In this document: in pieces, positions 1 through 36,223 of the stretch
Layout: each line of letters starts with the position of its first letter
How positions within the stretch are numbered: position 1 is the first letter of the stretch
From: a virus
Lineage: Duplodnaviria > Heunggongvirae > Uroviricota > Caudoviricetes
Length of the DNA: 36,223 nt
Reading direction: 5' to 3' (one strand)
IMG/VR virus record: IMGVR_UViG_2778261231_000006
Coordinates: 1 to 36,223 of that record
Program-made: the position numbers and the translations under genes
The notes under the pieces: generated by a model
Database searches by the model: none
Seen by the model: only the letters and a program-made list of their open reading frames with translations
What the model was told of the DNA's origin: nothing

Positions 1-1362
1 ATGTTTAAACCGGAACTCCTTTCCCCGGCGGGAACGCTGAAAAATATGCGTTACGCTTTCGCTTATGGCGCAGATGCTGTTTATGCGGGCCAGCCGCGTT
101 ACTCCCTGCGTGTGCGCAACAACGAATTCAACCACGAAAATCTTCAGCTCGGCATCAATGAAGCCCACGCGCTGGGGAAAAAGTTTTATGTCGTGGTCAA
201 CATTGCACCGCACAACGCCAAGCTGAAAACCTTTATCCGTGACCTGAAACCGGTGGTGGAAACGGGGCCGGATGCGCTGATTATGTCCGATCCAGGGCTG
301 ATTATGCTGGTGCGTGAGCACTTCCCTGAAATGCCGATCCACCTCTCGGTGCAGGCTAACGCCGTAAACTGGGCGACGGTGAAATTCTGGCAGCAAATGG
401 GCCTGACCCGCGTGATCCTCTCTCGCGAGCTGTCGCTGGAAGAGATTGAAGAGATCCGCAATCAGGTGCCGGATATGGAGATCGAGATCTTCGTTCACGG
501 CGCACTGTGCATGGCCTACTCCGGTCGCTGCCTGCTCTCTGGCTATATCAACAAGCGCGATCCGAACCAGGGTACCTGCACCAACGCCTGCCGCTGGGAG
601 TACAACGTCCAGGAAGGGAAAGAAGATGACGTTGGCAACATCGTACACAAGTACGAGCCGATTCCGGTGCAAAATGTTGAGCCGACGCTGGGTATCGGCG
701 CGCCAACCGACAAAGTGTTTATGATCGAAGAAGCCCAGCGTCCGGGCGAGTATATGACCGCGTTTGAAGATGAGCACGGCACTTACATCATGAACTCGAA
801 AGATCTGCGCGCCATCGCCCATGTAGAACGCCTGACCAAAATGGGCGTGCATTCGCTGAAAATCGAAGGCCGTACTAAATCTTTCTACTATTGCGCACGC
901 ACCGCACAGGTTTACCGTAAAGCTATCGATGACGCCGCTGCGGGCAAACCGTTCGATACCAGCCTGCTGGAAACTCTGGAAGGTCTGGCGCATCGTGGCT
1001 ATACCGAAGGTTTCCTGCGTCGTCATACTCACGACGATTATCAGAACTACGAATACGGTTATTCAGTTTCTGACCGCCAGCAGTTTGTTGGTGAGTTTAC
1101 CGGTGAGCGCAAGGGGGACCTCGCGGCGGTAGCGGTGAAAAATAAATTCTCCGTTGGCGACAGCCTTGAGCTGATGACGCCGCAAGGCAACATTAACTTT
1201 ACCCTTGAGCACATGGAAAACGCCAAAGGTGAAGCGATGCCGGTCGCACCAGGCGATGGTTATACTGTGTGGCTCCCGGTCCCGCAGGATCTTGAGCTCA
1301 ATTACGCTCTGCTGATGCGTAATTTCTCCGGGGAAACCACGCGTAACCCACACGGTAAGTGA
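1..1362 (+). CDS. yegQ: Peptidase U32 family protein YegQ (TrhP-type), complete 453 aa, host gene
   Basis: ORF 1..1362 begins MFKPELLSPAGTLKNMRYAFAYGADAVYAGQPRYSLRVRNNEF, recognised as E. coli YegQ; length matches 453 aa. Confidence 0.88.
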   Translation: MFKPELLSPAGTLKNMRYAFAYGADAVYAGQPRYSLRVRNNEFNHENLQLGINEAHALGKKFYVVVNIAPHNAKLKTFIRDLKPVVETGPDALIMSDPGLIMLVREHFPEMPIHLSVQANAVNWATVKFWQQMGLTRVILSRELSLEEIEEIRNQVPDMEIEIFVHGALCMAYSGRCLLSGYINKRDPNQGTCTNACRWEYNVQEGKEDDVGNIVHKYEPIPVQNVEPTLGIGAPTDKVFMIEEAQRPGEYMTAFEDEHGTYIMNSKDLRAIAHVERLTKMGVHSLKIEGRTKSFYYCARTAQVYRKAIDDAAAGKPFDTSLLETLEGLAHRGYTEGFLRRHTHDDYQNYEYGYSVSDRQQFVGEFTGERKGDLAAVAVKNKFSVGDSLELMTPQGNINFTLEHMENAKGEAMPVAPGDGYTVWLPVPQDLELNYALLMRNFSGETTRNPHGK

Positions 1363-1394
1363 TTAATTTCGATTATTTTTCCCGTATGGAAAAT

Positions 1395-1439
1395 TCTTAG
1401 AAACCGATCACATACAGCTGCATTTATTAAGGTTATCAT
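1395..1439 (+). promoter_or_regulatory. Putative cyaR promoter: CRP-like half-site TCACA (1408..1412) and -10 TATCAT (1434..1439) 7 nt before the sRNA start
   Basis: Hexamer spacing relative to the cyaR 5' end at 1447; cyaR is known to be CRP-activated; left half-site is weak (TTAGA). Confidence 0.4.
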
Positions 1440-1446
1440 CCGTTTC

Positions 1447-1533
1447 GCTGAAAAACATAACCCATAAAATGCTAGCTGTACCAGGAACCACCTCCTTAGC
1501 CTGTGTAATCTCCCTTACACGGGCTTATTTTTT
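1447..1533 (+). ncRNA. cyaR: CyaR (RyeE) Hfq-dependent sRNA, about 87 nt, with intrinsic terminator; 3' end overlaps the prophage att core
   Basis: Sequence GCTGAAAAACATAACCCATAAAATGCTAGCTGTACCAGGAACCACCTCCTTAGCCTGTGTAATCTCCCTTACACGGGCTTATTTTTT matches remembered E. coli CyaR; terminal hairpin plus U-tract. Confidence 0.85.
1507..1533. repeat. ogr-proximal att core, 27-bp direct repeat AATCTCCCTTACACGGGCTTATTTTTT (prophage/host junction)
   Basis: Exact 27-bp copy also at 35720..35746; reverse complement equals remembered P2 attP core AAAAAATAAGCCCGTGTAAGGGAGATT. Confidence 0.85.
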
Positions 1534-1574
1534 ACGCGTAATACAATGAAATAAAAGGATTTATTTCTGGTCAC

Positions 1575-1592
1575 GTCCACACATTGACCACA
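1575..1592. promoter_or_regulatory. Candidate integrase arm-type binding sites in the ogr-proximal phage arm (GTCCACA and GACCACA, about 11 bp apart)
   Basis: Two direct repeats whose reverse complement reads TGTGGAC/TGTGGTC; same motif is repeated inside the int 3' end (35611..35631). Confidence 0.4.
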
Positions 1593-1595
1593 TCG

Positions 1596-1621
1596 ACAAA
1601 AAAGCCCCTCGACTGAGGGGC
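1596..1621 (-). terminator. Intrinsic terminator downstream of ogr (hairpin GCCCCTC-GACT-GAGGGGC then T6 on the minus strand)
   Basis: Perfect 7-bp GC stem at 1604..1621 followed on the minus strand by TTTTTTG; lies 14 nt past the ogr stop. Confidence 0.6.
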
Positions 1622-1634
1622 TTCCTGTTTGTAA

Positions 1635-1853
1635 TTACATCCACATAATTTGCTGCCCTGACGGCAACGGGTGCGGCCTCACGGCGTGGACTTCTCCCGG
1701 CTTCACGATGTATCGCTGTACCGACTCATAAGTGATGAACGTGGCGCTGCAATTCACGTTCTGACACTGGTGATAACGCTCTTTTGTCGTGTCAGTGATA
1801 TAGCGGCTTGTACGCGCATGTGCGGCATGCTGGCATAAAGGACAATGAAACAT
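1635..1853 (-). CDS. ogr: Ogr late-gene transcription activator (zinc finger), 72 aa
   Basis: MFHCPLCQHAAHARTSRYITDTTKERYHQCQNVNCSATF; start taken at the internal ATG (1853) of the 93-aa track ORF to match P2 Ogr length. Confidence 0.93.
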   Translation of the reverse strand: MFHCPLCQHAAHARTSRYITDTTKERYHQCQNVNCSATFITYESVQRYIVKPGEVHAVRPHPLPSGQQIMWM

Positions 1854-1934
1854 CGCGAGCACCTCTTCCGGTTTTGTTGATGGTGCCATTTTAGTTAATT
1901 TATCATTATAAAACAAACAGATAAAATAAAAACA

Positions 1935-3098
1935 TTACTCGTCATCTTCTGTTTCGTACTCCACATCAGAAAGCATGACCTCAAGCTCTAAGGACGTCGT
2001 GAAGCCGCTATTATTCAGAAAATGTGTCACCTTAGTGATTGTCCAGTCCTGCTCGTCTATGACGCGCTTAAAGCCTGACACTTTAACCGGTGTTTCCGTG
2101 TAAATATCAGCACGACCAGTGGCAAGGCTGATGGAGAACTCCGCAACGCCCCGTTGCAGTTTATCCCACTTCGCCTGAGCGGCGCGCATGGCCTGTGCTT
2201 TCGTGGCATATACCGTAGTCAGGGCAAAAACGTTGTCAGCTTCACCGGCCATGTATTCACCTTCGCGCGCTTCCGGTACTTTTGGCGCTTTCTTCTGCGT
2301 GACCGGTTTCGCTTTCGGGTGCTCCAGTGCGCGCAGGTGTTTTTCTTTCTTTTTGCGTTTCAGTTTTACCTTCTGCTTTTGCGGCTTCGGGTCTTTGGTG
2401 TGTAACCACTTTGCCGTTACGCCGGTGTAAGCTCCACGGTCAGCAATCGCAAAATGATGACGGTCGCCGTCGCTGCGGGTGATGGTAATCTGCGGGATTT
2501 TTTTACCGCTGGCCGTCACCCCCTGCCCCGCCTTAAGAAACAACAGTTTTCCCATTTTTACCGACACCTCACCGCCGTTGCGTTCAGCAAGACGGGTCAG
2601 GAATTTCGCATCAGACTCCTGCGACTGGTCGATGTGCGGGATTTTAATTCCGGCCAGTGACGGAGCGACACTGGCCTCCAGCTTGTTACGGGAGGCTATC
2701 ACCTCAACAATCGCACCGAGTGTGGTGTCATGCCAGGAGCCTTCCCGGCGGGAATTGAGCGTCCCGCGAAAATCTGCACTCCGGGCGCGGATGGTGACCA
2801 CATCCGGCGCGCCCCTGTGTTCAACCTCATCAACGGTAAATTTCCCTTTGCATACCAGGGCAAAACCTTTCCAGCCGATATACACCGTCAGGACAGCGCC
2901 ACGAATCGGTAGCCCGACCTGCCCGTCGGCATCGTTCAGTTCAATATCAAGCTGGTCAGCCTCAAAGCCCCGGTTATCGGTCAGGGTCATGCTCATCAGA
3001 CGGTCGCTGATATTGCCGGTAATATCCCTGCTGTCGAGCATCAGCATGTAATCCGGCGTCAGCGTACTGCCTGCATCAAATGTCAGCGCATCCAGCAT
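1935..3098 (-). CDS. D: Tail protein gpD
   Basis: 387 aa, MLDALTFDAGSTLTPDYMLMLDSRDITGNISDRLMSMTL, recognised as P2 gpD; position after U. Confidence 0.93.
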   Translation of the reverse strand: MLDALTFDAGSTLTPDYMLMLDSRDITGNISDRLMSMTLTDNRGFEADQLDIELNDADGQVGLPIRGAVLTVYIGWKGFALVCKGKFTVDEVEHRGAPDVVTIRARSADFRGTLNSRREGSWHDTTLGAIVEVIASRNKLEASVAPSLAGIKIPHIDQSQESDAKFLTRLAERNGGEVSVKMGKLLFLKAGQGVTASGKKIPQITITRSDGDRHHFAIADRGAYTGVTAKWLHTKDPKPQKQKVKLKRKKKEKHLRALEHPKAKPVTQKKAPKVPEAREGEYMAGEADNVFALTTVYATKAQAMRAAQAKWDKLQRGVAEFSISLATGRADIYTETPVKVSGFKRVIDEQDWTITKVTHFLNNSGFTTSLELEVMLSDVEYETEDDE

Positions 3099-3577
3099 TA
3101 TCCCGCCCCCGTCATACCCGTGAATCTGGTCGCCATACTGCCAGCCTTACCGATGAGCGATTCCGCCTGTTTACCGATATCGCCATAAAGCGCGGCCAGT
3201 GATTCATCAACGCGGGTGAGCGACAGCGTAAAATCAATTTTCCGGGGTGTGCCGTCTGCAAAGAAAATACTCCCTGTTTCACTCACCCTGCTGATGACAT
3301 ACATGCCGTAAATCATGCCGGTGCCATCCAGCAACGGCCACGCCCGGCCTTCCTCAGCCATCATCCTGAGCGTGGTCATCGTCAGCTTGCCGCCGGTCAG
3401 TTCGGGATAAAGCACACCGGCAAGCGTCATGTTTTCCTCGCCAACACCGAGAAACTGGTAGGCATCCCGTTTACCGATACGGGAATTTGACGGCCAGCGA
3501 TAATCTGATTCACGCTGCATGGTCTGGTGTGGCAGCGTCTGGCGCATAAAAACAAACATACCTAACGCGAGCATCAT
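3098..3577 (-). CDS. U: Tail protein gpU
   Basis: 159 aa, MMLALGMFVFMRQTLPHQTMQRESDYRWPSNSRIGKRDA matches remembered P2 gpU. Confidence 0.93.
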   Translation of the reverse strand: MMLALGMFVFMRQTLPHQTMQRESDYRWPSNSRIGKRDAYQFLGVGEENMTLAGVLYPELTGGKLTMTTLRMMAEEGRAWPLLDGTGMIYGMYVISRVSETGSIFFADGTPRKIDFTLSLTRVDESLAALYGDIGKQAESLIGKAGSMATRFTGMTGAG

Positions 3578-3591
3578 TTTTCGTCACCTCC

Positions 3592-6039
3592 TTAACCGTC
3601 ATGCATCATGCTGGCACGGGCGCGCACACGTTTATCCCGCTCGTATTTTTCGAGCGCATCCTGTAACTGGCGGTCAAGCTGTGTCCCCGGCGCAGTACCA
3701 CCCGTCAGGCTGATGTGATATTCGTTTTTACTCTGGTCCACATAAGAGCGGCCAGCCGGTGCCGTGACCGGCTGATAAGCCTGATAGCCTGCATAAGAGC
3801 TGGTCGCCGGAATATAACCACCGCTGCCATACGTGGCGGCTTGAGTTCTGGCGGCGGTCTGGTCAAGTGTGTCTGACTCTTTGTTGATAACACCGAGTTT
3901 TTCCAGTACCCAGTCAATACCGCTGCGCAGTTTGTTGAACGCATTAAGCGGCAGCATCAGCGCGTCAGCCAGTGCCTGCCCGAACATGACCCCCGTGTCA
4001 CGGCAACTGTTCAGGGTGTCCTGAGTGGCTTTGACCGGAGCAATCAGGTTTTTAAACCACTGCCACGCGGCCTGTAACTTTTCACCCAGCCAGTCAAACA
4101 CCGGCTTAAGTGGCGTGAACAGTTCCCCCACCGGCGCAAATGCCACTTTCAGCCCTTCAACCACACCGCCAAAGAATGCGCTGACAGGCTCCCAGTATTT
4201 ACGGATAAGCAACGCCCCGGTGACAATTGCGGCCACCACGGCCACAACCGGCCAGCTAATAGCCCCGATGGCGGTCATAACAGCACTGCCAACCGTCGTG
4301 AAGACTGCCCCCATTGCGCCTGCTGCCGCGATGATGGCATTGATGCCGGTGATAACCGGCCAGGCTACGAGGCCAATGGCACCGATGATGCCAGTCAGCG
4401 CCAGCGCGCCACCGGCAATGATGCCGATGGTTGACGCCAGTGATTTGTTTTTCTGGATCCAGCCGTCGAGTTTTAACACATACTTTGTGGCCGTCTGCGT
4501 GAGCTTACGCAGCGCGCCTTCCTGCTGGTCAAACAGGTCAGTCCCCACTGCCTCATAAGCGGACTGAAACTCTTTAAAGTCACCGCCTAGGTTGTCCTGC
4601 ATGATATTTACCAGCTTGGCGGTCTTCCCGTCTGAGGCTTTAAACGCAGCGGTCAGTTTGTCCAGCTTTCCGGTTGAGGCGGCAGTCATCAGCACGGCGG
4701 CGGCTGAGCTGGCCTCCTCCCCGAAAATAGTTTTCATGTATTCAGCCTGCTGGGCAGTACCGAGCCGGTTTTTCTCAAAACTGGCCTGCATTTCTTTCAG
4801 AATGGTAAATATTGGCCGGGTGTTTCCCTTGCTGTCTGAGGTTTTCACTCCAAGCTCTTTGAGTGCATCCCATGCTTTTCCCGTCGGTGCCTGCAGGCGG
4901 CTTAACACGGCACGGCTTCCCGTCCCCGCCATTGAGCCTGTGATTTTTGCATCATGCAGCGCCCCGACCATTGCGGCGGTTTCTTCAATGCTGACACCGG
5001 CATTTTTTGCCACAGGTGCGGCATAGGTCAGCGCATCGCTCATGCCGTCAAAATCGGCGGCGGTTTTGTTCATCGTCATGGAGAGAACATCCCCGATATG
5101 AGCGACCTTATCGTTTGAAAGCTGAAAGGCGGATTTCATCCCCATCAGCAGGGCGGCGTTTTCTTCCATCGTGCGGCGGTTCGCCAGCGCCATATTCAGC
5201 GTGACCGGCGTTGCCGCCTGAATGGCATCAACATCCCCACCCGCTTTCGCGATGATTATCTGTGCACCGGCCGCATCATCCGCCGAGGCGGCGGTATTGT
5301 CGCCGAGCTGGCGCGCCTGTTTGCGTAGTGCGGTCATTTCGGCGGAGTCTTTTGCCACTCCGAGCACGGCCTGCAATTCTGAGTTTTTCTGCGCAAACTC
5401 ATAACCGGGCATCAGCAACTTAACTCCGGCCATCGTTCCCGCCGCCGCAATCCCCACACCGGCAGCGCCTACTGAGGCCATATTTCCGGCCAGTTCCTTT
5501 CCGGCCTGATAACGCTGTTTGACTGCGTTAAGTTTTGCCTGTTGCGCACTGACACGCGCCAGCGCGTCGCGCTGACGGTTAAGCTGTGCGGTGGTTTCAC
5601 TGATACGTTTTTTCAGTCCCTGCTCATCATGTGCAAGATTGCGGGTATTAATTCCCACAGCGGCCAGTTCCCGCTGCTGGCGTTTAACGGAATCCGTCAG
5701 GCGGTTATATTTCGCCTGTAAGTCCTCCGCCGCTCGCTTTGCGGATTCCAGCACTTTCGCCTGAGCACGGGTCGGACGTTCGGTGTTTTTAAACTGTGTG
5801 GCAAGGGCTTCGGCTTCCTGCCGTGCCTTTTCAAGTGCATGACCAGTCACGGCGAGCTGCGCACTGGTCTTGCGAAATCCCTCAATACGGGATGCGTGAC
5901 CGTTCAGCTCGCGCAGTGATTTTTGTGTTTCCCGGATATCCCCCGACAGCGACTTGCTCGCTGTGCGGATGGATTTAAACGGGCGGGATGCCTGGTCAAC
6001 AGCCCTGAGCAATACCTGTAATTTTACATTGTTACTCAT
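3592..6039 (-). CDS. T: Tail tape-measure protein gpT
   Basis: 815 aa, coiled-coil N-terminal half, Ala/Gly-rich hydrophobic core, position between E' and U. Confidence 0.93.
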   Translation of the reverse strand: MSNNVKLQVLLRAVDQASRPFKSIRTASKSLSGDIRETQKSLRELNGHASRIEGFRKTSAQLAVTGHALEKARQEAEALATQFKNTERPTRAQAKVLESAKRAAEDLQAKYNRLTDSVKRQQRELAAVGINTRNLAHDEQGLKKRISETTAQLNRQRDALARVSAQQAKLNAVKQRYQAGKELAGNMASVGAAGVGIAAAGTMAGVKLLMPGYEFAQKNSELQAVLGVAKDSAEMTALRKQARQLGDNTAASADDAAGAQIIIAKAGGDVDAIQAATPVTLNMALANRRTMEENAALLMGMKSAFQLSNDKVAHIGDVLSMTMNKTAADFDGMSDALTYAAPVAKNAGVSIEETAAMVGALHDAKITGSMAGTGSRAVLSRLQAPTGKAWDALKELGVKTSDSKGNTRPIFTILKEMQASFEKNRLGTAQQAEYMKTIFGEEASSAAAVLMTAASTGKLDKLTAAFKASDGKTAKLVNIMQDNLGGDFKEFQSAYEAVGTDLFDQQEGALRKLTQTATKYVLKLDGWIQKNKSLASTIGIIAGGALALTGIIGAIGLVAWPVITGINAIIAAAGAMGAVFTTVGSAVMTAIGAISWPVVAVVAAIVTGALLIRKYWEPVSAFFGGVVEGLKVAFAPVGELFTPLKPVFDWLGEKLQAAWQWFKNLIAPVKATQDTLNSCRDTGVMFGQALADALMLPLNAFNKLRSGIDWVLEKLGVINKESDTLDQTAARTQAATYGSGGYIPATSSYAGYQAYQPVTAPAGRSYVDQSKNEYHISLTGGTAPGTQLDRQLQDALEKYERDKRVRARASMMHDG

Positions 6040-6459
6040 TCGTGTTTCCGCTTCGCCGGAGCGCCTTTTCGCGCCATGTGATGAGTTCGGTCAGGCTCAT
6101 GGGATACAGTTCTGATGGCGGCCAGTGAAATATCACTGCCACATCCGCCATCAGGTCATCGACCGAGAGATTTTTCGGAAACGTCACTGCACCGAGTTCG
6201 GCGACAAAAAACCGACCACCTTACCGGCCAGCGCCACAAGGTCAGGCAGTTCCAGCGCGGCGACTTCCTGCTCGGTCAGCATCGGTGCCGTCATGCGCGG
6301 CAGCACTTTAATCAGTGCATCGACTTCGGAGTTCGCGACTGCAGCCAGACTGACACCGCGCAGCGTCCCGGCATTGGGTTTCATCAGCGTGACCTGTTCG
6401 ATAACCTGCTCACCACGTTTGACCGGATTGTCCAGGGTAATGACGTTTTCTTTGTTCAT
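6032..6459 (-). CDS. E+E': Tail assembly chaperone E+E' made by programmed -1 frameshift (about 142 aa)
   Basis: After the slippery heptamer the -1 frame stays open to a TAA at 6032..6034, overlapping the T start; total length matches P2 E+E'. Confidence 0.75.
6184..6459 (-). CDS. E: Tail assembly chaperone gpE (91 aa)
   Basis: MNKENVITLDNPVKRGEQVIEQVTLMKPNAGTLRGVSLAAV, recognised as P2 gpE. Confidence 0.9.
   Translation of the reverse strand: MNKENVITLDNPVKRGEQVIEQVTLMKPNAGTLRGVSLAAVANSEVDALIKVLPRMTAPMLTEQEVAALELPDLVALAGKVVGFLSPNSVQ
6205..6211 (-). other. Slippery heptamer TTTTTTG for the E/E+E' -1 ribosomal frameshift
   Basis: Plus strand CAAAAAA at 6205..6211, i.e. TTTTTTG on the coding strand, near the 3' end of E. 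Confidence 0.75.
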
Positions 6460-6515
6460 GGTTTTCTCACTTCTGAATCGGGGTTAACCGGTCAGCCAGG
6501 CTGACCGGATGAAAA

Positions 6516-7034
6516 TCACAGGCCGATATTGCGGCGGTGTTGCTCCAGCCGGTCGACGCCGTTCACCTTCTCAATCATGTTGATGGTGTCGATTTCGACC
6601 AGCTCCTTACCGTCCATCGTCAGCCGGAAATAGGTGCAGACCACGGAGATTTTCGACTCGGTGTCTTCTCCCTGTTTGCCCTCGCCGGTGTCGATTTCTT
6701 TCTGACGTCCACGCATGACCACTTCGACGGCCACCGTTTCGCCGGTATCGTCGCGCTGGTAAGAGCCTGCAAAACGAATCGGCACGGCATCCACACCGGT
6801 TGCGGCGTAAAGCTCCCAGATAACCGAATCCGGGAAGCCACCGAGCGACCACTCCATTGACAGCGCATCGTCATCAAGGCCGAGGTCTACCGGTGCGCTG
6901 CCGTTCATCCCCGCACCGCGATAGTTTTCGAGCTTACGGGTCAGTTTTGGCAGCGTGACGGACTTTGCAACGCCCTGATAGCTGTAGCCGTTCAGAAAGA
7001 CGTTCATTAACTTGAGTTTGCGCGGCATTGCCAT
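6516..7034 (-). CDS. FII: Tail tube protein gpFII
   Basis: 172 aa, MAMPRKLKLMNVFLNGYSYQGVAKSVTLPKLTRKLENYRGAGMNG. Confidence 0.93.
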   Translation of the reverse strand: MAMPRKLKLMNVFLNGYSYQGVAKSVTLPKLTRKLENYRGAGMNGSAPVDLGLDDDALSMEWSLGGFPDSVIWELYAATGVDAVPIRFAGSYQRDDTGETVAVEVVMRGRQKEIDTGEGKQGEDTESKISVVCTYFRLTMDGKELVEIDTINMIEKVNGVDRLEQHRRNIGL

Positions 7035-7046
7035 CGGTCAGGCTCC

Positions 7047-8237
7047 TTAATTGCTGTTAACCGAGGTGACCAGATTTGCCAGGTATTTATCGGTAATACG
7101 CTGGCGCAGGGTCAGGTTTTCAAGAGGAGGCACCGGTGTATAGTCGTAGTCGATATACAGTTTTCCTGCCTTGAGGGTTTCCGCATCGTTGGATTCTTCG
7201 CTGAACCAGCAGGTCGCATCCACGATATAGCCGTTTGTTTTCAGCTCACGGAATTTGGCATTAATGCCGTCAACGATGTCGCGAATCAGCGTTGCGGTGA
7301 TGGGCTTATCCACCGCCCACATGTGCGCCTCAGCCATCGTGTCGGCCAGCACCTGCGCAGTGCGGGTGTAGTTTTCAAAGAGGAACAGCGGGTCATCAGA
7401 GCAGGTACGGTTACCCCAGAAGCGGAAACCGTCGCGGCGAATCAGCGTTGTGACGCCTGACTCGTTAAGCAGGTCAGCATCGGTGCCGGACTCCTGCAAA
7501 TCCCAGAATACAGATGCGCTGATGCCGGTAACACCGTTTACCCCGACGTTGGACAGCGTTTTATGCCAGCCCTGCTCCTGGTCGATTTTAGCGCGCAGAC
7601 CCAGCGCACGGGCGGTGGCATACGCGGTGGCGGTGGTACTGGTGACCGTATCCCATGCGAGGAAATCCGGCCAGATGACCATCAGCTCACGCTGGCTGAA
7701 ATTCTGGCGGTAGGCTTTCACCTCGGAAATGGTCTTACAGCCCCATGCGCTGATATATCCGAAAGCGCGCAGCTTCTGACAGACTGATGCCAGTGCAACA
7801 GCCACCTCTTTGGTATCCAGCCCCGGCACACCAAGAATACGCGGTTTAACACCGGTTACCGACTCCGCCGCCAGCAGGGCTTTCAGTCCGGTGTACTGAC
7901 CGTTTTCGTCAGTGGTGCCGATAATATTGGAAACGGTCTGCGCGAGTTTCGTTTCCTCGTCATCACCGGTGCCGTCTTCCACGCGCACGACAACGGTGAC
8001 CGGTTTTGACTGGTCAGCGATGGCCTGCAACGATGCCGCCAGCGTGCCTTTTTTACCGGCCTTTGCAATTGCGCTCTGCACATTGGTAATCAACACCGGT
8101 TTATTGAGGGGGAAGGTTTCCGCATCTGCATCGCTGGCCGTGCAGACCATGCCGACAATGGCAGTGGATACGGTGGAAATGACGCGGGTGCCGTCGTTAA
8201 TCTCCAGCACCTGCACGCCGTGATGATAGTCACTCAT
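7047..8237 (-). CDS. FI: Contractile tail sheath protein gpFI
   Basis: 396 aa, MSDYHHGVQVLEINDGTRVISTVSTAIVGMVCTASDADAETFPLNKPVLI. Confidence 0.93.
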   Translation of the reverse strand: MSDYHHGVQVLEINDGTRVISTVSTAIVGMVCTASDADAETFPLNKPVLITNVQSAIAKAGKKGTLAASLQAIADQSKPVTVVVRVEDGTGDDEETKLAQTVSNIIGTTDENGQYTGLKALLAAESVTGVKPRILGVPGLDTKEVAVALASVCQKLRAFGYISAWGCKTISEVKAYRQNFSQRELMVIWPDFLAWDTVTSTTATAYATARALGLRAKIDQEQGWHKTLSNVGVNGVTGISASVFWDLQESGTDADLLNESGVTTLIRRDGFRFWGNRTCSDDPLFLFENYTRTAQVLADTMAEAHMWAVDKPITATLIRDIVDGINAKFRELKTNGYIVDATCWFSEESNDAETLKAGKLYIDYDYTPVPPLENLTLRQRITDKYLANLVTSVNSN

Positions 8238-8341
8238 CCGTTTAACTCCGTGGTTAATGGGTGCAACTATTTTCCGTTGGGCAGAGCATGAGACGCTATT
8301 TGACCTGTCTGGTCAGTGGATGAAACAACAGATACAGAAAA

Positions 8342-8360
8342 GGCGGGCAATTCGCCCGCC
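8342..8360 (-). terminator. GC-rich hairpin (GGCGGGC-loop-GCCCGCC) with weak U-tract upstream of FI; candidate terminator isolating the cargo island from the FI operon
   Basis: Perfect 7-bp stem; on the minus strand followed by TTTTCTGTATC; U-tract is weak. Confidence 0.35.
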
Positions 8361-8742
8361 TGTCCTAGTTTGTACTCACTCATTTTCCGACTGACAATTT
8401 ACATAGCCAAAACGCTATCAAATCTGACAGTCTGCTTTGAGCGAGGAGCGGAAGTTCGCAATTTTGATCACCGCACAAGGCGCATTACTAGTATTACTAT
8501 GTTTTGTTAAAAGGAAATTTTTCTATGCCTAAACACGAAAGTTACAATGGCATTTTTATTTCAAATAACGGTCAATTCTCCGGATTTCTTAAAGTTTCGG
8601 CTCCCCAGTGCCCCGGGGCGTCAGCCCAATTGCGCTAACCGGCAGAGGCGGCATTTCGGGCCTGGCGGCTTGGCCTTTGTAAGAAAAAAACGACCTAAAT
8701 CAAATTTTTGCAGTTAAATACTGCGCGAGTCAATAATTAATA

Positions 8743-8771
8743 TTGTTTTAGATAATTACTTTTAATATATT
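8743..8771 (+). promoter_or_regulatory. Candidate sigma70 promoter for the 604-aa cargo gene (-35 TTGTTT 8743..8748, 17-bp spacer, -10 TATATT 8766..8771)
   Basis: Hexamers and spacing read by eye; the AT-rich context makes chance matches likely. Confidence 0.25.
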
Positions 8772-8883
8772 ACGTGTTAATGTAATCTTCTGAATCTAAA
8801 CTATTCCATTTCCCATTTGATTTTCTCTGAAGTGCTGTCTAGTTGTTCTTGAATAATCAAATGTTAATTATAAGGACATCAAA

Positions 8884-10698
8884 GTGACTAAATATATTTT
8901 CAGTATCAATGATTTAATTTTATCAAAAAATGCACAATTTTTTAAGATAAAAAAACCTTTATCTAGAAATAAAATAAAAAATCTATTTAGAAGCATATCC
9001 TCGATAAAAGATGGTGTCTTTCTTATAAATAAAATTAAATCTGAAGTTGTTGTAGATAATGGGAATTTAACTTACTCTTTGGTGTCTTTTAAAGTTCTAG
9101 AAGAGCCTTCATTTCTACAAGGCACTAGCATTTCAGAAAGCAAGTATGCGTATCTAATGATCTTGGAGGTTCAGGATTTTTTAATAATTTCGAAGAAAAA
9201 TGTTGATGCAATTGAAAGCGAGTTGGAAAGGTTCATAGAATACTTTGAGTTTGATAAATTTTCAAATTTTAATGGAAGGCTGAATCCTGAGTATGAAAAA
9301 ATTAGCATGAGGAATATGTCACTGTCAGATTCAGTGATAAGAAATAGAACAGTGGAAGCAAAAAATCTAAGTGGCATTCTTTCTCCTAACACGACTGGAC
9401 GTTCAATTCCAGGGACATTTAGAGTCAAGACAGGAAATGACATATTTACTTTAACACCAAATACTTCACGAATAGGCTACAAAGATAAAAAAGTGGATTT
9501 TTTTAATTTCTGCTCATGGGCAATAGCTACAGTAAATGAATTATCTAACACAGCCTCTTTGTCAAGTAAGCTAATGGCAGGTTTCTCTTCCCCTATTACT
9601 TTGAGTGAATTATTAGCAAAAAAAGTCAAGCCAAAAGCTATTTTTATAGATCTTAGCGAGTTGGATGATATGGTGCGTGGCACGTCCCATACTTTTACAC
9701 TAACAAAAAATGTGCCTCATGGAACGGTGACGTTAAGTTCTGTTGAACTTGACAAATTTTTCAATGGATTTAAATCATCATATTTCTTAGATGGTGAAAC
9801 GCTAACCAATTTAAGATTCAAATTCAAATGTCGTCTGAGATTCAATACTAAGGTTGTGACTATAGTATCCAAATATCTCGATGGTATAATGATTAGTGAA
9901 AATGGTTCTCAGTTAATGTCGCTTAGTAAATATATTAACAAGTTTAAGCCATTCACTATAACCTTCGATTCCCCCCAATATTGCTATCATGGTCGTTCGT
10001 GTTTTGAAGATAAAACGATGTTAAATAATTTGAATATTTTCCTGTCCGTTTTTGATGATAGCTTTGATTTTTCAACAATCAGATCGGAAAAAGAGAAAGA
10101 TGACAAACAATCTTATCCAGAAAATATTAAAAGATTTCCAGTGAGATCGCTATTTAGACGAGTGGAGAATATCTATTCAAATAAAGATGCTATTGTAATT
10201 TGTGATGATATGAATGATGAGTGGGCCGATCATATTGTGCTGGATATCACGACAGGAAATCCATCCATAAAGTTTATTCATTCTAAATATATTAAAAAAG
10301 AGAGCTATGGCGCCAGTAAATTTCATGAAGTTATAAGTCAAGCTTTAAAAAATATTGGCAGATTACATTCACCAAAAGAACTTTACCTTGATAAATATGA
10401 TAATGAATGGTCTTCAAAATATTTACAAACGCAGATTAGTAGAATTAGACCAATTGACACTTCCAGGAATGACATTGAGTTAGCTCTTGACAAAATTAAT
10501 GAGAGTCCGAAAACTAGTAGGGAGTTAATATTAGCTGCTCCATTTTTAAGAAAAAAAATGTTAATCGATGAGGTGGAAATCATCAAGAGAAATCAGTCAG
10601 CCAAACCTTATACTGTTCAGCTAATCTGGCTTATAAATACATTTTTGAGTGCATGTGTTGAGTACGGAGTAAAACCCAGCATTCTATGTAAGAAGTGA
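8884..10698 (+). CDS. Hypothetical 604-aa cargo protein at the Z/fun moron site; soluble, function unknown
   Basis: Long uninterrupted ORF in AT-rich DNA, GTG start 7 nt after AAGGA, antisense to the flanking late genes; no Walker A seen by eye; acidic segment VICDDMNDEWADHIVLD...IHSK around residue 440. Confidence 0.8.
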   Translation: MTKYIFSINDLILSKNAQFFKIKKPLSRNKIKNLFRSISSIKDGVFLINKIKSEVVVDNGNLTYSLVSFKVLEEPSFLQGTSISESKYAYLMILEVQDFLIISKKNVDAIESELERFIEYFEFDKFSNFNGRLNPEYEKISMRNMSLSDSVIRNRTVEAKNLSGILSPNTTGRSIPGTFRVKTGNDIFTLTPNTSRIGYKDKKVDFFNFCSWAIATVNELSNTASLSSKLMAGFSSPITLSELLAKKVKPKAIFIDLSELDDMVRGTSHTFTLTKNVPHGTVTLSSVELDKFFNGFKSSYFLDGETLTNLRFKFKCRLRFNTKVVTIVSKYLDGIMISENGSQLMSLSKYINKFKPFTITFDSPQYCYHGRSCFEDKTMLNNLNIFLSVFDDSFDFSTIRSEKEKDDKQSYPENIKRFPVRSLFRRVENIYSNKDAIVICDDMNDEWADHIVLDITTGNPSIKFIHSKYIKKESYGASKFHEVISQALKNIGRLHSPKELYLDKYDNEWSSKYLQTQISRIRPIDTSRNDIELALDKINESPKTSRELILAAPFLRKKMLIDEVEIIKRNQSAKPYTVQLIWLINTFLSACVEYGVKPSILCKK

Positions 10699-10770
10699 AT
10701 TGAATTATCCAAGGCTGGCTGTTTATGTAGGCCAGCTTGCTTTCTTTAATATTTAGGAATTTGATTTAAA

Positions 10771-11353
10771 GTGAAATTAGGCCCATTTATTAACATTGCT
10801 AACTCTAACCAAATTCCTAAATCCCATCTTCCGCCTCACAATTCCTTAATTCAAACTAGACGTTTCCCGCGCAATACAAAGCAATCTCTTGATAACAATG
10901 GTATGGAACTGAACGTTGAGTGCCTAGTAGGTGAAGAAGATGGGGTATATGGCCTGATATTTGAGCCCTGAGGACTGGCGCATAGAAACAAAGATTATAA
11001 TATTGCCATCGATTATATCATTGGACGACTTATTGATTCCGGGGTAAACAAAGGCGTTGTGTATTTGGCCTCATCATCAACCGGAAGACATATACCATCT
11101 ATAGCGGAAAGAAAAATACATCCTGATGATGTAATTTTCTTTAGTGGGAAACTACCCTTCCGATATTTCCCAAAAAATGTGTATGTATCAGACTCATTTG
11201 AACAGTACTGCTAAAAAGGATGCACCATCAGGGAACAGAACTGAGCGAGTAATGATAAATGTTCCTAGTGTTAATAGTGCTGAATTTTGGAAACCTATCA
11301 TCTACGGAGATACATCAGTGCTTTTCGAGCCACTAATGATGAGAGTGTTCTAA
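10771..11353 (+). pseudogene. Disrupted ORF chain (in-frame TGA at 10969..10971, then apparent +1/-1 shift near the A6 run 11172..11177); likely pseudogene
   Basis: Frame of the 10771 ORF stays open past the TGA (…GLIFEP*GLAHRNKDYNIAIDYIIGRLIDSG…FPKNVYVSDSFEQYC) and a one-base change at the A6 run joins it to the 11144..11353 ORF. Confidence 0.4.
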
Positions 11354-11474
11354 GTAAAATGGTCAGTAAGCTAATATAAATTCCTTTGAACGAGTCCGAG
11401 GGACATAAAAAACTGGAACATTAGAAAGAGTTCAGAAGGTTTATATTCGGGATCCTGCTGTTAAATCTTGTGTA

Positions 11475-11711
11475 TTGCAAGGGAATAAGGGCGTTTGTGA
11501 AAGATGTAGTGAAAATACACCGTTCTTAATAAATGGCGATATCCCATATCTCGAAGTGTATCATGTGATACCTCTTTCTTTATCTGGTGCTGACACCATA
11601 AGCAATTGTGTTGCATTATGCCCGAATTGCCATCGGGCATTGCATTACAGTCAAAATTCGGAAGAGCTGATTGAGGAACTTTATATAAACATAAAAAGAT
11701 TGCAAAGATGA
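11475..11711 (+). CDS. HNH-nuclease motif ORF, probably a C-terminal fragment (open frame extends back to 11409 with no ATG/GTG)
   Basis: …RDPAVKSCVLQGNKGVCERCSENTPFLINGDIPYLEVYHVIPLSLSGADTISNCVALCPNCHRALH: CxxC…H…N…CxxCH…H pattern typical of HNH; TTG start only. Confidence 0.5.
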   Translation: MQGNKGVCERCSENTPFLINGDIPYLEVYHVIPLSLSGADTISNCVALCPNCHRALHYSQNSEELIEELYINIKRLQR

Positions 11712-11833
11712 GTGTTCCGTTTTGCTGGGATATTTATAGGTGAGCAACGTCCCCTCCTGGCACAGAGCGGACTCTCAGATTAGGCTTTACTCTGTGCCAT
11801 AGATATGTAAGCTCACACCAGAGCTCATACAAC

Positions 11834-12361
11834 TTATTGCGGCATTTCCGGCCATTCAGGATTTGCAGGATCCACACGACTGACCAGAACACTGTAGCGT
11901 TCCCATGCCTCCAGTCGACTGCGCTCCTCATCTGTTGCCATATTCAGCCTGACAGCGCGCTCCAGCGGCAAAATCACGGATTCAGCATCTGCAAGAAGTC
12001 TGGCTTTCCGATTTTCTGCCTGCTGCTGCAATTCCTCTGCCGTATAAATTCGTTTAATCACTGTACCGTCCTTAAACATCCAGTTCCCTGAAATGTCCGC
12101 CCGTCGGTTAGCAGTAATATCCGGCACTTCAACAACACTTAATCCATCCGGTCTGATAGCTGTCACATCCTTTTCCACATAGCGGATAATATTATCTTTG
12201 TCGTACGCTATTTTTATCGTGTCATCAGCAAAATACTTTTGTTCTTCGTACCAGTTCTTACCATCTTCTGAAAAAAACCAGACAACATCAAAGTCCTTTG
12301 TCAATTGATATTGTTCAACCGTTTTTGGATTACCTGCCATTATATTTATCAAATGCTGCAT
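11834..12361 (-). CDS. G: Tail fibre assembly chaperone gpG
   Basis: 175 aa, immediately downstream of [45 protein letters not shown]. Confidence 0.9.
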
Positions 12362-12364
12362 AAA

Positions 12365-14683
12365 TTATACCTGCGCCACGTTATACCAAGTCCCGTTAAT
12401 GTATTTCTGCACCGGTCTGTAATATACGCCACCAATGTTATCGGCAGAGTTTGAGCCGGTATCCTGAACAATAATGCCGGAATATACACACCCGGACGGT
12501 GCCTGATGTGTCCATGTCATGCCATTGTTAGCAGGTTTGTATGTGGCAGCACCACCAAGCCGGATATCCCGGACATAGCGTGAATCAAAATTACTATAGT
12601 TAGATGGTGATACCTGCCCGTTAACAGCAAAAGTGATGCTGTTATCTGTATTTCTCTGACTGTAAAAATGCCAGCCTGCATCATCACCTAATTCAGCCAC
12701 CACAGGACGACTTGAGTTTCCCCACAAATTGAATGCGGCTTCCTTCGTGGATGTATTGCTGCTGCTGACCGTGAACTTTTTCCCGCTACCGGCACGTACT
12801 TTGGTACTTGAGGCAATATCACCAGTAACACTCAGGCCATGCCCCATTGACACTCCGCCATTAGCGTTATTGATAGTCAGCGGCCTTAAACCGTTCCATG
12901 TCCCAAATTTATCACCAGAGGCCGTCAGCATTAAATATGTGCTGCCACCATCATTCCTGATAAAGAATCCATAATTGCCATAAGCAATGCGCAGACCATT
13001 AGCACTGAGTGATGTAATTTCACCTCTAGAACGGAGACCATAAGCGGAGCTGAGTGATAATTCTTCCTGAGCGTCATAGTTTCCTGTCGCCCAGCGAATT
13101 ACCCCGCCCTGCACTGTTTCATGCCAGATAGTGTCTCCTTCTCCACCACGAAACTTTCTGAGATATTTTTTGCCGCCTCTGGTGCCTGAACATAAGGCCG
13201 TAGACATATAGGCATTCTGGCTTCCGCCATCCTGATTAATCGTTCCGGTCATTGAGTCGCCCTGACGATTCCAGTCACGACGCCAGCCGGGGGAGTAGCC
13301 GTCCCCATGATTAATGTAAGTGAATTGTGCGCTGGTTGTACCGCCACCGCTTGATGTTGTCGGCGTGGTCACTCGGATAGTGATTGCAGATTTAGTTCCC
13401 ATGACCTCGACTACACAACCAGCCAGGTGGATATCACCACATCCGGTATCCGTAATGATTTTGTTATTTGCATATGACCAGGAGCCTTTGCACATCCAGT
13501 ACGGATGATTAAATGCACCACGGGAATCCAGCCATTCAATAAACTGAGCGGTTGTCCAGTTTCCGGCTTCAGTGCTCAAAGCGCCGCTATAAGCACGACA
13601 GGCACCGATATTTTTCGTAAAGGTATCCTTTCCCGGAATATCCGCACCGTTCTGATCTTTCTGAAGACGTTTTTCAGCATTGTCATAGGCAGACTTCACT
13701 GCTTTTGGCGTTGCCGCGAGGGTTTCAGAATCACTGTTGGTGGCGCTACTGAGCTGGACAAGACCTTTTCGCGCAGTGGTGGCATCCTGTGCAGTGTATT
13801 TCCCGTTAGCAAGGTCATACGCTGTCTTAACCGCCTTTGGTGTTGCCGCAAGCGTTTCAGAATCGCTGTTGGTGGCGCTACTGAGCTGAACAAGGCCTTT
13901 TCGCGCGGTGGTGGCGTCCTGTGCAGTGTATTTCCCGTTAGCAAGGTCATATGCTGCCTTTACCGCTTTCGGCGTTGCGGCGAGCGTTTCAGACGTGCTG
14001 TTGGTCACACTACTGAGCTGAACAAGGCCTTTTCGCGCCGTGGTGGCATCCTGCGCAGTATATTTCCCGTTAGCAAGGTCATAGGCGGCCTTTACCGCTT
14101 TCGGCGTTGCGGCCAGTGTTTCAGACGTGCTGTTGGTCGCACTGCTTAACTGAGTAAAACCTTTTGCGGTCAGCGAGGCGTCCGGGTGACGTCGTGACTG
14201 TTCGTGCTCTGCAATTTTGTCATCAACGTAATCCTGCGTTGCCATCACCGTTGTAGTGTCAATGGTCAGCTCCACTGAGGCCACACTGCTGACGATGATG
14301 ACCATGCGGCAGGTCTGCGAACGCCCTGAGCCTTCGGCAAGAGCTGGCTTATAACTTTCGGCCATGTTCGCCACGGCAATTAACGTTCCCGCATCATCGT
14401 ACAGGCCAAGCTCACGCATCCAGAAACCGCCCACCTCCGGCGGAATAACCAGCTCTGCGATAATATAATTACTGTTTCGTTTGTCCTGACTGATTTTGTT
14501 CAGCGCATGTCGCCAGACTTCGTGGATAAGCCCGGTCTGTCCGGCATCCGGGACAGGCAATTTACCACCGCCATCCCCGACGGCCATCGTGGTAATGTTG
14601 ACCTTCCGCCCTCCCGGTGCGGTTGCCGCTGCCAGCTTTGCTGCACCGGCAGTGGTGATAACGGTTCTGAATTTTGTGCTCAT
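12365..14683 (-). CDS. H: Tail fibre protein gpH (772 aa) with internal tandem repeats
   Basis: MSTKFRTVITTAGAAKLAAATAPGGRKVNITTMAVGDGGGKLPVPDAGQTGLIHEVWRHALNKISQDKRN; position between I and G. Confidence 0.92.
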   Translation of the reverse strand: MSTKFRTVITTAGAAKLAAATAPGGRKVNITTMAVGDGGGKLPVPDAGQTGLIHEVWRHALNKISQDKRNSNYIIAELVIPPEVGGFWMRELGLYDDAGTLIAVANMAESYKPALAEGSGRSQTCRMVIIVSSVASVELTIDTTTVMATQDYVDDKIAEHEQSRRHPDASLTAKGFTQLSSATNSTSETLAATPKAVKAAYDLANGKYTAQDATTARKGLVQLSSVTNSTSETLAATPKAVKAAYDLANGKYTAQDATTARKGLVQLSSATNSDSETLAATPKAVKTAYDLANGKYTAQDATTARKGLVQLSSATNSDSETLAATPKAVKSAYDNAEKRLQKDQNGADIPGKDTFTKNIGACRAYSGALSTEAGNWTTAQFIEWLDSRGAFNHPYWMCKGSWSYANNKIITDTGCGDIHLAGCVVEVMGTKSAITIRVTTPTTSSGGGTTSAQFTYINHGDGYSPGWRRDWNRQGDSMTGTINQDGGSQNAYMSTALCSGTRGGKKYLRKFRGGEGDTIWHETVQGGVIRWATGNYDAQEELSLSSAYGLRSRGEITSLSANGLRIAYGNYGFFIRNDGGSTYLMLTASGDKFGTWNGLRPLTINNANGGVSMGHGLSVTGDIASSTKVRAGSGKKFTVSSSNTSTKEAAFNLWGNSSRPVVAELGDDAGWHFYSQRNTDNSITFAVNGQVSPSNYSNFDSRYVRDIRLGGAATYKPANNGMTWTHQAPSGCVYSGIIVQDTGSNSADNIGGVYYRPVQKYINGTWYNVAQV
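13690..14165. repeat. About four tandem copies of a 114-bp (38-aa) coding repeat inside H (…SETLAATPKAVKAAYDLANGKYTAQDATTARKGLVQLSS…)
   Basis: Near-identical 114-bp units visible in DNA and in the H translation (residues about 173..336); reminiscent of phage tail-fibre repeat modules. Confidence 0.8.
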
Positions 14684-14693
14684 TATTCCTCAC

Positions 14694-15224
14694 TTATCCG
14701 GGGTAAACCGTAATTACATCGCCGTCATAAGCCACACCACCGGCGAACAGGTAGCCGGGAATGTCCCGGGTAATGTTCAGGCCAATAAGATGACGGCTTG
14801 CAGGTTTGGCATCAGCAATCAGCCGTTCCATTTCCTGATACATTGCCTCTGTGATACCGCTTTCCAGTACACCAATATCAAGCCGGAAGGTGCCGGGCGG
14901 GTCACTGTTTTCCCACCACTCCGTCACGTTGATGAGATAGCCGAGCGGCTCCACCACACGCCGGATTGCACCTATAGTGCCCTTATGACAGTGGATGAAA
15001 TAGGCATCGCGGATAACGGCGCGTTTTGTCGCTTCCGGCCACTTTTCATCCCACCTGTCGACCGAAAACGCCCACGCCAGCCACGGCAGCAGATTTGCCG
15101 GACAGGTATCCGGGTTCCACAGTTCACGAATCCTGACCGGCGTTTTTTCAATTTCTGCACAGGCTTTTGCGGCAGCAACTTCAAGCGGTGATGAGCCGGT
15201 CGGCAGCAGTCGCGAATCACTCAT
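14694..15224 (-). CDS. I: Baseplate assembly protein gpI
   Basis: 176 aa, MSDSRLLPTGSSPLEVAAAKACAEIEKTPVRIRELWNPDTCPANLLPWLAWAFSVDRWDE. Confidence 0.92.
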   Translation of the reverse strand: MSDSRLLPTGSSPLEVAAAKACAEIEKTPVRIRELWNPDTCPANLLPWLAWAFSVDRWDEKWPEATKRAVIRDAYFIHCHKGTIGAIRRVVEPLGYLINVTEWWENSDPPGTFRLDIGVLESGITEAMYQEMERLIADAKPASRHLIGLNITRDIPGYLFAGGVAYDGDVITVYPG

Positions 15225-16125
15225 CCGAGCCTCCGGTCACGACGCGGTATTCGGTACAGAAAGACGCCTGCGTACTGTTGAGCACGATGTCGGCCAGTGG
15301 TGCGGCCAGCTCGACACGCTGCACGCCTTCCACATGCAAAGCGGCATAAATGGCAGACAGACGGATGTCGCGCCCCAGCCGGTGCTGTGCCGTGATGTAC
15401 GCTTCCAGTTTTTTCACGGCGGCAGCGCGTATGGGTTCGCTTTCGGGACCAGGGTAAAGGTAAAGCGTGGCGTTTATCTGGTATTCAACGATGGCGGCAG
15501 ACTGCACGGTCACGCGGTCGGCCACCGGCCTGACGTCCTCGCCATTAAGGGCGTTACGCACCACCGCCAGCAGGTCTTCGGATGCGACACCGTTATTTTC
15601 TCGTGACAGCACAGAGATGGTGACGCAAGCCGGAGACGGACTGGTGACAGAGATATCCGCGACACGCCCGTCAGCACTGCGACCATGATACTGATAGGCA
15701 CCCACCGACCCGGCGACGCTTAAACCTTCAAAGGCCTGCTGAATACGCAGACGATAATCGGTGTCAGATTCCATCACGGCCGGTGTCGGCGGGATAGTCG
15801 AATCATCTGCCAGGGTGATAATCAGGCGCGTGGTGTTGTAATTGGCACCAATCACATCAAGGTCATTACCGGCAGCACAGGCCAGCATCACCGCCCGTGC
15901 GGCCTCATTCACACGCTGACGCCAGATAAGCTCACGATAAGCGTTTTCTTCCAGCAGTTTGACGAGAGGCTCGGATTCCAGCGTCAGGGTACGGGCGACC
16001 GCCTCCTGCTGGTCTTCCGGGTAAAGGGAAATCAGTGTCGCCTTGCGTTCGGCGAGAATGGTTTCAAAGTCCAGCTCCTCAACCACATCCGGTGCGGGTA
16101 GCTGGTTCAGGTCGATAATCGGCAT
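15217..16125 (-). CDS. J: Baseplate assembly protein gpJ
   Basis: 302 aa, MPIIDLNQLPAPDVVEELDFETILAERKATLISLYPEDQQEAVARTL. Confidence 0.92.
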   Translation of the reverse strand: MPIIDLNQLPAPDVVEELDFETILAERKATLISLYPEDQQEAVARTLTLESEPLVKLLEENAYRELIWRQRVNEAARAVMLACAAGNDLDVIGANYNTTRLIITLADDSTIPPTPAVMESDTDYRLRIQQAFEGLSVAGSVGAYQYHGRSADGRVADISVTSPSPACVTISVLSRENNGVASEDLLAVVRNALNGEDVRPVADRVTVQSAAIVEYQINATLYLYPGPESEPIRAAAVKKLEAYITAQHRLGRDIRLSAIYAALHVEGVQRVELAAPLADIVLNSTQASFCTEYRVVTGGSDE

Positions 16126-16129
16126 GGTT

Positions 16130-16477
16130 TCAACTCACAGGGATGGTTAACGAAAGTGGCTGGCCGGTGTCGTTGTGCTGACCGGTTAACGTGACCGTCA
16201 TTCGCCCGTCAAAACTGCGCTCAGTGGTGACGGATGACAGGGTGACGCGGGGTTCCCATTTCAGCACCGCCATGTAACAGGCAACCTTAATCTGCAACTC
16301 AAGCGCCGGGGTCTGCGGCTGGTCAATCATTGATGCCAGCAACGAGCCGTAATCACGACGCATCACCCGTGAGCCGACCGGTGTGCGCAGGATATCGCCG
16401 ATACTCTGGCTGATATGCTCAAGGTCAGTGACAGTCAGGCCATCACTACGATTCATTCCGAGATAACGTGCTGTCAT
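16130..16477 (-). CDS. W: Baseplate wedge protein gpW
   Basis: 115 aa, MTARYLGMNRSDGLTVTDLEHISQSIGDILRTPVGSRVMRRDYGSLL. Confidence 0.92.
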   Translation of the reverse strand: MTARYLGMNRSDGLTVTDLEHISQSIGDILRTPVGSRVMRRDYGSLLASMIDQPQTPALELQIKVACYMAVLKWEPRVTLSSVTTERSFDGRMTVTLTGQHNDTGQPLSLTIPVS

Positions 16478-17103
16478 AAAGGACTCCCGGTTATGCCGCC
16501 GCTGTCGCCGGGGTGTTTATGGGTATGCAATACCTTACCGTTTGATGAAAGTTCACCACCGGTGTGTTCAATGTTGCCGCGCATCGTCCCGCCCTTCTGC
16601 ACTTCCAGCGTGCCGGTAATCAGCCTGTTTGTGCAGACCACCTCCGGCGTGTCCAGAGTGACACGGGTTGATGCTTTCACCGTGACCACGGGCACCGTGG
16701 CAGTAACAGAATCAGAAGCCGTCACGCTGGCCGTTTTAATTCCGCTTACCGTGAGTGCACTGGTTTCAGGTTCATACTCAATCACCGCCCCGTCAGGGAA
16801 ACGGATATGCAGGGCATCCGCCGACGCAGACGGCGCGGGGTTATCGCCGGAATAAATCCCCGGCAGAACGAACGCCGTGTCGAGTTCACCGCCCACGGCC
16901 AGAATCAGCACCTGTTCCCCCACGGAAGGTGCCCACCACGTGCGCGAACGTCCGGCGCGATGGGTCAGCCACTGAAGCCAGTCGGTACACATGCCGCCGG
17001 TCTGCACACGGCAGCGACCGGCGTTAAGGTCGGTTTCGACGATAATGCCGGTGCGAATCATATTGCGTATAAAGCGAAGTATTTCATTGTATTGTGTATT
17101 CAT
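16474..17103 (-). CDS. V: Baseplate spike/assembly protein gpV
   Basis: MNTQYNEILRFIRNMIRTGIIVETDLNAGRCRVQTGGMCTDW; start set at the internal ATG 17103 to match P2 gpV. Confidence 0.9.
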   Translation of the reverse strand: MNTQYNEILRFIRNMIRTGIIVETDLNAGRCRVQTGGMCTDWLQWLTHRAGRSRTWWAPSVGEQVLILAVGGELDTAFVLPGIYSGDNPAPSASADALHIRFPDGAVIEYEPETSALTVSGIKTASVTASDSVTATVPVVTVKASTRVTLDTPEVVCTNRLITGTLEVQKGGTMRGNIEHTGGELSSNGKVLHTHKHPGDSGGITGSPL

Positions 17104-17189
17104 TCGAGAATAATGATTCTGTACAATCCCAAAGTAAATCACGCAACGATTTCTGATGCACAGAACAACAAGGGACAACAAAATCCATA

Positions 17190-18263
17190 ATGAACACTTA
17201 CTTTTTCTCATCAAAAACAATGAAAGAATTGTTCAAAGATTATCTGGTCTTTTTGAACACGCTGACACCCAGCACAACCTTTGAATCAAACAGAAACAAA
17301 ATAATTGCTCAAGCAATAGACTTCATTTCTGAAAACCCAGAAGATTGGGACAAAAAATCCCAGTACAACATTGTCAGGATTGGTAATACCTTTACAAGCT
17401 TATTAAAAGAAAAGGGAGAGGATAACAACAGCATCAATTTTATATTCACTTGTTTTTTTAGATTTATTATTGAGCCAAGTATTCTCTCTCCTGAGACAGA
17501 TACTTTCTTTTCACCACTAAAAACCATCAAGGATTTCGCGCTGTATAACTATAATGAATTCGATGAACAAAGCAGAGCACAGATAGACTTTTCTCTTAGA
17601 GAACTACCATTAGCAATGGTTAAAGAAGTTTTAAGCTCAGGCAATGTGGACACATATAAAAAATATATTGATAGTTTAAGCGAAGGTCGTCAATTTTTCG
17701 AAAAATGCGAGTCCTTTTTAAAAGAACAACATACCAAAATAGAGTCAATTAAAGAATCATTGAAAGGGTATGAGGTCGCATTTAATTTTGTTGGATTGTT
17801 TGAAGGCTTTAATTCACTTGGCAAAAAGAAAGATCGTGAAATTTTACTATCAAGAATAATCCTTGTCATCTTAGCTATAATCATCCCATCCCCGCTGATA
17901 TACTATGGAGTGCATAAATTACCAACTCTCGAAACGACAAATGCTGCCACATATTTCATGTCAGCACTACCTTTTGCATCAGTCACATTGATTTTCATTT
18001 ATTACTTTAGAGTTGTACTGATAAATCACATATCGTTACGAACTCAGATTATGCAAATAGAACTCAGAAAGAGCCTTTGTCAGTTTATTCAGAGTTATAG
18101 CGACTATTCCTCAGAGATAAGGAAAAACAATCCGGAAGCGCTTTCAAAATTTGAAGATGTCGTATTTTCGAACATCATGCTATCCGATGATAAGATACCA
18201 TCTACATTTGATGGCATAGAGCAAATAGCATCGTTAATCAATTCATTAAAAAATGGCAAGTAA
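17190..18263 (+). CDS. Hypothetical 357-aa cargo protein with two predicted C-terminal transmembrane helices, at the S/V moron site
   Basis: AT-rich ORF antisense to the late operons; hydrophobic stretches ILLSRIILVILAIIIPSPLIYYGV and ATYFMSALPFASVTLIFIYYFRVVLI; own terminator downstream. Confidence 0.75.
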   Translation: MNTYFFSSKTMKELFKDYLVFLNTLTPSTTFESNRNKIIAQAIDFISENPEDWDKKSQYNIVRIGNTFTSLLKEKGEDNNSINFIFTCFFRFIIEPSILSPETDTFFSPLKTIKDFALYNYNEFDEQSRAQIDFSLRELPLAMVKEVLSSGNVDTYKKYIDSLSEGRQFFEKCESFLKEQHTKIESIKESLKGYEVAFNFVGLFEGFNSLGKKKDREILLSRIILVILAIIIPSPLIYYGVHKLPTLETTNAATYFMSALPFASVTLIFIYYFRVVLINHISLRTQIMQIELRKSLCQFIQSYSDYSSEIRKNNPEALSKFEDVVFSNIMLSDDKIPSTFDGIEQIASLINSLKNGK

Positions 18264-18270
18264 TGATAAA

Positions 18271-18293
18271 AGGCCAATAACTGGCCTTTTATT
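18271..18293. terminator. Bidirectional intrinsic terminator (AGGCCA-ATAAC-TGGCCT plus T-run) after the 357-aa gene and after S
   Basis: Perfect 6-bp stem 18271..18287 followed by TTTTATTTATT on plus; T-rich on the minus side as well. Confidence 0.6.
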
Positions 18294-18365
18294 TATTAAC
18301 ATGAAAATTCAAAATGAATTATGCTAATCAATTGATTTCTATCTTATATTCTCAGATGATTAAAG

Positions 18366-18818
18366 CTAACGATTCAGGTGAGCCAGGATAATCTCTTCAA
18401 TCATCTGCACATCCTCACCGGTAAAGCCGAGCAGAGGACGCGCCGGATAATCAATTTTCTTACCGTCTTTCCGGGTTTCTTCCGACAGACCGAACTGATG
18501 CACGCTGGCGATTTTCGGTGACTTCCCGCCGTAAAATTCCATTGATGCCTGTTCAGGGCTGGCGCGGATATGCAAAAAACGACTGGTGATAAGTTTCGCA
18601 AACATTTTTCGCTTAACGCGACCGGTCTTTTTTCTGGCGCTCTGCTGCTGACGTGGCGCGTAGGGTGTGCCGTCCGGGGCTTTCTGAGCCATCACCCGGC
18701 GCTGCTGACTCTGCCGCAGACGTTTCGCCAGTTCGGCACTCAGTCGCCGACGCCCTGACGGTGACAGCGATTCAGTCAGTCCGGCCAGCCGGTCTTCAAA
18801 ACGCTTAAACTCATTCAT
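18366..18818 (-). CDS. S: Tail completion protein gpS
   Basis: 150 aa, MNEFKRFEDRLAGLTESLSPSGRRRLSAELAKRLRQSQQRRV. Confidence 0.92.
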   Translation of the reverse strand: MNEFKRFEDRLAGLTESLSPSGRRRLSAELAKRLRQSQQRRVMAQKAPDGTPYAPRQQQSARKKTGRVKRKMFAKLITSRFLHIRASPEQASMEFYGGKSPKIASVHQFGLSEETRKDGKKIDYPARPLLGFTGEDVQMIEEIILAHLNR

Positions 18819-19281
18819 CCCACTTGCTCACCAGTTCGCCATTGATATAAAGCTCCATCGGGCGGGTGACCGGCTCCGGCGGCGGGGGTTCCGGAATATT
18901 CTTCACATGCAGTGCGCCGTCAACCTCACTGACCAGCGTGCGCTCGGTCAGCATCAGGCTGATGCTGATATCAAAGCTGCTGTCATTGTTGATGTCTGCA
19001 TAAAACGTGAAGCCCTTTTTCTGGCCTTCGTCGGTGGTCATGATGTCGGGCTGATTTTCCCGCAGCCACGCCAGCACCGGCACGATGAGCAGGTCAAAAT
19101 CACCGGTAAAGTCGGTCACAATGACATTGAGCGTGTAACGCTTTTCGAATGACAGCGACGCCGCCAGTGTGGAGGCAATACTCCCGTTATCCACGAATAT
19201 CCGCAGCATCTCTGGACTGGTTTTCAACACCGTGACGGCATCAGTCAGCGCCCTGCGCAGGCTGTCGGGTTTGAGCATCAT
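18811..19281 (-). CDS. R: Tail completion protein gpR
   Basis: 156 aa, MMLKPDSLRRALTDAVTVLKTSPEMLRIFVDNGSIASTLAASLSF. Confidence 0.92.
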   Translation of the reverse strand: MMLKPDSLRRALTDAVTVLKTSPEMLRIFVDNGSIASTLAASLSFEKRYTLNVIVTDFTGDFDLLIVPVLAWLRENQPDIMTTDEGQKKGFTFYADINNDSSFDISISLMLTERTLVSEVDGALHVKNIPEPPPPEPVTRPMELYINGELVSKWDE

Positions 19282-19531
19282 TTTCGTCCTGACAGTGTTT
19301 AATCATTTTTACCTGGCTGGCACAGCGTGCCAGCGCGTCCTCAAGCTGCCGGATATCGGCACTTAAATCGCCGTTCTTCTGCGGGTCACTGCCCGGCATC
19401 GGGCAAAGGCTCACTTTCGGGCAGGCGTTGTGGACAATCACTGGCGTCAGTGCAGGCCGTGCGCTGGTGCAACCGGCGCACAGCATCAGGCAGGTCAGCA
19501 CCGTACCAGCGGCGAAAATCCTCGTTTTCAT
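19241..19531 (-). CDS. lysC: LysC (Rz1-like outer-membrane lipoprotein spanin), embedded out of frame in lysB
   Basis: MKTRIFAAGTVLTCLMLCAGCTS lipobox; start at the internal ATG 19531; 96 aa as in P2. Confidence 0.8.
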   Translation of the reverse strand: MKTRIFAAGTVLTCLMLCAGCTSARPALTPVIVHNACPKVSLCPMPGSDPQKNGDLSADIRQLEDALARCASQVKMIKHCQDENDAQTRQPAQGAD

Positions 19532-19811
19532 TAAGTAACCTCGTGATGGTTTTCTCGCGCTGTGCTTCACGCTTCGCAGCGTTCTCCAGCTCCTGACGCA
19601 GAGCCACCTGCGCCAGCTCGTTTTTGTCTGCTCTGGTGAGCGCAACATGAAGCTGATTTTTCAGCATGGTGATGGTCGTCTGCTGTTCACTGGCGACGTT
19701 GTTCGCCCTGTCCAGCGAGGCGCGCAGGCTGGCATTTTTATGTTTCACCAGAAACAGACCGGCCACCGCCAGCGATAACAACACGACCAGCACAGTCATC
19801 AGCTTTGACAT
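19386..19811 (-). CDS. lysB: LysB (Rz-like inner-membrane spanin)
   Basis: 141 aa, MSKLMTVLVVLLSLAVAGLFLVKHKNASLRASLDRANNVASEQQ, N-terminal TM plus coiled coil. Confidence 0.9.
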   Translation of the reverse strand: MSKLMTVLVVLLSLAVAGLFLVKHKNASLRASLDRANNVASEQQTTITMLKNQLHVALTRADKNELAQVALRQELENAAKREAQREKTITRLLNENEDFRRWYGADLPDAVRRLHQRTACTDASDCPQRLPESEPLPDAGQ

Positions 19812-20224
19812 GGTTCCCGCCCCTCAAAACGCTGACGGCAGGCCGTACGTATCAGCCGGAAGAACAGCGACGCCACGAGATAAATCAGCGCGGTAAAAAT
19901 CCACCCGGCAGCGACCAGCGAGATAAACGTCGTCACCATCACCACCAGAGCCGCCGCCCGTCTGCGCCACGGCACCGGCTGCAAAAACAGCGACGCGACA
20001 ATCTTCACGGCCAGCGATTCCGGCGGCAGCTCCCGTCCGTAGCGTTCCAGTACATACTCCGTGGCATACACGCCGACACCACCGGCAACCACACAGATAA
20101 CCGTCGCCAGAATCGCCCAGGCAGCGACAAAACTGACGGCCACGCTCTGCGGGTAAATCAGGGACAGTGCCAGCATCAGCGCCAGCGACACGTGCAGCAT
20201 CAGTGAAAGGGATAATTTTTTCAT
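19799..20224 (-). CDS. lysA: LysA (lysis-timing membrane protein, antiholin-like)
   Basis: 141 aa, multiple hydrophobic helices, position between K and lysB. Confidence 0.85.
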   Translation of the reverse strand: MKKLSLSLMLHVSLALMLALSLIYPQSVAVSFVAAWAILATVICVVAGGVGVYATEYVLERYGRELPPESLAVKIVASLFLQPVPWRRRAAALVVMVTTFISLVAAGWIFTALIYLVASLFFRLIRTACRQRFEGREPCQS

Positions 20225-20238
20225 GGTGTTTACTCCGT

Positions 20239-20736
20239 TTAAGCCGGTGCGCCGCCAGCGGTACGCCAGACGGTGACCAGTTTTTCCAGTGAATGCTCAC
20301 GCTGACCGTAACCGGCACCCGGCAGGGACGCCCAGATATTGCGACAGCGTGAAATGGCGCGCTCAATGCGTCCCGCCCGGATGTCATCCAGTGCACCGCG
20401 TTCGCGGATCAACTGAATGGCAAGTCTGTCCTGTGACAACGGACTGAAATCCGGCAGGGCAAGCTGTTTGCGGTAGTGCGGCCAGAACAGGTAAAGCTGC
20501 TGATAGCGACCGGAGGCCGTGGATTTTTCACCGCGACGGTTAAACACCTTCGCCGGTCGGCCATGTGCGAACGGGTGGTCACTGTAGTCGGTGAAGATTT
20601 CCAGCTTCCCGTCCAGTCCGGTGACTATCACGTCATAGCCCCGGTTTTTCGTCAGCGGGTGATTCGCCGTCCCTTCGGACACGGCCAGCATGTCGAGAAA
20701 GGCAGCGATATTCTGATGCGTGTTAATTTCCGGCAT
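20239..20736 (-). CDS. K: Endolysin gpK (lysozyme-like)
   Basis: 165 aa, MPEINTHQNIAAFLDMLAVSEGTANHPLTKNRGYDVIVTG. Confidence 0.92.
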   Translation of the reverse strand: MPEINTHQNIAAFLDMLAVSEGTANHPLTKNRGYDVIVTGLDGKLEIFTDYSDHPFAHGRPAKVFNRRGEKSTASGRYQQLYLFWPHYRKQLALPDFSPLSQDRLAIQLIRERGALDDIRAGRIERAISRCRNIWASLPGAGYGQREHSLEKLVTVWRTAGGAPA

Positions 20737-21017
20737 TACTGTTTCCCCCTGCCCTTAAAGCGGCGCTGAATGGCAATCTCAATCACCTGATAACCGGCGA
20801 TACCCAGCATGGAGCCGATGCCGCACACCGCAGGCAGTGACAGGTCAGGAAACTGCACCAGAACAACACCGGCAACCATCGAGACAAAACCACCGAGCAA
20901 CATGCGCCCGATAAACAGACGCGGGGTGATGGGTTCACCACCGGCAAGCACCTTGCCGACAACAATCAGCACCCCAATCATGAAAAGCGACAGGACGCTT
21001 TTTTCTTCTGCTGTCAT
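20736..21017 (-). CDS. Y: Holin gpY
   Basis: 93 aa, hydrophobic, MTAEEKSVLSLFMIGVLIVVGKVLAGGEPITPRLFIGRMLLGG. Confidence 0.9.
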   Translation of the reverse strand: MTAEEKSVLSLFMIGVLIVVGKVLAGGEPITPRLFIGRMLLGGFVSMVAGVVLVQFPDLSLPAVCGIGSMLGIAGYQVIEIAIQRRFKGRGKQ

Positions 21018-21020
21018 GCG

Positions 21021-21224
21021 TTACTCCCACAGATTGACAGTTTCAGCCACGGGCGCGGTCTGAACGTCGGGCAGTTCGACGGCGGTGCCGTGCGGCAGCA
21101 CCGCACCCAGTTCAGCCAGTCCCGGATTTGCGGCAAGCACGGCTTCAACCACGCCCTCAGTGCGCCCGTAATACCGGACACAAATGGCGTCGAGCGTGTC
21201 GCCCTGTAGCGCAAAGGTCTTCAT
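21021..21224 (-). CDS. X: Tail protein gpX (LysM-like)
   Basis: MKTFALQGDTLDAICVRYYGRTEGVVEAVLAANPGLAELG; ATGA overlap with the L stop. Confidence 0.9.
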   Translation of the reverse strand: MKTFALQGDTLDAICVRYYGRTEGVVEAVLAANPGLAELGAVLPHGTAVELPDVQTAPVAETVNLWE

Positions 21225-21733
21225 CAGATTTGACTCACGATGCAGCGCGGCTTGTCCTGGATGCGCGCCACTGCCCAGCGCATATCCCGCCACAGTTCAT
21301 CAATGGTGCTGTCAATGCTGTCAGCCTTCTTGTCGCCTTTCGCACTGGCATCCACGCCGCGATAACGCTCATAAAGCGACGCGGTCGCCATCGCACACAC
21401 GGCGCGCTCGTAGTAAAAAACTTTGATGCTTTCACCGTCGATGTCGTCCGCCGGGACGTCCGCCAGACGCGTAAAACCGGCAGCAATTTTCTGTTCGCGG
21501 TACTCGTACAGCTCCGCATTCGTTTCAGCCATGCCTGACTTGATGGCCTCACGCAGACGGGCGGGGGCGACGGTCTGCTCAAGGCGCATACGTTCCCGGA
21601 CGCGCTTCGGGTCGATATCGGGAAAAAAGAACGTGTTTTTAATCACCGGCTCGTCGCCTGCCGGTTGCGGGATGACCACCGTACCCTCACCGGACACGGG
21701 AGCCTCCTTTCGCGGAATAATCAGCGTCATCAT
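21224..21733 (-). CDS. L: Head completion protein gpL
   Basis: MMTLIIPRKEAPVSGEGTVVIPQPAGDEPVIKNTFFFPDIDPKRVRERMR; start at internal ATG to give 169 aa. Confidence 0.9.
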   Translation of the reverse strand: MMTLIIPRKEAPVSGEGTVVIPQPAGDEPVIKNTFFFPDIDPKRVRERMRLEQTVAPARLREAIKSGMAETNAELYEYREQKIAAGFTRLADVPADDIDGESIKVFYYERAVCAMATASLYERYRGVDASAKGDKKADSIDSTIDELWRDMRWAVARIQDKPRCIVSQI

Positions 21734-21832
21734 GACTACCTCTGAAAAGTCGGGCGGTGGACGCCGGTGTAGTGTCAGGTGATTCACCCTCACTGACCGG
21801 CGTGCCGCCCTGGCGCGGGGCGCATTCGGTTG

Positions 21833-22576
21833 TTAACTGGCTTTCTTTTTCGGGCGTCCACGTTTTGCCGGTGTCACGCTCCGGGTCTTACGCGTGGCAC
21901 GGGTGGCCGCTTTGGGTTGCGGCTCCGGCTTCGGTTTCAGCTCCCGCTCCAGTCGTTCAATCTCTTTTTTGACGCCTGCCTGACAGTCGAGCTGTGTCGC
22001 ACGTTGCAGGTGAGCCAGCGCACCGGCGGCATCACCACCGTCACGCAGAAACAGACCGGTGATTTTGTGCAGCTTTGCGCGCACTTCATCAGGCATGTCA
22101 GCCGTGGCGGTCAGTTCGAGGGTCTCCGTCAGCAGGCGGGGATCCACAGACTCACCGGCAGCGTGGGCGCGCATGGCCGCGAGCGCCACCTCCTCGGTGA
22201 ACATGTACGGCGGGGTGCGGCGGTGTTTACCCGGCATGGTCAGACCGTACTTCAGGGCATAACGGGCAATCTCCAGCGCACCGGCAATATCGCCGGTATC
22301 CAGACGCCACAGCATGACCGTCATCAGAATGTCATCCTGTGCGCCTTTGCCCTGCTCCAGCACGCCGTTCACCCACGGCAACCAGAACGGCAGCAGTTCG
22401 CGTTTTTTCGCGGCCTTCAGCTCTTTTGAATAAATCGCTTTCAGTGTGCGCTGGTCTGCGGCGAGCTTAACCAGCATCTGCTCATAGACAGTTGCATGTC
22501 GCAGTGGGGCGGCTTCCCGCTGCGCGGTCATCGCTGCCGAGACCCGCATCATGTGGCGCTGTGCGGGACTCGTCAT
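21833..22576 (-). CDS. M: Terminase small (endonuclease) subunit gpM
   Basis: 247 aa, MTSPAQRHMMRVSAAMTAQREAAPLRHATVYEQMLVKLAADQRTLKA. Confidence 0.92.
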   Translation of the reverse strand: MTSPAQRHMMRVSAAMTAQREAAPLRHATVYEQMLVKLAADQRTLKAIYSKELKAAKKRELLPFWLPWVNGVLEQGKGAQDDILMTVMLWRLDTGDIAGALEIARYALKYGLTMPGKHRRTPPYMFTEEVALAAMRAHAAGESVDPRLLTETLELTATADMPDEVRAKLHKITGLFLRDGGDAAGALAHLQRATQLDCQAGVKKEIERLERELKPKPEPQPKAATRATRKTRSVTPAKRGRPKKKAS

Positions 22577-22579
22577 CGG

Positions 22580-23653
22580 TTACGCTCCCGGCTCTGCGGT
22601 CGCCTTGGCCGGTGTGGAGAAATCACCGACCTTAATTTTTTCCACCAGACAGCCGGCGGCGTAGTCTTCCACCACGTAATCAATGTTCATTGACTCGTAG
22701 TTCTCCACGCGGTCGAGTTTCGGGTTTTCCTCAATCACGCGGCGATGGCTGTCATCCATGTAGTAGATGGACAGGTTTTCCAGCTTCGTGATGAGCATCG
22801 CATCCGCCGGGAAGTACGGGACGCGTACCGCTGGCAGGTTACCGATGCGTTTCTGGCTGATGATGACGTCAGCGGCCAGCATTTCGCTGTTGTCCTGCTC
22901 CTTGTTAACGATGGGGAAATACTTGTCCGCCAGTAACTGACGTCCCACTATCACCACAAGGTCAGGGTCTTCCTGATACCACGGTTCGATCAGGTTGTTG
23001 GTCGCATCCATCACCAGTGCATCAAGGCTGGCATAATCACCGCCCTTACCCACGCGGATGACCTCAGAGGTCGTGTGACCTTCCTCGTCAGTGACCTTGC
23101 TCATCACGCGCGCCGGGGCTTCATTGCGGTATTTCTGCAGCCAGCCGACCGCCACATCCTGCAGCATCGGGTTACTGCTGCGGTCAGAGGTTTCGGCACG
23201 CTTCACGCCGTTAAAACCGGCCATGATGAAATCAAGGGACTGGCGTTTGATAATGGCGTTACGGACACGGAGCTGGAAATCCTGATAACGCGCCCACAGG
23301 TCCAGCGTTTTGTAGCGGATATAAAAATCGAAGTTAATCTGGTCGCATTCGTACTTGTTTGACGCCAGCTTCGAGAAGTCCTTCGGCTGACGCTCGGTGC
23401 CACCGGCAGTGTCGGTGGTGCTGGCGATGGAGCCGGTGACACCGATACCAATTTTTTCCCCTTTCATTTCGCTGACCGGCACAATGTTGATGCGGGTCAG
23501 AAAATCAGAGGACTCCTGCATGGTGTTCATCAGGGTCTGGGTGACCGACGGTTCAACGGTGAATTTTTTCGACACATCACCGGCGTCGATGCCGTTCAGT
23601 TCGGCAACACGGGACAGGTAGGCATTAAATTTAAAGCGGGTTTCCTGGCGCAT
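22580..23653 (-). CDS. N: Major capsid protein gpN
   Basis: 357 aa, MRQETRFKFNAYLSRVAELNGIDAGDVSKKFTVEPSVTQTLMNTMQESSDFLTRINIV. Confidence 0.93.
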   Translation of the reverse strand: MRQETRFKFNAYLSRVAELNGIDAGDVSKKFTVEPSVTQTLMNTMQESSDFLTRINIVPVSEMKGEKIGIGVTGSIASTTDTAGGTERQPKDFSKLASNKYECDQINFDFYIRYKTLDLWARYQDFQLRVRNAIIKRQSLDFIMAGFNGVKRAETSDRSSNPMLQDVAVGWLQKYRNEAPARVMSKVTDEEGHTTSEVIRVGKGGDYASLDALVMDATNNLIEPWYQEDPDLVVIVGRQLLADKYFPIVNKEQDNSEMLAADVIISQKRIGNLPAVRVPYFPADAMLITKLENLSIYYMDDSHRRVIEENPKLDRVENYESMNIDYVVEDYAAGCLVEKIKVGDFSTPAKATAEPGA

Positions 23654-23711
23654 AGTTTTTCCTGAAATTAAGGGTTAATCGTGAAGGTTTTCCCGGACTG
23701 ACTGACGCCGG

Positions 23712-24566
23712 TCAGCAGTTCGTCATCAGGGCGTCACCGCCACCACCGGTGGCCTTGCTGCGGCGCTGCTGGGTCAGACTTTCGGTGTGGTCGAGACTGT
23801 TTTTCAGGCGGGTGAATGCCTGGCTGGTTTCATCCGCCCTGTCAGTCACCTCCTGCTTAAGTGCAGAAAAGGCGGTTTCCATCTCAGCGAGGCGCTGCTC
23901 AGTGGCGCTCAGTTTTTCCTGCACATGTTCAGCAACAGCGGTCACCGCTTCATGCACGTCATTCAGACGGGCATCATCGCTGGCCTGTTTGCGGCCAAAA
24001 ATGGACTTCACCTTTTCGGTCAGGGCGGTGAACACGGTTTCAGGCAGGTCTTCAAATTCCAGCTCAACAGGCGTTGCCACTGAAATCAGGTTTTCAGGGC
24101 TTAATTTGAAGCGATTCAGGGGGTTGTGTTTTGCCGTGCGGCAGAATTCCAGGTATTCCGTGCCGAGGCTTGCCGGGTCATCGGTGACGGCCAGACCCAC
24201 CAGATAACATTTGCCGGTATTGGCAAAGTTCGGCTGAATTTCCATTGAGGTATAGACCTTCTGCGCGGCCTTGTTCATCGCGATAAGGTCATCGGTCGGG
24301 GTGATTTTCGCAAACAGCGCCCATTTGCCTTTCAGCGCCGAATCATCGTCAATCTTTTCGGCCTTCAGTTCGGCCACATCGCCATAACGCTTAAAAATAC
24401 CGTCAGGCAGGATGCCGCGCAGATGTTCCAGGTTAATGCGGCAACCATAGACTCGCGGGTCAAAGGTTTCGGCCATTTCCTGAATATCCTGCGCACTGAT
24501 GACACGCCCGTCACAGGTGTCACCTTCAACGCCGATACGAAAGAATTTTGAGACTTTTTTTGCCAT
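23712..24566 (-). CDS. O: Capsid scaffolding protein gpO
   Basis: MAKKVSKFFRIGVEGDTCDGRVISAQDIQEMAETFDPRVYGCRINLEH; start at internal ATG 24566 to give 284 aa. Confidence 0.92.
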   Translation of the reverse strand: MAKKVSKFFRIGVEGDTCDGRVISAQDIQEMAETFDPRVYGCRINLEHLRGILPDGIFKRYGDVAELKAEKIDDDSALKGKWALFAKITPTDDLIAMNKAAQKVYTSMEIQPNFANTGKCYLVGLAVTDDPASLGTEYLEFCRTAKHNPLNRFKLSPENLISVATPVELEFEDLPETVFTALTEKVKSIFGRKQASDDARLNDVHEAVTAVAEHVQEKLSATEQRLAEMETAFSALKQEVTDRADETSQAFTRLKNSLDHTESLTQQRRSKATGGGGDALMTNC

Positions 24567-24739
24567 TGTCAGGAGTCCTGAATAGTGATTAGAGGAGTCA
24601 CATGTCGGCATCAGTTTCCCGACGATGCGCATCCTCCGCCATCAGTCCCGGATGGCTTATCACTGACACAACAGCACCTTAGCGAATCGCGGGACGCGAC
24701 TCAGTAGCCTTGCCGTGTATTCATCACGGCGAGGTATTC

Positions 24740-26512
24740 ATGACCATCACCACAGACACCACTCTTTTACACGACCCGCGTCGTCAGGCGGCGCTGCTGT
24801 ACTGGCAGGGATTTTCCGTGCCGCAGATTGCCGCCATGTTGCAGATGAAACGCCCGACGGTGCAGAGCTGGAAACAGCGCGACGGCTGGGACAGCGTTGC
24901 CCCCATCAGCCGTGTCGAAATGAGTCTGGAAGCGCGGCTGACCCAGCTCATCATCAAACCGCAGAAAACCGGCGGTGACTTCAAGGAAATTGACCTGCTG
25001 GGACGCCAGATTGAACGACTGGCGCGGGTCAACCGCTACAGTCAGACCGGCAACGAGGCAGACCTTAATCCGAACGTCGCTAACCGCAACAAAGGCGGGC
25101 GCCGCAAACCGAAAAAGAATTTTTTCAGCGACGAAGCCATCGAAAAGCTGGAGCAGATTTTCTTTGAGCAGTCTTTCGAATATCAGTTGCACTGGTATCG
25201 CGCCGGGCTTGAGCACCGCATCCGCGATATCCTGAAATCCCGCCAGATTGGCGCAACGTTTTATTTTTCCCGCGAGGCGCTGCTGCGCGCCCTGAAAACC
25301 GGCCATAACCAGATTTTTCTGTCGGCCAGTAAAACGCAGGCGTATGTGTTCCGCGAATACATCATCGCCTTTGCCCGTCTGGTTGACGTTGACCTGACCG
25401 GTGACCCGATTGTCCTGGGCAATAACGGCGCAAAACTGATTTTTCTCGGCACCAACTCCAACACCGCGCAGAGCCATAACGGCGACCTGTACGTCGATGA
25501 GATTTTCTGGATCCCGAATTTTCAGGTACTGCGTAAGGTGGCATCAGGTATGGCCTCACAGAGTCACCTGCGTTCGACCTATTTCTCCACCCCGTCCACG
25601 CTGGCGCACGACGCCTACCCGTTCTGGTCGGGTGAACTGTTTAACCGGGGACGCGCCAGCGCCGCTGAACGCGTGGAAATCGACGTCAGTCATAACGCAC
25701 TTGCCGGAGGTCTTCTCTGTGCGGACGGCCAGTGGCGGCAGATTGTCACCATTGAGGACGCCCTGAAAGGCGGCTGCACGCTGTTCGACATTGAGCAGCT
25801 CAAACGCGAAAACAGCGCCGACGATTTTAAAAACCTGTTCATGTGTGAATTTGTTGACGACAAGGCGTCGGTGTTCCCGTTCGAGGAGTTGCAACGCTGC
25901 ATGGTCGACACGCTGGAAGAATGGGAAGACTATGCGCCGTTTGCCGCCAATCCGTTCGGCTCACGCCCGGTCTGGATTGGTTACGACCCGTCACACCGTG
26001 GCGACAGCGCCGGATGCGTGGTACTGGCACCGCCGGTGGTTGCCGGTGGCAAATTCAGAATACTTGAGCGTCACCAGTGGAAAGGCATGGACTTTGCCAC
26101 CCAGGCGGAATCCATCCGCAAACTCACCGAAAAATACAACGTCGAATACATCGGTATTGATGCCACCGGCCTCGGTGTCGGCGTGTTCCAGCTCGTGCGC
26201 TCGTTCTATCCTGCCGCGCGCGACATCCGCTACACGCCGGAAATGAAAACCGCAATGGTGCTCAAGGCAAAAGACGTTATCCGCCGTGGCTGTCTGGAAT
26301 ACGACGTCAGCGCCACCGACATCACCAGCTCGTTTATGGCTATCCGCAAGACCATGACCAGCAGCGGACGCAGCGCCACCTATGAGGCCAGCCGCAGCGA
26401 GGAAGCCAGCCACGCCGACCTCGCCTGGGCGACCATGCACGCCCTGTTAAATGAGCCACTCACCGCCGGTATCAGCACCCCGCTGACATCCACCATTCTG
26501 GAGTTTTACTGA
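24740..26512 (+). CDS. P: Terminase large (ATPase) subunit gpP
   Basis: MTITTDTTLLHDPRRQAALLYWQGFSVPQIAAMLQMKRPTVQSWKQRDGWD; 590 aa from ATG 24740; divergent from O. Confidence 0.93.
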   Translation: MTITTDTTLLHDPRRQAALLYWQGFSVPQIAAMLQMKRPTVQSWKQRDGWDSVAPISRVEMSLEARLTQLIIKPQKTGGDFKEIDLLGRQIERLARVNRYSQTGNEADLNPNVANRNKGGRRKPKKNFFSDEAIEKLEQIFFEQSFEYQLHWYRAGLEHRIRDILKSRQIGATFYFSREALLRALKTGHNQIFLSASKTQAYVFREYIIAFARLVDVDLTGDPIVLGNNGAKLIFLGTNSNTAQSHNGDLYVDEIFWIPNFQVLRKVASGMASQSHLRSTYFSTPSTLAHDAYPFWSGELFNRGRASAAERVEIDVSHNALAGGLLCADGQWRQIVTIEDALKGGCTLFDIEQLKRENSADDFKNLFMCEFVDDKASVFPFEELQRCMVDTLEEWEDYAPFAANPFGSRPVWIGYDPSHRGDSAGCVVLAPPVVAGGKFRILERHQWKGMDFATQAESIRKLTEKYNVEYIGIDATGLGVGVFQLVRSFYPAARDIRYTPEMKTAMVLKAKDVIRRGCLEYDVSATDITSSFMAIRKTMTSSGRSATYEASRSEEASHADLAWATMHALLNEPLTAGISTPLTSTILEFY

Positions 26513-27546
26513 TGAGTAAGAAAAAAGGGAAAACACCGCGACCTGCGGCAAAAACAATCACCGCCAGCGCCCCGAAAATGGAAGCATTCACCTTTGGCGA
26601 GCCGGTGCCGGTACTCGACCGCCGTGACATTCTGGATTACGTCGAGTGCATCAGTAACGGCAGATGGTATGAGCCACCAGTCAGCTTTACCGGTCTGGCA
26701 AAAAGCCTGCGTGCTGCCGTGCATCACAGCTCACCGATTTACGTCAAACGCAATATTCTGGCTTCAACGTTTATCCCGCATCCGTGGCTTTCGCAACAGG
26801 ATTTCAGCCGCTTTGTGCTGGATTTTCTGGTGTTCGGTAATGCGTTTCTGGAAAAGCGTTACAGCACCACCGGTAAGGTCATCAGACTGGAAACCTCACC
26901 GGCAAAATATACCCGCCGTGGTGTGGAAGAGGATGTTTACTGGTGGGTGCCGTCCTTCAACGAGCCGACAGCCTTCGCACCCGGCTCCGTGTTTCACCTG
27001 CTGGAGCCGGATATTAATCAGGAGCTGTACGGCCTGCCGGAATATCTCAGCGCCCTTAACTCTGCCTGGCTGAATGAGTCGGCCACGCTGTTCCGCCGCA
27101 AGTATTACGAAAACGGCGCTCATGCCGGATACATCATGTACGTCACCGATGCCGTGCAGGATCGCAACGATATCGAAATGCTTCGCGAAAACATGGTTAA
27201 GTCGAAAGGCCGCAATAACTTTAAAAATCTGTTTCTCTATGCCCCACAGGGGAAAGCCGACGGCATTAAAATTATCCCGCTCAGTGAAGTGGCAACGAAG
27301 GACGATTTTTTTAATATCAAAAAAGCCAGCGCCGCTGACCTGCTGGACGCGCATCGCATCCCCTTTCAGTTGATGGGGGGCAAGCCGGAGAACGTCGGGT
27401 CGCTGGGTGATATTGAGAAAGTGGCAAAGGTCTTTGTCCGCAATGAGCTTATCCCGTTACAGGACAGGATCCGCGAGATAAACGGCTGGCTCGGTCAGGA
27501 GGTCATCCGATTTAAAAACTACTCACTGGACACTGACAACGGCTGA
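26512..27546 (+). CDS. Q: Portal protein gpQ
   Basis: 344 aa, MSKKKGKTPRPAAKTITASAPKMEAFTFGEPVPVLDRRDILDYVECISNGRWYEPP. Confidence 0.93.
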   Translation: MSKKKGKTPRPAAKTITASAPKMEAFTFGEPVPVLDRRDILDYVECISNGRWYEPPVSFTGLAKSLRAAVHHSSPIYVKRNILASTFIPHPWLSQQDFSRFVLDFLVFGNAFLEKRYSTTGKVIRLETSPAKYTRRGVEEDVYWWVPSFNEPTAFAPGSVFHLLEPDINQELYGLPEYLSALNSAWLNESATLFRRKYYENGAHAGYIMYVTDAVQDRNDIEMLRENMVKSKGRNNFKNLFLYAPQGKADGIKIIPLSEVATKDDFFNIKKASAADLLDAHRIPFQLMGGKPENVGSLGDIEKVAKVFVRNELIPLQDRIREINGWLGQEVIRFKNYSLDTDNG

Positions 27547-27551
27547 ACATC

Positions 27552-27573
27552 GCCGCCTGCGGGCGGCTTTTTT
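27552..27573 (+). terminator. Intrinsic terminator after Q (GCCGCC-TGCG-GGCGGC then T6)
   Basis: Perfect GC stem immediately followed by TTTTTT, 6 nt after the Q stop. Confidence 0.65.
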
Positions 27574-27715
27574 ACACCCCGTCATCACCCCCTCACACGC
27601 TCACCACCGCACAAAACACCCCGCAGACACACCAACGCCTCAACGGGCAGACTAAGCGCCGTCACGACGCGCTGAGACGCTGAAAAAATAAAATCCGCAC
27701 CACCGCCAGCGCGCA

Positions 27716-27734
27716 GTGCTTTCCCCGCCTCGCC
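27716..27734. other. cos: cos site: 19-nt cohesive-end sequence (reverse complement GGCGAGGCGGGGAAAGCAC)
   Basis: Exact match to the remembered P2 cohesive-end 19-mer, located just past Q as in P2. Confidence 0.8.
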
Positions 27735-27897
27735 CGCCCGCTTCATGGAGCGCTTTTAATGCAGTTGCAATAACACATCAAAACATCGTCAATACAGGCG
27801 ATTATAAACAATAAAAAACGATCGCTGCCGCATGCAAAATCATGCACTAAATGCATGTATTGAAGGGAAATTAGGAACGTGCTCGTTTGGGTCTAAA

Positions 27898-28794
27898 CTA
27901 TGATTTCGACACAACTATTTTCCCCAAATCAAAACTAAATTCGACATCCCCATTTACGATATTTTCATTTGTCACATGCTCATCAAAAAGGTCACTAACA
28001 TCATACCCCGACTGAAACACTGGGCTCATGATAGCCACGTCGGTGAATGGCTCTTTTTCATGTGTTATATAATATTGACCATAAACATTTGCAGATTCAT
28101 CTGCATCATTAAGACTAAGGACTGTTTTTGCTTTGACTTCAGGCATCAGAGAAAAATCAATATTATTCAACAAACACAGTAAGATGCCTGCTATTGTTCT
28201 CCTGTTATTATCAAGCGGCATCAAGTCCACCCCTGGAATCTCCTTCCGAAGCAATATTTTCAGCTCATTAAATAAAGAGTCGAACTTAATTGCGTCAGAA
28301 CAATTGAGTAACGACAAAGCTTCATTAATCATTCGCCCTTCATTGGAACCAATTTCTGATGTTAACTTACAAACACCATCATTAACAATATACGATTTTT
28401 TGTTATTAAGCTTCTTCCTCGCTGTAATTACCTGCCCCCCCTTTAAGTTTAACTTCTCCTTTAAAAACTCATCACTGAACATTCTTAATTGCAGTCTGAT
28501 TAATGTAGGTAAGTATTTCGGGTATTCATTTAACTCTGGTTTAACAGCATGCTTGTCGCGTCCAAATTTTAAACTTAATAACAAATGATTCCTCAGCATG
28601 ATATCCTTTATCTCGCCTTGATCTCTCCGATGATTATGGGCAACAAAACTCCCAATTTCAAAAATACACTTGGGCGCACTCGGCAACTCACGGGCCGTAA
28701 CAAAAAGAACATCAATATCACTATCAGTGAAACTCCCATCCTTTAATCTTCTCAACACTCTCTCTATTCTTGAGATTGCTTTACTTTTATTCAT
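27898..28794 (-). CDS. Hypothetical 298-aa cargo protein at the cos-proximal (tin/old) moron site; function unknown
   Basis: AT-rich ORF MNKSKAISRIERVLRRLKDGSFTDSDIDVLFVTARELPSAPKCIFEIGSF…; ATG with upstream AAGG/GAAAGAA; no TM helix or nucleotide-binding motif seen by eye. Confidence 0.75.
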   Translation of the reverse strand: MNKSKAISRIERVLRRLKDGSFTDSDIDVLFVTARELPSAPKCIFEIGSFVAHNHRRDQGEIKDIMLRNHLLLSLKFGRDKHAVKPELNEYPKYLPTLIRLQLRMFSDEFLKEKLNLKGGQVITARKKLNNKKSYIVNDGVCKLTSEIGSNEGRMINEALSLLNCSDAIKFDSLFNELKILLRKEIPGVDLMPLDNNRRTIAGILLCLLNNIDFSLMPEVKAKTVLSLNDADESANVYGQYYITHEKEPFTDVAIMSPVFQSGYDVSDLFDEHVTNENIVNGDVEFSFDLGKIVVSKS

Positions 28795-29120
28795 GACATT
28801 CTTTCAACCTTAATCAATATTTAATTTAAATAAACCATTCTCATACGCCAACCATACCTGTGACACCTGACAAACCAAATAAAAACAAAGGTACAGCGGA
28901 TATTGGTATGTACAGCTATATTACACATAAACTCATGTTAGTAACATAAGATCTTCTTGTGAATATTTGTAATTTATTAGTTCACCAACATTAATCTTTC
29001 CAACCGTTATAAATCCAATCATATGCTGATACTCAAATGACGGCCAACTACCACCTCGCGCTGTTCGTTGTTCCCTCCAGCAGCACTGGAAGCATGTTTC
29101 AGTACTGCTGGGGTTTTCTA

Positions 29121-29336
29121 TCAACAACGTGGTAGCAGTGCAATTTTAGACTGTTCTATATCGTTAAACCGCACGTAATTATCCCGGACTATTTCGGCAC
29201 ACCCGACCAACTCGTCGGGCGTCAGATTTTCGTTGACCATAATCTGCTGTAGACGGTGAACAATAGCCATCAGCTTGATATTTTTAGTGTTATGTTGCGG
29301 TATCTCGCCTAGTATTCTGTGCATTATCCAAGCCAC
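29121..29336 (-). CDS. Small hypothetical protein (71 aa), start overlaps the end of the upstream DUF3850-like gene
   Basis: ORF MAWIMHRILGEIPQHNTKNIKLMAIVHRLQQIMVNENLTPDELVGCAEIVRDNYVRF; overlap suggests coupling; no homology recognised. Confidence 0.35.
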   Translation of the reverse strand: MAWIMHRILGEIPQHNTKNIKLMAIVHRLQQIMVNENLTPDELVGCAEIVRDNYVRFNDIEQSKIALLPRC

Positions 29337-29779
29337 CCGTTTTGCTTTGCACGCTCAATCTGTTCATCTGAATAGTTCCATGCTCCATCCGTGGCAACCA
29401 TTGCCCCGCCAGACATCCCCGTCTCTGGTTCATACATAACAGCAAGGCCGAGCTGATGCATAATTTCATGATTAATTCTGAATACCAGACCACGCTCACT
29501 AAGTTCTTTCCAGTTCACAATCTCATATGCGCCTGTATTAAGCAGCTCAATACTTAGCAAGACATAATCTTCCAGCCAGTCTGACAGGTCAGTAACATCT
29601 GTTATCCGGGCTTCAACCTTTCGCCCCGTATACACACCCTGCACCCATTCATGCAAAATCAACGTGTCCCCGCGCTCATAATTACGGTCATTTTTCCGAA
29701 ACTCTGCGCGTTTCTTTCCTTCCAGCACAAGGTCGAAATATTTTGCGTGCAGCTTTACCTCGTGAATTTTTGCCATCAT
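29324..29779 (-). CDS. DUF3850/ASCH-like domain protein with C-terminal HExxH motif, translationally coupled to A
   Basis: MMAKIHEVKLHAKYFDLVLEGKKRAEFRKNDRNYERGDTLILHEW resembles DUF3850; INHEIMHQLG contains HExxH; ATGATGG start overlaps the A stop TGA. Confidence 0.65.
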   Translation of the reverse strand: MMAKIHEVKLHAKYFDLVLEGKKRAEFRKNDRNYERGDTLILHEWVQGVYTGRKVEARITDVTDLSDWLEDYVLLSIELLNTGAYEIVNWKELSERGLVFRINHEIMHQLGLAVMYEPETGMSGGAMVATDGAWNYSDEQIERAKQNGWLG

Positions 29780-32061
29780 GTCCACTCCATTACTGTTGAG
29801 AATCCCGGCCACTCATCAGCGACCGGATACGTGAATTTTTTCCCGTCATAATTTACGGTTGCCCCACGCGCCAGCGCCTCAATCTCCCGTCGCTGCGGCC
29901 TGATACCGTTCTGAGCAAGGTCAACGCGGATACGGGTAATTTGCGTTCGTTCCGACCGGGTCAGTCTGGCCGATGGCGCTATTTCATGTGGTTTTAACAG
30001 GCTTCCGTTTCTCTGCTGACGATTTGGTGTTCTCAGTCCGTGTTTTAATGCACCTCTGAGCACCCTCACGACCTCTGGCTCATTCCATTCGATAACACCG
30101 TCATCAACCAGATTAAGCACGGCTGCGGCATGTTCAGAAGGTGTGGGAACCGGTAACGAAGTATCACCACCGGTGAGCTTTCTACAGTTATTGACAGGAC
30201 TCCGAGGCGCGGCGATGCCGCTTTTTAAAGTCAAAGGCTCAACGACCGGAACTTTCGGCACAATGCGCCAGTCCGTGGTTCTGGTGATATGAATATGACG
30301 CGCGCCGAGATGCGGCGCGTAAATGCCGACCACTCTCTCGACCTCTTCCTCGTACTCGTTAACGTCATCCGACGGGCTACGGGCGACTCTGACAGTCTGA
30401 CAATCGCGCGGAACATTTGCCCCACCCTGCGCGCTGATATACAACGCAAAATCACCACTGTCTGCGGCAGCGCGAGCAGCCTCGACGCGTTCGTCAAACT
30501 CATCAGCAATACTGACGCCGCGAGGCAATTTGCGTAGTTCACGGTAAGCCCCCATTGTCGGCAGTCCAACCGTTTTAAATTGCGGGATGCGCCACGTTGA
30601 CGCCCATGCGGTAACAGCCGCGGCAGTATCTTTAAGCGGCTTACCGGTATCGTTATCGAGCTGACCATCCAGTGCATAGCCGTCGATATTTTTTGAAATG
30701 TATTTCGCGATATATCCCGCAGCACCGCCCCGGTTAAGGTGCTTTGCCTGAAAACGGTTTCGCGCGGCTCCTCTTTCGTCACCATCCTCTTTGAGCGCAT
30801 AGCGACGCATGATTTCGATAATCTGGTTACGCTGGCGTGGATTACAAAAAAGCATCATATGCCAGTGCGGCGTTCCGTCGTGGTGTGGCTCGACGACACG
30901 CAAACCGTAGACCTGTAAATCATTATCCTTGAATGCCGTGCGCATCAGGCTCCAGATGCGGCAGAGATAACGCTGCGCATCCTTTGGATTAAATGCCTCA
31001 TCGTTCCAGCCGTGATTAAGCTGAACGGTTTTACTTTCGCCTTTTCTGACCTGACGAGTCGGGTGATACTTTGACGGCGCGGTCAGCGTGATAAACATCC
31101 CCACATCACCCTCTGCGGCGGCGTAACGCTCAATTCCAGCGATGGTGTTCATCAGCTCCATCCGGCGAATTTCAGGATTAGAAATACTGCCCATCACCTT
31201 ACTGATAAGGTCGATGCGCTCGCCGGTTTCCCTGTTTTCAAGGTCACACGATTTAAGAAATTCCAGATTTGCCTGGCGGCGTGCACGCACATCCCGAATG
31301 GCATGTTTACTGGCATAAGGAGAACGGTCTTTATTGACCTCCCCGACAGCTATCAGTAACGCCTCATGCCAGCGCATACGCTGGCCTTTAAGCTGATGAG
31401 TCCACCACTCATCGTTAAACAGACGGGCAATGGCAGAATATGCCTGCCTCGTGGTCATCTGTCCTTTACGGTATTTTTTCCAGTAGAGAGGGGAAATATT
31501 GAAAGCACGTGCAGCGCCAGCAACATGACCATAGAGGTGAGCCTGCGCCTCATCCGTAAACAGCGATTCTTTCTCGCCATGCGCATCCACCCAGGCATCG
31601 CAGAGTTCCTCATACATCATGAAAAGCTGCGATGAGATACGGGCAGCAAACTTTTTCAGCTCCTTGTCATTCATTCCCGGCAGGCGCGCATACTGGTCGC
31701 GCTCTGCCAGAAACAGCAACGACGCATCGGTGTTCATTTCATGGCGCTGATTCACGCGCTCAATGCGCGGCCATAAACGACGCTGAAAAGTGGATGTGAG
31801 GAAATAAAACCCGTGCACCGGGCTTTTATTGCGCCTGATGTAGTCATAGCGTGAAGTAAACAGCGAGCGCAAAAAGTAAGGCAGGCGGTTAATCGTGGAT
31901 AAAACACCTTGCACCTGACGCATCTCATCACGTGTAAGAGGTCTTTCGCGCCCGACAGCCTCGCGTGGCGCGTTCCATGCATAAGCACCGGTAAACATCT
32001 TACCGGTGCCTGCGGCAAATGCTGACGGAGGGACAAAACGCCCGGAGGCTTTAACGGCCAT
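29776..32061 (-). CDS. A: Replication initiation protein gpA (rolling-circle nickase)
   Basis: MAVKASGRFVPPSAFAAGTGKMFTGAYAWNAPREAVGRERPLTRDEMRQ; 761 aa from internal ATG 32061. Confidence 0.93.
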   Translation of the reverse strand: MAVKASGRFVPPSAFAAGTGKMFTGAYAWNAPREAVGRERPLTRDEMRQVQGVLSTINRLPYFLRSLFTSRYDYIRRNKSPVHGFYFLTSTFQRRLWPRIERVNQRHEMNTDASLLFLAERDQYARLPGMNDKELKKFAARISSQLFMMYEELCDAWVDAHGEKESLFTDEAQAHLYGHVAGAARAFNISPLYWKKYRKGQMTTRQAYSAIARLFNDEWWTHQLKGQRMRWHEALLIAVGEVNKDRSPYASKHAIRDVRARRQANLEFLKSCDLENRETGERIDLISKVMGSISNPEIRRMELMNTIAGIERYAAAEGDVGMFITLTAPSKYHPTRQVRKGESKTVQLNHGWNDEAFNPKDAQRYLCRIWSLMRTAFKDNDLQVYGLRVVEPHHDGTPHWHMMLFCNPRQRNQIIEIMRRYALKEDGDERGAARNRFQAKHLNRGGAAGYIAKYISKNIDGYALDGQLDNDTGKPLKDTAAAVTAWASTWRIPQFKTVGLPTMGAYRELRKLPRGVSIADEFDERVEAARAAADSGDFALYISAQGGANVPRDCQTVRVARSPSDDVNEYEEEVERVVGIYAPHLGARHIHITRTTDWRIVPKVPVVEPLTLKSGIAAPRSPVNNCRKLTGGDTSLPVPTPSEHAAAVLNLVDDGVIEWNEPEVVRVLRGALKHGLRTPNRQQRNGSLLKPHEIAPSARLTRSERTQITRIRVDLAQNGIRPQRREIEALARGATVNYDGKKFTYPVADEWPGFSTVMEWT

Positions 32062-32326
32062 ATGAGCCAAAAGCCTCTGAACAACGCCTGCTGAGTTGCT
32101 CAACCTGCGCGTTTAAATCAGCAAAAGACTTTGCGCTTCCGGTCAGAATATCGTGATGCATCAGGCCGGAAACGAGCTGGCTTAATTTCGGGTAATAACC
32201 AACCACCGCCAGCCATTCCTGACCGGCGTTTTTACCGCTTTCCGCTCTCTTTTTCTCGTGGAGAATAAACTGAAAGCTGTCACTGGTAACGACATAACGT
32301 TCGCCAATTTCAATACGAATACTCAT
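32051..32326 (-). CDS. Small early-region protein (P2 orf83-like position), 91 aa
   Basis: ORF MSIRIEIGERYVVTSDSFQFILHEKKRAESGKNAGQEWLAVVGYYPKL; sits between orf82-like and A. Confidence 0.65.
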   Translation of the reverse strand: MSIRIEIGERYVVTSDSFQFILHEKKRAESGKNAGQEWLAVVGYYPKLSQLVSGLMHHDILTGSAKSFADLNAQVEQLSRRCSEAFGSYGR

Positions 32327-32547
32327 GCCGTTCTCCGGTAATGTTTGTTTTTTGCTTCAAAGACTGACTGACAGGAAACACAACGCGTGGCTGACGGGTA
32401 AGCCGCACGACGGGCAGCAGGTATTGGCGCGTCACACTCTTCGCAAACCAGCGCAGAAGCACCGCAATGTTTTACCCTTGCCGCGTTAATCTGGCGCTCC
32501 AGTAATTCAGCCTGTTGTTCCTGAATAAAATCTACGTTGTCCGGCAT
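32323..32547 (-). CDS. TraR/DksA-family C4 zinc-finger protein (P2 orf82-like)
   Basis: 74 aa with CEECDAPIPAARRAAYPSATRCVSCQ (Cx2C…Cx2C). Confidence 0.75.
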   Translation of the reverse strand: MPDNVDFIQEQQAELLERQINAARVKHCGASALVCEECDAPIPAARRAAYPSATRCVSCQSVFEAKNKHYRRTA

Positions 32548-32549
32548 TA

Positions 32550-32852
32550 TCAGCTCCTTTTATCGTTAAGTTTCCTGGATACATCAGCGCAATAACTGGC
32601 AAGCTCTGTCGTTAATTTTGTCAGTTCATCCACTGAGGAAATTTGCTTGTGGAATACAGCGCGTTTAACAAGTAAATTGACCACATCAGACAGGAGGTTT
32701 AATTCATTCTGATAAATCGCGATAACAGATTCAGTTATGTCGCGTTTTTCTTTATCAAGGCAAAGTTGAATAAGAGACAAATCGCCATTTTTCATAACGG
32801 CGATTTTTAAGGCGTTATTCAGTAATACAACTGAATGAGAACAGGACATCAA
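32550..32852 (-). CDS. Small early-region protein (P2 orf81-like position), 100 aa
   Basis: ORF in operon with B/A, tight spacing with neighbours. Confidence 0.6.
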
Positions 32853-33106
32853 AGCACCTCCCCGCGAGACAATCCGATATTGTGAAATTTTTCCGACTCC
32901 TGACTGAGCAGCTCGACTATCTCCACGCGGGATAACTCCGCCTTTGTGATATGGCGAATCATGGCGTCAAGAAGAGAAGAAAAGCGTGTCGCTGCGTCGG
33001 CCTGTGCTTCGGTTCTGGCCTGATGCAGCAGTAATGCGTATTTACCGCACTGATTTTCAGAAACTGTATGCATGACTTTCTCCAGGCAAAAAGAAGCCCC
33101 GCACAA
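32849..33106 (-). CDS. Small early-region protein (P2 orf80-like position); start uncertain
   Basis: 85-aa ORF with 4-nt overlap to downstream ORF; internal ATG (MHTVSENQ) is an alternative start. Confidence 0.6.
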
Positions 33107-33136
33107 TTAAGTGCGTTAAAAACTCTGGTTAATTAC

Positions 33137-33637
33137 TTAATGCAGATATTGCTCTGGTTTTACCGACGTCAGAATTGTCGGTGCATACTCAAACAGGCTG
33201 AACAATTCACGTAATGCACGGAATAAAGCATCACGCCAGTAACATGATTCTTCATTAATTCGCCAGTATGGCTGGTTGAATTCTTTTTCAGTCAATCCGG
33301 CATGCATAAATAAAGTACGACGCTGACTGACTGTTAAAAAACTAATATATGCATACTCACTTGCGCCAACCTGACGGCGTTTTGAGAATGCCCCACGCAA
33401 TTCATCAATTGCGCAAACCAGCCGTTCACGTTCGACGTCGTTCATTTCTTCAAAACGCATCGTTGCGTGACGCTGTTTTAACTGCGCATGGAAGCAAACC
33501 GTTAGCCGTTCGCGTTCCATCATCTGATTATAATAATCGCATGTCTCCTGCCAGCGAGGGACGGCCAGATGCTTACCAATTATCCGGCGCATAGCTGCTG
33601 GCTGTTTTTCAACGAGATTGAGCGTCATCACTGTCAT
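33137..33637 (-). CDS. B: Replication protein gpB
   Basis: 166 aa, MTVMTLNLVEKQPAAMRRIIGKHLAVPRWQETCDYYNQMMERERLTV. Confidence 0.9.
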   Translation of the reverse strand: MTVMTLNLVEKQPAAMRRIIGKHLAVPRWQETCDYYNQMMERERLTVCFHAQLKQRHATMRFEEMNDVERERLVCAIDELRGAFSKRRQVGASEYAYISFLTVSQRRTLFMHAGLTEKEFNQPYWRINEESCYWRDALFRALRELFSLFEYAPTILTSVKPEQYLH

Positions 33638-33828
33638 TTCCAGACCCTCCGGCTTTTCAGAAAGGTCAGAGCCTTTTTTAACGGACTCTGTTTTTTGGTG
33701 CGGATAATGATTCCCTTACGCCCCTTACCGTGGGTGATGGTGAAGTCAATCGCCCTGGGGCTTTCGTTACGCAATAACTGAGCAATACAACGAGGCTCAT
33801 TCATACGGTTCTCCTTAACGTGGTTCAC
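33634..33828 (-). CDS. Small early protein between cox and B (P2 orf78-like position), 64 aa
   Basis: ATGA overlap with B start; basic small protein. Confidence 0.55.
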   Translation of the reverse strand: MNHVKENRMNEPRCIAQLLRNESPRAIDFTITHGKGRKGIIIRTKKQSPLKKALTFLKSRRVWK

Positions 33829-34090
33829 CGAGACCTAACCACATCAACCAGCCGTCACGAATCTCTTTAGGACGGCTTTCATAAGCCAGTTTTAGTCCGT
33901 TATTCCATGCCGGAAGGTATACCCAATATTCACCAGCACGCCCCGATACTGACTGAGGGTCAGTAATCTCAATAACTGGTAATTTCCCTTTCTCAATCAT
34001 GCCCCTTACAGCTCTTGGAGTTTTGCCAATGAGTTTTGCAAACTCCTGATAAGGCACGGCATCAGTCACGCTTACAAGCTGTCTATTCAT
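33815..34090 (-). CDS. cox: Cox (excisionase / early repressor of Pc)
   Basis: 91 aa; …AVPYQEFAKLIGKTPRAVRGMIEKGKLPVIEITDPQSVSGRAGEYWVYLPAWNNGLKLAYESRPKEIRDGWLMWLGLGEPR matches remembered P2 Cox. Confidence 0.9.
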   Translation of the reverse strand: MNRQLVSVTDAVPYQEFAKLIGKTPRAVRGMIEKGKLPVIEITDPQSVSGRAGEYWVYLPAWNNGLKLAYESRPKEIRDGWLMWLGLGEPR

Positions 34091-34114
34091 CTGCTACGAT
34101 TCTCCCTTAGTGCT

Positions 34115-34133
34115 TCTAATGGCTCCTAATGGC
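34115..34133. promoter_or_regulatory. Candidate immunity operator: direct repeat CTAATGGCT twice with 10-bp period in the cox/C divergent promoter region
   Basis: tCTAATGGCTcCTAATGGCTaat; P2-type C repressors bind direct repeats overlapping the early promoter. Confidence 0.4.
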
Positions 34134-34211
34134 TAATTATTGCCTAAAAGGATAACTCCAGAAGCACAACATTTCATACCATCAGCAAGAAATTACGCAA
34201 TCGGAGTAATT

Positions 34212-34511
34212 ATGTCAATAGACGTTTCGGAGAAGTTGAAGCTAATCCGTGAATCTGAAAGGTTAAACCGTAAAGAATTCAGTGAATTAACTGGTGTAGC
34301 CTACAGCTCACTTTCGAGCTATGAGAGCCGGTCAAAAAACGCTGGAGTTGAAGCCATAATGAAGGTCTTACAACATCCTAGATTTACTAAATATACTTTG
34401 TGGTTCATGACTGATCAGGTAGCTCCAGAAGCCGGGCAAATTGCGCCCGCTCTCGCACACTTTGGGCAAAACGAAACAACGTCGCCCCACTCCGGTCAAA
34501 AGACTGGTTAA
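34212..34511 (+). CDS. C: Immunity repressor C (99 aa); N-terminal DNA-binding half diverged from P2, C-terminus conserved
   Basis: MSIDVSEKLKLIRESERLNRKEFSELTGVAYSSLSSYESR…FTKYTLWFMTDQVAPEAGQIAPALAHFGQNETTSPHSGQKTG; start at internal ATG 34212. Confidence 0.85.
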   Translation: MSIDVSEKLKLIRESERLNRKEFSELTGVAYSSLSSYESRSKNAGVEAIMKVLQHPRFTKYTLWFMTDQVAPEAGQIAPALAHFGQNETTSPHSGQKTG

Positions 34512-34626
34512 CAATTTATCGTGAATATATTCATCACAAGTGCCTACTATTGGTGGCTAAATTTCAGCCACCACGAAAAAAGCGATTAGTAGTAGCAAAA
34601 AAAAGTACCACTCGGAGGGTTTTCTG

Positions 34627-35640
34627 ATGGCAATCAAAAAACTCGATGATGGTCGATATGAAGTGGACATCCGCCCTACTGGACGTAACGGAAAACGCAT
34701 CCGTAGGAAGTTTGATAAGAAAAGCGAAGCTGTCGCTTTCGAAAAATACACGTTGTACAACCACCACAATAAAGAATGGCTATCAAAACCAACAGACAAA
34801 CGACGTCTGTCGGAACTGACACAGATCTGGTGGGATTTAAAGGGTAAACACGAAGAGCATGGGAAATCTAATCTTGGAAAAATTGAAATCTTCACAAAAA
34901 TAACGAATGACCCATGCGCATTTCAAATCACGAAATCCCTTATCAGCCAGTACTGCGCCACCCGAAGAAGTCAGGGTATTAAACCTTCGAGTATCAATCG
35001 TGATTTAACATGTATTAGCGGCATGTTTACAGCCCTGATTGAAGCGGAGTTATTCTTTGGTGAGCACCCTATCAGAGGGACAAAGAGGCTTAAGGAGGAA
35101 AAACCAGAAACAGGCTATCTCACACAGGAAGAAATTGCCTTACTGCTTGCAGCACTTGACGGCGACAATAAAAAGATTGCGATTCTTTGCCTGAGTACAG
35201 GAGCACGTTGGGGAGAAGCAGCTCGTTTGAAAGCAGAAAATATCATCCATAACCGCGTCACGTTTGTTAAAACGAAAACAAACAAACCACGCACCGTCCC
35301 GATCTCAGAGGCTGTTGCCAAAATGATCGCGGATAACAAACGAGGTTTTTTATTCCCTGATGCTGATTACCCTCGCTTCAGACGAACAATGAAAGCAATA
35401 AAACCGGATTTGCCAACGGGGCAAGCCACACATGCACTAAGGCACAGCTTTGCCACTCATTTCATGATTAATGGAGGAAGTATTATCACGCTACAACGGA
35501 TACTAGGTCACACGCGGATTGAGCAAACTATGGTTTACGCTCATTTTGCGCCAGAGTACCTTCAGGACGCCATTTCTCTTAATCCGCTAAGAGGTGGTAC
35601 TGAGGCCGAGAGTGTCCACACAGTGTCCACAGTAGAGTAA
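34627..35640 (+). CDS. int: Tyrosine integrase
   Basis: 337 aa, MAIKKLDDGRYEVDIRPTGRNGKRIRRKFDKKSEAVAFEKYTLYNHHNKEWL…HALRHSFATHFMINGGSIITLQRILGHTRIEQTMVYAHF (R…HxxR…Y catalytic region). Confidence 0.95.
   Translation: MAIKKLDDGRYEVDIRPTGRNGKRIRRKFDKKSEAVAFEKYTLYNHHNKEWLSKPTDKRRLSELTQIWWDLKGKHEEHGKSNLGKIEIFTKITNDPCAFQITKSLISQYCATRRSQGIKPSSINRDLTCISGMFTALIEAELFFGEHPIRGTKRLKEEKPETGYLTQEEIALLLAALDGDNKKIAILCLSTGARWGEAARLKAENIIHNRVTFVKTKTNKPRTVPISEAVAKMIADNKRGFLFPDADYPRFRRTMKAIKPDLPTGQATHALRHSFATHFMINGGSIITLQRILGHTRIEQTMVYAHFAPEYLQDAISLNPLRGGTEAESVHTVSTVE
35611..35631. promoter_or_regulatory. Candidate integrase arm-type sites: direct repeat AGTGTCCACA twice (reverse complement TGTGGACACT) inside the int 3' end
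   Basis: agtgtccaca-c-agtgtccaca read directly; same GTCCACA motif as in the ogr-proximal arm. Confidence 0.45.
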
Positions 35641-35719
35641 CGTTTAAGGGCTTTCAGTGGTAATTTATGCCGCTCAAACCCGCATTGTACCGTTGAAAGC
35701 CCCTACTGGTGACACCCTA

Positions 35720-35746
35720 AATCTCCCTTACACGGGCTTATTTTTT
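35720..35746. repeat. int-proximal att core, second copy of the 27-bp direct repeat
   Basis: Exact copy of 1507..1533. Confidence 0.85.
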
Positions 35747-35905
35747 TATGCATAAGCCCTATCTCTGGTAACCGTCTTCCATTGACCACATCGATAGAAT
35801 CCTCCTTCATAGCACGATGCCTTTCACTTATCGGCATCGTGCTCCCACAGGTTCCGGCTACGCACAGCCAGAACGCGCATATTTGACGCTTACCAAAAAA
35901 TATTC

Positions 35906-36223
35906 TCACTCTCCACATTTGAATGTCAGACGAGCGACACCATGTAATCCTACACCTTCTGTCTTCAGCTCAACTATTTGCATTTTTTTGCCCTGAGTAA
36001 CACAGAAATGAGTTGCATCATTTTTTACTATATTTTCTGCACCAGATATTCTACCCCTGGCTAAAGAAGCTTCGGCTTCGGTGTAGTATTGGTTATCGAG
36101 TTTACGCTGAATATTACTTTTATATGCAAGACCAAATTTACCGATACTTGTCTCATCATTATGCACAGCACAACCAGACATAATAAAAATACTAATTAAT
36201 GATATAGCAGCTATCTTTTTCAT
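35906..36223 (-). CDS. yegR: Lipoprotein YegR (105 aa), host gene; start codon at the window edge
   Basis: MKKIAAISLISIFIMSGCAVHNDETSIGKFGLAYKSN with lipobox SGC; neighbour of yegQ/cyaR in E. coli. Confidence 0.8.
   Translation of the reverse strand: MKKIAAISLISIFIMSGCAVHNDETSIGKFGLAYKSNIQRKLDNQYYTEAEASLARGRISGAENIVKNDATHFCVTQGKKMQIVELKTEGVGLHGVARLTFKCGE

Follow-up and report, generated by a model that had tools for sequence, protein, structure and literature searches.

Introduction

Shedu SduA is a defence nuclease of the PD-(D/E)xK type that acts as a single protein with an N-terminal sensor, HamA is the nuclease subunit of Hachiman, and the restriction endonuclease McrA acts as a single-gene enzyme. 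The Z/fun region of phage P2 and its inverted repeats were reportedly described in 2004 by Nilsson, Karlsson and Haggard-Ljungquist and are annotated under GenBank AJ512676-AJ512685. In these entries, left and right inverted repeats in the slot between genes G and FI frame AT-rich, foreign, antisense open reading frames (ORFs), and the cargo is labelled "putative lysogenic conversion protein." Defence systems within P2 tail genes have been reported in the literature, and the FI/G slot is, according to a published report, one of two variable P2 loci said to include anti-phage genes.

PDC-S71 is one of the 145 PADLOC "phage defence candidates" obtained through guilt-by-embedding, an approach that picked out genes lying within BREX, DISARM or type I RM systems (Payne et al., 2024, bioRxiv 10.1101/2024.01.29.577857). 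In the searchable literature we found no mention of PDC-S71 or of WP_000170427, no experiment, domain annotation or mechanism for either, and no PDC-S71 gene placed within a P2 Z-region. Hotspot, flanking repeats and candidate family are all on record before this analysis, and current views are not overturned by it.

Results

An AT-Rich Cargo Cassette Occupies the FI/G Slot

We analyzed a 36,223-nt stretch of viral DNA from a P2-like prophage (IMG/VR record IMGVR_UViG_2778261231_000006, positions 1 to 36,223), referred to below as the window. The features that define the position and limits of the island are as follows.

7047-8237, minus strand: tail sheath gene FI, flanking the cargo
8363-8453, no strand: FI-side inverted repeat of the P2 Z-region, mapping onto the "right inverted repeat" of GenBank AJ512683
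8430-8453: hairpin site B, GTCTGCTTTGAGCGAGGAGCGGAA, within the FI-side inverted repeat and preceded by backbone sequence AAATCTGACA
8430-11772, plus strand: 3.34-kb mobile module (PDC-S71 gene and mcrA pseudogene) whose ends are shared between unrelated contexts
11749-11772: hairpin site A, GTCCCCTCCTGGCACAGAGCGGAC, opening the G-side inverted repeat and followed by TCTCAGATTAGG
11749-11861, no strand: G-side inverted repeat of the P2 Z-region, mapping onto the "left inverted repeat" of AJ512683
11834-12361, minus strand: tail-fibre assembly gene G, flanking the cargo

An earlier sequence-only reading had placed about 3 kb of AT-rich DNA, antisense to the late operons, at the Z/fun position, and the composition, neighbours and strands bear this out. 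GC content in 500-nt windows is 0.30-0.38 over positions 8501-11500 compared with 0.51-0.58 in the flanks, the low-GC stretch as a whole running from ∼8.45 to ∼11.75 kb in surroundings of ∼0.55. The cargo genes lie on the plus strand, antisense to the flanking late genes FI and G, and an identical FI-cargo-G order is present in a Peduovirus P2 record. The stretch first proposed (8690-11730) is real, but its left edge was slightly too narrow; the exact limits of the cargo are 8454-11748, bounded by two conserved inverted-repeat sites. The slot also holds cargo, as had been supposed. Other P2-like prophages have it filled by differing cargo; one of these other Z-region cargoes is a FlxA-like protein that carries no defence annotation.

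The two ends of the locus (window 11749-11863 and 8208-8444) are 95-96% identical to the ends of AJ512683 that bear both annotated repeats. The slot and its framing are therefore those of the P2 Z-region entries, whereas the cargo differs: alignment of the 604-amino-acid (aa) protein encoded here with the 233-aa Z-region protein of Peduovirus P2 NC_070905 gave no similarity (BLASTP E 13). We take the 233-aa protein to be probably Fun(Z), a label that the record itself does not carry. An Rfam search of the island produced no match. Site B is also present in CP4-like islands and in P2-like prophages whose slot is filled differently, and site A with its flank occurs in 2,215 of 5,426 E. coli genomes, where almost none of the matches overlaps an annotated feature. 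The framing repeats were found by locus comparison; a generic inverted-repeat finder returned too many chance matches in DNA this rich in AT to be of use. The idea that hairpin-framed cassettes constitute a new type of mobile element was dropped, the repeats being already annotated in GenBank.

Between its hairpin sites the module recurs well outside P2. E. coli islands adjoining paoCD and an Ag43/integrase island carry it at 99.8% identity, and an ssrA/smpB island of Providencia rettgeri at 92%; across the nine E. coli copies, identity to the window is 99.8-100%. With hardly a change, the cassette has been transferred between a slot among phage tail genes and chromosomal islands that are not phage, the same short hairpin sites bounding each copy. 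Taken together, the data support the view that the island is a horizontally acquired cargo cassette in the P2 Z/fun slot, consisting of a working gene and a dead one.

The 604-aa Protein Is a Full-Length Member of PDC-S71

The first of the two genes and its signals comprise the following.

8653-8883, plus strand: conserved upstream region, with a mean column identity of 89% among the E. coli, Providencia and Erwinia copies
8743-8771, plus strand: candidate promoter TTGTTT-17 nt-TATATT, read by eye
8884-10698, plus strand: intact gene for the 604-aa protein (PADLOC PDC-S71, RefSeq WP_000170427.1), assigned by PADLOC profile match
8884-10068, plus strand: predicted N-terminal region of ∼395 aa, with predicted alpha/beta domains and a weak RdgC-like fold
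10141-10695, plus strand: C-terminal PD-(D/E)xK-type nuclease domain (aa ∼420-604) of the AF2 model
10711-10748, plus strand: intrinsic-terminator-like hairpin GCTGGC...GCCAGC with a T-rich tail directly 3′ of the ORF, read from the sequence

The protein had at first been considered unassignable to any family. This did not hold when PADLOC was run on the island: residues 7-604 match positions 3-589 of the 589-position PDC-S71 profile with E 1.1e-218 and 725.8 bits, so by profile match the protein belongs, along its full length, to this catalogued candidate family. As elsewhere in the family it forms a single-gene unit, and we see no difference from PDC-S71 at the sequence level. Clustered at 90% identity the family forms 162 clusters, and at the 50% level it has 990 representatives. 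It is rare, being present in 9 of 5,426 E. coli genomes and in 33 of 185,579 species representatives; a search of 50,697 phage genomes returned no match. Pfam, NCBIfam and PHROGs gave only noise for the 604-aa protein, sequence searches of the PDB found no match with either the single sequence or the family profile, and Pfam scans of 35 family members yielded weak DUF4722 matches only. A fusion protein (P0131) combines a Peptidase_S41 domain with a PDC-S71 region and offers no functional clue.

The ORF starts with GTG behind an AAGGA Shine-Dalgarno sequence and is intact in all nine E. coli copies as well as in Providencia and Erwinia, the Erwinia protein being 92% identical. Compared with the Providencia copy the gene has a dN/dS of 0.20 and no indels, a pattern from which we conclude that it is evolving under purifying selection. 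Homology to the Erwinia copy begins at 8653, and that copy consists of exactly the upstream region, the 604-aa gene and the terminator unit, with the hairpin kept and a T-run after it. The hairpin was missed by the terminator scan, its loop exceeding 8 nt, and a sigma-70 promoter scan of the island DNA did not rise above shuffle expectation.

Across 33 species-level loci no conserved neighbour of PDC-S71 was found. To judge from this and from the conserved upstream region and terminator, the gene behaves as an autonomous unit. PDC-S71 is often located beside Gabija, Hachiman or type IV restriction genes. PvuRts1I-like, Mrr and HNH_2 genes are neighbours in Providencia, and at another locus an integrase, a helicase and an HNH_2 gene lie beside PDC-S71.

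A Nuclease Domain Is Predicted within the 604-aa Protein

In the AF2 model the C-terminal part adopts a restriction-endonuclease-like alpha/beta core fold. The motif core CDDMNDEWADH...FIHSK is encoded at nt 10204-10287, and 50 distant family members share residues D442, E446, D449 and K468 without exception. Two positions ahead of K468, where the canonical motif has D/E, the residue is H466 or varies. On the strength of the model, the 604-aa protein is itself the predicted nuclease of the locus.

Over its N-terminal 300-400 aa the protein is predicted to have a fold that weakly resembles phage and E. coli RdgC, and a loop at aa 146-172 (nt 9319-9399) is conserved although modeled with low confidence. 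We regard this region as a putative DNA-binding or sensor part. The likeness to RdgC does not extend to sequence: a Pfam search of 35 family members for RdgC (PF04381) gave no match at E up to 10, and hhalign of the family against a shallow RdgC alignment returned a probability of 0.2%. RdgC, in turn, lacks a nuclease domain, and no RdgC-nuclease fusion or RdgC-like defence protein was found in the literature. The protein is likewise distinct from Shedu SduA and Hachiman HamA, with no similarity to their PADLOC or Pfam models; its motif reads D..E..D...HxK in place of the canonical D...ExK, and its N-terminal part, weakly RdgC-like in predicted fold, is unlike the clamp of SduA.

The Downstream Gene Is a Broken mcrA

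Downstream of the 604-aa gene, several ORF fragments follow one another at 10771-11711 on the plus strand, the last of them with a Pfam HNH motif (E 1.1e-12). The fragments cover positions 4-277 of PADLOC mREase_IV PDLC03656, and tblastn with K-12 McrA covers residues 4-277, from which one further feature was reconstructed.

10879-11711, plus strand: pseudogene of an McrA-family type IV (5-methylcytosine-directed) HNH restriction endonuclease, by tblastn reconstruction

Nucleotide identity to K-12 mcrA is 68.5%. The copy is homologous to the McrA of e14 (277 aa) along its whole length and shares its HNH motif and 277-aa architecture; it differs in being a pseudogene with six lesions that belongs to a diverged lineage. 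The start codon is changed from ATG to AAG at 10879, W31 is replaced by a TGA stop at 10969-10971, a second in-frame stop lies near 11370, and the frame shifts three times (from 3 to 1 near 11150, from 1 to 3 near 11335 and from 3 to 2 near 11405). A broken HNH locus on the same strand had been anticipated from the sequence, and these lesions substantiate it. In all nine E. coli copies the annotation at this place is an identical short HNH entry of 51 aa.

The copy in Providencia is disrupted too and has the W31 stop in common with the E. coli copies, indicating that mcrA was inactivated before the module spread. Between the pseudogene and its Providencia counterpart there are seven indel events and 89.5% identity, the level of intergenic DNA. 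Judged by these changes, the second gene is a dead mcrA that is evolving neutrally, as a passenger. The closest intact McrA orthologues are ∼80% identical to the repaired reading frame.

Discussion

We propose that the 604-aa protein is a stand-alone PDC-S71 anti-phage nuclease that targets DNA, is expressed from the lysogen and lies beside a dead passenger mcrA, an account to which we give somewhat better than even chances. The defence candidacy of the gene rests on the derivation of PDC-S71 from genes embedded in defence loci, on the FI/G slot, on the defence neighbours, on purifying selection and on the autonomy of the gene. Once produced in the lysogen, the protein would use its N-terminal ∼400 aa, possibly an RdgC-like module that encircles or binds DNA, to recognise some trait of phage DNA that is entering the cell or being replicated. 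Cutting of the recognised molecule, presumably DNA, would then fall to the C-terminal PD-(D/E)xK domain with D442, E446, D449 and K468, and the phage genome would be destroyed directly, or abortive infection would result if host DNA were also cut. The mcrA pseudogene would take no part in this function. The sequence-only reading had ranked the island as the strongest candidate in the window for an undescribed, possibly two-gene, defence system. The 604-aa gene is indeed a credible candidate on account of its family, slot and neighbours, but it is neither undescribed nor half of a two-gene system. If it proves protective against phages, one of the 145 PADLOC candidates becomes a validated system, and the unit is compact, ∼2.1 kb with native signals.

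Several observations count against this account: the rarity of the PDC-S71 family, the non-canonical H466 before K468, the existence of Z-region cargo that carries no defence annotation and a promoter scan at chance level.

A more specific mechanism, suggested by the predicted folds and in our estimation doubtful, is that PDC-S71 may be a new single-protein immune nuclease in which an RdgC-like ring dimer around DNA licenses the attached PD-(D/E)xK nuclease. Such a ring would report a phage-specific state of the DNA, either free ends or recombination or replication intermediates. We know of no described defence system that combines an RdgC-like with a PD-(D/E)xK domain, and if the mechanism is correct, this coupling of a DNA-binding module to a nuclease could represent a new type of sensor.

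The 604-aa protein could instead be a solitary restriction endonuclease similar to FokI or MspJI, type IV-like and dependent on modification, with N-terminal recognition of a sequence or a modified base and C-terminal PD-(D/E)xK cleavage, as opposed to a protein that senses DNA structure or ends. We consider this unlikely. No methyltransferase gene adjoins it in the window and none is called adjoining it in the Providencia locus, and the enzymes linked to it are of type IV in both places (the mcrA pseudogene here; PvuRts1I-like/SRA, Mrr and HNH_2 in Providencia). However, Pfam and PDB searches gave no SRA, YTH/EVE or winged-helix match for the N-terminal part, whose only repeated structural signal is the RdgC-like one.

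Functions outside defence appear improbable to us: an accessory role in recombination or repair, a part in lysogenic conversion, or selfish or addictive nuclease activity that favours persistence of the cassette or the prophage. RdgC is a recombination-associated nucleoid protein, the GenBank label of Z-region cargo speaks of lysogenic conversion, the FlxA-like cargo shows that the slot is also used by genes with no defence annotation, and the module spreads among islands. Yet the genomic company of PDC-S71 consistently includes defence genes, and the family entered PADLOC through embedding in BREX, DISARM or RM loci. The patchy, rare distribution, tied to mobile elements, is unlike that of a repair gene, and no conserved immunity or antitoxin gene lies alongside.

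The sequence-only reading had also raised the possibility of an effector plus nuclease pair, in which the 604-aa protein serves as effector or sensor for the downstream HNH nuclease. The genes do lie side by side on one strand, and in E. coli and Providencia they travel together as one module. Nevertheless, we assign this reading a very low probability and consider it effectively refuted: the HNH gene has lost its start codon, contains two nonsense codons and three frameshifts and diverges neutrally, and the lesion that it shares across genera places its inactivation before the spread. The terminator-like hairpin separates the two genes, none of the 33 species-level PDC-S71 loci has an McrA-like sequence within 6 kb, and the Erwinia copy lacks this HNH gene. 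Conversely, the closest intact mcrA orthologues occur with no PDC-S71 beside them, which shows that the genes are not a pair, and K-12 mcrA in e14, where it adjoins pinE, has no partner gene beside it.

That the whole island, the 604-aa ORF included, is functionless junk kept by chance is scarcely credible: half of the module is a pseudogene, and AT-rich DNA could, as a general idea from the literature, be silenced by H-NS, but the ORF is intact in every E. coli, Providencia and Erwinia copy, its low dN/dS and lack of indels stand against the seven indel events of the adjoining pseudogene, and its catalytic-type residues are invariant family-wide. The mcrA remnant is a defence pseudogene carried inside a P2 hotspot, a class of gene that is rare in such hotspots according to a 2026 survey.

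The cargo between FI and G

The window is a P2-like prophage of E. coli, and its positions 8400-11900 are 100% identical to DNA of E. coli O19:H7 730V1. From about 8.5 to 11.5 kb the GC content drops from 0.51-0.58 to 0.30-0.38, in the following setting:

7047-8237, minus strand, tail sheath gene FI, one flank of the AT-rich stretch
8884-10698, opposite strand to FI and G, 604-aa ORF inside the AT-rich stretch
10771-11711, opposite strand to FI and G, chain of short ORFs, the last with a Pfam HNH motif
11834-12361, minus strand, tail-fibre assembly gene G, the other flank, with tail-fibre gene H next

GC content, ORF calls and Pfam bear out the sequence-only reading, which had described AT-rich cargo with a 604-aa ORF and an HNH-ended ORF chain antisense to the late genes. 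The FI-cargo-G order is also present in a Peduovirus P2 record; at the FI/G junction of other P2-like prophages the cargo is a RES-family NAD+ phosphorylase, a FlxA-like protein or assorted hypothetical proteins.

The 604-aa protein is a member of family PDC-S71

The 604-aa protein, earlier called unassignable to any family, matches PADLOC model PDC-S71 from end to end (E = 1.1e-218); the family is already catalogued. Sequence searches of Pfam, NCBIfam, PHROGs and PDB gave no useful match. PDC stands for "phage defence candidate," and the models derive from genes embedded in BREX, DISARM or type I RM systems, filtered to give 145 untested candidates (Payne et al., 2024). No mention of "PDC-S71" or of RefSeq WP_000170427 was found in the searchable literature.

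The family is sizeable yet rare. It forms 162 clusters at 90% identity; at 50% identity there are 990 representatives with E ≤1e-3, of which 372 fall below 1e-30. Almost all representatives are 580-620 aa long and match over their full length. PDC-S71 was present in 9 of 5,426 complete E. coli genomes and in 33 of 185,579 species representatives, chiefly Gammaproteobacteria alongside some Bacteroidota, some Arcobacteraceae and a single Pyrinomonadaceae genome. Plasmid records yielded four weak matches, and none of the 50,697 phage records searched contained a homologue.

Compared with the Providencia rettgeri copy, the 604-aa ORF shows 95.4% identity, no indels and a dN/dS of 0.20 (dS 0.133). 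E. coli, Providencia and Erwinia share a conserved stretch of about 230 nt upstream of the start codon, and a hairpin with a T-rich tail directly downstream of the stop codon is kept in Erwinia. In Erwinia sp. S63, homology to the window is limited to 8653-10875, i.e., to the gene and its signals. When ORFs lying up to 6 kb from the gene were compared all against all across the 33 species, no neighbor proved to be conserved. Most of the neighbors with an assignable name belong to defence systems or mobile elements: in Draconibacterium, Gabija GajA/GajB; in Aliarcobacter, Hachiman HamA/HamB, immediately downstream; in Providencia, PvuRts1I-like/SRA, HNH_2 and Mrr genes plus an integrase located at ssrA/smpB; in Yersinia aldovae, integrase, helicase and HNH_2 genes; and in Pseudomonas, HATPase_c_3 and FRG genes together with integrases. 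We conclude that the 604-aa gene is autonomous, maintained and mobile. In two Aliarcobacter loci (L016, 7001-9759, and L017) the homologue stops 3 nt short of hamA, with SbcCD-like genes upstream on the same strand; here it may be operonic with, or embedded among, the Hachiman and SbcCD-like genes.

Proposed function

Family membership, a predicted nuclease fold in which acidic and lysine residues are invariant, purifying selection on the gene, its autonomy and its company in defence islands support the 604-aa protein as a defence candidate. On balance, we favor a stand-alone nuclease expressed by the prophage: the protein would be made in the lysogen, its N-terminal region would recognize some feature of phage DNA on entry or during replication, and cleavage of that DNA would fall to its PD-(D/E)xK domain, giving a putative anti-phage phenotype. 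A close variant, in which the protein is a solitary restriction enzyme of type IV-like or FokI-like design, draws on the same predicted nuclease domain and seems rather unlikely. A non-defence role is slightly less likely again. That the island, dead second gene included, is pure junk is hardly credible for DNA whose 604-aa gene is under purifying selection.

The hotspot, the framing repeats, McrA and PDC-S71 as a candidate family are already on record; the searchable literature yielded neither an experiment on PDC-S71 nor a mechanism for it. New here are the predicted assignment of its nuclease domain, a possible RdgC-like module and carriage in the P2 Z-region. The earlier proposals of an undescribed system and of a gene pair do not hold for this locus, the family being in PADLOC and the second gene a dead mcrA; it is a single-gene, nuclease-type defence candidate on a prophage hotspot, clean, small and testable.

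Residues 146-172 (window 9319-9399) are strongly conserved despite an AlphaFold2 pLDDT below 50, with S148, I152, R155 and E158 among the residues invariant in 35 homologues (36-94% identity to the window protein). This segment may be a flexible functional loop or interface. A 1018-aa metagenomic family member (P0131) carries an N-terminal Peptidase_S41 domain, and on Rhizobium plasmid NZ_CP072869.1 a gene annotated as RNA helicase (H159) internally matches residues 438-604, the nuclease part; these two cases suggest that the nuclease domain can be reused as a module.

Second gene: a dead mcrA

The PADLOC type IV restriction model has 277 positions, of which fragments of the second gene span 4-277; at the DNA level the gene is 68.5% identical to K-12 mcrA. 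When K-12 McrA was aligned to the three reading frames, six lesions were apparent: the start codon changed to AAG, W31 changed to TGA (10969-10971), a second in-frame stop and three frameshifts. Across the module, the nine E. coli copies match the window at 99.8%-100% identity and have the same short 51-aa HNH annotation, and therefore carry the same broken mcrA. The Providencia copy is broken too; it has the W31 stop in common with E. coli while its remaining lesions differ, so mcrA was inactivated before the module spread. The E. coli and Providencia pseudogenes differ by seven indel events and share 89.5% identity, on a par with intergenic DNA (90.6%-91.5%) and comparable to synonymous divergence of the 604-aa gene.

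Intact 277-aa orthologues do exist (78%-81% identity to the repaired frame). On two contigs examined they sit in different defence settings, one adjoining SymE and an RT-SLATT pair, the other in a lambdoid prophage beside TIR and caspase-like genes; neither of these two contigs has PDC-S71 beside the orthologue. The suggested "effector plus nuclease pair" places both genes on one strand in a true two-gene system, but it fails every test: a dead mcrA with neutral-like divergence, two intact orthologues without PDC-S71 and no conserved neighbor in 33 species make it extremely improbable. A dead mcrA in the P2 slot is mildly unusual, since in a 2026 survey of P2 and P4 hotspots only ∼2% of P2 pseudogenes were defence-like. 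The pseudogene leader contains a 16-nt inverted repeat (10751-10766/10807-10822, 94% complementary, 40 nt apart), which may be left over from an operator or other regulatory element.

The cassette and its framing repeats

The 3.34-kb segment 8430-11772 has identical ends in several unrelated contexts: in E. coli both beside paoCD and within an integrative island of the Ag43/YeeP/CbtA type (99.8% identity each), and in a Providencia island (92%). Its right end, site A (11749-11772), is a 24-nt palindrome, GTCC(C/G)CTCCTGGCACAGAGCGGAC, with the hairpin sequence GTCCGCTCCTGGCACAGAGCGGAC; its left end, site B (8430-8453), is a related hairpin, GTCYGCT..GAGCGAGGAGCGGAA. Directly outside, the P2 backbone has AATCTGACA next to one end and TGTCAGATT next to the other, mutual inverted repeats, and a hypothetical unoccupied site would be a 42-nt perfect palindrome.

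Both sites flank different cargo in another P2-like prophage (L022), and site A alone is found in three more. Related hairpins lie at window 8363-8453 and 11749-11861 and in comparison loci L003, L018, L019, L020 and L021-L024. Sites A and B frame the FI/G cargo whatever its identity. The same two sites flank variable regions of CP4-like islands, one cargo being a 1229-aa reverse transcriptase; CP4-44-like (Ag43/YeeP) islands appear to be strings of alternating sites and cassettes, beginning and ending with a site. Site A with its flank occurs in 2,215 of 5,426 E. coli genomes, nearly always between annotated genes among the matches listed. The sites are not new, because GenBank AJ512676-AJ512685 ("P2-ECxx proviral Z-region," deposited with Nilsson et al., 2004) already annotate a "left" and a "right inverted repeat" on either side of "putative lysogenic conversion" ORFs; these correspond to window 11749-11861 and 8363-8453, respectively. 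Next to the module in the non-phage E. coli islands there always follows an opposite-strand DUF6602 gene (L002, 6493-7809; L003, 6484-7800) and then a further copy of site A; the DUF6602 gene with this site looks like a neighboring cassette.

Other AT-rich inserts

A second AT-rich insert (17190-18263, plus strand, GC 0.34-0.36) lies among minus-strand tail genes; its product, a 357-aa protein without a PADLOC or Pfam match, has hydrophobic stretches near its C-terminal third. The third (27898-28794, minus strand, GC 0.34-0.37) encodes a 298-aa protein, likewise without a PADLOC or Pfam match, just past a 344-aa ORF (26512-27546) that we take to be the portal gene; on that assumption the insert would sit in the main P2 defence hotspot. 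The 298-aa protein may be the more obscure candidate of this prophage. Adjoining the third insert, 29324-29812 (minus strand) encodes a 162-aa protein with ASCH/DUF3850 and DUF7415 domains.

Follow-up and report, generated by a model that had tools for sequence, protein, structure and literature searches.

The 604-aa protein described here is a full-length member of the candidate defence family PDC-S71 and, on balance, we lean towards reading it as a self-contained nuclease directed against phages or other mobile DNA, which is predicted to need neither a partner nor an NTP. It is encoded within a window of 36,223 nucleotides, i.e. the whole stretch of viral DNA that was analysed. The protein matches the PADLOC model PDC-S71 (HMM PDLC05077) with an E-value of 1.1e-218 and 725.8 bits, residues 7-604 aligning with positions 3-589 of the 589 in the model, and this was the sole match among all PADLOC models, those for type IV enzymes included. 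PDC-S71 is one of 145 'guilt-by-embedding' defence candidates (Payne et al., bioRxiv 10.1101/2024.01.29.577857), defined on the basis of embedding in BREX, DISARM or type I RM operons, and stands in that paper as a catalogue entry with neither domains nor mechanism (10.1101/2024.01.29.577857). The protein shares with its family the single-gene organisation and the proximity to other defence systems. A search of the literature for 'PDC-S71' and 'WP_000170427' returned no paper, and neither the domain analysis presented below nor the sister family fused to a helicase appears in any paper found.

A preliminary description of this DNA, made from the sequence by eye, had proposed profile searches and a structural comparison as checks. 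Pfam, NCBIfam and PHROGs gave no match for the 604-aa protein, and Pfam searches with 10 and then 77 divergent relatives gave scattered noise, with CTD9 appearing once at an E-value of 0.049 that was not reproduced. Searches against PDB sequences, using the single sequence as well as the family profile, found nothing. Foldseek against the PDB gave no match at E ≤ 0.001, and the nuclease fold was picked up neither by Foldseek nor by the sequence profiles.

Gene and prophage hotspot

The coding sequence at 8884..10698 on the plus strand is translated free of stops from a GTG start to a TGA stop at 10696-10698, and it is the sole long ORF of a 3.6-kb gap between the genes at 7047..8237 and 11834..12361, both on the minus strand. 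A Shine-Dalgarno-like AAGGA, read from the sequence at 8872..8876 on the plus strand, has the GTG start 7 nt downstream. The RefSeq record for the same CDS is WP_000170427.1, named 'hypothetical protein', and the encoded protein has a pI of 9.2. The ORF had been described as AT-rich and as coding for a protein devoid of a Walker A motif and of a transmembrane helix, all of which was confirmed: G-x4-GK[ST] is absent from the protein, as is even GK[ST], the top 19-residue Kyte-Doolittle mean of 1.34 is such that a transmembrane helix is not expected, and the GC content of the gene is 32 % against about 54 % in the flanking prophage backbone. As regards other elements, Rfam gave a single sub-threshold match on 8200-11900 (E-value 0.95), the repeats at the locus are AT-rich chance matches, promoter-like sites are below expectation (11 seen, shuffle mean 13.3) and the 4 terminator-like sites lie within about one SD of the shuffle mean (2.4, SD 1.8).

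The E. coli prophage is P2-like and inserted beside yegQ, and the gene occupies its Z/fun hotspot. According to the RefSeq annotation, taken from NZ_CP061764, the left border is the P2 tail sheath gene FI (7047..8237, minus strand) and the right border is the P2 tail fibre assembly gene G (11834..12361, minus strand). These flanks identify the fun(Z) locus, the second defence-enriched P2 locus according to Vassallo et al. 2022 (PMC9519451), and the earlier proposal of a defence hotspot thus holds. The whole AT-rich insert spans 8430..11772; of 5426 complete E. coli genomes, 9 have this insert and 1029 have the flanking P2 backbone. The same site carries a different cargo, a RES NAD+ phosphorylase, in another P2 prophage. 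The 604-aa gene resembles P2 fun(Z) and other Z/fun cargo in being a moron of foreign base composition at the same FI-G position, however, the protein itself is unrelated to them.

A cassette of 2.2 kb (8653..10875, plus strand), comprising the gene with ~230 bp upstream and ~180 bp downstream, is 87 % identical at the nucleotide level to a copy in Erwinia sp. S63, where it lies between unrelated housekeeping genes; judged from this comparison, the cassette is the minimal transferred unit. Relative to the Erwinia copy, dN/dS is 0.06 for the gene as a whole and 0.03 for the nuclease domain taken separately, so that the 604-aa gene has been under strong purifying selection while the HNH gene adjacent to it decayed. 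The latter (10900..11711, plus strand) is a type IV methyl-directed HNH restriction enzyme gene, now in pieces in three frames, one of them with an internal stop, and matches the mREase_IV model. The downstream HNH ORF was considered as a partner and rejected, being a frameshifted pseudogene that is missing from the Erwinia cassette. It accompanies the 604-aa gene in E. coli and not elsewhere, and is therefore not regarded as a functional partner. A protein identical to the 604-aa protein was also found in a second context, an integrase-bearing island beside dynamin-family and DUF6602 genes.

Putative nuclease core

On the basis of the AF2 model, residues 423-604 (10150..10695, plus strand) constitute a predicted PD-(D/E)xK, or restriction-endonuclease-like, domain. 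Its secondary structure elements are an alpha helix at 423-431 (with E428), beta strands at 436-440, 450-454 and 461-467, an alpha helix at 473-489 and beta strands at 545-556 and 597-603, and the core fold of the superfamily, alpha-beta-beta-beta-alpha-beta, is present among them. The putative catalytic core, AIVICDDMNDEWADHIVLDITTGNPSIKFIHSKY, spans residues 436-469 (10189..10290, plus strand) and includes C440, D441, D442, E446, W447, D449 and H466-S-K468. In the AF2 model this acidic segment forms beta1-beta2-beta3 of the alpha-beta-beta-beta-alpha unit, D449 lying where beta2 begins, as the 'PD' Asp, while H466-S-K468 occupies the '(D/E)xK' position on beta3, with Q486, K489 and N490 (10339-10353) on the helix that follows.

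Across 77 homologues, with identities down to 22 %, conservation peaks at residues 441-500. D442, E446, D449, K468, Q486, K489 and N490 are invariant in all 77 sequences, as is E402 in the linker of residues 395-422 (10066..10149, plus strand), which is marked by an invariant S-E402-K403. The family motif can be written as C-D-D-[LM]-x-[DN]-E-W-A-D-[HYF]-I ... F-x-H-[SAC]-K ... S-A-S-x-[FL]-[HQ]-[DE]-[VI]-x-x-Q-A-x-K-N. The protein had been called motif-poor, which is wrong in view of this sharply conserved motif. The suggestion in the same description of a degenerate nuclease motif of the form D...(E/H)xK has on the other hand gained support: it corresponds to D449 ... H466-S-K468, lies in the most conserved stretch of the 77 homologues and on beta1-beta3 of the model, and the nuclease matches of the protein require the C-terminal part.

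The site is nevertheless a variant one. D449 and K468 are invariant and placed on beta2 and beta3, but the acid of (D/E)-x-K is replaced by H466, which is His in 71 of the 77 sequences (92 %), a few members having Ala, Leu, Ile or Val there. Since this acid is His here, and Ala in helicase-fused relatives, the catalytic arrangement would be non-canonical. In several PD-(D/E)xK enzymes another position supplies the second acid, or His serves instead, and the additional invariant acids D442, E446 and E402 could replace the missing one.

There is no sequence-level relationship with the cleavage domains of FokI and BspD6I, from which the protein differs by His in place of the second Asp, and it possesses neither a FokI-type DNA-recognition domain nor a cognate methyltransferase. 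It differs from Hachiman in having no HamB partner and no match to HamA (DUF1837) of Pfam, which holds for the query and for its 77 relatives alike. Kinship with HamA was rejected on the basis of hhalign, the C-terminal domain aligning with three HamA sequences at a probability of 0.4 %. Shedu (SduA, DUF4263) differs in N-terminal fold and motif, and its PADLOC and Pfam profiles did not match.

N-terminal domains and what they may sense

The N-terminal domain (residues 1-235; 8884..9588, plus strand), delimited by the AF2 model and the family alignment, is beta-rich and basic, with a family median net charge of +7. It is followed by a middle alpha/beta domain (residues 236-394; 9589..10065, plus strand; same evidence), where conservation within the protein is lowest, mean pairwise identity being 21 %. 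Together they give a fold match of the RdgC / CENP-L / Iml3 type, and we infer that the N-terminal domain is the DNA-binding or sensor part. The resemblance to RdgC is structural only, identity being 7 % with no match to Pfam RdgC (PF04381), and RdgC has no nuclease domain. Per-domain hhalign comparisons with an RdgC alignment gave nothing, though this is a weak test, the alignment being narrow with all members more than 85 % identical.

Instead of DNA, these N-terminal and middle domains might sense a phage protein such as capsid, SSB or a recombinase, binding of which would relieve the auto-inhibition of a non-specific nuclease, leading to the breakdown of host as well as phage DNA or to dormancy. 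Such an abortive-infection mode is rather unlikely in our view, however, it is consistent with a single polypeptide in which a variable N-terminal and middle part is joined to a conserved effector, and with the lack of a methyltransferase or other self-marking partner. Carriage in a prophage hotspot is typical for Abi-type genes (PMC9519451), and there are precedents in GAPS1, a one-protein sensor and PD-(D/E)xK effector on mobile islands that is triggered by capsid (10.1101/2023.03.28.534373), and in Hna, a helicase and PD-(D/E)xK nuclease in one protein that is triggered by SSB (PMC13381803). The evidence on the other side is that the N-terminal fold matches DNA-binding proteins (RdgC, CENP-L/N) in a basic domain, that none of the known protein-sensing modules STAND, TPR and SAVED was detected in the 604-aa protein, and that no relation to GAPS1-13 is seen, as judged by the first ~125 residues.

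The 604-aa protein shares with GAPS1 the combination of a sensor and a predicted PD-(D/E)xK effector in one protein as well as carriage on mobile islands, but GAPS1 is common in Klebsiella and has catalytic residues 313 and 328, whereas the PDC-S71 family is rare. Identity with any of GAPS1-13 was rejected, the best score of the family HMM being 4.8 bits against the N-terminal ~125 aa; this HMM comparison covered GAPS2, 3, 4a, 5, 7, 8, 9, 12, 13 and a GAPS1 homologue, and the N-termini of GAPS6, 10 and 11, compared by eye, bear no resemblance. GAPS2 had been considered in particular, being common in Providencia, where the closest cluster of homologues lies; the N-termini (~125 residues) in Table S3 of the preprint are missed by the family HMM.

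A different target, a modified base or backbone present only in phage DNA, would make the protein a type IV-like enzyme, in which the N-terminal part reads the modification, the C-terminal domain cuts nearby and the unmarked host is spared. The protein would fit this as a stand-alone predicted nuclease with no methylase, and the dead type IV HNH gene lies adjacent in E. coli and RM systems elsewhere. We nevertheless regard it as decidedly unlikely. The PADLOC type IV models, mREase_IV among them, fail on the 604-aa protein and leave PDC-S71 as its sole match, and no modified-DNA reader domain is recognisable: residues 1-420 hold no SRA, EVE, YTH or winged-helix fold, their best matches being RdgC and CENP-L. 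On searching with residues 1-420 alone the nuclease matches were lost, including those to MspJI and AspBHI, which are therefore attributed to the nuclease domain alone.

Genomic company and distribution of the homologues

The preliminary description had likened the gene to single-gene defence systems, and this is borne out by the full-length PDC-S71 match and by 43 loci in which no neighbour is conserved, the biggest neighbour cluster occurring in 4 loci at varying positions. Homologues adjoin Gabija, Eco47II RM, type I RM, a type III RE, an SspH-like gene and type IV CRISPR DinG. In one locus (L039) the homologue immediately follows the REase and specificity genes of a type I system, and in another (L040) a type III REase, while three Aliarcobacter loci have Hachiman adjacent, in each case as a separate and complete HamAB pair. 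Many homologues are placed among housekeeping or regulator genes.

By pattern scan, the family occurs in 49 of 185,579 species representatives, and its own representatives number ~1000 altogether. Neither INPHARED, with 50,697 phage genomes, nor the IMG/VR contigs yielded a homologue of the 604-aa protein, and plasmids gave 4 weak matches and no more; the prophage location is thus exceptional for the PDC-S71 family.

These observations also bear on whether the protein has any immune role at all. It might rather assist in recombination or repair, as an RdgC-like binder with a structure-specific nuclease, or be a hitch-hiking selfish or toxic nuclease, as RdgC is a recombination-associated and nucleoid-associated protein, many homologues stand alone as insertions between housekeeping genes and the family is missing from the phage and viral collections. 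On the whole this is highly unlikely, considering the patchy, horizontally transferred distribution seen in E. coli genomes and in species representatives alike, an AT-rich composition that is foreign to the host, the repeated proximity to bona fide defence systems and to integrases of mobile elements, the definition of the PDC set by embedding in BREX, DISARM or RM, and the lack of a conserved antitoxin-like or immunity-like neighbour. It would be more surprising still if the restriction-endonuclease fold had been kept for DNA binding, RNA cutting or another substrate in place of DNA hydrolysis, a reading that arises from the lack of the canonical acid (H466 instead, a hydrophobic residue in a few members, and Ala in those relatives that are fused to a helicase) and that agrees with the failure of profiles of known nuclease families, for the eight invariant polar residues (E402, D442, E446, D449, K468, Q486, K489, N490) are a signature of catalysis and not of mere binding, D442 and E446 being candidates for the role of second acid.

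Proposed mechanism and relation to helicase-nucleases

Under the favoured reading as a self-contained defence nuclease, the basic N-terminal two-thirds, with the RdgC-like fold and the variable middle domain, would serve as the sensor by binding DNA, or a DNA structure that arises in the course of infection. The C-terminal third, a FokI/HamA-like PD-(D/E)xK domain, would then cut DNA by means of D449 and K468, with H466 standing in for the usual acid and D442, E446, E402/E428 and Q486 probably completing the metal site. Double-strand cutting probably requires dimerisation on DNA; dimerisation is considered probable because a PD-(D/E)xK domain has one active site and RdgC is a ring-shaped dimer. 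In this way the carrier of the gene, be it prophage or island, would protect its host and shut out competitors. Nothing in the sequence accounts for the sparing of self DNA. Features counted against the reading as a defence nuclease are the His-variant site, the structural-only likeness to RdgC, the housekeeping neighbours and the absence from phage collections.

The whole 604-aa protein aligns with the C-terminal ~600 aa of DEAD/ResIII helicases of ~1020 aa, with an hhalign probability of 100 % and an E-value of 2e-58, which indicates a module that is elsewhere paired with a DNA motor. These relatives, among them a 1020-aa protein of S. meliloti, are also solitary, and lie beside Cap4-nuclease, MazG/HMUDK and DUF4011-helicase genes. 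Hna and HmaA illustrate that a helicase-nuclease fusion can form a complete defence system, whereas the 604-aa protein has no helicase or ATPase part. The ~1020-aa relatives were themselves considered as Hna and as HmaA, and both were rejected: there is no match to the Hna chain in the PDB, and the nuclease of HmaA is NOV_C (PF13020), which was not matched here. We tentatively suggest, as a possibility and no stronger, that PDC-S71 is the motor-less form of an undescribed helicase-nuclease defence lineage, in which an RdgC-like and possibly ring-forming clamp detects phage DNA ends or replication or recombination intermediates and places a His-variant, FokI-like nuclease on them. An RdgC-like fold acting as a defence sensor was not reported in the literature searched.

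If validated, the favoured reading would raise PDC-S71 from a nameless PADLOC entry to a defined system whose active site (D449, K468, H466, D442, E446) can be tested, and would add a defence protein that works with no NTPase, methylase or partner gene; if not, the 604-aa protein would simply join the other hypothetical morons that resemble nucleases. As to what a motor contributes to a nuclease effector, a question which extends to Hachiman, Hna and HmaA, a natural experiment is provided by the RdgC-like front end together with the helicase-fused relatives. As the identical protein occurs in two contexts, the less-studied P2 Z/fun hotspot appears to trade ready-made candidate defence cassettes with chromosomal islands. 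Should PDC-S71 indeed prove to be the motor-less form of a helicase-nuclease lineage, it would represent a new defence family and a new sensing principle, carried on P2 hotspots and chromosomal islands.

The 604-aa protein and its position

The window holds a P2-like prophage of E. coli, and the region is 100% identical to NZ_CP061764 (strain O19:H7 730V1), in which the prophage adjoins yegQ and carries ogrK. A 3.6-kb gap, where GC falls to 0.34 from about 0.55, separates the genes for tail sheath (7047-8237) and tail fibre assembly (11834-12361), both on the minus strand, and its sole long ORF (8884-10698, plus strand) encodes a protein of 604 aa with pI 9.2. The ORF starts with GTG, with AAGGA 7 nt upstream, and the identical CDS is called by RefSeq (WP_000170427.1, 'hypothetical protein'). 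The preliminary description, of a protein without P-loop or transmembrane helix, is correct, because the ORF was recovered, the whole sequence is without a Walker A motif or any GK[ST], the top 19-residue hydrophobicity window (1.34) is under the transmembrane threshold, and the acidic nuclease-like segment that it quoted corresponds to residues 436-469. The defence hotspot that it had proposed is phage P2's fun(Z) locus, which Vassallo et al. describe as a second locus enriched for defence in P2-like prophages (PMC9519451); the iLund4u preprint also recovers this site among the classical P2 hotspots. The observation is confirmed, and its interpretation is supported within computational limits.

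Downstream on the same strand (10900-11711), PADLOC model PDLC03656 (type IV methyl-directed HNH restriction enzyme, 277 positions) is matched by three pieces in as many reading frames, which span positions 8-93, 103-151 and 178-277. The first piece is interrupted by a stop, RefSeq annotates here just one ORF, of 51 aa and labelled 'HNH endonuclease signature motif', and the gene is dead. Since it does not accompany the 604-aa gene outside E. coli, it was ruled out as a partner. A search of the insert region for RNA families, repeats, promoters and terminators gave no family, no meaningful repeat and no above-chance signals. A strong hairpin rich in GC, AGGCGGGCGAATTGCCCGCCT (8341-8361), stands just upstream of the tail sheath gene, with a T-run after it on the minus strand; it belongs to the conserved P2 backbone and is probably a terminator between two late tail operons.

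The PDC-S71 family and its helicase-fused relatives

Sequence searches of Pfam, NCBIfam, PHROGs and PDB gave nothing for the 604-aa protein, and PADLOC returned a single match, end to end, to PDC-S71 (E 1.1e-218). The gene is in this sense already catalogued, PDC-S71 being the one family to which it can be assigned. Payne et al. drew their 145 PDC candidates, explicitly untested, from genes that lie within operons of BREX, DISARM and type I RM systems (10.1101/2024.01.29.577857); a literature search found no paper naming PDC-S71 or WP_000170427.1. A word-indexed search detected 162 homologues, every one 'hypothetical' and mostly about 588 aa, in Gammaproteobacteria, Bacteroidota and Campylobacterota, to which a genome scan adds Firmicutes, Acidobacteriota and Cloacimonadota. 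Exhaustive profile search yielded 1003 cluster representatives at E <= 1e-3 (373 at E <= 1e-30), and the best 150 consist almost wholly of proteins of about 600 aa matched end to end, the exceptions being a few fragments and one protein with an N-terminal extension. The latter protein (P0131, 1018 aa) bears 430 additional residues with a Peptidase_S41 domain, which may reflect either a genuine fusion or an error of gene calling. No homologue was found in 50,697 deposited phage genomes or in an IMG/VR pattern scan, and 72,556 plasmids gave four matches only, all weak. Comparison with the Erwinia copy gives a dN/dS of 0.06 for the whole gene and of 0.03 for its C-terminal third; the gene is therefore under strong purifying selection.

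A weak tblastn match on a Rhizobium plasmid pointed to a gene annotated 'RNA helicase' and truncated by IS5. Its full-length relatives, of about 1020 aa, occur in Alphaproteobacteria and carry DEAD and ResIII, in some cases also SWI2_SNF2 and Helicase_C (family at loci L060, 4300-6513, and L061-L064; proteins P0385-P0504). Profile-profile comparison of the two families with hhalign (probability 100%, E 2e-58, 547 columns) aligned query residues 7-596 with residues 429-1024 of P0385; the whole 604-aa protein is therefore a homologue of the C-terminal 600 residues in an SF2 helicase fusion. In the helicase-fused family the motif C-D-D-L-x-x-E-x-x-D ... A-K ... S-A-S ... Q-x-x-K-N is retained, with Ala in place of His466. 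These relatives are solitary too, and have Cap4-nuclease, MazG/HMUDK, DUF2971 and DUF4011-helicase genes as neighbours. The fused family was rejected as Hna, given no match to the Hna chain in PDB, and as HmaA, whose nuclease domain differs, being NOV_C.

Genomic context and transfer

Among the 43 loci that have flanks, no family of neighbouring proteins is shared by more than 4 or keeps a fixed position, and the 604-aa gene therefore works alone. The neighbours that were verified include Gabija GajA/GajB in a Draconibacterium integrase island, Eco47II RM and integrase genes in Aureispira, complete Hachiman pairs at three Aliarcobacter loci, type I REase and specificity genes, a type III REase, an SspH-like protein, type IV-A CRISPR DinG and a PDC-M37B/DolB-like protein; integrases, IS elements and Tn3 are further neighbours, as are many regulators and transporters. 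The defence association of the family is real but moderate, in agreement with the remark of Payne et al. that other defence systems are more closely tied to islands than PDCs (10.1101/2024.01.29.577857).

Of 5426 complete E. coli genomes, 1029 have the P2 backbone flanks of the gap and only 9 have the insert (about 8430-11772), seven of them without these flanks. In STEC309, the one genome inspected among the seven (NZ_CP041435.1; locus L058, 3501-6834), the same 3.3-kb module, at 99.9% nucleotide identity and with identical WP_000170427.1 and the dead HNH gene, lies in an integrase-bearing island, where its neighbours are genes of the dynamin family, DUF6602, a GTPase and Ag43, rather than in a P2 prophage; the insert boundaries are common to six further E. 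coli genomes. As the identical protein occurs in island and prophage, the module has recently moved between the two contexts. A smaller cassette (8653-10875) matches Erwinia sp. S63 at 87% nucleotide identity, flanked there by an AsnC regulator and an autotransporter; the transferable unit is a single gene with its own flanks.

Cargo turnover at the Z/fun site is illustrated by another P2-like prophage (L059, NZ_OZ546922.1), where a 459-aa RES-family NAD+ phosphorylase (2858-4237) is found along with a partial extra tail-fibre-assembly gene. A 15-nt direct repeat (8648-8662 and 11839-11853, 14/15 identical) was also observed in the window. The right copy forms the tail fibre assembly gene's 3' end (..PEMPQ*), and the left copy, which encodes ..RPEMPP on the minus strand, looks like a relic of another such gene end, from recombination at the hotspot border.

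Two further AT-rich ORFs occur in the prophage. A moron of 357 aa (17190-18263, plus strand, GC about 0.35) lies on the opposite strand between baseplate gene V and the virion-morphogenesis and tail genes; it matches phrog_9373, of the unknown function class, and gave no PADLOC or Pfam match and a sole, far sub-threshold NCBIfam match (E 0.027). The other, of 298 aa (27898-28794, minus strand, GC about 0.36), matches phrog_29586 (unknown function) and nothing in PADLOC, Pfam or NCBIfam. It presumably occupies the old/tin hotspot, from portal gpQ to replication gpA, the flanks being assigned by ORF size and P2 gene order, and is an uncharacterised candidate there. Old/tin is the best-known P2 defence hotspot and was reportedly studied by Rousset et al. 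in 2022.

Predicted mechanism and relation to known systems

For the 604-aa protein, the analysis established the ORF, its hotspot, family membership, selection, the motif and the predicted folds; we infer the activity, substrate, sensing and phenotype of a stand-alone defence DNA nuclease, which is a plausible mechanism and the best-supported reading. The basic RdgC-like N-terminal part, together with the variable middle domain, would recognise and bind DNA or an infection-derived DNA structure. Cleavage would fall to the conserved C-terminal PD-(D/E)xK domain, probably in a dimer, since domains of this kind have a single active site. The main rival retains the same effector with a phage protein as trigger, for which GAPS1 (10.1101/2023.03.28.534373) and Hna (PMC13381803) are precedents. 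Type IV-like restriction lacks a recognisable modified-base reader, none having been found by PADLOC or among fold matches of residues 1-420. A non-defence role is disfavoured on account of distribution and neighbourhoods, and so is a non-catalytic C-terminal domain, against which eight invariant polar residues speak.

Membership of HamA, Shedu, type IV REases, RdgC, Hna, HmaA and GAPS (the last compared over the N-terminal ~125 residues) was rejected in each family test; the stand-alone nuclease proposed here resembles them in probable working, not in family. The predicted domain assignment, an RdgC-like front end with a His-variant FokI/HamA-like nuclease, appears to be new to the record, and so do the sister family fused to a helicase and the cassette's exchange between chromosomal island and P2 Z/fun hotspot. 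The outcome is no surprise but a candidate that is well defined and cheap to test; if validated, PDC-S71 would be a new variant among single-protein nuclease defences.

Follow-up and report, generated by a model that had tools for sequence, protein, structure and literature searches.

A decayed EcoKMcrA-family restriction gene beside PDC-S71 in the cargo slot of a P2-like prophage

Judged from its sequence, the region downstream of the PADLOC candidate gene PDC-S71 in the window (the whole stretch of 36,223 nucleotides analysed here) is very probably a relic, now without function, of an EcoKMcrA-family gene for a type IV (modification-dependent) restriction endonuclease that acts as a single-gene system. 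The window corresponds to an Escherichia coli prophage of the P2-like type, inserted between yegQ and yegR/yegS. The pseudogene lies on the + strand at 10879..11711 and comprises 277 codons, with an NEco-type N-terminal domain, a C-terminal HNH domain and its native stop at 11709-11711. The enzyme family is well known, and the stretch is an ordinary McrA-type pseudogene in a known kind of phage cargo locus. As a case of defence-cargo decay it is clean and dated: promoter and start would have been lost by fusion, with drift following in three lineages, and the dead gene has been carried along passively by a live neighbour as the pair spread in genomic islands and a cargo slot of prophages.

Identity of the gene and its lesions

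The first-pass annotation had proposed that a nuclease gene in this region is inactivated and decaying. This proposal is borne out by the full-length McrA homology of a single HNH gene, by its lesions and by its neutral drift. The conceptually repaired protein aligns with the PADLOC mREase_IV model over its entire length (1-277/277, E 1e-121) and is 62% identical in amino acid sequence to K-12 McrA. In a tblastn search with K-12 McrA, residues 5-277 are covered in three frames (E 1e-84), while at the nucleotide level 10889-11704 is 68.5% identical to K-12 mcrA. For the last fragment, there are matches to EcoKMcrA residues 201-277 (PDB 6GHC; E 3e-33) and to the Pfam HNH family (PF01844; E 1e-12). 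The suggested search with the repaired protein for intact orthologues and their length returned proteins of 277 amino acids that are 81-83% identical to it, and one of these orthologues (L012) shows 89.4% nucleotide identity across 10877-11772. The end-to-end homology to K-12 mcrA, to the orthologues and to mREase_IV thus identifies 10879-11711 as one EcoKMcrA-family gene. A search of the phage database gave a single McrA homologue (61%) and nothing closer, and the NCBIfam search matched no McrA model, giving only a weak IscB HNH match.

EcoKMcrA is the product of mcrA/rglA of the e14 prophage in E. coli K-12 (PDB 6GHC), a type IV, 5mC/5hmC-dependent HNH restriction endonuclease. Members of the family combine an N-terminal modified-cytosine sensor with a C-terminal HNH nuclease (PMC6182155, PMC7145662). 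The remnant resembles EcoKMcrA in its 277 codons, in its two-domain layout (with the C-terminal HNH domain serving dimerisation and nuclease activity), in being prophage-borne and in keeping the zinc cysteines, H229, N243, H252 and H256. Unlike EcoKMcrA, it has neither a start nor a promoter of its own, it carries three stops, three frameshifts and H228Y, and it evolves neutrally. It also falls in a distinct sub-clade, with intact members in contigs of Klebsiella, Serratia-like and metagenomic origin.

The lesions were mapped by codon-aware alignment against K-12 mcrA, the ES7 homologue and the close intact orthologue L012. The three open reading frames noted at first pass (10771-10971, 11144-11353 and 11475-11711) exist, lie in three different frames and, as had been suggested, are parts of one gene; the repair that had been envisaged, of one TGA and one base, underestimated the number of lesions and misplaced them. 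On the + strand, AAG stands in the ATG position (10879-81), and the start codon is lost. The in-frame TGA reported at 10969 is real and replaces the codon for the family-invariant Trp31 (10969..10971); K-12 mcrA, the ES7 homologue and L012 all have TGG here. Further downstream, again on the + strand, an extra T at ~11130 (GATGA-G to GATGATG) is a +1 insertion that shifts frame 1 to frame 2. Next come a nonsense change of Tyr85 (TAT to TAA, in the corrected frame; 11132-34) and a -1 deletion at 11331/2 (CCT ACT to CC-ACT), which restores frame 1. Lys168 is changed from AAA to TAA (11377-79), and a second -1 deletion, at 11407-14, moves the frame from 1 to 3; most parsimoniously, the base lost is a C of the CCT after the A6 run at 11407-11412. 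A frameshift had initially been placed at another A6 run, 11172-11177. The intact orthologue has these bases too, in frame, as CAA AAA ATG; the run is therefore ancestral, and the real shift lies at ~11130. Stops in all three frames, reported for 11354-11408, are indeed seen around 11351-11407, but the supposed gap is McrA sequence, namely residues 152-199 interrupted by two frameshifts and the TAA. With three stops, three frameshifts and an AAG start, the window copy has no uninterrupted frame with a start codon.

The last fragment had been credited with a textbook HNH signature. The HNH domain is there, as the matches to PF01844 and 6GHC indicate, but a metal ligand of its active site is lost, His228 being replaced by Tyr (TAT; 11559..11561, +). 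Four of the five active-site residues required in EcoKMcrA (H228, H229, N243, H252 and H256) are kept. In EcoKMcrA, the change H228A abolishes both cleavage and restriction (PMC6182155). The cysteines of the CX2C...CX2C zinc site (C207, C210, C248 and C251) are all present in the window copy. Among 132 family-invariant positions, defined across ten intact family members, 18 are changed in the remnant, compared with 1-4 in close intact relatives.

The upstream gene, the junction and the cassette

Upstream of the remnant lies an intact gene for a protein of 604 amino acids (8884..10698, +), which corresponds to the single-gene phage-defence candidate PDC-S71 of PADLOC (E 1e-218). PDC-S71 is one of 145 single-gene candidates obtained by guilt-by-embedding (bioRxiv 10.1101/2024.01.29.577857); our literature search on PDC-S71 found nothing, and its protein matched no domain in Pfam or NCBIfam. 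The neighbour matches the PADLOC model end to end, and in 26 other genomes it behaves as a unit of one gene. It is separate from the gene that left the remnant, and no functional link between the two was found. With an omega of 0.19 against L074 (a diverged copy of the cassette, see below) and of 0.06 against Erwinia, PDC-S71 is under purifying selection and is the live cargo of the cassette. For work on PDC-S71, the unit to clone is the 604-aa gene alone.

Homology to the Erwinia PDC-S71 locus (L014) extends from 8653 to 10875, with 87% nucleotide identity, and homology to mcrA begins at 10877; the fusion junction, together with the lost start codon, is therefore placed at 10876..10881 (+). 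The 3′ flank of PDC-S71 (10699..10875, +), which is conserved with the Erwinia locus, runs to 3 nt before codon 1 of mcrA. Hence the first open reading frame, read at first pass as nuclease throughout, is nuclease only in part: its codons 1-36 (10771-10878) belong to the conserved flank 3′ of PDC-S71. The GTG at 10771 was considered as a true start with an N-terminal extension and rejected, since it lies in the PDC-S71 flank and is GTT, GTA or GCT in other copies. In a 325-aa relative (P0005), the upstream extension is unrelated. Five intact orthologues have in common a conserved region of 110 nt upstream of the ATG, which is wholly absent in the window, as are an mcrA promoter and 5′ leader. 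Because the junction removes the conserved upstream region of mcrA exactly at the start codon, it reveals a secondary fusion of two unrelated cassettes. Within the PDC-S71 3′ flank, a terminator-like 9-bp hairpin (10712-10738) is followed by CTTTCTTT; the hairpin has a long loop and an unremarkable z-score.

The remnant and PDC-S71 are flanked by two minus-strand genes, FI for the tail sheath (7047-8237) and G for tail-fibre assembly (11834-12361), which places them in the variable G-FI (Z/fun) cargo slot. The GC content of the cassette is 24-39%, against ~50-58% in the phage genes, marking it as AT-rich and compositionally distinct foreign DNA. P2-like phages reportedly have variable cargo ('moron') loci at Z/fun (G-FI) and old/tin (A-Q), as Nilsson and colleagues are said to have described in 2004. 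The A-Q hotspot of these phages, and not G-FI, was later characterised by Rousset et al. 2022 (PMC9122126), and among papers citing Nilsson et al. 2004 we found no detail on the G-FI locus. The cassette agrees with such loci in its position exactly between G and FI, in its AT-richness and in its defence-type genes; it differs from them in that half of the cargo is dead and in being found in islands outside phages as well. In the IMG/VR collection, P2-like contigs carry other cargo in the same G-FI slot.

Nine complete E. coli genomes contain the cassette, in three kinds of context. It occupies the P2 G-FI slot in 730V1 and EC2641, a CP4-44-like island (with a small integrase, Ag43 and a YeeP-type GTPase) in STEC309, 711, 316 and MB06231, and an island adjoining paoD in E19057, VTB96926v and EC130. 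Strain 730V1 (E. coli O19:H7) is 99.96% identical to the window, excluding 33141-34779, where it has an IS5. The block common to all genomic contexts is ~8438-11772 (3.3 kb). On the left, the shared sequence starts from ~8438, within a boundary (8428..8452, +) that constitutes one half of a ~75-nt quasi-palindromic element (GTCTGCT-TT-GAGCGAGG-AGCGGA). On the right, the native 3′ flank of the mcrA cassette (11712..11772, +) is conserved with intact orthologues and includes the other half of the boundary element (11747-11772, +), and the contexts diverge beyond ~11764-11772.

Neutral decay and alternative readings

Two truncated protein matches led us to two diverged metagenomic copies of the same fused cassette: L074, with 92.3% nucleotide identity over 8432-11767, which adjoins an integrase and Mrr-type genes, and L075, with 90.5% identity over 10086-11763. 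Both share the junction seen in the window, and in both the ATG is gone (AA- in L074, where a further nucleotide is deleted, and TAG in L075). None of the other lesions of the window is present in either. L074 has its own set, with a TAG at Trp31, deletions of 1, 3 and 7 nt, a 1-nt insertion and a TAG at Leu255, while L075 has lost three zinc cysteines (C207Y, C210Y and C248F) and has a -1 frameshift near His252. The Trp31 codon was hit independently, giving TGA in the window and TAG in L074.

Parsimony assigns 31 nonsynonymous and 7 synonymous changes to the window lineage, 24:3 to L074 and 24:5 to L075, or 79:15 for the three together, with 3:3 on the shared stem and 31:40 among intact orthologues. 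The ratio of 79:15 fits the neutral expectation of 78-81% nonsynonymous changes (p 0.2-0.5) and differs from that of the intact orthologues (Fisher p 6e-8). Over all sites, the remnants of the window and L074 are at a distance of 0.116, near the synonymous distance of PDC-S71 (dS 0.132), and divergence is uniform along 10700-11770. All three remnant copies evolve neutrally. The same trend appears among ten near-identical E. coli copies, with 7 variable sites in the 833 bp of the remnant against 1 in the 1815 bp of PDC-S71 (p 0.0017).

These patterns suggest how the gene died. An mcrA cassette would have been joined to the 3′ flank of the unrelated PDC-S71 at a point 3 nt before the mcrA start codon, an event that would have stripped it of its promoter and 5′ leader, with the ATG lost at or near the fusion. 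We infer that fusion and start loss inactivated the gene and that everything else is later drift, an order (fusion first, then decay) that is the most parsimonious one for the three copies. Drifting neutrally, the lineage of the window would then have acquired its three stops, three frameshifts and 18 changes of invariant residues, including H228, and presumably no McrA protein is made and no function is left. As far as sequence alone can tell, transcripts of PDC-S71 may run on into the remnant, and fragments of it may be translated. The initial loss may have been an accidental promoter deletion, or it may have been favoured by conflict with a methyltransferase: the arrival of a cognate methyltransferase makes methyl-dependent enzymes toxic (Ishikawa et al. 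2010, PMC2993543), and a conflict of this kind is described for Mrr and type III modification (PMC3152355). Such a conflict would give a plausible selective reason for inactivating a McrA-type enzyme, but accidental promoter loss and drift fit the data equally well.

Could the gene be intact in the organism and the stops and frameshifts be errors of sequencing or assembly, as the first-pass annotation had considered for a homopolymer? One frameshift (11407-14) does adjoin an A6 run, a classic site of error, but the length of the A run is unchanged relative to the intact orthologue, and the remaining lesions are substitutions or lie outside homopolymers. Moreover, the nine complete E. coli genomes were assembled independently and come from different countries and laboratories. 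Their copies of these 1061 bp are 99.6-100% identical, collinear and without indel differences, so every lesion is common to all nine. The two diverged metagenomic copies are dead as well, and in the window 18 invariant residues are also substituted, in a neutral pattern; we regard this explanation as scarcely credible. Programmed recoding, in which stop read-through and ribosomal frameshifts would yield full-length McrA, has only the collinearity of the fragments in its favour. Ribosomes would have to start at a codon other than ATG, read through three stops and change frame three times, both forwards and backwards, where there are no slippery motifs. The lesions differ between copies, the sequence evolves neutrally, and the probability of this reading is close to nil. 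A further reading makes the C-terminal fragment, either the 78 codons from the TTG at 11475 (11475..11711, +) or the 51 annotated in RefSeq, a functional stand-alone HNH nuclease gene. RefSeq has a CDS in the nine genomes for the last 51 codons (11556-11711), as 'HNH endonuclease signature motif containing protein'; the frame is open in ten E. coli copies, H229, N243, H252, H256 and the four zinc cysteines are kept, and there is only one private nonsynonymous change in these 51 codons. However, that change is H228Y, at a metal ligand whose replacement in H228A inactivates the enzyme (PMC6182155), and STEC316 has R253Q at an invariant residue. In the diverged copies the frame is destroyed, by the 7-nt deletion and a TAG in L074 and by C207Y, C210Y, C248F and the frameshift in L075. 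The TTG at 11475 is an internal Leu codon in intact orthologues, and upstream of it there is no Shine-Dalgarno sequence and no promoter above chance; the consensus scan for promoters and terminators gave nothing above chance (11 promoter-like sites, 13.1 expected). The 78-codon frame diverges at the neutral rate. Private changes amount to 7N:4S in this frame and to 1N:3S in the last 51 codons, the latter too few to prove the neutrality of that sub-segment alone. A separate small gene, also floated at first pass, is accordingly a most improbable reading, and the 78-codon frame is best regarded as a by-product of decay. The RefSeq CDS of 51 amino acids, a by-product of annotation, carries no pseudogene flag, so readers of motifs and callers of defence systems could mistake it for an effector or for half of a two-gene system with PDC-S71.

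A two-gene defence system, in which the nuclease was the effector beside the 604-aa protein and is being silenced for its toxicity, is very improbable too. The two genes are adjacent and co-oriented, they occur together in 9/9 E. coli genomes and in the two diverged copies, and the consensus scan found no strong terminator between them; the hairpin and the T-rich tract 3′ of PDC-S71 count against this reading. No McrA-like sequence was detected within 6 kb of any of 26 PDC-S71 relatives from GTDB genomes (Gammaproteobacteria and Bacteroidota), the Erwinia relative with a 92% identical protein among them, and PDC-S71 was found beside none of the five close intact McrA orthologues, which have retron-type RT/SLATT, TIR/caspase, TolA-like and acetyltransferase genes as neighbours. 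EcoKMcrA works alone (PMC6182155), and neutral evolution of mcrA had already set in by the time the known fused copies last shared an ancestor. Since these 26 and five loci show no pairing of PDC-S71 with McrA and EcoKMcrA is self-sufficient, the partnership suggested at first pass is not supported; the exact cut of the mcrA upstream region at the start codon again argues for a secondary fusion of cassettes. It is likewise unlikely that the dead DNA is kept for a non-coding role, as a 3′ UTR or spacer required for expression of PDC-S71, or to space the boundary or recombination element of the cassette. In its favour, the remnant has a live gene on one side and the conserved right-hand boundary element on the other, and three lineages keep ~830 bp of dead DNA with only small indels (1-7 nt) over a divergence of ~0.11-0.12. 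Against it, substitutions are evenly spread, at a density that matches the synonymous rate of PDC-S71, no sub-block is conserved, the Rfam search of the cassette matched no family, and PDC-S71 relatives in other genomes manage without the remnant. The absence of large deletions across the older split is mildly notable and is the sole hint of anything beyond an ordinary pseudogene. The dead DNA has been kept somewhat longer than bacterial deletion bias might lead one to expect.

Persistence of the remnant and the boundary element

For the decayed mcrA gene, hitchhiking would account most simply for its persistence. The remnant lies between PDC-S71, which is under selection, and the right border of a mobile 3.3-kb cassette (~8438-11772), and we infer that this position is the reason that it has not been deleted. 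The identity of at least 99.6% among the E. coli copies indicates that they are very recent, and the cassette has spread recently in E. coli through the P2-like cargo slot and two kinds of chromosomal island. A more specific proposal is tentative and in our estimate more doubtful than probable: the remnant would survive locked in a mobile cassette whose borders are marked by the quasi-palindromic element, which would mediate site-specific exchange of defence cargo between the G-FI slot and islands. If so, the dead mcrA is a passenger that could not be lost without a precise deletion.

The element at the cassette borders is ~75 nt long and has four alternating 7-mers around a variable central loop, with the consensus GTCCGCT-yCTGGCACnn-AGCGGAC-variable loop-GTCCGCT-rtGAGCGAnn-AGCGGAC. 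As single-stranded DNA it would form a long imperfect hairpin (z -3.9, -5.3 and -1.8 for the three copies folded). The element may be a site of cassette recombination. In a comparison with integron attC sites, the outer AAC...GTT is suggestive, but the R''/R' consensus is absent, and the contexts diverge in the middle of the element, not at a GTT core. In islands the element is found near a 200-aa tyrosine recombinase, an arrangement that is integron-like. It is also present between G and FI in P2-like contigs, upstream of the Erwinia PDC-S71 gene, and downstream of 4/5 intact mcrA orthologues (L012, L013, L044 and L040, the last by similarity search only). Among 5426 complete E. coli genomes, 1210 have the element one to three times, always unannotated.

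The element at the cassette borders

The borders of the cassette coincide exactly with a quasi-palindromic element of ~75 nt, with the consensus (A)ACGTCCGCTyCTGGCACnnAGCGGAC-N16-20-GTCCGCTrtGAGCGAnnAGCGGAmGTT. The stems are conserved while the loop varies, and as single-stranded DNA the element would form a long imperfect hairpin. It lies at 8428-8452 and 11747-11772 in the window, at 1706-1737 and 5067-5098 in locus L002, at 1992-2042 in L012 (a locus with an intact mcrA orthologue) and at 3106-3159 in L054. Erwinia also has the element (553-601 and 1762-1808 in the PDC-S71 locus L014). In P2-like contigs it is found between the tail-fibre-assembly gene G and the tail-sheath gene FI. One to three unannotated copies are present in each of the 22% of complete E. 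coli genomes that carry it, and Rfam holds no family for it. The element may be a cassette recombination site, and Nilsson et al. 2004 may already have covered it.

In CP4-44-like islands, a 200-aa tyrosine recombinase (PF00589; WP_001305361.1) is positioned one cassette away from an element-flanked PDC-S71 cassette [locus L079, 16220-16822, corresponding to NZ_CP041435.1 816219-816821]. A further genome (L077) also encodes this protein close to the element, and in L076 a different 200-aa "site-specific integrase" is encoded close to it. The arrangement, which runs from recombinase to cassette, element, cassette, element and cassette, resembles that of an integron.

The mcrA remnant and its relatives

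RefSeq/PGAP does not flag the mcrA pseudogene in nine genomes, where window positions 11556-11711 are instead annotated as WP_270753767.1, a 51-aa "HNH endonuclease signature motif containing protein". This CDS is likely an annotation artefact. The Trp31 codon has become a stop independently in two lineages, as TGA in the window (10969-10971) and as TAG in L074, a diverged copy of the fused cassette. The existence of further truncated or decayed members (P0041, P0053 and P0055), one of them a 185-aa protein comprising only the N-terminal part on a 787-kb Raoultella terrigena contig, suggests that this McrA sub-clade decays often.

Other features of the prophage

Two further cargo ORFs have no match in Pfam or PADLOC: one of 357 aa (17190-18263, plus strand) between the baseplate and virion-morphogenesis genes, and one of 298 aa (27898-28794, minus strand) in the cos-proximal A-Q hotspot. 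In P2, this hotspot carries old/tin.

Within the tail-fibre gene (12365-14683, minus strand), and especially at 13682-14168, a unit of ~44 aa (TAQDATTARKGLVQLSSxTNSxSETLAATPKAVKxAYDLANGKY) is repeated in tandem, with three to four copies. These copies are seen in the translation and also as self-matches with 87% nucleotide identity.

The sole large difference between the window and the near-identical E. coli strain 730V1 is at 33141-34779, where 730V1 has IS5 and a truncated integrase. In the window the integrase gene (34627-35640) is retained; its 337-aa product has both an Int_N and a Phage_integrase domain.

Follow-up and report, generated by a model that had tools for sequence, protein, structure and literature searches.

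Old, Tin and Fun(Z) of bacteriophage P2 are low-GC cargo genes which occupy fixed slots of the conserved P2 backbone and are swapped between relatives. Passages of two studies report that two other P2 slots were experimentally shown to hold defence genes and that such hotspots abound in genes for defence and for transmembrane effectors (PMC9122126, PMC9519451), and defence loci within the P2 late genes are noted in a 2026 preprint (10.64898/2026.02.27.708500). The junction between genes S and V is recognised as a site of morons in P2-like phages (PMC6823313, PMC3091744), and the searched passages of PMC9122126 and PMC9519451 do not describe it as a defence hotspot. In the P2 record the equivalent slot holds orf30, a nonessential gene lying between the O-operon terminator and the PV promoter. 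The gene examined here, referred to as the cargo gene, lies at the S/V junction of a 36,223-nucleotide tailed-phage sequence (IMG/VR record IMGVR_UViG_2778261231_000006, analysed over its full length and termed the window), and it shares low GC, a fixed backbone slot and exchange between relatives with Old, Tin and Fun(Z), while differing from them in the slot it occupies.

P2 Orf30 resembles the cargo protein in being a membrane protein encoded by a low-GC, non-essential gene of the same slot, on the strand opposite the late operons. It is however 261 aa long with three hydrophobic segments, predicted as dispersed transmembrane segments, against 357 aa with a hairpin in the C-terminal half, and no relationship between the two was detected by hhalign (probability 0.2%). 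P2 Orf30 is likewise without known function.

AbiZ, an abortive-infection factor encoded by a single gene on a mobile element (the Lactococcus plasmid pTR2030), reportedly has two predicted transmembrane helices. It has neither a recognisable domain nor a PDB fold match (PMC13064643), a feature shared by the cargo protein. By analogy, the AbiZ mechanism, in which cooperation with the phage holin leads to premature lysis, is a plausible model for the cargo protein, although AbiZ belongs to another host phylum and its model misses the cargo protein. RexB of lambda, which has four transmembrane helices, the two-helix effectors of CBASS, Pycsar and retrons, and SLATT proteins are comparable in being borne by prophages or islands and in combining an inner-membrane location with cytoplasmic regulatory parts. 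In RexB and the CBASS, Pycsar and retron effectors the hydrophobic helices form the killing module and a partner is needed (RexA, a cyclase or a reverse transcriptase), whereas the cargo gene has no conserved partner; the cargo protein matched no Pfam SLATT, RexB or PADLOC effector model. SieA of P22, Imm of T4 and gp15 of HK97 are phage- or prophage-encoded inner-membrane proteins that protect against other phages and are expressed independently of the late genes, but they are small and narrowly distributed, whereas the family described here has members of ~355 aa in several phyla and its conserved parts are predicted to be cytoplasmic.

The S/V slot and the gene it carries

The interval 17104–18365 extends exactly from the gpV start codon (17103, minus strand) to the gpS stop codon (18366), and neither a further credible ORF beside the cargo gene (Table 1) nor an RNA family in an Rfam search was found within it. 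The V and S flanks are 96–97% identical to their P2 counterparts. As stated in the preliminary description, the P2 orf30 slot is filled by a different gene that runs antisense to the tail operons and is AT-rich, its GC content being 0.337 against 0.54–0.61 (~0.57) in the flanking tail genes and 0.503 in the whole window, although a low value is partly expected of a gene whose helical product is rich in K, I, N, F and Y. The foreign AT-rich segment, formerly placed from 17104 onwards, in fact begins at ~17064: over the first ~44 nt of V the window is unlike both P2 and an empty-slot prophage, and the alignment converges after codon ~13. At the right junction, similarity to P2 and empty-slot prophages returns a few bases before the S stop codon. 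The cargo ORF is 100% identical to an annotated CDS of E. coli O19:H7 730V1 (WP_047657858.1).

Table 1. Coordinates of the S/V slot, its flanks and the predicted parts of the cargo protein in the window.
Feature	Position	Strand	Evidence or remark
gpV baseplate spike gene, left flank	16474..17103	-	96-97% nucleotide identity to P2; annotated phage baseplate assembly protein V
5' end of gpV (first ~13 codons), mosaic and AT-rich, part of imported segment	17064..17103	-	alignment with P2 and empty-slot prophage
V-cargo intergenic region, 86 bp, with PV late-promoter region	17104..17189		P2 annotation of PV start and activator site
Cargo gene, 357 aa, stop codon included	17190..18263	+	ORF listing
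N-terminal cytoplasmic helical bundle (predicted), aa 1-150, variable part	17190..17639	+	AF2 all-helical, pLDDT mostly >90
Long helix / coiled-coil stalk, aa 151-197	17640..17780	+	
Juxtamembrane motif AFNFVGLxxGFxxLxxxK, aa 198-217	17781..17840	+	conservation
Transmembrane helix 1 (TM1), aa ~218-240	17841..17909	+	Kyte-Doolittle (KD) 19-mer up to 2.48
Short periplasmic loop (predicted), aa 241-255	17910..17954	+	10% mean identity, variable length
Transmembrane helix 2 (TM2), aa ~256-280	17955..18029	+	KD up to 1.97; 41% identity
Cytoplasmic C-terminal tail (predicted), aa 281-357	18030..18260	+	most invariant residues; 52% identity
Bidirectional intrinsic terminator, common to cargo gene (+) and S-containing late operon (-)	18261..18298		fold and U-runs on both strands
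gpS tail completion gene, right flank	18366..18818	-	P2 similarity and annotation

The P2-like V/S backbone was found in 1585 of 5426 complete E. coli genomes (about 29%), and the cargo gene in only 60 of these 1585, being thus absent from ~96% of them. The remaining slots, surveyed in an evenly spaced sample of ranked V/S matches in E. coli, were mostly empty (~66 bp) or held an insert of the P2 orf30 type. Replacement or absence in close relatives, together with the deviant base composition, supports the designation of the cargo gene as a non-essential S/V moron, in agreement with the earlier view of dispensable cargo at the orf30 slot. Elsewhere in the window there is a complete lysis cassette of holin, endolysin and spanin (~19386–21017), and the Z/fun slot of the same prophage holds the PADLOC defence candidate PDC-S71. 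The prophage itself appears to be defective: an IS5 element is inserted in it and its integrase is truncated.

The bidirectional terminator ascribed to the gene was borne out by folding. The hairpin AAAAGGCCA-ataac-TGGCCTTTT at 18268–18290 carries an A-run and a T-run on its sides and folds with -16.2 kcal/mol on the plus strand and -14.3 kcal/mol on the minus strand (z = -5.0 and -4.2), a stability matched by 0 of 200 shuffles; the low fold energy and the runs on both strands support termination in both directions. The O-operon terminator of P2 is annotated at the equivalent place, and a simple promoter/terminator scanner missed the hairpin. On the V side, an Ogr-box-like element TTT-N12-ACA lies at 17150–17167, while no exact TGT-N12-ACA Ogr box occurs in the slot; TGT-N12-ACAAC is kept in the homologous Yersinia and Pectobacterium slots, from which the window copy is one mismatch off by alignment. 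A putative divergent sigma-70 promoter for the cargo gene is possible, judged by its -10 (TACAAT, 17122–17127) and a weak -35 (TTCATT, 17099–17104), and the scanner reported no convincing sigma-70 promoter for the gene. Translation start can be assigned to the first ATG (17190) rather than to 17220, since F6 is invariant across the family; one allele is annotated by PGAP from the start equivalent to 17220.

With regard to the product, two strongly hydrophobic helices had been described in the preliminary description, and both hydrophobic stretches were recovered by hydropathy and in all 132 diverse relatives (TM1 minimum KD 1.56). The C-terminal tail, then called short, is 77 aa long and the best-conserved region of the protein, with the motifs QIELRKSLCQFIQSY ... 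KFExVxFSNIM ... KIPSTFDGIEQ in this order. A soluble N-terminal part is present as proposed, but instead of a single 210-aa domain it consists of a helical bundle of ~150 aa followed by a long helix of ~45 aa. The loop between the two transmembrane helices varies from 7 to 35 aa across the family. Mean counts of K+R of 3.1 and 3.7 on the two cytoplasmic sides, as compared to 1.3 in the loop, indicate an N-in/C-in topology, and the cargo product is accordingly predicted from its sequence to be an inner-membrane protein whose two termini lie in the cytoplasm. The better of two AF2 monomer models reached a pLDDT of 89.6; the C-terminal tail was the least confident part of both, with values below 50 for residues 331–346 in the first and of 53–84 in the better, second model. 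The transmembrane helices are plainly hydrophobic and display no obvious pore-lining polar face.

Family distribution, conservation and allele exchange

The cargo protein matches phrog_9373, a family of unknown function, over its full length (E=2.1e-126; residues 20–356 on profile positions 32–387 of 388). Clustering at 50% identity divides the family into 926 clusters at E<=1e-3 and 670 at E<=1e-30, its members being spread over Proteobacteria, Campylobacterota, Desulfobacterota, Nitrospirota and Bacteroidota, and most of the 150 best matches listed are ~355 aa long. Searches of the cargo protein against Pfam, NCBIfam and PADLOC returned only sub-threshold transmembrane noise (DUF3810, TrbE), with 0 families of PADLOC-DB v2.0.0 at E<=10. 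The PADLOC models, which we take to include the systems of the two hotspot studies, thus comprise none to which the cargo protein is related. Among 132 relatives searched against Pfam and PADLOC nothing was recurrent (DUF5367 and DUF2207_C being transmembrane or coiled-coil noise). Structural comparison was similarly negative: a PDB sequence profile search gave nothing below E=0.5, and Foldseek of the first AF2 model against PDB and BFVD nothing below E=0.03. No paper was found in the literature by WP_047657858, A0A3B7PGP4, phrog_9373 or the Yersinia phage proteins.

Membership in the following described families found no support. The AbiZ model left the cargo protein unmatched and hit one of the 132 relatives at E=6.7e-4, where ~0.09 such matches are expected by chance, a match judged not significant for so many queries. 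No Pfam match to SLATT or a two-helix effector of CBASS, Pycsar, retrons or DRT was obtained for the cargo protein or the 132 relatives, among which a single RTasSLATT match at E=0.035 is noise. No similarity to a known structural or lysis accessory protein was found, and a structural or lysis assignment is further opposed by the absence of the gene from P2 and most relatives and by its opposite strand. A holin is excluded by size (357 aa against the small holins of <~150 aa) and by the prophage's own lysis cassette, and a toxin–antitoxin module by the sole ORF in the slot, the lack of a neighbour kept in 80 loci and the occurrence as single-gene integron cassettes.

Relatives of the cargo gene occupy the S/V slot in 66 of the best 80 IMG/VR loci, and in 5 further loci of these 80 they lie beside V or S where the contig ends or the partner gene has diverged. 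This carriage extends across Peduoviridae whose gpV proteins share between 37% and 100% identity, the slot being also filled by relatives in Yersinia phages of two other genera and in prophages of Erwinia, Pectobacterium and Rouxiella; the gene is co-oriented with the tail genes in L170 and L181, a pair of distant P2-like contigs. Relatives are always single genes, no conserved partner gene or operon being found across 80 genomic loci, and their GC lies below that of the surrounding sequence in 76 of 78 loci, the median difference being -14.5 points.

Other positions and other elements are used as well. A P2-like prophage of Moritella carries a relative between its integrase and CI repressor genes, and an inovirus (filamentous) prophage of V. 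cholerae carries one directly after zot, where CTXphi carries its toxin genes. A further 224 relatives' carriers are Klebsiella plasmids of ~110 kb (phage-plasmids), which match annotated Klebsiella phage records in size and homolog type and whose subfamily is homologous with 99.8% probability by hhalign. Integron cassettes are known to encode phage defence (10.1101/2024.07.02.601719), and relatives were found in cassette arrays of Vibrio and Tolumonas: in Vibrio splendidus the relative is the only gene between two attC-like repeats; at locus L009 repeats resembling VCR (Vibrio integron attC-type), at 5841–5898 and 7055–7112, bracket the gene at 6001–7065; and arrays of 8–14 repeats were detected by blast in L009, L045 and L093. 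The integron-borne count is a lower bound, because this blast-based attC detection is insensitive outside Vibrio-type repeats. Integrons and no fewer than three unrelated types of temperate element thus carry members of the family as self-sufficient genes. Where no mobile element is involved, many relatives stand alone among housekeeping or transporter genes rather than in defence islands, one follows a T6SS cluster, and defence-type neighbours are a heterogeneous minority; the association with defence islands in these settings is weak.

Conservation is distributed unevenly along the protein, with mean pairwise family identities of 23% in the N-domain, 53% in the segment preceding the transmembrane helices, 41% in TM2, 52% in the C-terminal tail and 10% in the loop, a split that would resemble that of a sensor and an effector. 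N199, F200, L203, G206 and K214 are invariant in 59 sequences, as are P261, Y271 and F273 of TM2, in which R274 and N279 are near-invariant. In Pasteurellaceae and Moraxella members the N-domain is too diverged for tblastn and the C-terminal half is still ~40% identical. W173, near-invariant elsewhere, is replaced by Cys in the E. coli clade. Among E. coli alleles dN/dS is about 0.13 (range 0.11–0.38), falling to 0–0.05 in the C-terminal tail, where several allele pairs have no nonsynonymous change; positive selection in the N-domain was not seen among these alleles (dN/dS 0.12–0.33). The cargo gene is therefore a real gene under purifying selection.

Identity between cargo genes only weakly tracks that of the phage backbones (Spearman 0.36). 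Backbones with 85–95% identical gpJ carry cargo alleles with a median identity of 40%, and in 21 pairs gpJ is >95% identical and yet the cargo genes are <60% identical; in the Klebsiella subfamily, identity ranges from 58 to 94% within one plasmid lineage. Divergent cargo alleles are hence swapped between closely related phage backbones, a turnover which appears typical of conflict loci.

Proposed function and competing explanations

On these sequence-based grounds the cargo gene is a good candidate for a new anti-phage protein. The reading we favour, held tentatively and at slightly under an even chance, is that of a one-protein anti-phage system expressed in the lysogen, with the N-domain acting as sensor and the hairpin and tail compromising the inner membrane. 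The gene would have been imported by recombination with another P2-like phage, and the prophage would express its product to the protection of the lysogen against other phages. The variable N-domain may sense an infection cue, upon which the conserved module of hairpin and tail, the tail being the proposed effector or oligomerisation part, would oligomerise or shift conformation and compromise the inner membrane, so that depolarisation or premature lysis aborts the infection; a block of some membrane step of infection by this module is less likely. The abortive-infection or superinfection-exclusion role suggested by the preliminary description is consistent with phage and integron carriage, the variable N-domain, the conserved membrane module and allele swapping, although it gains no match from any known defence model. 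Against defence speak also the many relatives that, outside mobile elements, lie away from defence genes, the transmembrane helices devoid of a pore-lining polar face, the lack of positive selection in the N-domain and the Cys at W173 in the E. coli clade, and against expression in the lysogen the scanner's failure to find a convincing sigma-70 promoter.

A neighbouring explanation, exclusion of superinfecting phages without cell death through a block of genome entry or of an early membrane step, is in our judgement unlikely. An inner-membrane protein borne by a prophage in its own transcription unit would suit it, P2-like phages, inoviruses and phage-plasmids would all gain from excluding competitors, and divergent alleles are swapped between close backbones. 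Nearly all conserved sequence is however predicted to be cytoplasmic, and the short, unconserved periplasmic loop ill suits a protein that would have to encounter the tail tip or tape-measure protein of an incoming phage on the periplasmic side. The C-terminal tail is moreover kept from Bacteroidota to Gammaproteobacteria and at non-phage chromosomal sites, a breadth that points to some intrinsic activity or to a universal target rather than to a phage-specific block, and no similarity to known Sie proteins was found in PHROGs or Pfam. That same conservation of a cytoplasmic tail across phyla could suggest a conserved cellular partner, and it bears on a further possibility, to which we give a minor but somewhat larger share of credence: a non-defence accessory or selfish membrane protein. 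It would be a factor of lysogenic conversion or of fitness, or else a hitch-hiker of mild toxicity and of the addiction type. Envelope stress, ion homeostasis or interference with a host membrane machine can be named as examples of what such a fitness factor might serve. The solitary relatives among housekeeping and transporter genes, the copy after a T6SS cluster, the inovirus copy at the toxin-gene position and the want of any defence-model match are all in keeping with it. Enrichment in phage accessory hotspots and integron cassettes, and the swapping of alleles between near-identical backbones, suit conflict genes, on the other hand, better than fitness factors of the housekeeping kind, and the cargo protein has no signal peptide or secreted domain and its gene no partner antitoxin gene.

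The long residence at S/V across Peduoviridae, the vicinity of the PV late promoter and the co-orientation with tail genes in L170 and L181 could be taken to indicate a role in lytic growth, as an accessory of lysis timing, tail assembly or anti-satellite action of P2-like phages. This is quite improbable, as the gene is missing from P2 and from the great majority of prophages in E. coli that share its V/S backbone, and relatives reside in inoviruses, integron cassettes and plain chromosomal sites without tail genes; it mostly lies opposite to the late operons, so that late read-through would make antisense RNA, and the lysis cassette is complete elsewhere, with no similarity of the cargo protein to families of structural or lysis proteins. 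The idea that the ORF arose by chance in AT-rich junk DNA, or is what remains of a decaying gene, deserves hardly any weight. The defective appearance of the prophage and the lost W173 of the E. coli clade might be adduced for it, but full-length conservation in hundreds of clusters across phyla, the strong purifying selection and the confident AF2 model refute it.

Significance for P2-like phages

Morons have been known at the S/V slot for twenty years, with no function assigned to the cargo, and the two studied P2 hotspots have already yielded many defence systems. The family is large yet without Pfam domain, structural relative or PADLOC entry, and it is absent from the current defence catalogues. 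The wider claim, that the cargo gene is the founding example of a new widespread family of single-protein membrane immunity, in which a variable cytoplasmic sensor is fused to a hairpin and C-terminal-tail effector and alleles are interchangeable among P2-like phages, filamentous phages, phage-plasmids and integron cassettes of several bacterial phyla, is possible, with the balance leaning somewhat against it; were it true, P2-like phages would have a third defence hotspot in the S/V junction. The target is cheap and well defined, being a single gene of 1.1 kb whose natural alleles range from 31% to 100% identity, and the outcome could be a new membrane-acting immunity protein or, equally, a different membrane function favoured by phages.

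The S/V junction and its insert

The P2-like prophage of the window has its insertion site between yegQ and yegR of E. coli, and the window region is 100% identical to E. coli O19:H7 730V1 (NZ_CP061764). From the S stop to the V start a single plus-strand ORF, the cargo gene, was found, with a GC content of 0.337 vs 0.54-0.61 in the neighbouring tail genes; no further credible ORF was seen in this interval and an Rfam search returned no RNA. Starting 5 bases past the cargo stop codon lies the hairpin AAAAGGCCA-ataac-TGGCCTTTT (18268-18290), with an A-run 5' and a T-run 3', whose folding energy of -16.2 kcal/mol on the plus strand and -14.3 kcal/mol on the minus strand beats 200/200 shuffles on either strand. 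As it folds strongly on both strands, it can terminate the cargo transcript as well as the late operon ending with S, and the preliminary description of an opposite-strand AT-rich gene with its own bidirectional terminator is hence borne out.

Features of the window and AlphaFold2 segments of the cargo protein (window positions unless residues are stated)
Feature	Position	Strand	Remark
Late genes R-S, then V-W-J		minus	
gpV baseplate gene	16474-17103	minus	left flank of slot
Cargo ORF	17190-18263	plus	357 aa; RefSeq hypothetical protein WP_047657858.1
gpS tail completion gene	18366-18818	minus	right flank of slot
604-aa protein	8884-10698	plus	Z/fun hotspot
HNH fragment, 51 aa	11556-11711		with Z/fun hotspot
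297-aa protein	27898-28794	minus	old/tin (TO) hotspot
DUF3850/ASCH + DUF7415 protein	29324-29776		adjoins TO cargo
IS5	33287-34267		
Integrase	34336-35196		annotated truncated
Seven-helix bundle	residues 9-149		
Single long helix continuing into TM1	residues 152-231		
Return helix, beginning as TM2	residues 252-313		
Two or three shorter helices			

The slot is one of three recognised moron regions in P2-like phages (PMC6823313; PMC3091744). For this interval the P2 reference record annotates four features, in order a putative O-operon terminator, the nonessential opposite-strand orf30, an activator (Ogr) binding site and the V-operon transcription start. P2 Orf30 (reference contig L084, 1094-1879) is a predicted membrane protein with three hydrophobic segments and no sequence relationship to the cargo protein, so that each of these two unrelated inserts is an AT-rich antisense gene for a membrane protein. 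Both V and S flanks are present in 1585 of 5426 complete E. coli genomes and the cargo gene in only 60; in a sample of 60 rows taken at even steps through the ranked matches, about 33 slots were empty (span 1155 bp), about 14 carried the P2 orf30-type insert (span 2029 bp) and a few were of other sizes.

The window was aligned with P2 and with an E. coli empty-slot prophage (66 bp from V to S). On the right, homology to both returns a few bases before the S stop codon; on the left, the first ~13 gpV codons (17064-17103, minus strand) are AT-rich and unlike either, with convergence thereafter, gpV starting MNTQYNEILRFIRNM in the window vs MNTLANIQELARALRNM in P2. Both junctions thus delimit an imported segment of ~17064-18362 carrying its own V 5' end, a pattern that would be expected from homologous recombination with another P2-like phage, and the divergent codons indicate that the cargo-importing recombination also exchanged the 5' end of an essential baseplate gene. 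The V and cargo start codons are separated by 86 bp that contain an Ogr-box-like TTT-N12-ACA (17150-17167, one mismatch), while equivalent slots of Yersinia and Pectobacterium phages have a proper TGT-N12-ACA(AC); its retention places the cargo exactly between terminator and late promoter, with neither disrupted. A sigma-70 promoter for the cargo gene may lie at -10 TACAAT (17122-17127), accompanied by a weak -35 that overlaps the start codon of V, a candidate that the promoter scanner did not call.

Elsewhere in the prophage, the Z/fun hotspot, between tail sheath FI and tail-fibre assembly G, encodes a protein scored as the PADLOC single-gene defence candidate PDC-S71 (E=1e-218), in which no Pfam domain was found. 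A second cargo gene occupies the TO hotspot, which is flanked by the portal gene and gpA, and its product had no match in Pfam and PADLOC searches. IS5 stands where the P2 early/immunity region is expected which, together with the truncated integrase, makes the prophage probably defective, although its cargo genes are intact.

Selection, distribution and exchange of the cargo family

Judged from sequence comparison, the cargo ORF is a real gene, and the proposal that it is not one is refuted. Comparison of four E. coli alleles, 93-100% identical in nucleotides, gave a dN/dS of 0.11-0.38 overall and 0-0.05 in the C-tail. An exhaustive HMM search recovered, at the 50% identity level, 926 clusters with E<=1e-3, of which 670 had E<=1e-30; the top 150 of the 926 are mostly ~355 aa long. 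Since Phe6 is invariant in the family, the start is the first ATG (17190) and not the second (17220), which PGAP chose in one allele. At codon 173 (17706-17708), where the family is nearly invariant and in a gene that otherwise shows purifying selection, a single-base change gives Cys (TGC) in the E. coli clade; the E. albertii allele has Tyr and over 90% of the family Trp.

No close copy was found in GenBank phage records; homologues of 36-38% identity occur, in the same place and orientation, in two Yersinia enterocolitica phages that belong to other Peduoviridae genera. In a survey of one genome per species, 80 of 112 loci with relatives were kept, covering Gamma- and Betaproteobacteria, Campylobacterota, Desulfobacterota, Nitrospirales and Bacteroidota, and the V/S slot was occupied in Enterobacterales loci only. 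No conserved neighbour gene was found in these 80 loci (next most frequent neighbour cluster 10/80), the Pfam families matched by neighbours being large paralogous ones, among them ABC transporters and two-component systems, and gene GC was below that of the flanks in 76/78 loci (median difference -14.5 points). IMG/VR holds 154 viral contigs encoding relatives; among the best 80 of them, 66 are P2-like phages with the gene in the V/S slot (gpV 53-100% identical to that of the window), five have it adjoining V or S, either where the contig ends or with a diverged partner, and one is a filamentous phage. In two further contigs of the 80, distant P2-like ones (L170, 3450-4601; L181, 8001-8966; gpV ~37%), the homologue lies between S and V on the tail-gene strand, which suggests that the gene was captured independently, or inverted, at that junction.

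Relatives also occur between integrase and CI repressor in a Moritella P2/186-like prophage, in Pseudomonas as neighbour of a Pf-like prophage and a TacA antitoxin gene, and directly downstream of zot in a V. cholerae filamentous prophage (contigs L097, 10001-11065; L098, 7181-8245; L172), the position at which CTXphi carries ctxAB. A 388-aa subfamily, homologous along nearly its entire length (hhalign probability 99.8%, E=8e-29), is found in 224 Klebsiella ~110-kb plasmids of the pKPHS2/SSU5 phage-plasmid type (e.g. NC_016838; contig L086, 4572-5738), antisense between replication genes; it is near-constant in these phage-plasmids and hypervariable, its members being 58-94% identical inside a single plasmid lineage. 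As a single-gene cassette in VCR-like attC repeat arrays, the relative is present in Vibrio splendidus, another Vibrio and Tolumonas; further copies are inserted singly, amid housekeeping or transporter genes, behind a T6SS cluster or close to an RloB gene. Defence-type neighbours (GmrSD, KAP NTPase, HEC-06, dGTPase, PDC candidates) were seen in a minority of loci. Several Pasteurellaceae homologues (loci L063, L068, L070, L071, L080 and L082) share a conserved chromosomal site by an imidazoleglycerol-phosphate dehydratase (hisB-type) gene, with no obvious mobile element around them.

Across 60 P2-like contigs, cargo identity followed backbone identity weakly (Spearman 0.36, vs 0.65 for V and J); backbones with 85-95% identical gpJ had cargo alleles of median 40% identity, and in 21 pairs gpJ was >95% but cargo <60% identical. 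Divergent alleles of one family are therefore exchanged at a fixed site. The cargo is a self-sufficient, horizontally mobile and constrained single gene, and its family is repeatedly retained accessory cargo of temperate phages, phage-plasmids and integrons.

Predicted architecture of the cargo protein

The two strongly hydrophobic helices of the preliminary description were recovered by hydropathy at ~218-240 and ~256-280 and are kept in 132/132 diverse relatives, but the C-terminal tail it called short actually spans 77 residues. Lys+Arg counts for the family fall from 3.1 in the 15 residues preceding TM1 to 1.3 in the loop and rise again to 3.7 in the 20 residues that follow TM2, which implies, by the positive-inside rule, a cytoplasmic N-terminal region and C-tail with only a 7-35-residue loop in the periplasm, and an N-in/C-in membrane protein is accordingly predicted. 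The AlphaFold2 models are all-helical, with mean pLDDT of 78.9 from a 59-sequence alignment and 89.6 (pTM 0.59) from 132 sequences; the last ~35 residues have the lowest confidence in both, yet are among the most conserved.

Conservation varies sharply along the protein: over the 132 relatives, mean pairwise identity was 23% for the N-domain, 22% for the stalk, 24% for TM1 and 10% for the loop, but 53% for the juxtamembrane motif (AFNFVGLxxGFxxLxxxK), 41% for TM2 and 52% for the C-tail (motifs QIELRKSLCQFIQSY, KFExVxFSNIM and KIPSTFDGIEQ). The N-domain is thus fast-evolving, and the module next to the membrane is conserved. Pasteurellaceae and Moraxella members retain overall length and architecture with a C-half ~40% identical, their N-domain being beyond tblastn alignment.

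Candidate functions

The cargo protein matches phrog_9373, a phage family of unknown function (E=2e-126), and is 'hypothetical' in every source checked. No family was matched in Pfam, NCBIfam and PADLOC searches, no PDB sequence was hit, Foldseek gave no match under E=0.03 against PDB and viral models, the 132 relatives scanned singly showed no recurrent Pfam or PADLOC family, and no mention of its accessions was found in the literature searched. The family is absent from PADLOC, the defence catalogue queried.

Several known classes were ruled out: a holin, the protein being too large and the gene outside the lysis cassette; a SLATT/CBASS-type 2TM effector, with no model match and no partner gene; and a toxin-antitoxin pair, the second gene being absent. 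The closest functional analogue is lactococcal AbiZ, likewise a single protein with two predicted TM helices, which reportedly acts in holin-assisted premature lysis. AbiZ has been described without a recognisable domain or fold match (PMC13064643). Membership of AbiZ is not supported, as its model had no match to the cargo protein, and the one match among the 132 relatives (E=6.7e-4) is at about chance level for 132 queries.

The cargo properties appear typical of prophage-borne anti-phage genes. Two studies report experimentally validated defence systems, several with transmembrane effectors, at the other two P2 hotspots (PMC9122126; PMC9519451), a 2026 preprint describes defence loci inside P2 late genes (10.64898/2026.02.27.708500) and integron cassettes are documented to supply defence genes (10.1101/2024.07.02.601719). 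Taken with the cargo properties and the PDC-S71 candidate of the same prophage, these favour a defence reading, and we tentatively put forward the cargo product as a candidate one-protein defence factor, at somewhat below even chances. A non-defence membrane function or a selfish gene, to which the many lone chromosomal copies of relatives and the lack of a matching defence model would lend weight, is considered unlikely. Exclusion of the genome entry of other phages is rather improbable, given a tiny and unconserved periplasmic loop, and a phage-intrinsic role is very improbable for a gene missing from P2 and most relatives and with relatives in inoviruses and integrons.

Overall, the cargo protein is a phrog_9373 member and an occupant of the classical orf30 slot. 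For a defence factor, abortive infection via membrane damage would be the most likely mode, with the N-domain possibly as sensor; the earlier proposal of an abortive-infection or superinfection-exclusion membrane protein is therefore reasonable and now better motivated, as a candidate only.

Follow-up and report, generated by a model that had tools for sequence, protein, structure and literature searches.

The 298-aa protein encoded beside the cos site of this P2-like prophage of E. coli is a credible phage-defence candidate. In the reading that we favour, to which we give a probability a little short of even, it is a stand-alone prophage cargo protein (a 'moron') acting as a single-protein phage-exclusion factor, of the defence or abortive-infection kind, that benefits the lysogen. 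The features of the window (the whole 36,223-nt stretch of DNA that was analysed) on which this reading is built are summarized in Table 1.

Table 1. Features of the cos-proximal interval, in window coordinates.
Feature	Position	Strand	Basis and remarks
Portal gene Q, conserved cos-side flank	26512..27546	+	ORF list; RefSeq 'phage portal protein' in the 99.9%-identical locus L001
cos, P2 19-nt cohesive-end sequence	27716..27734	-	Exact single match; hotspot edge
Possible terminator hairpin	27841..27857	-	Consensus scan only; 41 bp past the stop codon; weak
Cargo gene, 298 aa, 33.8 kDa, predicted soluble cytoplasmic	27898..28794	-	ORF list, ATG start
C-terminal beta domain, codons 211-298, acidic (pI 4.1), variable	27901..28164	-	Strands at 213-295 in the AF2 model
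Winged-helix-like segment, codons 93-147, basic (pI 9.9)	28354..28518	-	Three helices and a beta-hairpin in the AF2 model
N-terminal helical domain, codons 1-92, basic (pI 9.5)	28519..28794	-	Conserved; family hallmark
Motif E-I-x-x-F-V-A-H-N-x-x-R-D-x-G, codons 46-60	28615..28659	-	48-sequence alignment and 32-sequence N-domain alignment
Intergenic region 5' of the cargo gene, 326 bp	28795..29120	-	Overlaps an unsupported 64-aa TTG ORF (28933-29127)
Possible sigma-70 promoter, TTCACA-17-TAACAT	28935..28963	-	Consensus scan, 9/12 positions; 141 bp upstream of the start codon; weak
67-aa backbone gene	29121..29324	-	phrog_11386 at E 5.6e-38; RefSeq WP_021517479.1
DUF3850/ASCH gene, P2 orf91 homologue, backbone	29324..29776	-	Pfam DUF3850 at E 8e-18, DUF7415, ASCH; RefSeq annotation
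Replication gene A, opposite conserved flank	29776..32061	-	RefSeq 'replication endonuclease', 2286 nt, in L001; ORF list

The cargo gene is genuine and evolves under purifying selection. Compared with its Klebsiella homologue it shows a dN/dS of about 0.10 at a dS of 1.6, its AlphaFold2 (AF2) model is confident (pLDDT 91.5, pTM 0.86), and it is conserved over its full length, with homologues forming 34 clusters (90% identity) in Enterobacterales and a family profile matching 430 clusters (50% identity) at E<=1e-3. These three lines of evidence refute the alternative of a non-functional chance ORF in AT-rich DNA, which had nothing in its favour beyond the missing annotation and is almost certainly wrong. 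The preliminary description was right to place an AT-rich ORF at the cos-proximal position (36.8% GC, against 52.8% in portal gene Q and 53.1% in gene A), but its view of the protein as an orphan sequence fails, because 430 clusters match the profile. The protein has a pI of 6.6 and 0 transmembrane segments, and its gene is oriented as are A, the orf91 homologue and the 67-aa gene. Inactivation by IS903B was considered for two E. coli genomes and rejected, the insertions sitting between the gene and cos and leaving the gene intact.

The position of the gene was defined from the cohesive-end site and from the conserved flanks. The P2 cos 19-mer, GGCGAGGCGGGGAAAGCAC, has one exact match in the window, identical to cosR of NC_001895 (P2), and 0 matches in 100 shuffles; since cos ends at 27734, the region flagged by the preliminary description, which starts at 27735, begins with the first base past cos. 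Similarity to sequenced P2-like phages ends at approximately 27775 and restarts at approximately 28932, and because the shared segments break at these two points, the cargo-specific insert is about 1.15 kb long and holds the 298-aa gene alone. The flanks are matched in 2155 E. coli genomes, of which only 25 carry the cargo. With its variable content, its place in the A-Q interval and its adjacency to cos, the gene belongs to the cargo of the P2 gpA-gpQ cos-proximal locus, described as a defence hotspot by Rousset et al. 2022 (Cell Host Microbe 30:740, PMC9122126) and confirmed as such by de Sousa et al. 2026. The same locus also carries non-defence cargo, namely partition systems (in about one quarter of P2-like phages) and a cytolethal distending toxin (Rousset 2022, PMC9122126). 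In the same prophage, another hotspot contains PDC-S71 as well as a broken type IV restriction gene, which represent candidate-defence or restriction-type cargo.

What the preliminary description observed at this locus holds, and its interpretation is supported in part. The site is indeed a recognised defence hotspot, and the P2 segment between A and cos does carry tin and old, the interval in NC_001895 consisting of orf91 (DUF3850), tin and old. Its statement that a single ORF occupies the A-to-cos interval is correct for the 1.15-kb insert and too narrow for the whole interval, in which the DUF3850/ASCH gene and the 67-aa gene form a semi-conserved backbone; the 67-aa gene is conserved in Wphi (homologous segment under gp92) and in other P2-like phages. 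For the small upstream ORFs that it regarded as doubtful, the doubt is misplaced for the 67-aa gene and justified for the 64-aa TTG ORF, whose best match in a PHROG search reached only E 0.089.

The nearest positional counterparts are P2 tin and old, which are likewise AT-rich accessory cargo between A/orf91 and cos that benefits the lysogen. They differ in being two genes rather than one and in running opposite to the window gene, both being transcribed in P2 against the direction of A. At the level of the protein there is no similarity to either: P2 Tin (NP_046797, 253 aa) gives a best BLASTP E of 0.36 over 21 residues and an hhalign probability of 0.35%, while P2 Old (586 aa) combines an ABC-type ATPase with a Toprim domain, and the 298-aa protein, having no Pfam or PADLOC match, does not belong to the OLD family. 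The alignment to Tin and Old that the preliminary description proposed is therefore negative, and clear homology to any other characterised family was also not found. Another point of comparison is the group of validated single-protein defences of the P2 hotspot, for example the DUF4238 protein of Rousset 2022 (PMC9122126), which resemble the cargo gene as single hotspot genes lacking a known enzymatic domain and bring their own expression signals. The DUF4238 protein differs in its demonstrated T7 phenotype (PMC9122126), whereas the 298-aa protein is a candidate only. The two are not homologous, as judged by the lack of a PADLOC or Pfam match in the window protein.

Database searches define a widespread family with no recognised motif, as the preliminary description had put it for the single protein. 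The 298-aa protein has 0 matches in Pfam and NCBIfam and 0 families at E<=1 in PADLOC-DB v2.0.0 (5027 HMMs), and in a comparison of 48 family members with Pfam at E<=10, at most two members agreed on any one family. A full-length match was obtained to phrog_29586 (function unknown). Searches of PDB sequences with the single protein and two profiles gave nothing below E 0.26, and fold comparison against the PDB and BFVD gave no convincing match. Family proteins are about 300-330 aa long and are distributed across Gammaproteobacteria, Betaproteobacteria and Bacteroidota.

Structurally, the AF2 model and residue composition suggest a basic N-terminal helical domain, a winged-helix-like segment, a helical linker and an acidic C-terminal beta domain. 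In an alignment of 48 sequences reaching down to about 17% identity, and in an alignment of 32 N-terminal domains, R35 (codon 28690-28692), A52, H53 and G60 are invariant and R57 is near-invariant; Glu46 is conserved inside each of two clades. The modelled middle segment contains helices at codons 95-103, 108-115 and 119-129 and strands at 135-138 and 141-144. Its assignment as a winged helix draws weak hints from sequence (a Rex winged helix at E 0.26 and scattered HTH Pfam matches above E 0.007), and no supporting fold match was found. The C-terminal domain is the least conserved part in two family alignments, and profile matches to distant relatives mostly end at approximately residue 230.

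Because HEPN RNases (Las1, Cas13, abortive-infection HEPN) carry an R-x(4-6)-H motif where their last core helix begins, the conserved arginines and histidine were compared with that signature. The conserved order in the 298-aa family is H53-x3-R57, with R35 located 18 residues upstream, and the R68-N69 pair of Enterobacterales members lacks a His at +5 to +7 and is not retained across the family, so that the motif gives no ground for HEPN membership. HEPN Pfam models had 0 matches among the 48 family members even at E 10, and among the generic helical matches HEPN proteins are not prominent. When ten distant relatives were compared with PADLOC-DB, a weak Cas13b match (E 0.009) was the only one obtained.

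Members of the family are always stand-alone genes, located in variable or mobile surroundings. In the Enterobacterales clade, all seven places examined (the window, L003, L006, L026, L027, L028 and L029; proteins 42-99% identical; hosts including E. coli, Klebsiella and Dickeya) lie between the GPA and portal genes of P2/186-like prophages. One of them, L026, is a decayed prophage remnant with a GPA fragment of 276 aa and a portal fragment of 131 aa in which the cargo gene is intact, a pattern consistent with selection acting through the host and not through the phage. Among more distant relatives, a Pseudomonas gene lies at a prophage end after the lysis genes, an Alteromonas gene lies in an island with a type I RM S subunit, HipA_2+DUF3037, an integrase and a resolvase, and others are carried on 5-kb and 11-kb plasmids. 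One relative immediately adjoins an AbiLi/PDC-M38 pair (E 2e-42) and one lies beside an AriA/GajA-like (PARIS/Gabija-like) ATPase; of about 24 distant loci, just 3 have recognisable defence genes in their vicinity, a weak enrichment. An all-against-all BLASTP of the neighbours within 5 kb at 17 distant loci revealed no shared neighbour family, and on this basis a two-gene system or antitoxin partner was rejected. Two individual candidates were also discarded: a 183-aa gene upstream of one Klebsiella homologue (L004/L005), considered as a partner, has no counterpart in the window, and a second 329-aa gene beside the Aeromonas relative, considered as a paralogue, is not one. The context of the relatives fits a host-beneficial mobile cargo gene.

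The gene has already been catalogued in two published surveys. System 75 in Table S5B of Rousset 2022 (PMC9122126) is the same protein, its printed sequence being nearly identical to that of the window; the catalogue classes it as a system of one gene, counted 53 times in the P2 hotspot (among 18,150 loci), with no Pfam domain and no function given. Further P2-hotspot systems were cloned in that study, three of eight being protective (PMC9122126), and neither the protein nor the DNA sequence of the cargo gene is present among the cloned systems of its Table S2. In DefensePredictor (DeWeirdt et al. 2026, Science, PMC13092281), WP_001043197.1, identical to the window protein at 295 of 298 residues (99%), appears in Table S10 as a 'Predicted novel defense gene', with a mean log-odds of 4.64 against a cutoff of 4. 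That table covers 1,041 uncharacterised E. coli clusters and records no HHblits or Foldseek match for this accession (PMC13092281). The study cloned 94 transcription units and reports an overall validation of 45%, at a rate climbing with log-odds (PMC13092281); in those of its other tables that were searched, the protein does not appear, the cloned units included. Searches of the Vassallo 2022 supplements and of de Sousa 2026 by accession and peptide also gave no match.

Several observations argue for an exclusion factor: the location 164 bp from cos, where P2 holds old and tin; a gradient from a conserved N-terminal to a variable C-terminal part, paralleled by a change from basic to acidic charge; the mobile and partnerless context of the distant clade; the candidate-defence or restriction-type cargo in another hotspot; and the DefensePredictor score. 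Against it stand the log-odds value, which barely exceeds the cutoff, and the fact that the features of DefensePredictor include GC content and neighbouring genes, so that the score partly repeats the argument from hotspot and AT-richness and is not fully independent of it. The non-defence cargo of the hotspot, the weak enrichment of defence genes and the chance-level promoter and terminator also count against this reading. The proposal of a defence candidate in the preliminary description thus keeps its support from the hotspot, gains the mobile context, the DefensePredictor listing and the lack of Tin/Old similarity, and loses the argument from an orphan sequence.

If the protein is an exclusion factor, its basic N-terminal half may bind nucleic acid, and the Arg/His/Arg(/Glu) cluster could act on that nucleic acid, for instance as a metal-independent nuclease centre, or might instead block replication or transcription of the invader. 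The variable C-terminal domain would either recognise a phage component or hold the protein in an autoinhibited state. A more specific form of this proposal, which we consider unlikely, is that the protein is the founding member of an unrecognised family of single-protein anti-phage effectors with a new fold, in which Arg35, His53 and Arg57 (with Glu46) would constitute a metal-independent nuclease or nucleic-acid-modifying site under the control of an acidic C-terminal sensor.

Other functions were weighed against the same observations. A non-defence accessory gene, encoding a DNA-binding regulator or host-modulating protein that alters host or prophage expression, is a minor possibility to be taken seriously: the middle segment is basic with a winged-helix-like topology, the HTH and Rex hints point the same way, the hotspot is known to carry partition systems and a cytolethal distending toxin, and several distant relatives lie amid ordinary chromosomal genes (HxlR and TetR regulators, the trp operon). 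However, the strictly invariant residues are located in the N-terminal domain, outside the putative recognition helix, and the winged-helix assignment has no confirming fold match; the 17 loci share no conserved neighbouring target gene or operon, and a patchy spread of single mobile genes over small plasmids and prophage ends would be unusual for a regulator. Stabilisation of the element by a selfish, toxin-like addiction module with no role in phage exclusion appears very unlikely. Single-gene cargo does occur on very small plasmids, in one case adjoining a BrnT/BrnA toxin-antitoxin pair, and the conserved Arg/His/Arg(/Glu) residues might form the active site of a toxin, but no conserved adjacent antitoxin partner exists at the 17 loci, and the gene is rarely disrupted, the two IS903B insertions falling outside it. 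The separation of this alternative from defence is not clean, because toxin-antitoxin and abortive-infection roles overlap.

A gene that serves the phage itself, transcribed with the early operon by read-through from A and acting in counter-defence or as a replication or packaging helper near cos, is distinctly unlikely. The cargo gene points the same way as the early operon, and the consensus scan detected no terminator between the two, which makes read-through expression in the lytic cycle possible; it immediately adjoins cos, and the P2 lysogenic-conversion genes old and tin run the other way from their own promoter. On the other hand, the family is absent, by tblastn, from 50,697 phage records, including 75 P2-like records sharing the flanks, and this absence speaks against a function in the lytic cycle or in counter-defence. 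Relatives are found on plasmids and at chromosomal sites without phage genes, the gene has outlasted its prophage in the decayed remnant, and its presence in 25 of the 2155 flank-matching genomes indicates that it is dispensable. Known anti-defence genes are moreover rare in P2-like prophages (28 of 1511; de Sousa et al. 2026).

Should the protein prove protective, it would add a new family to the single-gene defences. For this family, neither a functionally characterised relative nor one of solved structure could be detected. Its distribution reaches well past E. coli, to the P2/186-like prophages of Enterobacterales and, among marine and soil bacteria, to other prophages, genomic islands and small plasmids. 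The candidate is tractable, with a cassette of about 1.15 kb, a confident model and three or four invariant polar residues, and it offers a further test of hotspot position and machine-learning score as predictors of defence. As the gene already figures in two published tables, the value of the present analysis is that of a sharpened candidate and not of a discovery.

The sequences surrounding the cargo gene were also scanned for expression signals and RNA elements. The hairpin region has a folding z-score of 0.23, which is not significant, and the count of sigma-70-like sites in the region equals chance expectation; the promoter and terminator predictions are thus weak, at chance level, and provide no evidence of expression. 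An Rfam scan of 27400-29500 returned no family over threshold, and a sub-threshold mir-15 match was dismissed as chance. From approximately 28932, the intergenic region is 79% identical to phages 9W and P22H4, which carry no gene annotation there. The neighbouring 67-aa gene appears in the mechanical ORF list as 71 aa, with an upstream GTG start.

The window is an E. coli prophage of the P2-like (Peduovirus) type in which the interval between cos and the replication gene A holds, all on the minus strand, a DUF3850/ASCH gene, a 67-aa gene, an intergenic stretch and the 298-aa cargo ORF. The preliminary description of an AT-rich ORF at a cos-proximal position is borne out, as the gene has a GC content of 36.8%, against 52.8% for Q and 53.1% for A, and the cos site is exact. 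Homology to sequenced P2-like phages stops at ~27775 and restarts at ~28932, therefore delimiting a cargo-specific cassette of ~1.15 kb in which the cargo gene is the only gene, at the P2 defence hotspot. Among the small upstream ORFs that had been called doubtful, the 67-aa one is a real backbone gene, common to Wphi and other P2-like phages, while a 64-aa ORF with a TTG start (28933-29127) is unsupported: it matches no PHROG, and the homologous region of phage 9W carries no gene annotation. An intergenic Rfam match to the mir-15 microRNA (29065-29123, minus strand) scored 23.8 bits, below the gathering score of 57.3, and is attributed to chance. The window begins on the left with a host peptidase U32 family gene (1-1362, plus strand; Pfam E 1e-88), which places the left prophage boundary just past it, at ~1.4-1.9 kb.

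Features of the cos-to-A region of the window and parts of the 298-aa protein
Feature	Position	Strand	Basis or properties
Terminase P and portal Q	24710-27546	+	ORF list, RefSeq annotation
P2 19-nt cos, exact copy	27716-27734		Sequence match; cf. cosR of NC_001895
298-aa cargo ORF	27898-28794	-	ORF list
Intergenic stretch, 326 bp	between 67-aa gene and 298-aa ORF		
67-aa gene	29121-29324	-	phrog_11386, E 6e-38; RefSeq-annotated
DUF3850/ASCH gene, homologue of P2 orf91	29324-29776	-	Pfam E 8e-18
Replication gene A, early operon	29776-32061	-	ORF list, RefSeq annotation
Helical domain	residues 1-92		Basic, pI 9.5; most conserved part
Three helices and beta-hairpin	residues 93-147		Very basic, pI 9.9; third helix Lys/Arg-rich
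Helical part	residues 148-210		
Beta domain	residues 211-298		Acidic, pI 4.1; least conserved part

The ORF is a genuine gene that evolves under purifying selection, with a dN/dS of 0.10 at dS 1.6 relative to a 74%-identical Klebsiella gene, and it is one of a large family of mobile genes that stand alone. The protein had been taken for an orphan, a view overturned by a search of 5.8 billion proteins, which returned 34 clusters (90% identity; E<=1e-65), all full-length, whose named members are all Enterobacterales (E. coli, Citrobacter, Klebsiella, Salmonella, Cronobacter, Serratia and Dickeya). With the alignment profile, 430 clusters were matched at E<=1e-3 (127 at E<=1e-10) among 1.84 billion representatives; they are mostly 290-340 aa long and are matched chiefly over residues 8-230. 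A distant clade of the family is common in Pseudomonas, Acinetobacter, Marinobacter, Alteromonas, Vibrio and Aeromonas and present also in Betaproteobacteria and Bacteroidota.

At all seven Enterobacterales-clade places examined (the window and loci L003, L006 and L026-L029; proteins 42-99% identical), a P2/186-like prophage carries the gene between gene A and the portal gene, next to the latter. One of these prophages, flanked by the host genes can and hpt (L026, 4916-7855; GCA_964063365.1, OZ061329.1), has decayed to fragments of gene A (276 aa) and the portal gene (131 aa) around an intact 295-aa cargo homologue, which looks like domestication after phage loss. In complete E. coli genomes the flanks were matched in 2155 of 5426, the cassette in only 25. 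In E. coli EC9952 (L030, 1902-2870), and likewise in strain 23CRST029, IS903B sits between the cargo stop codon and cos; the cargo and portal genes are both intact. Two short Klebsiella-type contigs (L004, 1258-1809; L005, 341-892) carry, immediately before the 297-aa homologue P0008, a 183-aa gene that has no Pfam domain and no counterpart in the window and was not called in the longer L003. Eight complete E. coli RefSeq chromosomes (H37, H38, H40-H45) have the locus at exactly 2739-4515 on the minus strand; 2739 equals 2286 nt (A) plus 453 nt (DUF3850 gene), so each record apparently starts at the first base of A, and we suspect that start-fixing software mistook the phage replication gene for the chromosomal start gene.

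The 17 distant-clade loci share no neighbouring gene, and integrases account for 4 of 130 neighbours. Relatives occur at a Pseudomonas prophage end past the lysis genes, in an Alteromonas island that also carries a type I RM S subunit, HipA_2+DUF3037, and genes for an integrase and a resolvase, directly beside an AbiLi/PDC-M38 pair and an AriA/GajA-like ATPase, and in small variable chromosomal spots. Two relatives of ~26% identity are plasmid-borne, on the 5.3-kb Psychrobacter plasmid pA21BP1 (L038, 2081-2992) and on an 11-kb Acinetobacter pittii plasmid (L039, 3908-4792), where the gene adjoins a BrnT/BrnA toxin-antitoxin pair and a DUF4747 gene. None of 50,697 phage genomes searched by tblastn encodes a relative. 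An unannotated 329-aa gene of equal length 440 bp downstream of the Aeromonas veronii family member (L034, 8429-9418) was ruled out as a homologue (hhalign probability 0.14%).

No characterised family and no solved fold could be linked to the protein. It finds no match among the Pfam, NCBIfam and PADLOC models, nor do ten distant relatives apart from one weak Cas13b hit (E 0.009), PHROGs returned solely its own family of unknown function (phrog_29586), sequence and profile searches of the PDB gave no match below E 0.26, and Tin shows no similarity either. An AlphaFold2 model from a 27-sequence alignment (pLDDT 91.5, pTM 0.86), together with alignments and composition, suggests that the protein has four parts, none with a transmembrane segment. 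All of 48 sequences, with identity down to ~17%, share R35, A52, H53 and G60, and nearly all share F22, R57 and P92; the N-terminal domain carries the motif E-I-x-x-F-V-A-H-N-x-x-R-D-x-G. Topology and weak hints (Rex at E 0.26, scattered HTH matches) suggest that residues 93-147 may be winged-helix-like.

The gene is already listed in two published catalogues. Rousset et al. 2022 (PMC9122126) established the gpA-gpQ locus as a hotspot for defence systems, with 1,650 arrangements across 18,150 loci, and 3 of 8 further cloned systems gave phage protection; the protein is their system 75 (Table S5B, 53 occurrences, no Pfam domain), and neither it nor its DNA sequence appears in the cloned-system tables. 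DeWeirdt et al. 2026 (PMC13092281) list WP_001043197.1, identical to the window protein at 295 of 298 residues, in Table S10 as a 'Predicted novel defense gene' with no HHblits/Foldseek hit recorded and a mean log-odds of 4.64 (range 3.29-5.42, cutoff 4), and a search of their other tables did not find it; DefensePredictor features include GC content and neighbouring genes, so this prediction and the argument from the hotspot are not independent of each other. De Sousa et al. 2026 confirmed the hotspot and found anti-defence genes to be rare in P2-like prophages (28/1511).

The label of defence candidate is reasonable, and the gene belongs among the hotspot-borne single-gene candidate defences. 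We tentatively read its product, at a little below even probability, as a single-protein phage-exclusion or abortive-infection factor, because its hotspot position is fixed across diverged prophages, it is retained in a dead prophage, its relatives are found on plasmids and islands and as neighbours of known defence genes, the family is absent from phage isolates, and a conserved N-terminal part is paired with a variable C-terminal part, possibly an effector-sensor arrangement. With lower certainty than this reading itself, nucleic-acid binding would fall to the basic N-terminal half, an R35/H53/R57(/E46) cluster may form the active centre, and the variable acidic C-terminal domain could act as sensor or autoinhibitor. 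That the family is a new-fold effector with a new catalytic centre is doubtful.

Hotspot cargo also includes non-defence genes, such as partition systems and a cytolethal distending toxin (Rousset et al. 2022, PMC9122126), and with a basic, possibly winged-helix-like segment the protein might instead regulate genes by DNA binding or modulate the host, with no role in defence, which we regard as rather unlikely. The gene is co-directional with A, whereas P2 old and tin are oriented oppositely; service to the phage as an early-operon gene is improbable for a cassette found in so few of the matched genomes. An addiction or toxin module, for which one might cite the plasmid-borne neighbour of BrnT/BrnA, is very unlikely for a gene with no conserved partner beside it in the 17 distant-clade loci, and a chance ORF is refuted by the selection and full-length homologues.

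The same prophage carries other cargo. An AT-rich island (GC 0.30-0.38) at the Z/fun position, between tail sheath FI and tail-fibre assembly G, encodes a 604-aa protein (8884-10698, plus strand) that lacks a Pfam domain and matches over its full length PDC-S71 (E 1e-218), a PADLOC candidate single-gene defence family. Adjoining it, three short plus-strand ORFs (10771-11711; 66, 69 and 78 aa) match a single PADLOC model of a type IV methyl-directed restriction enzyme at successive profile positions (4-29, 89-151 and 201-277), the last also matching the Pfam HNH domain, and are apparently the remnants of a restriction gene that has decayed by frameshifting. The late genes contain a third AT-rich island (GC 0.34-0.36), taken to be at the P2 orf30 position, which holds a second unannotated cargo gene, a 357-aa ORF (17190-18263, plus strand) with no Pfam or PADLOC match.
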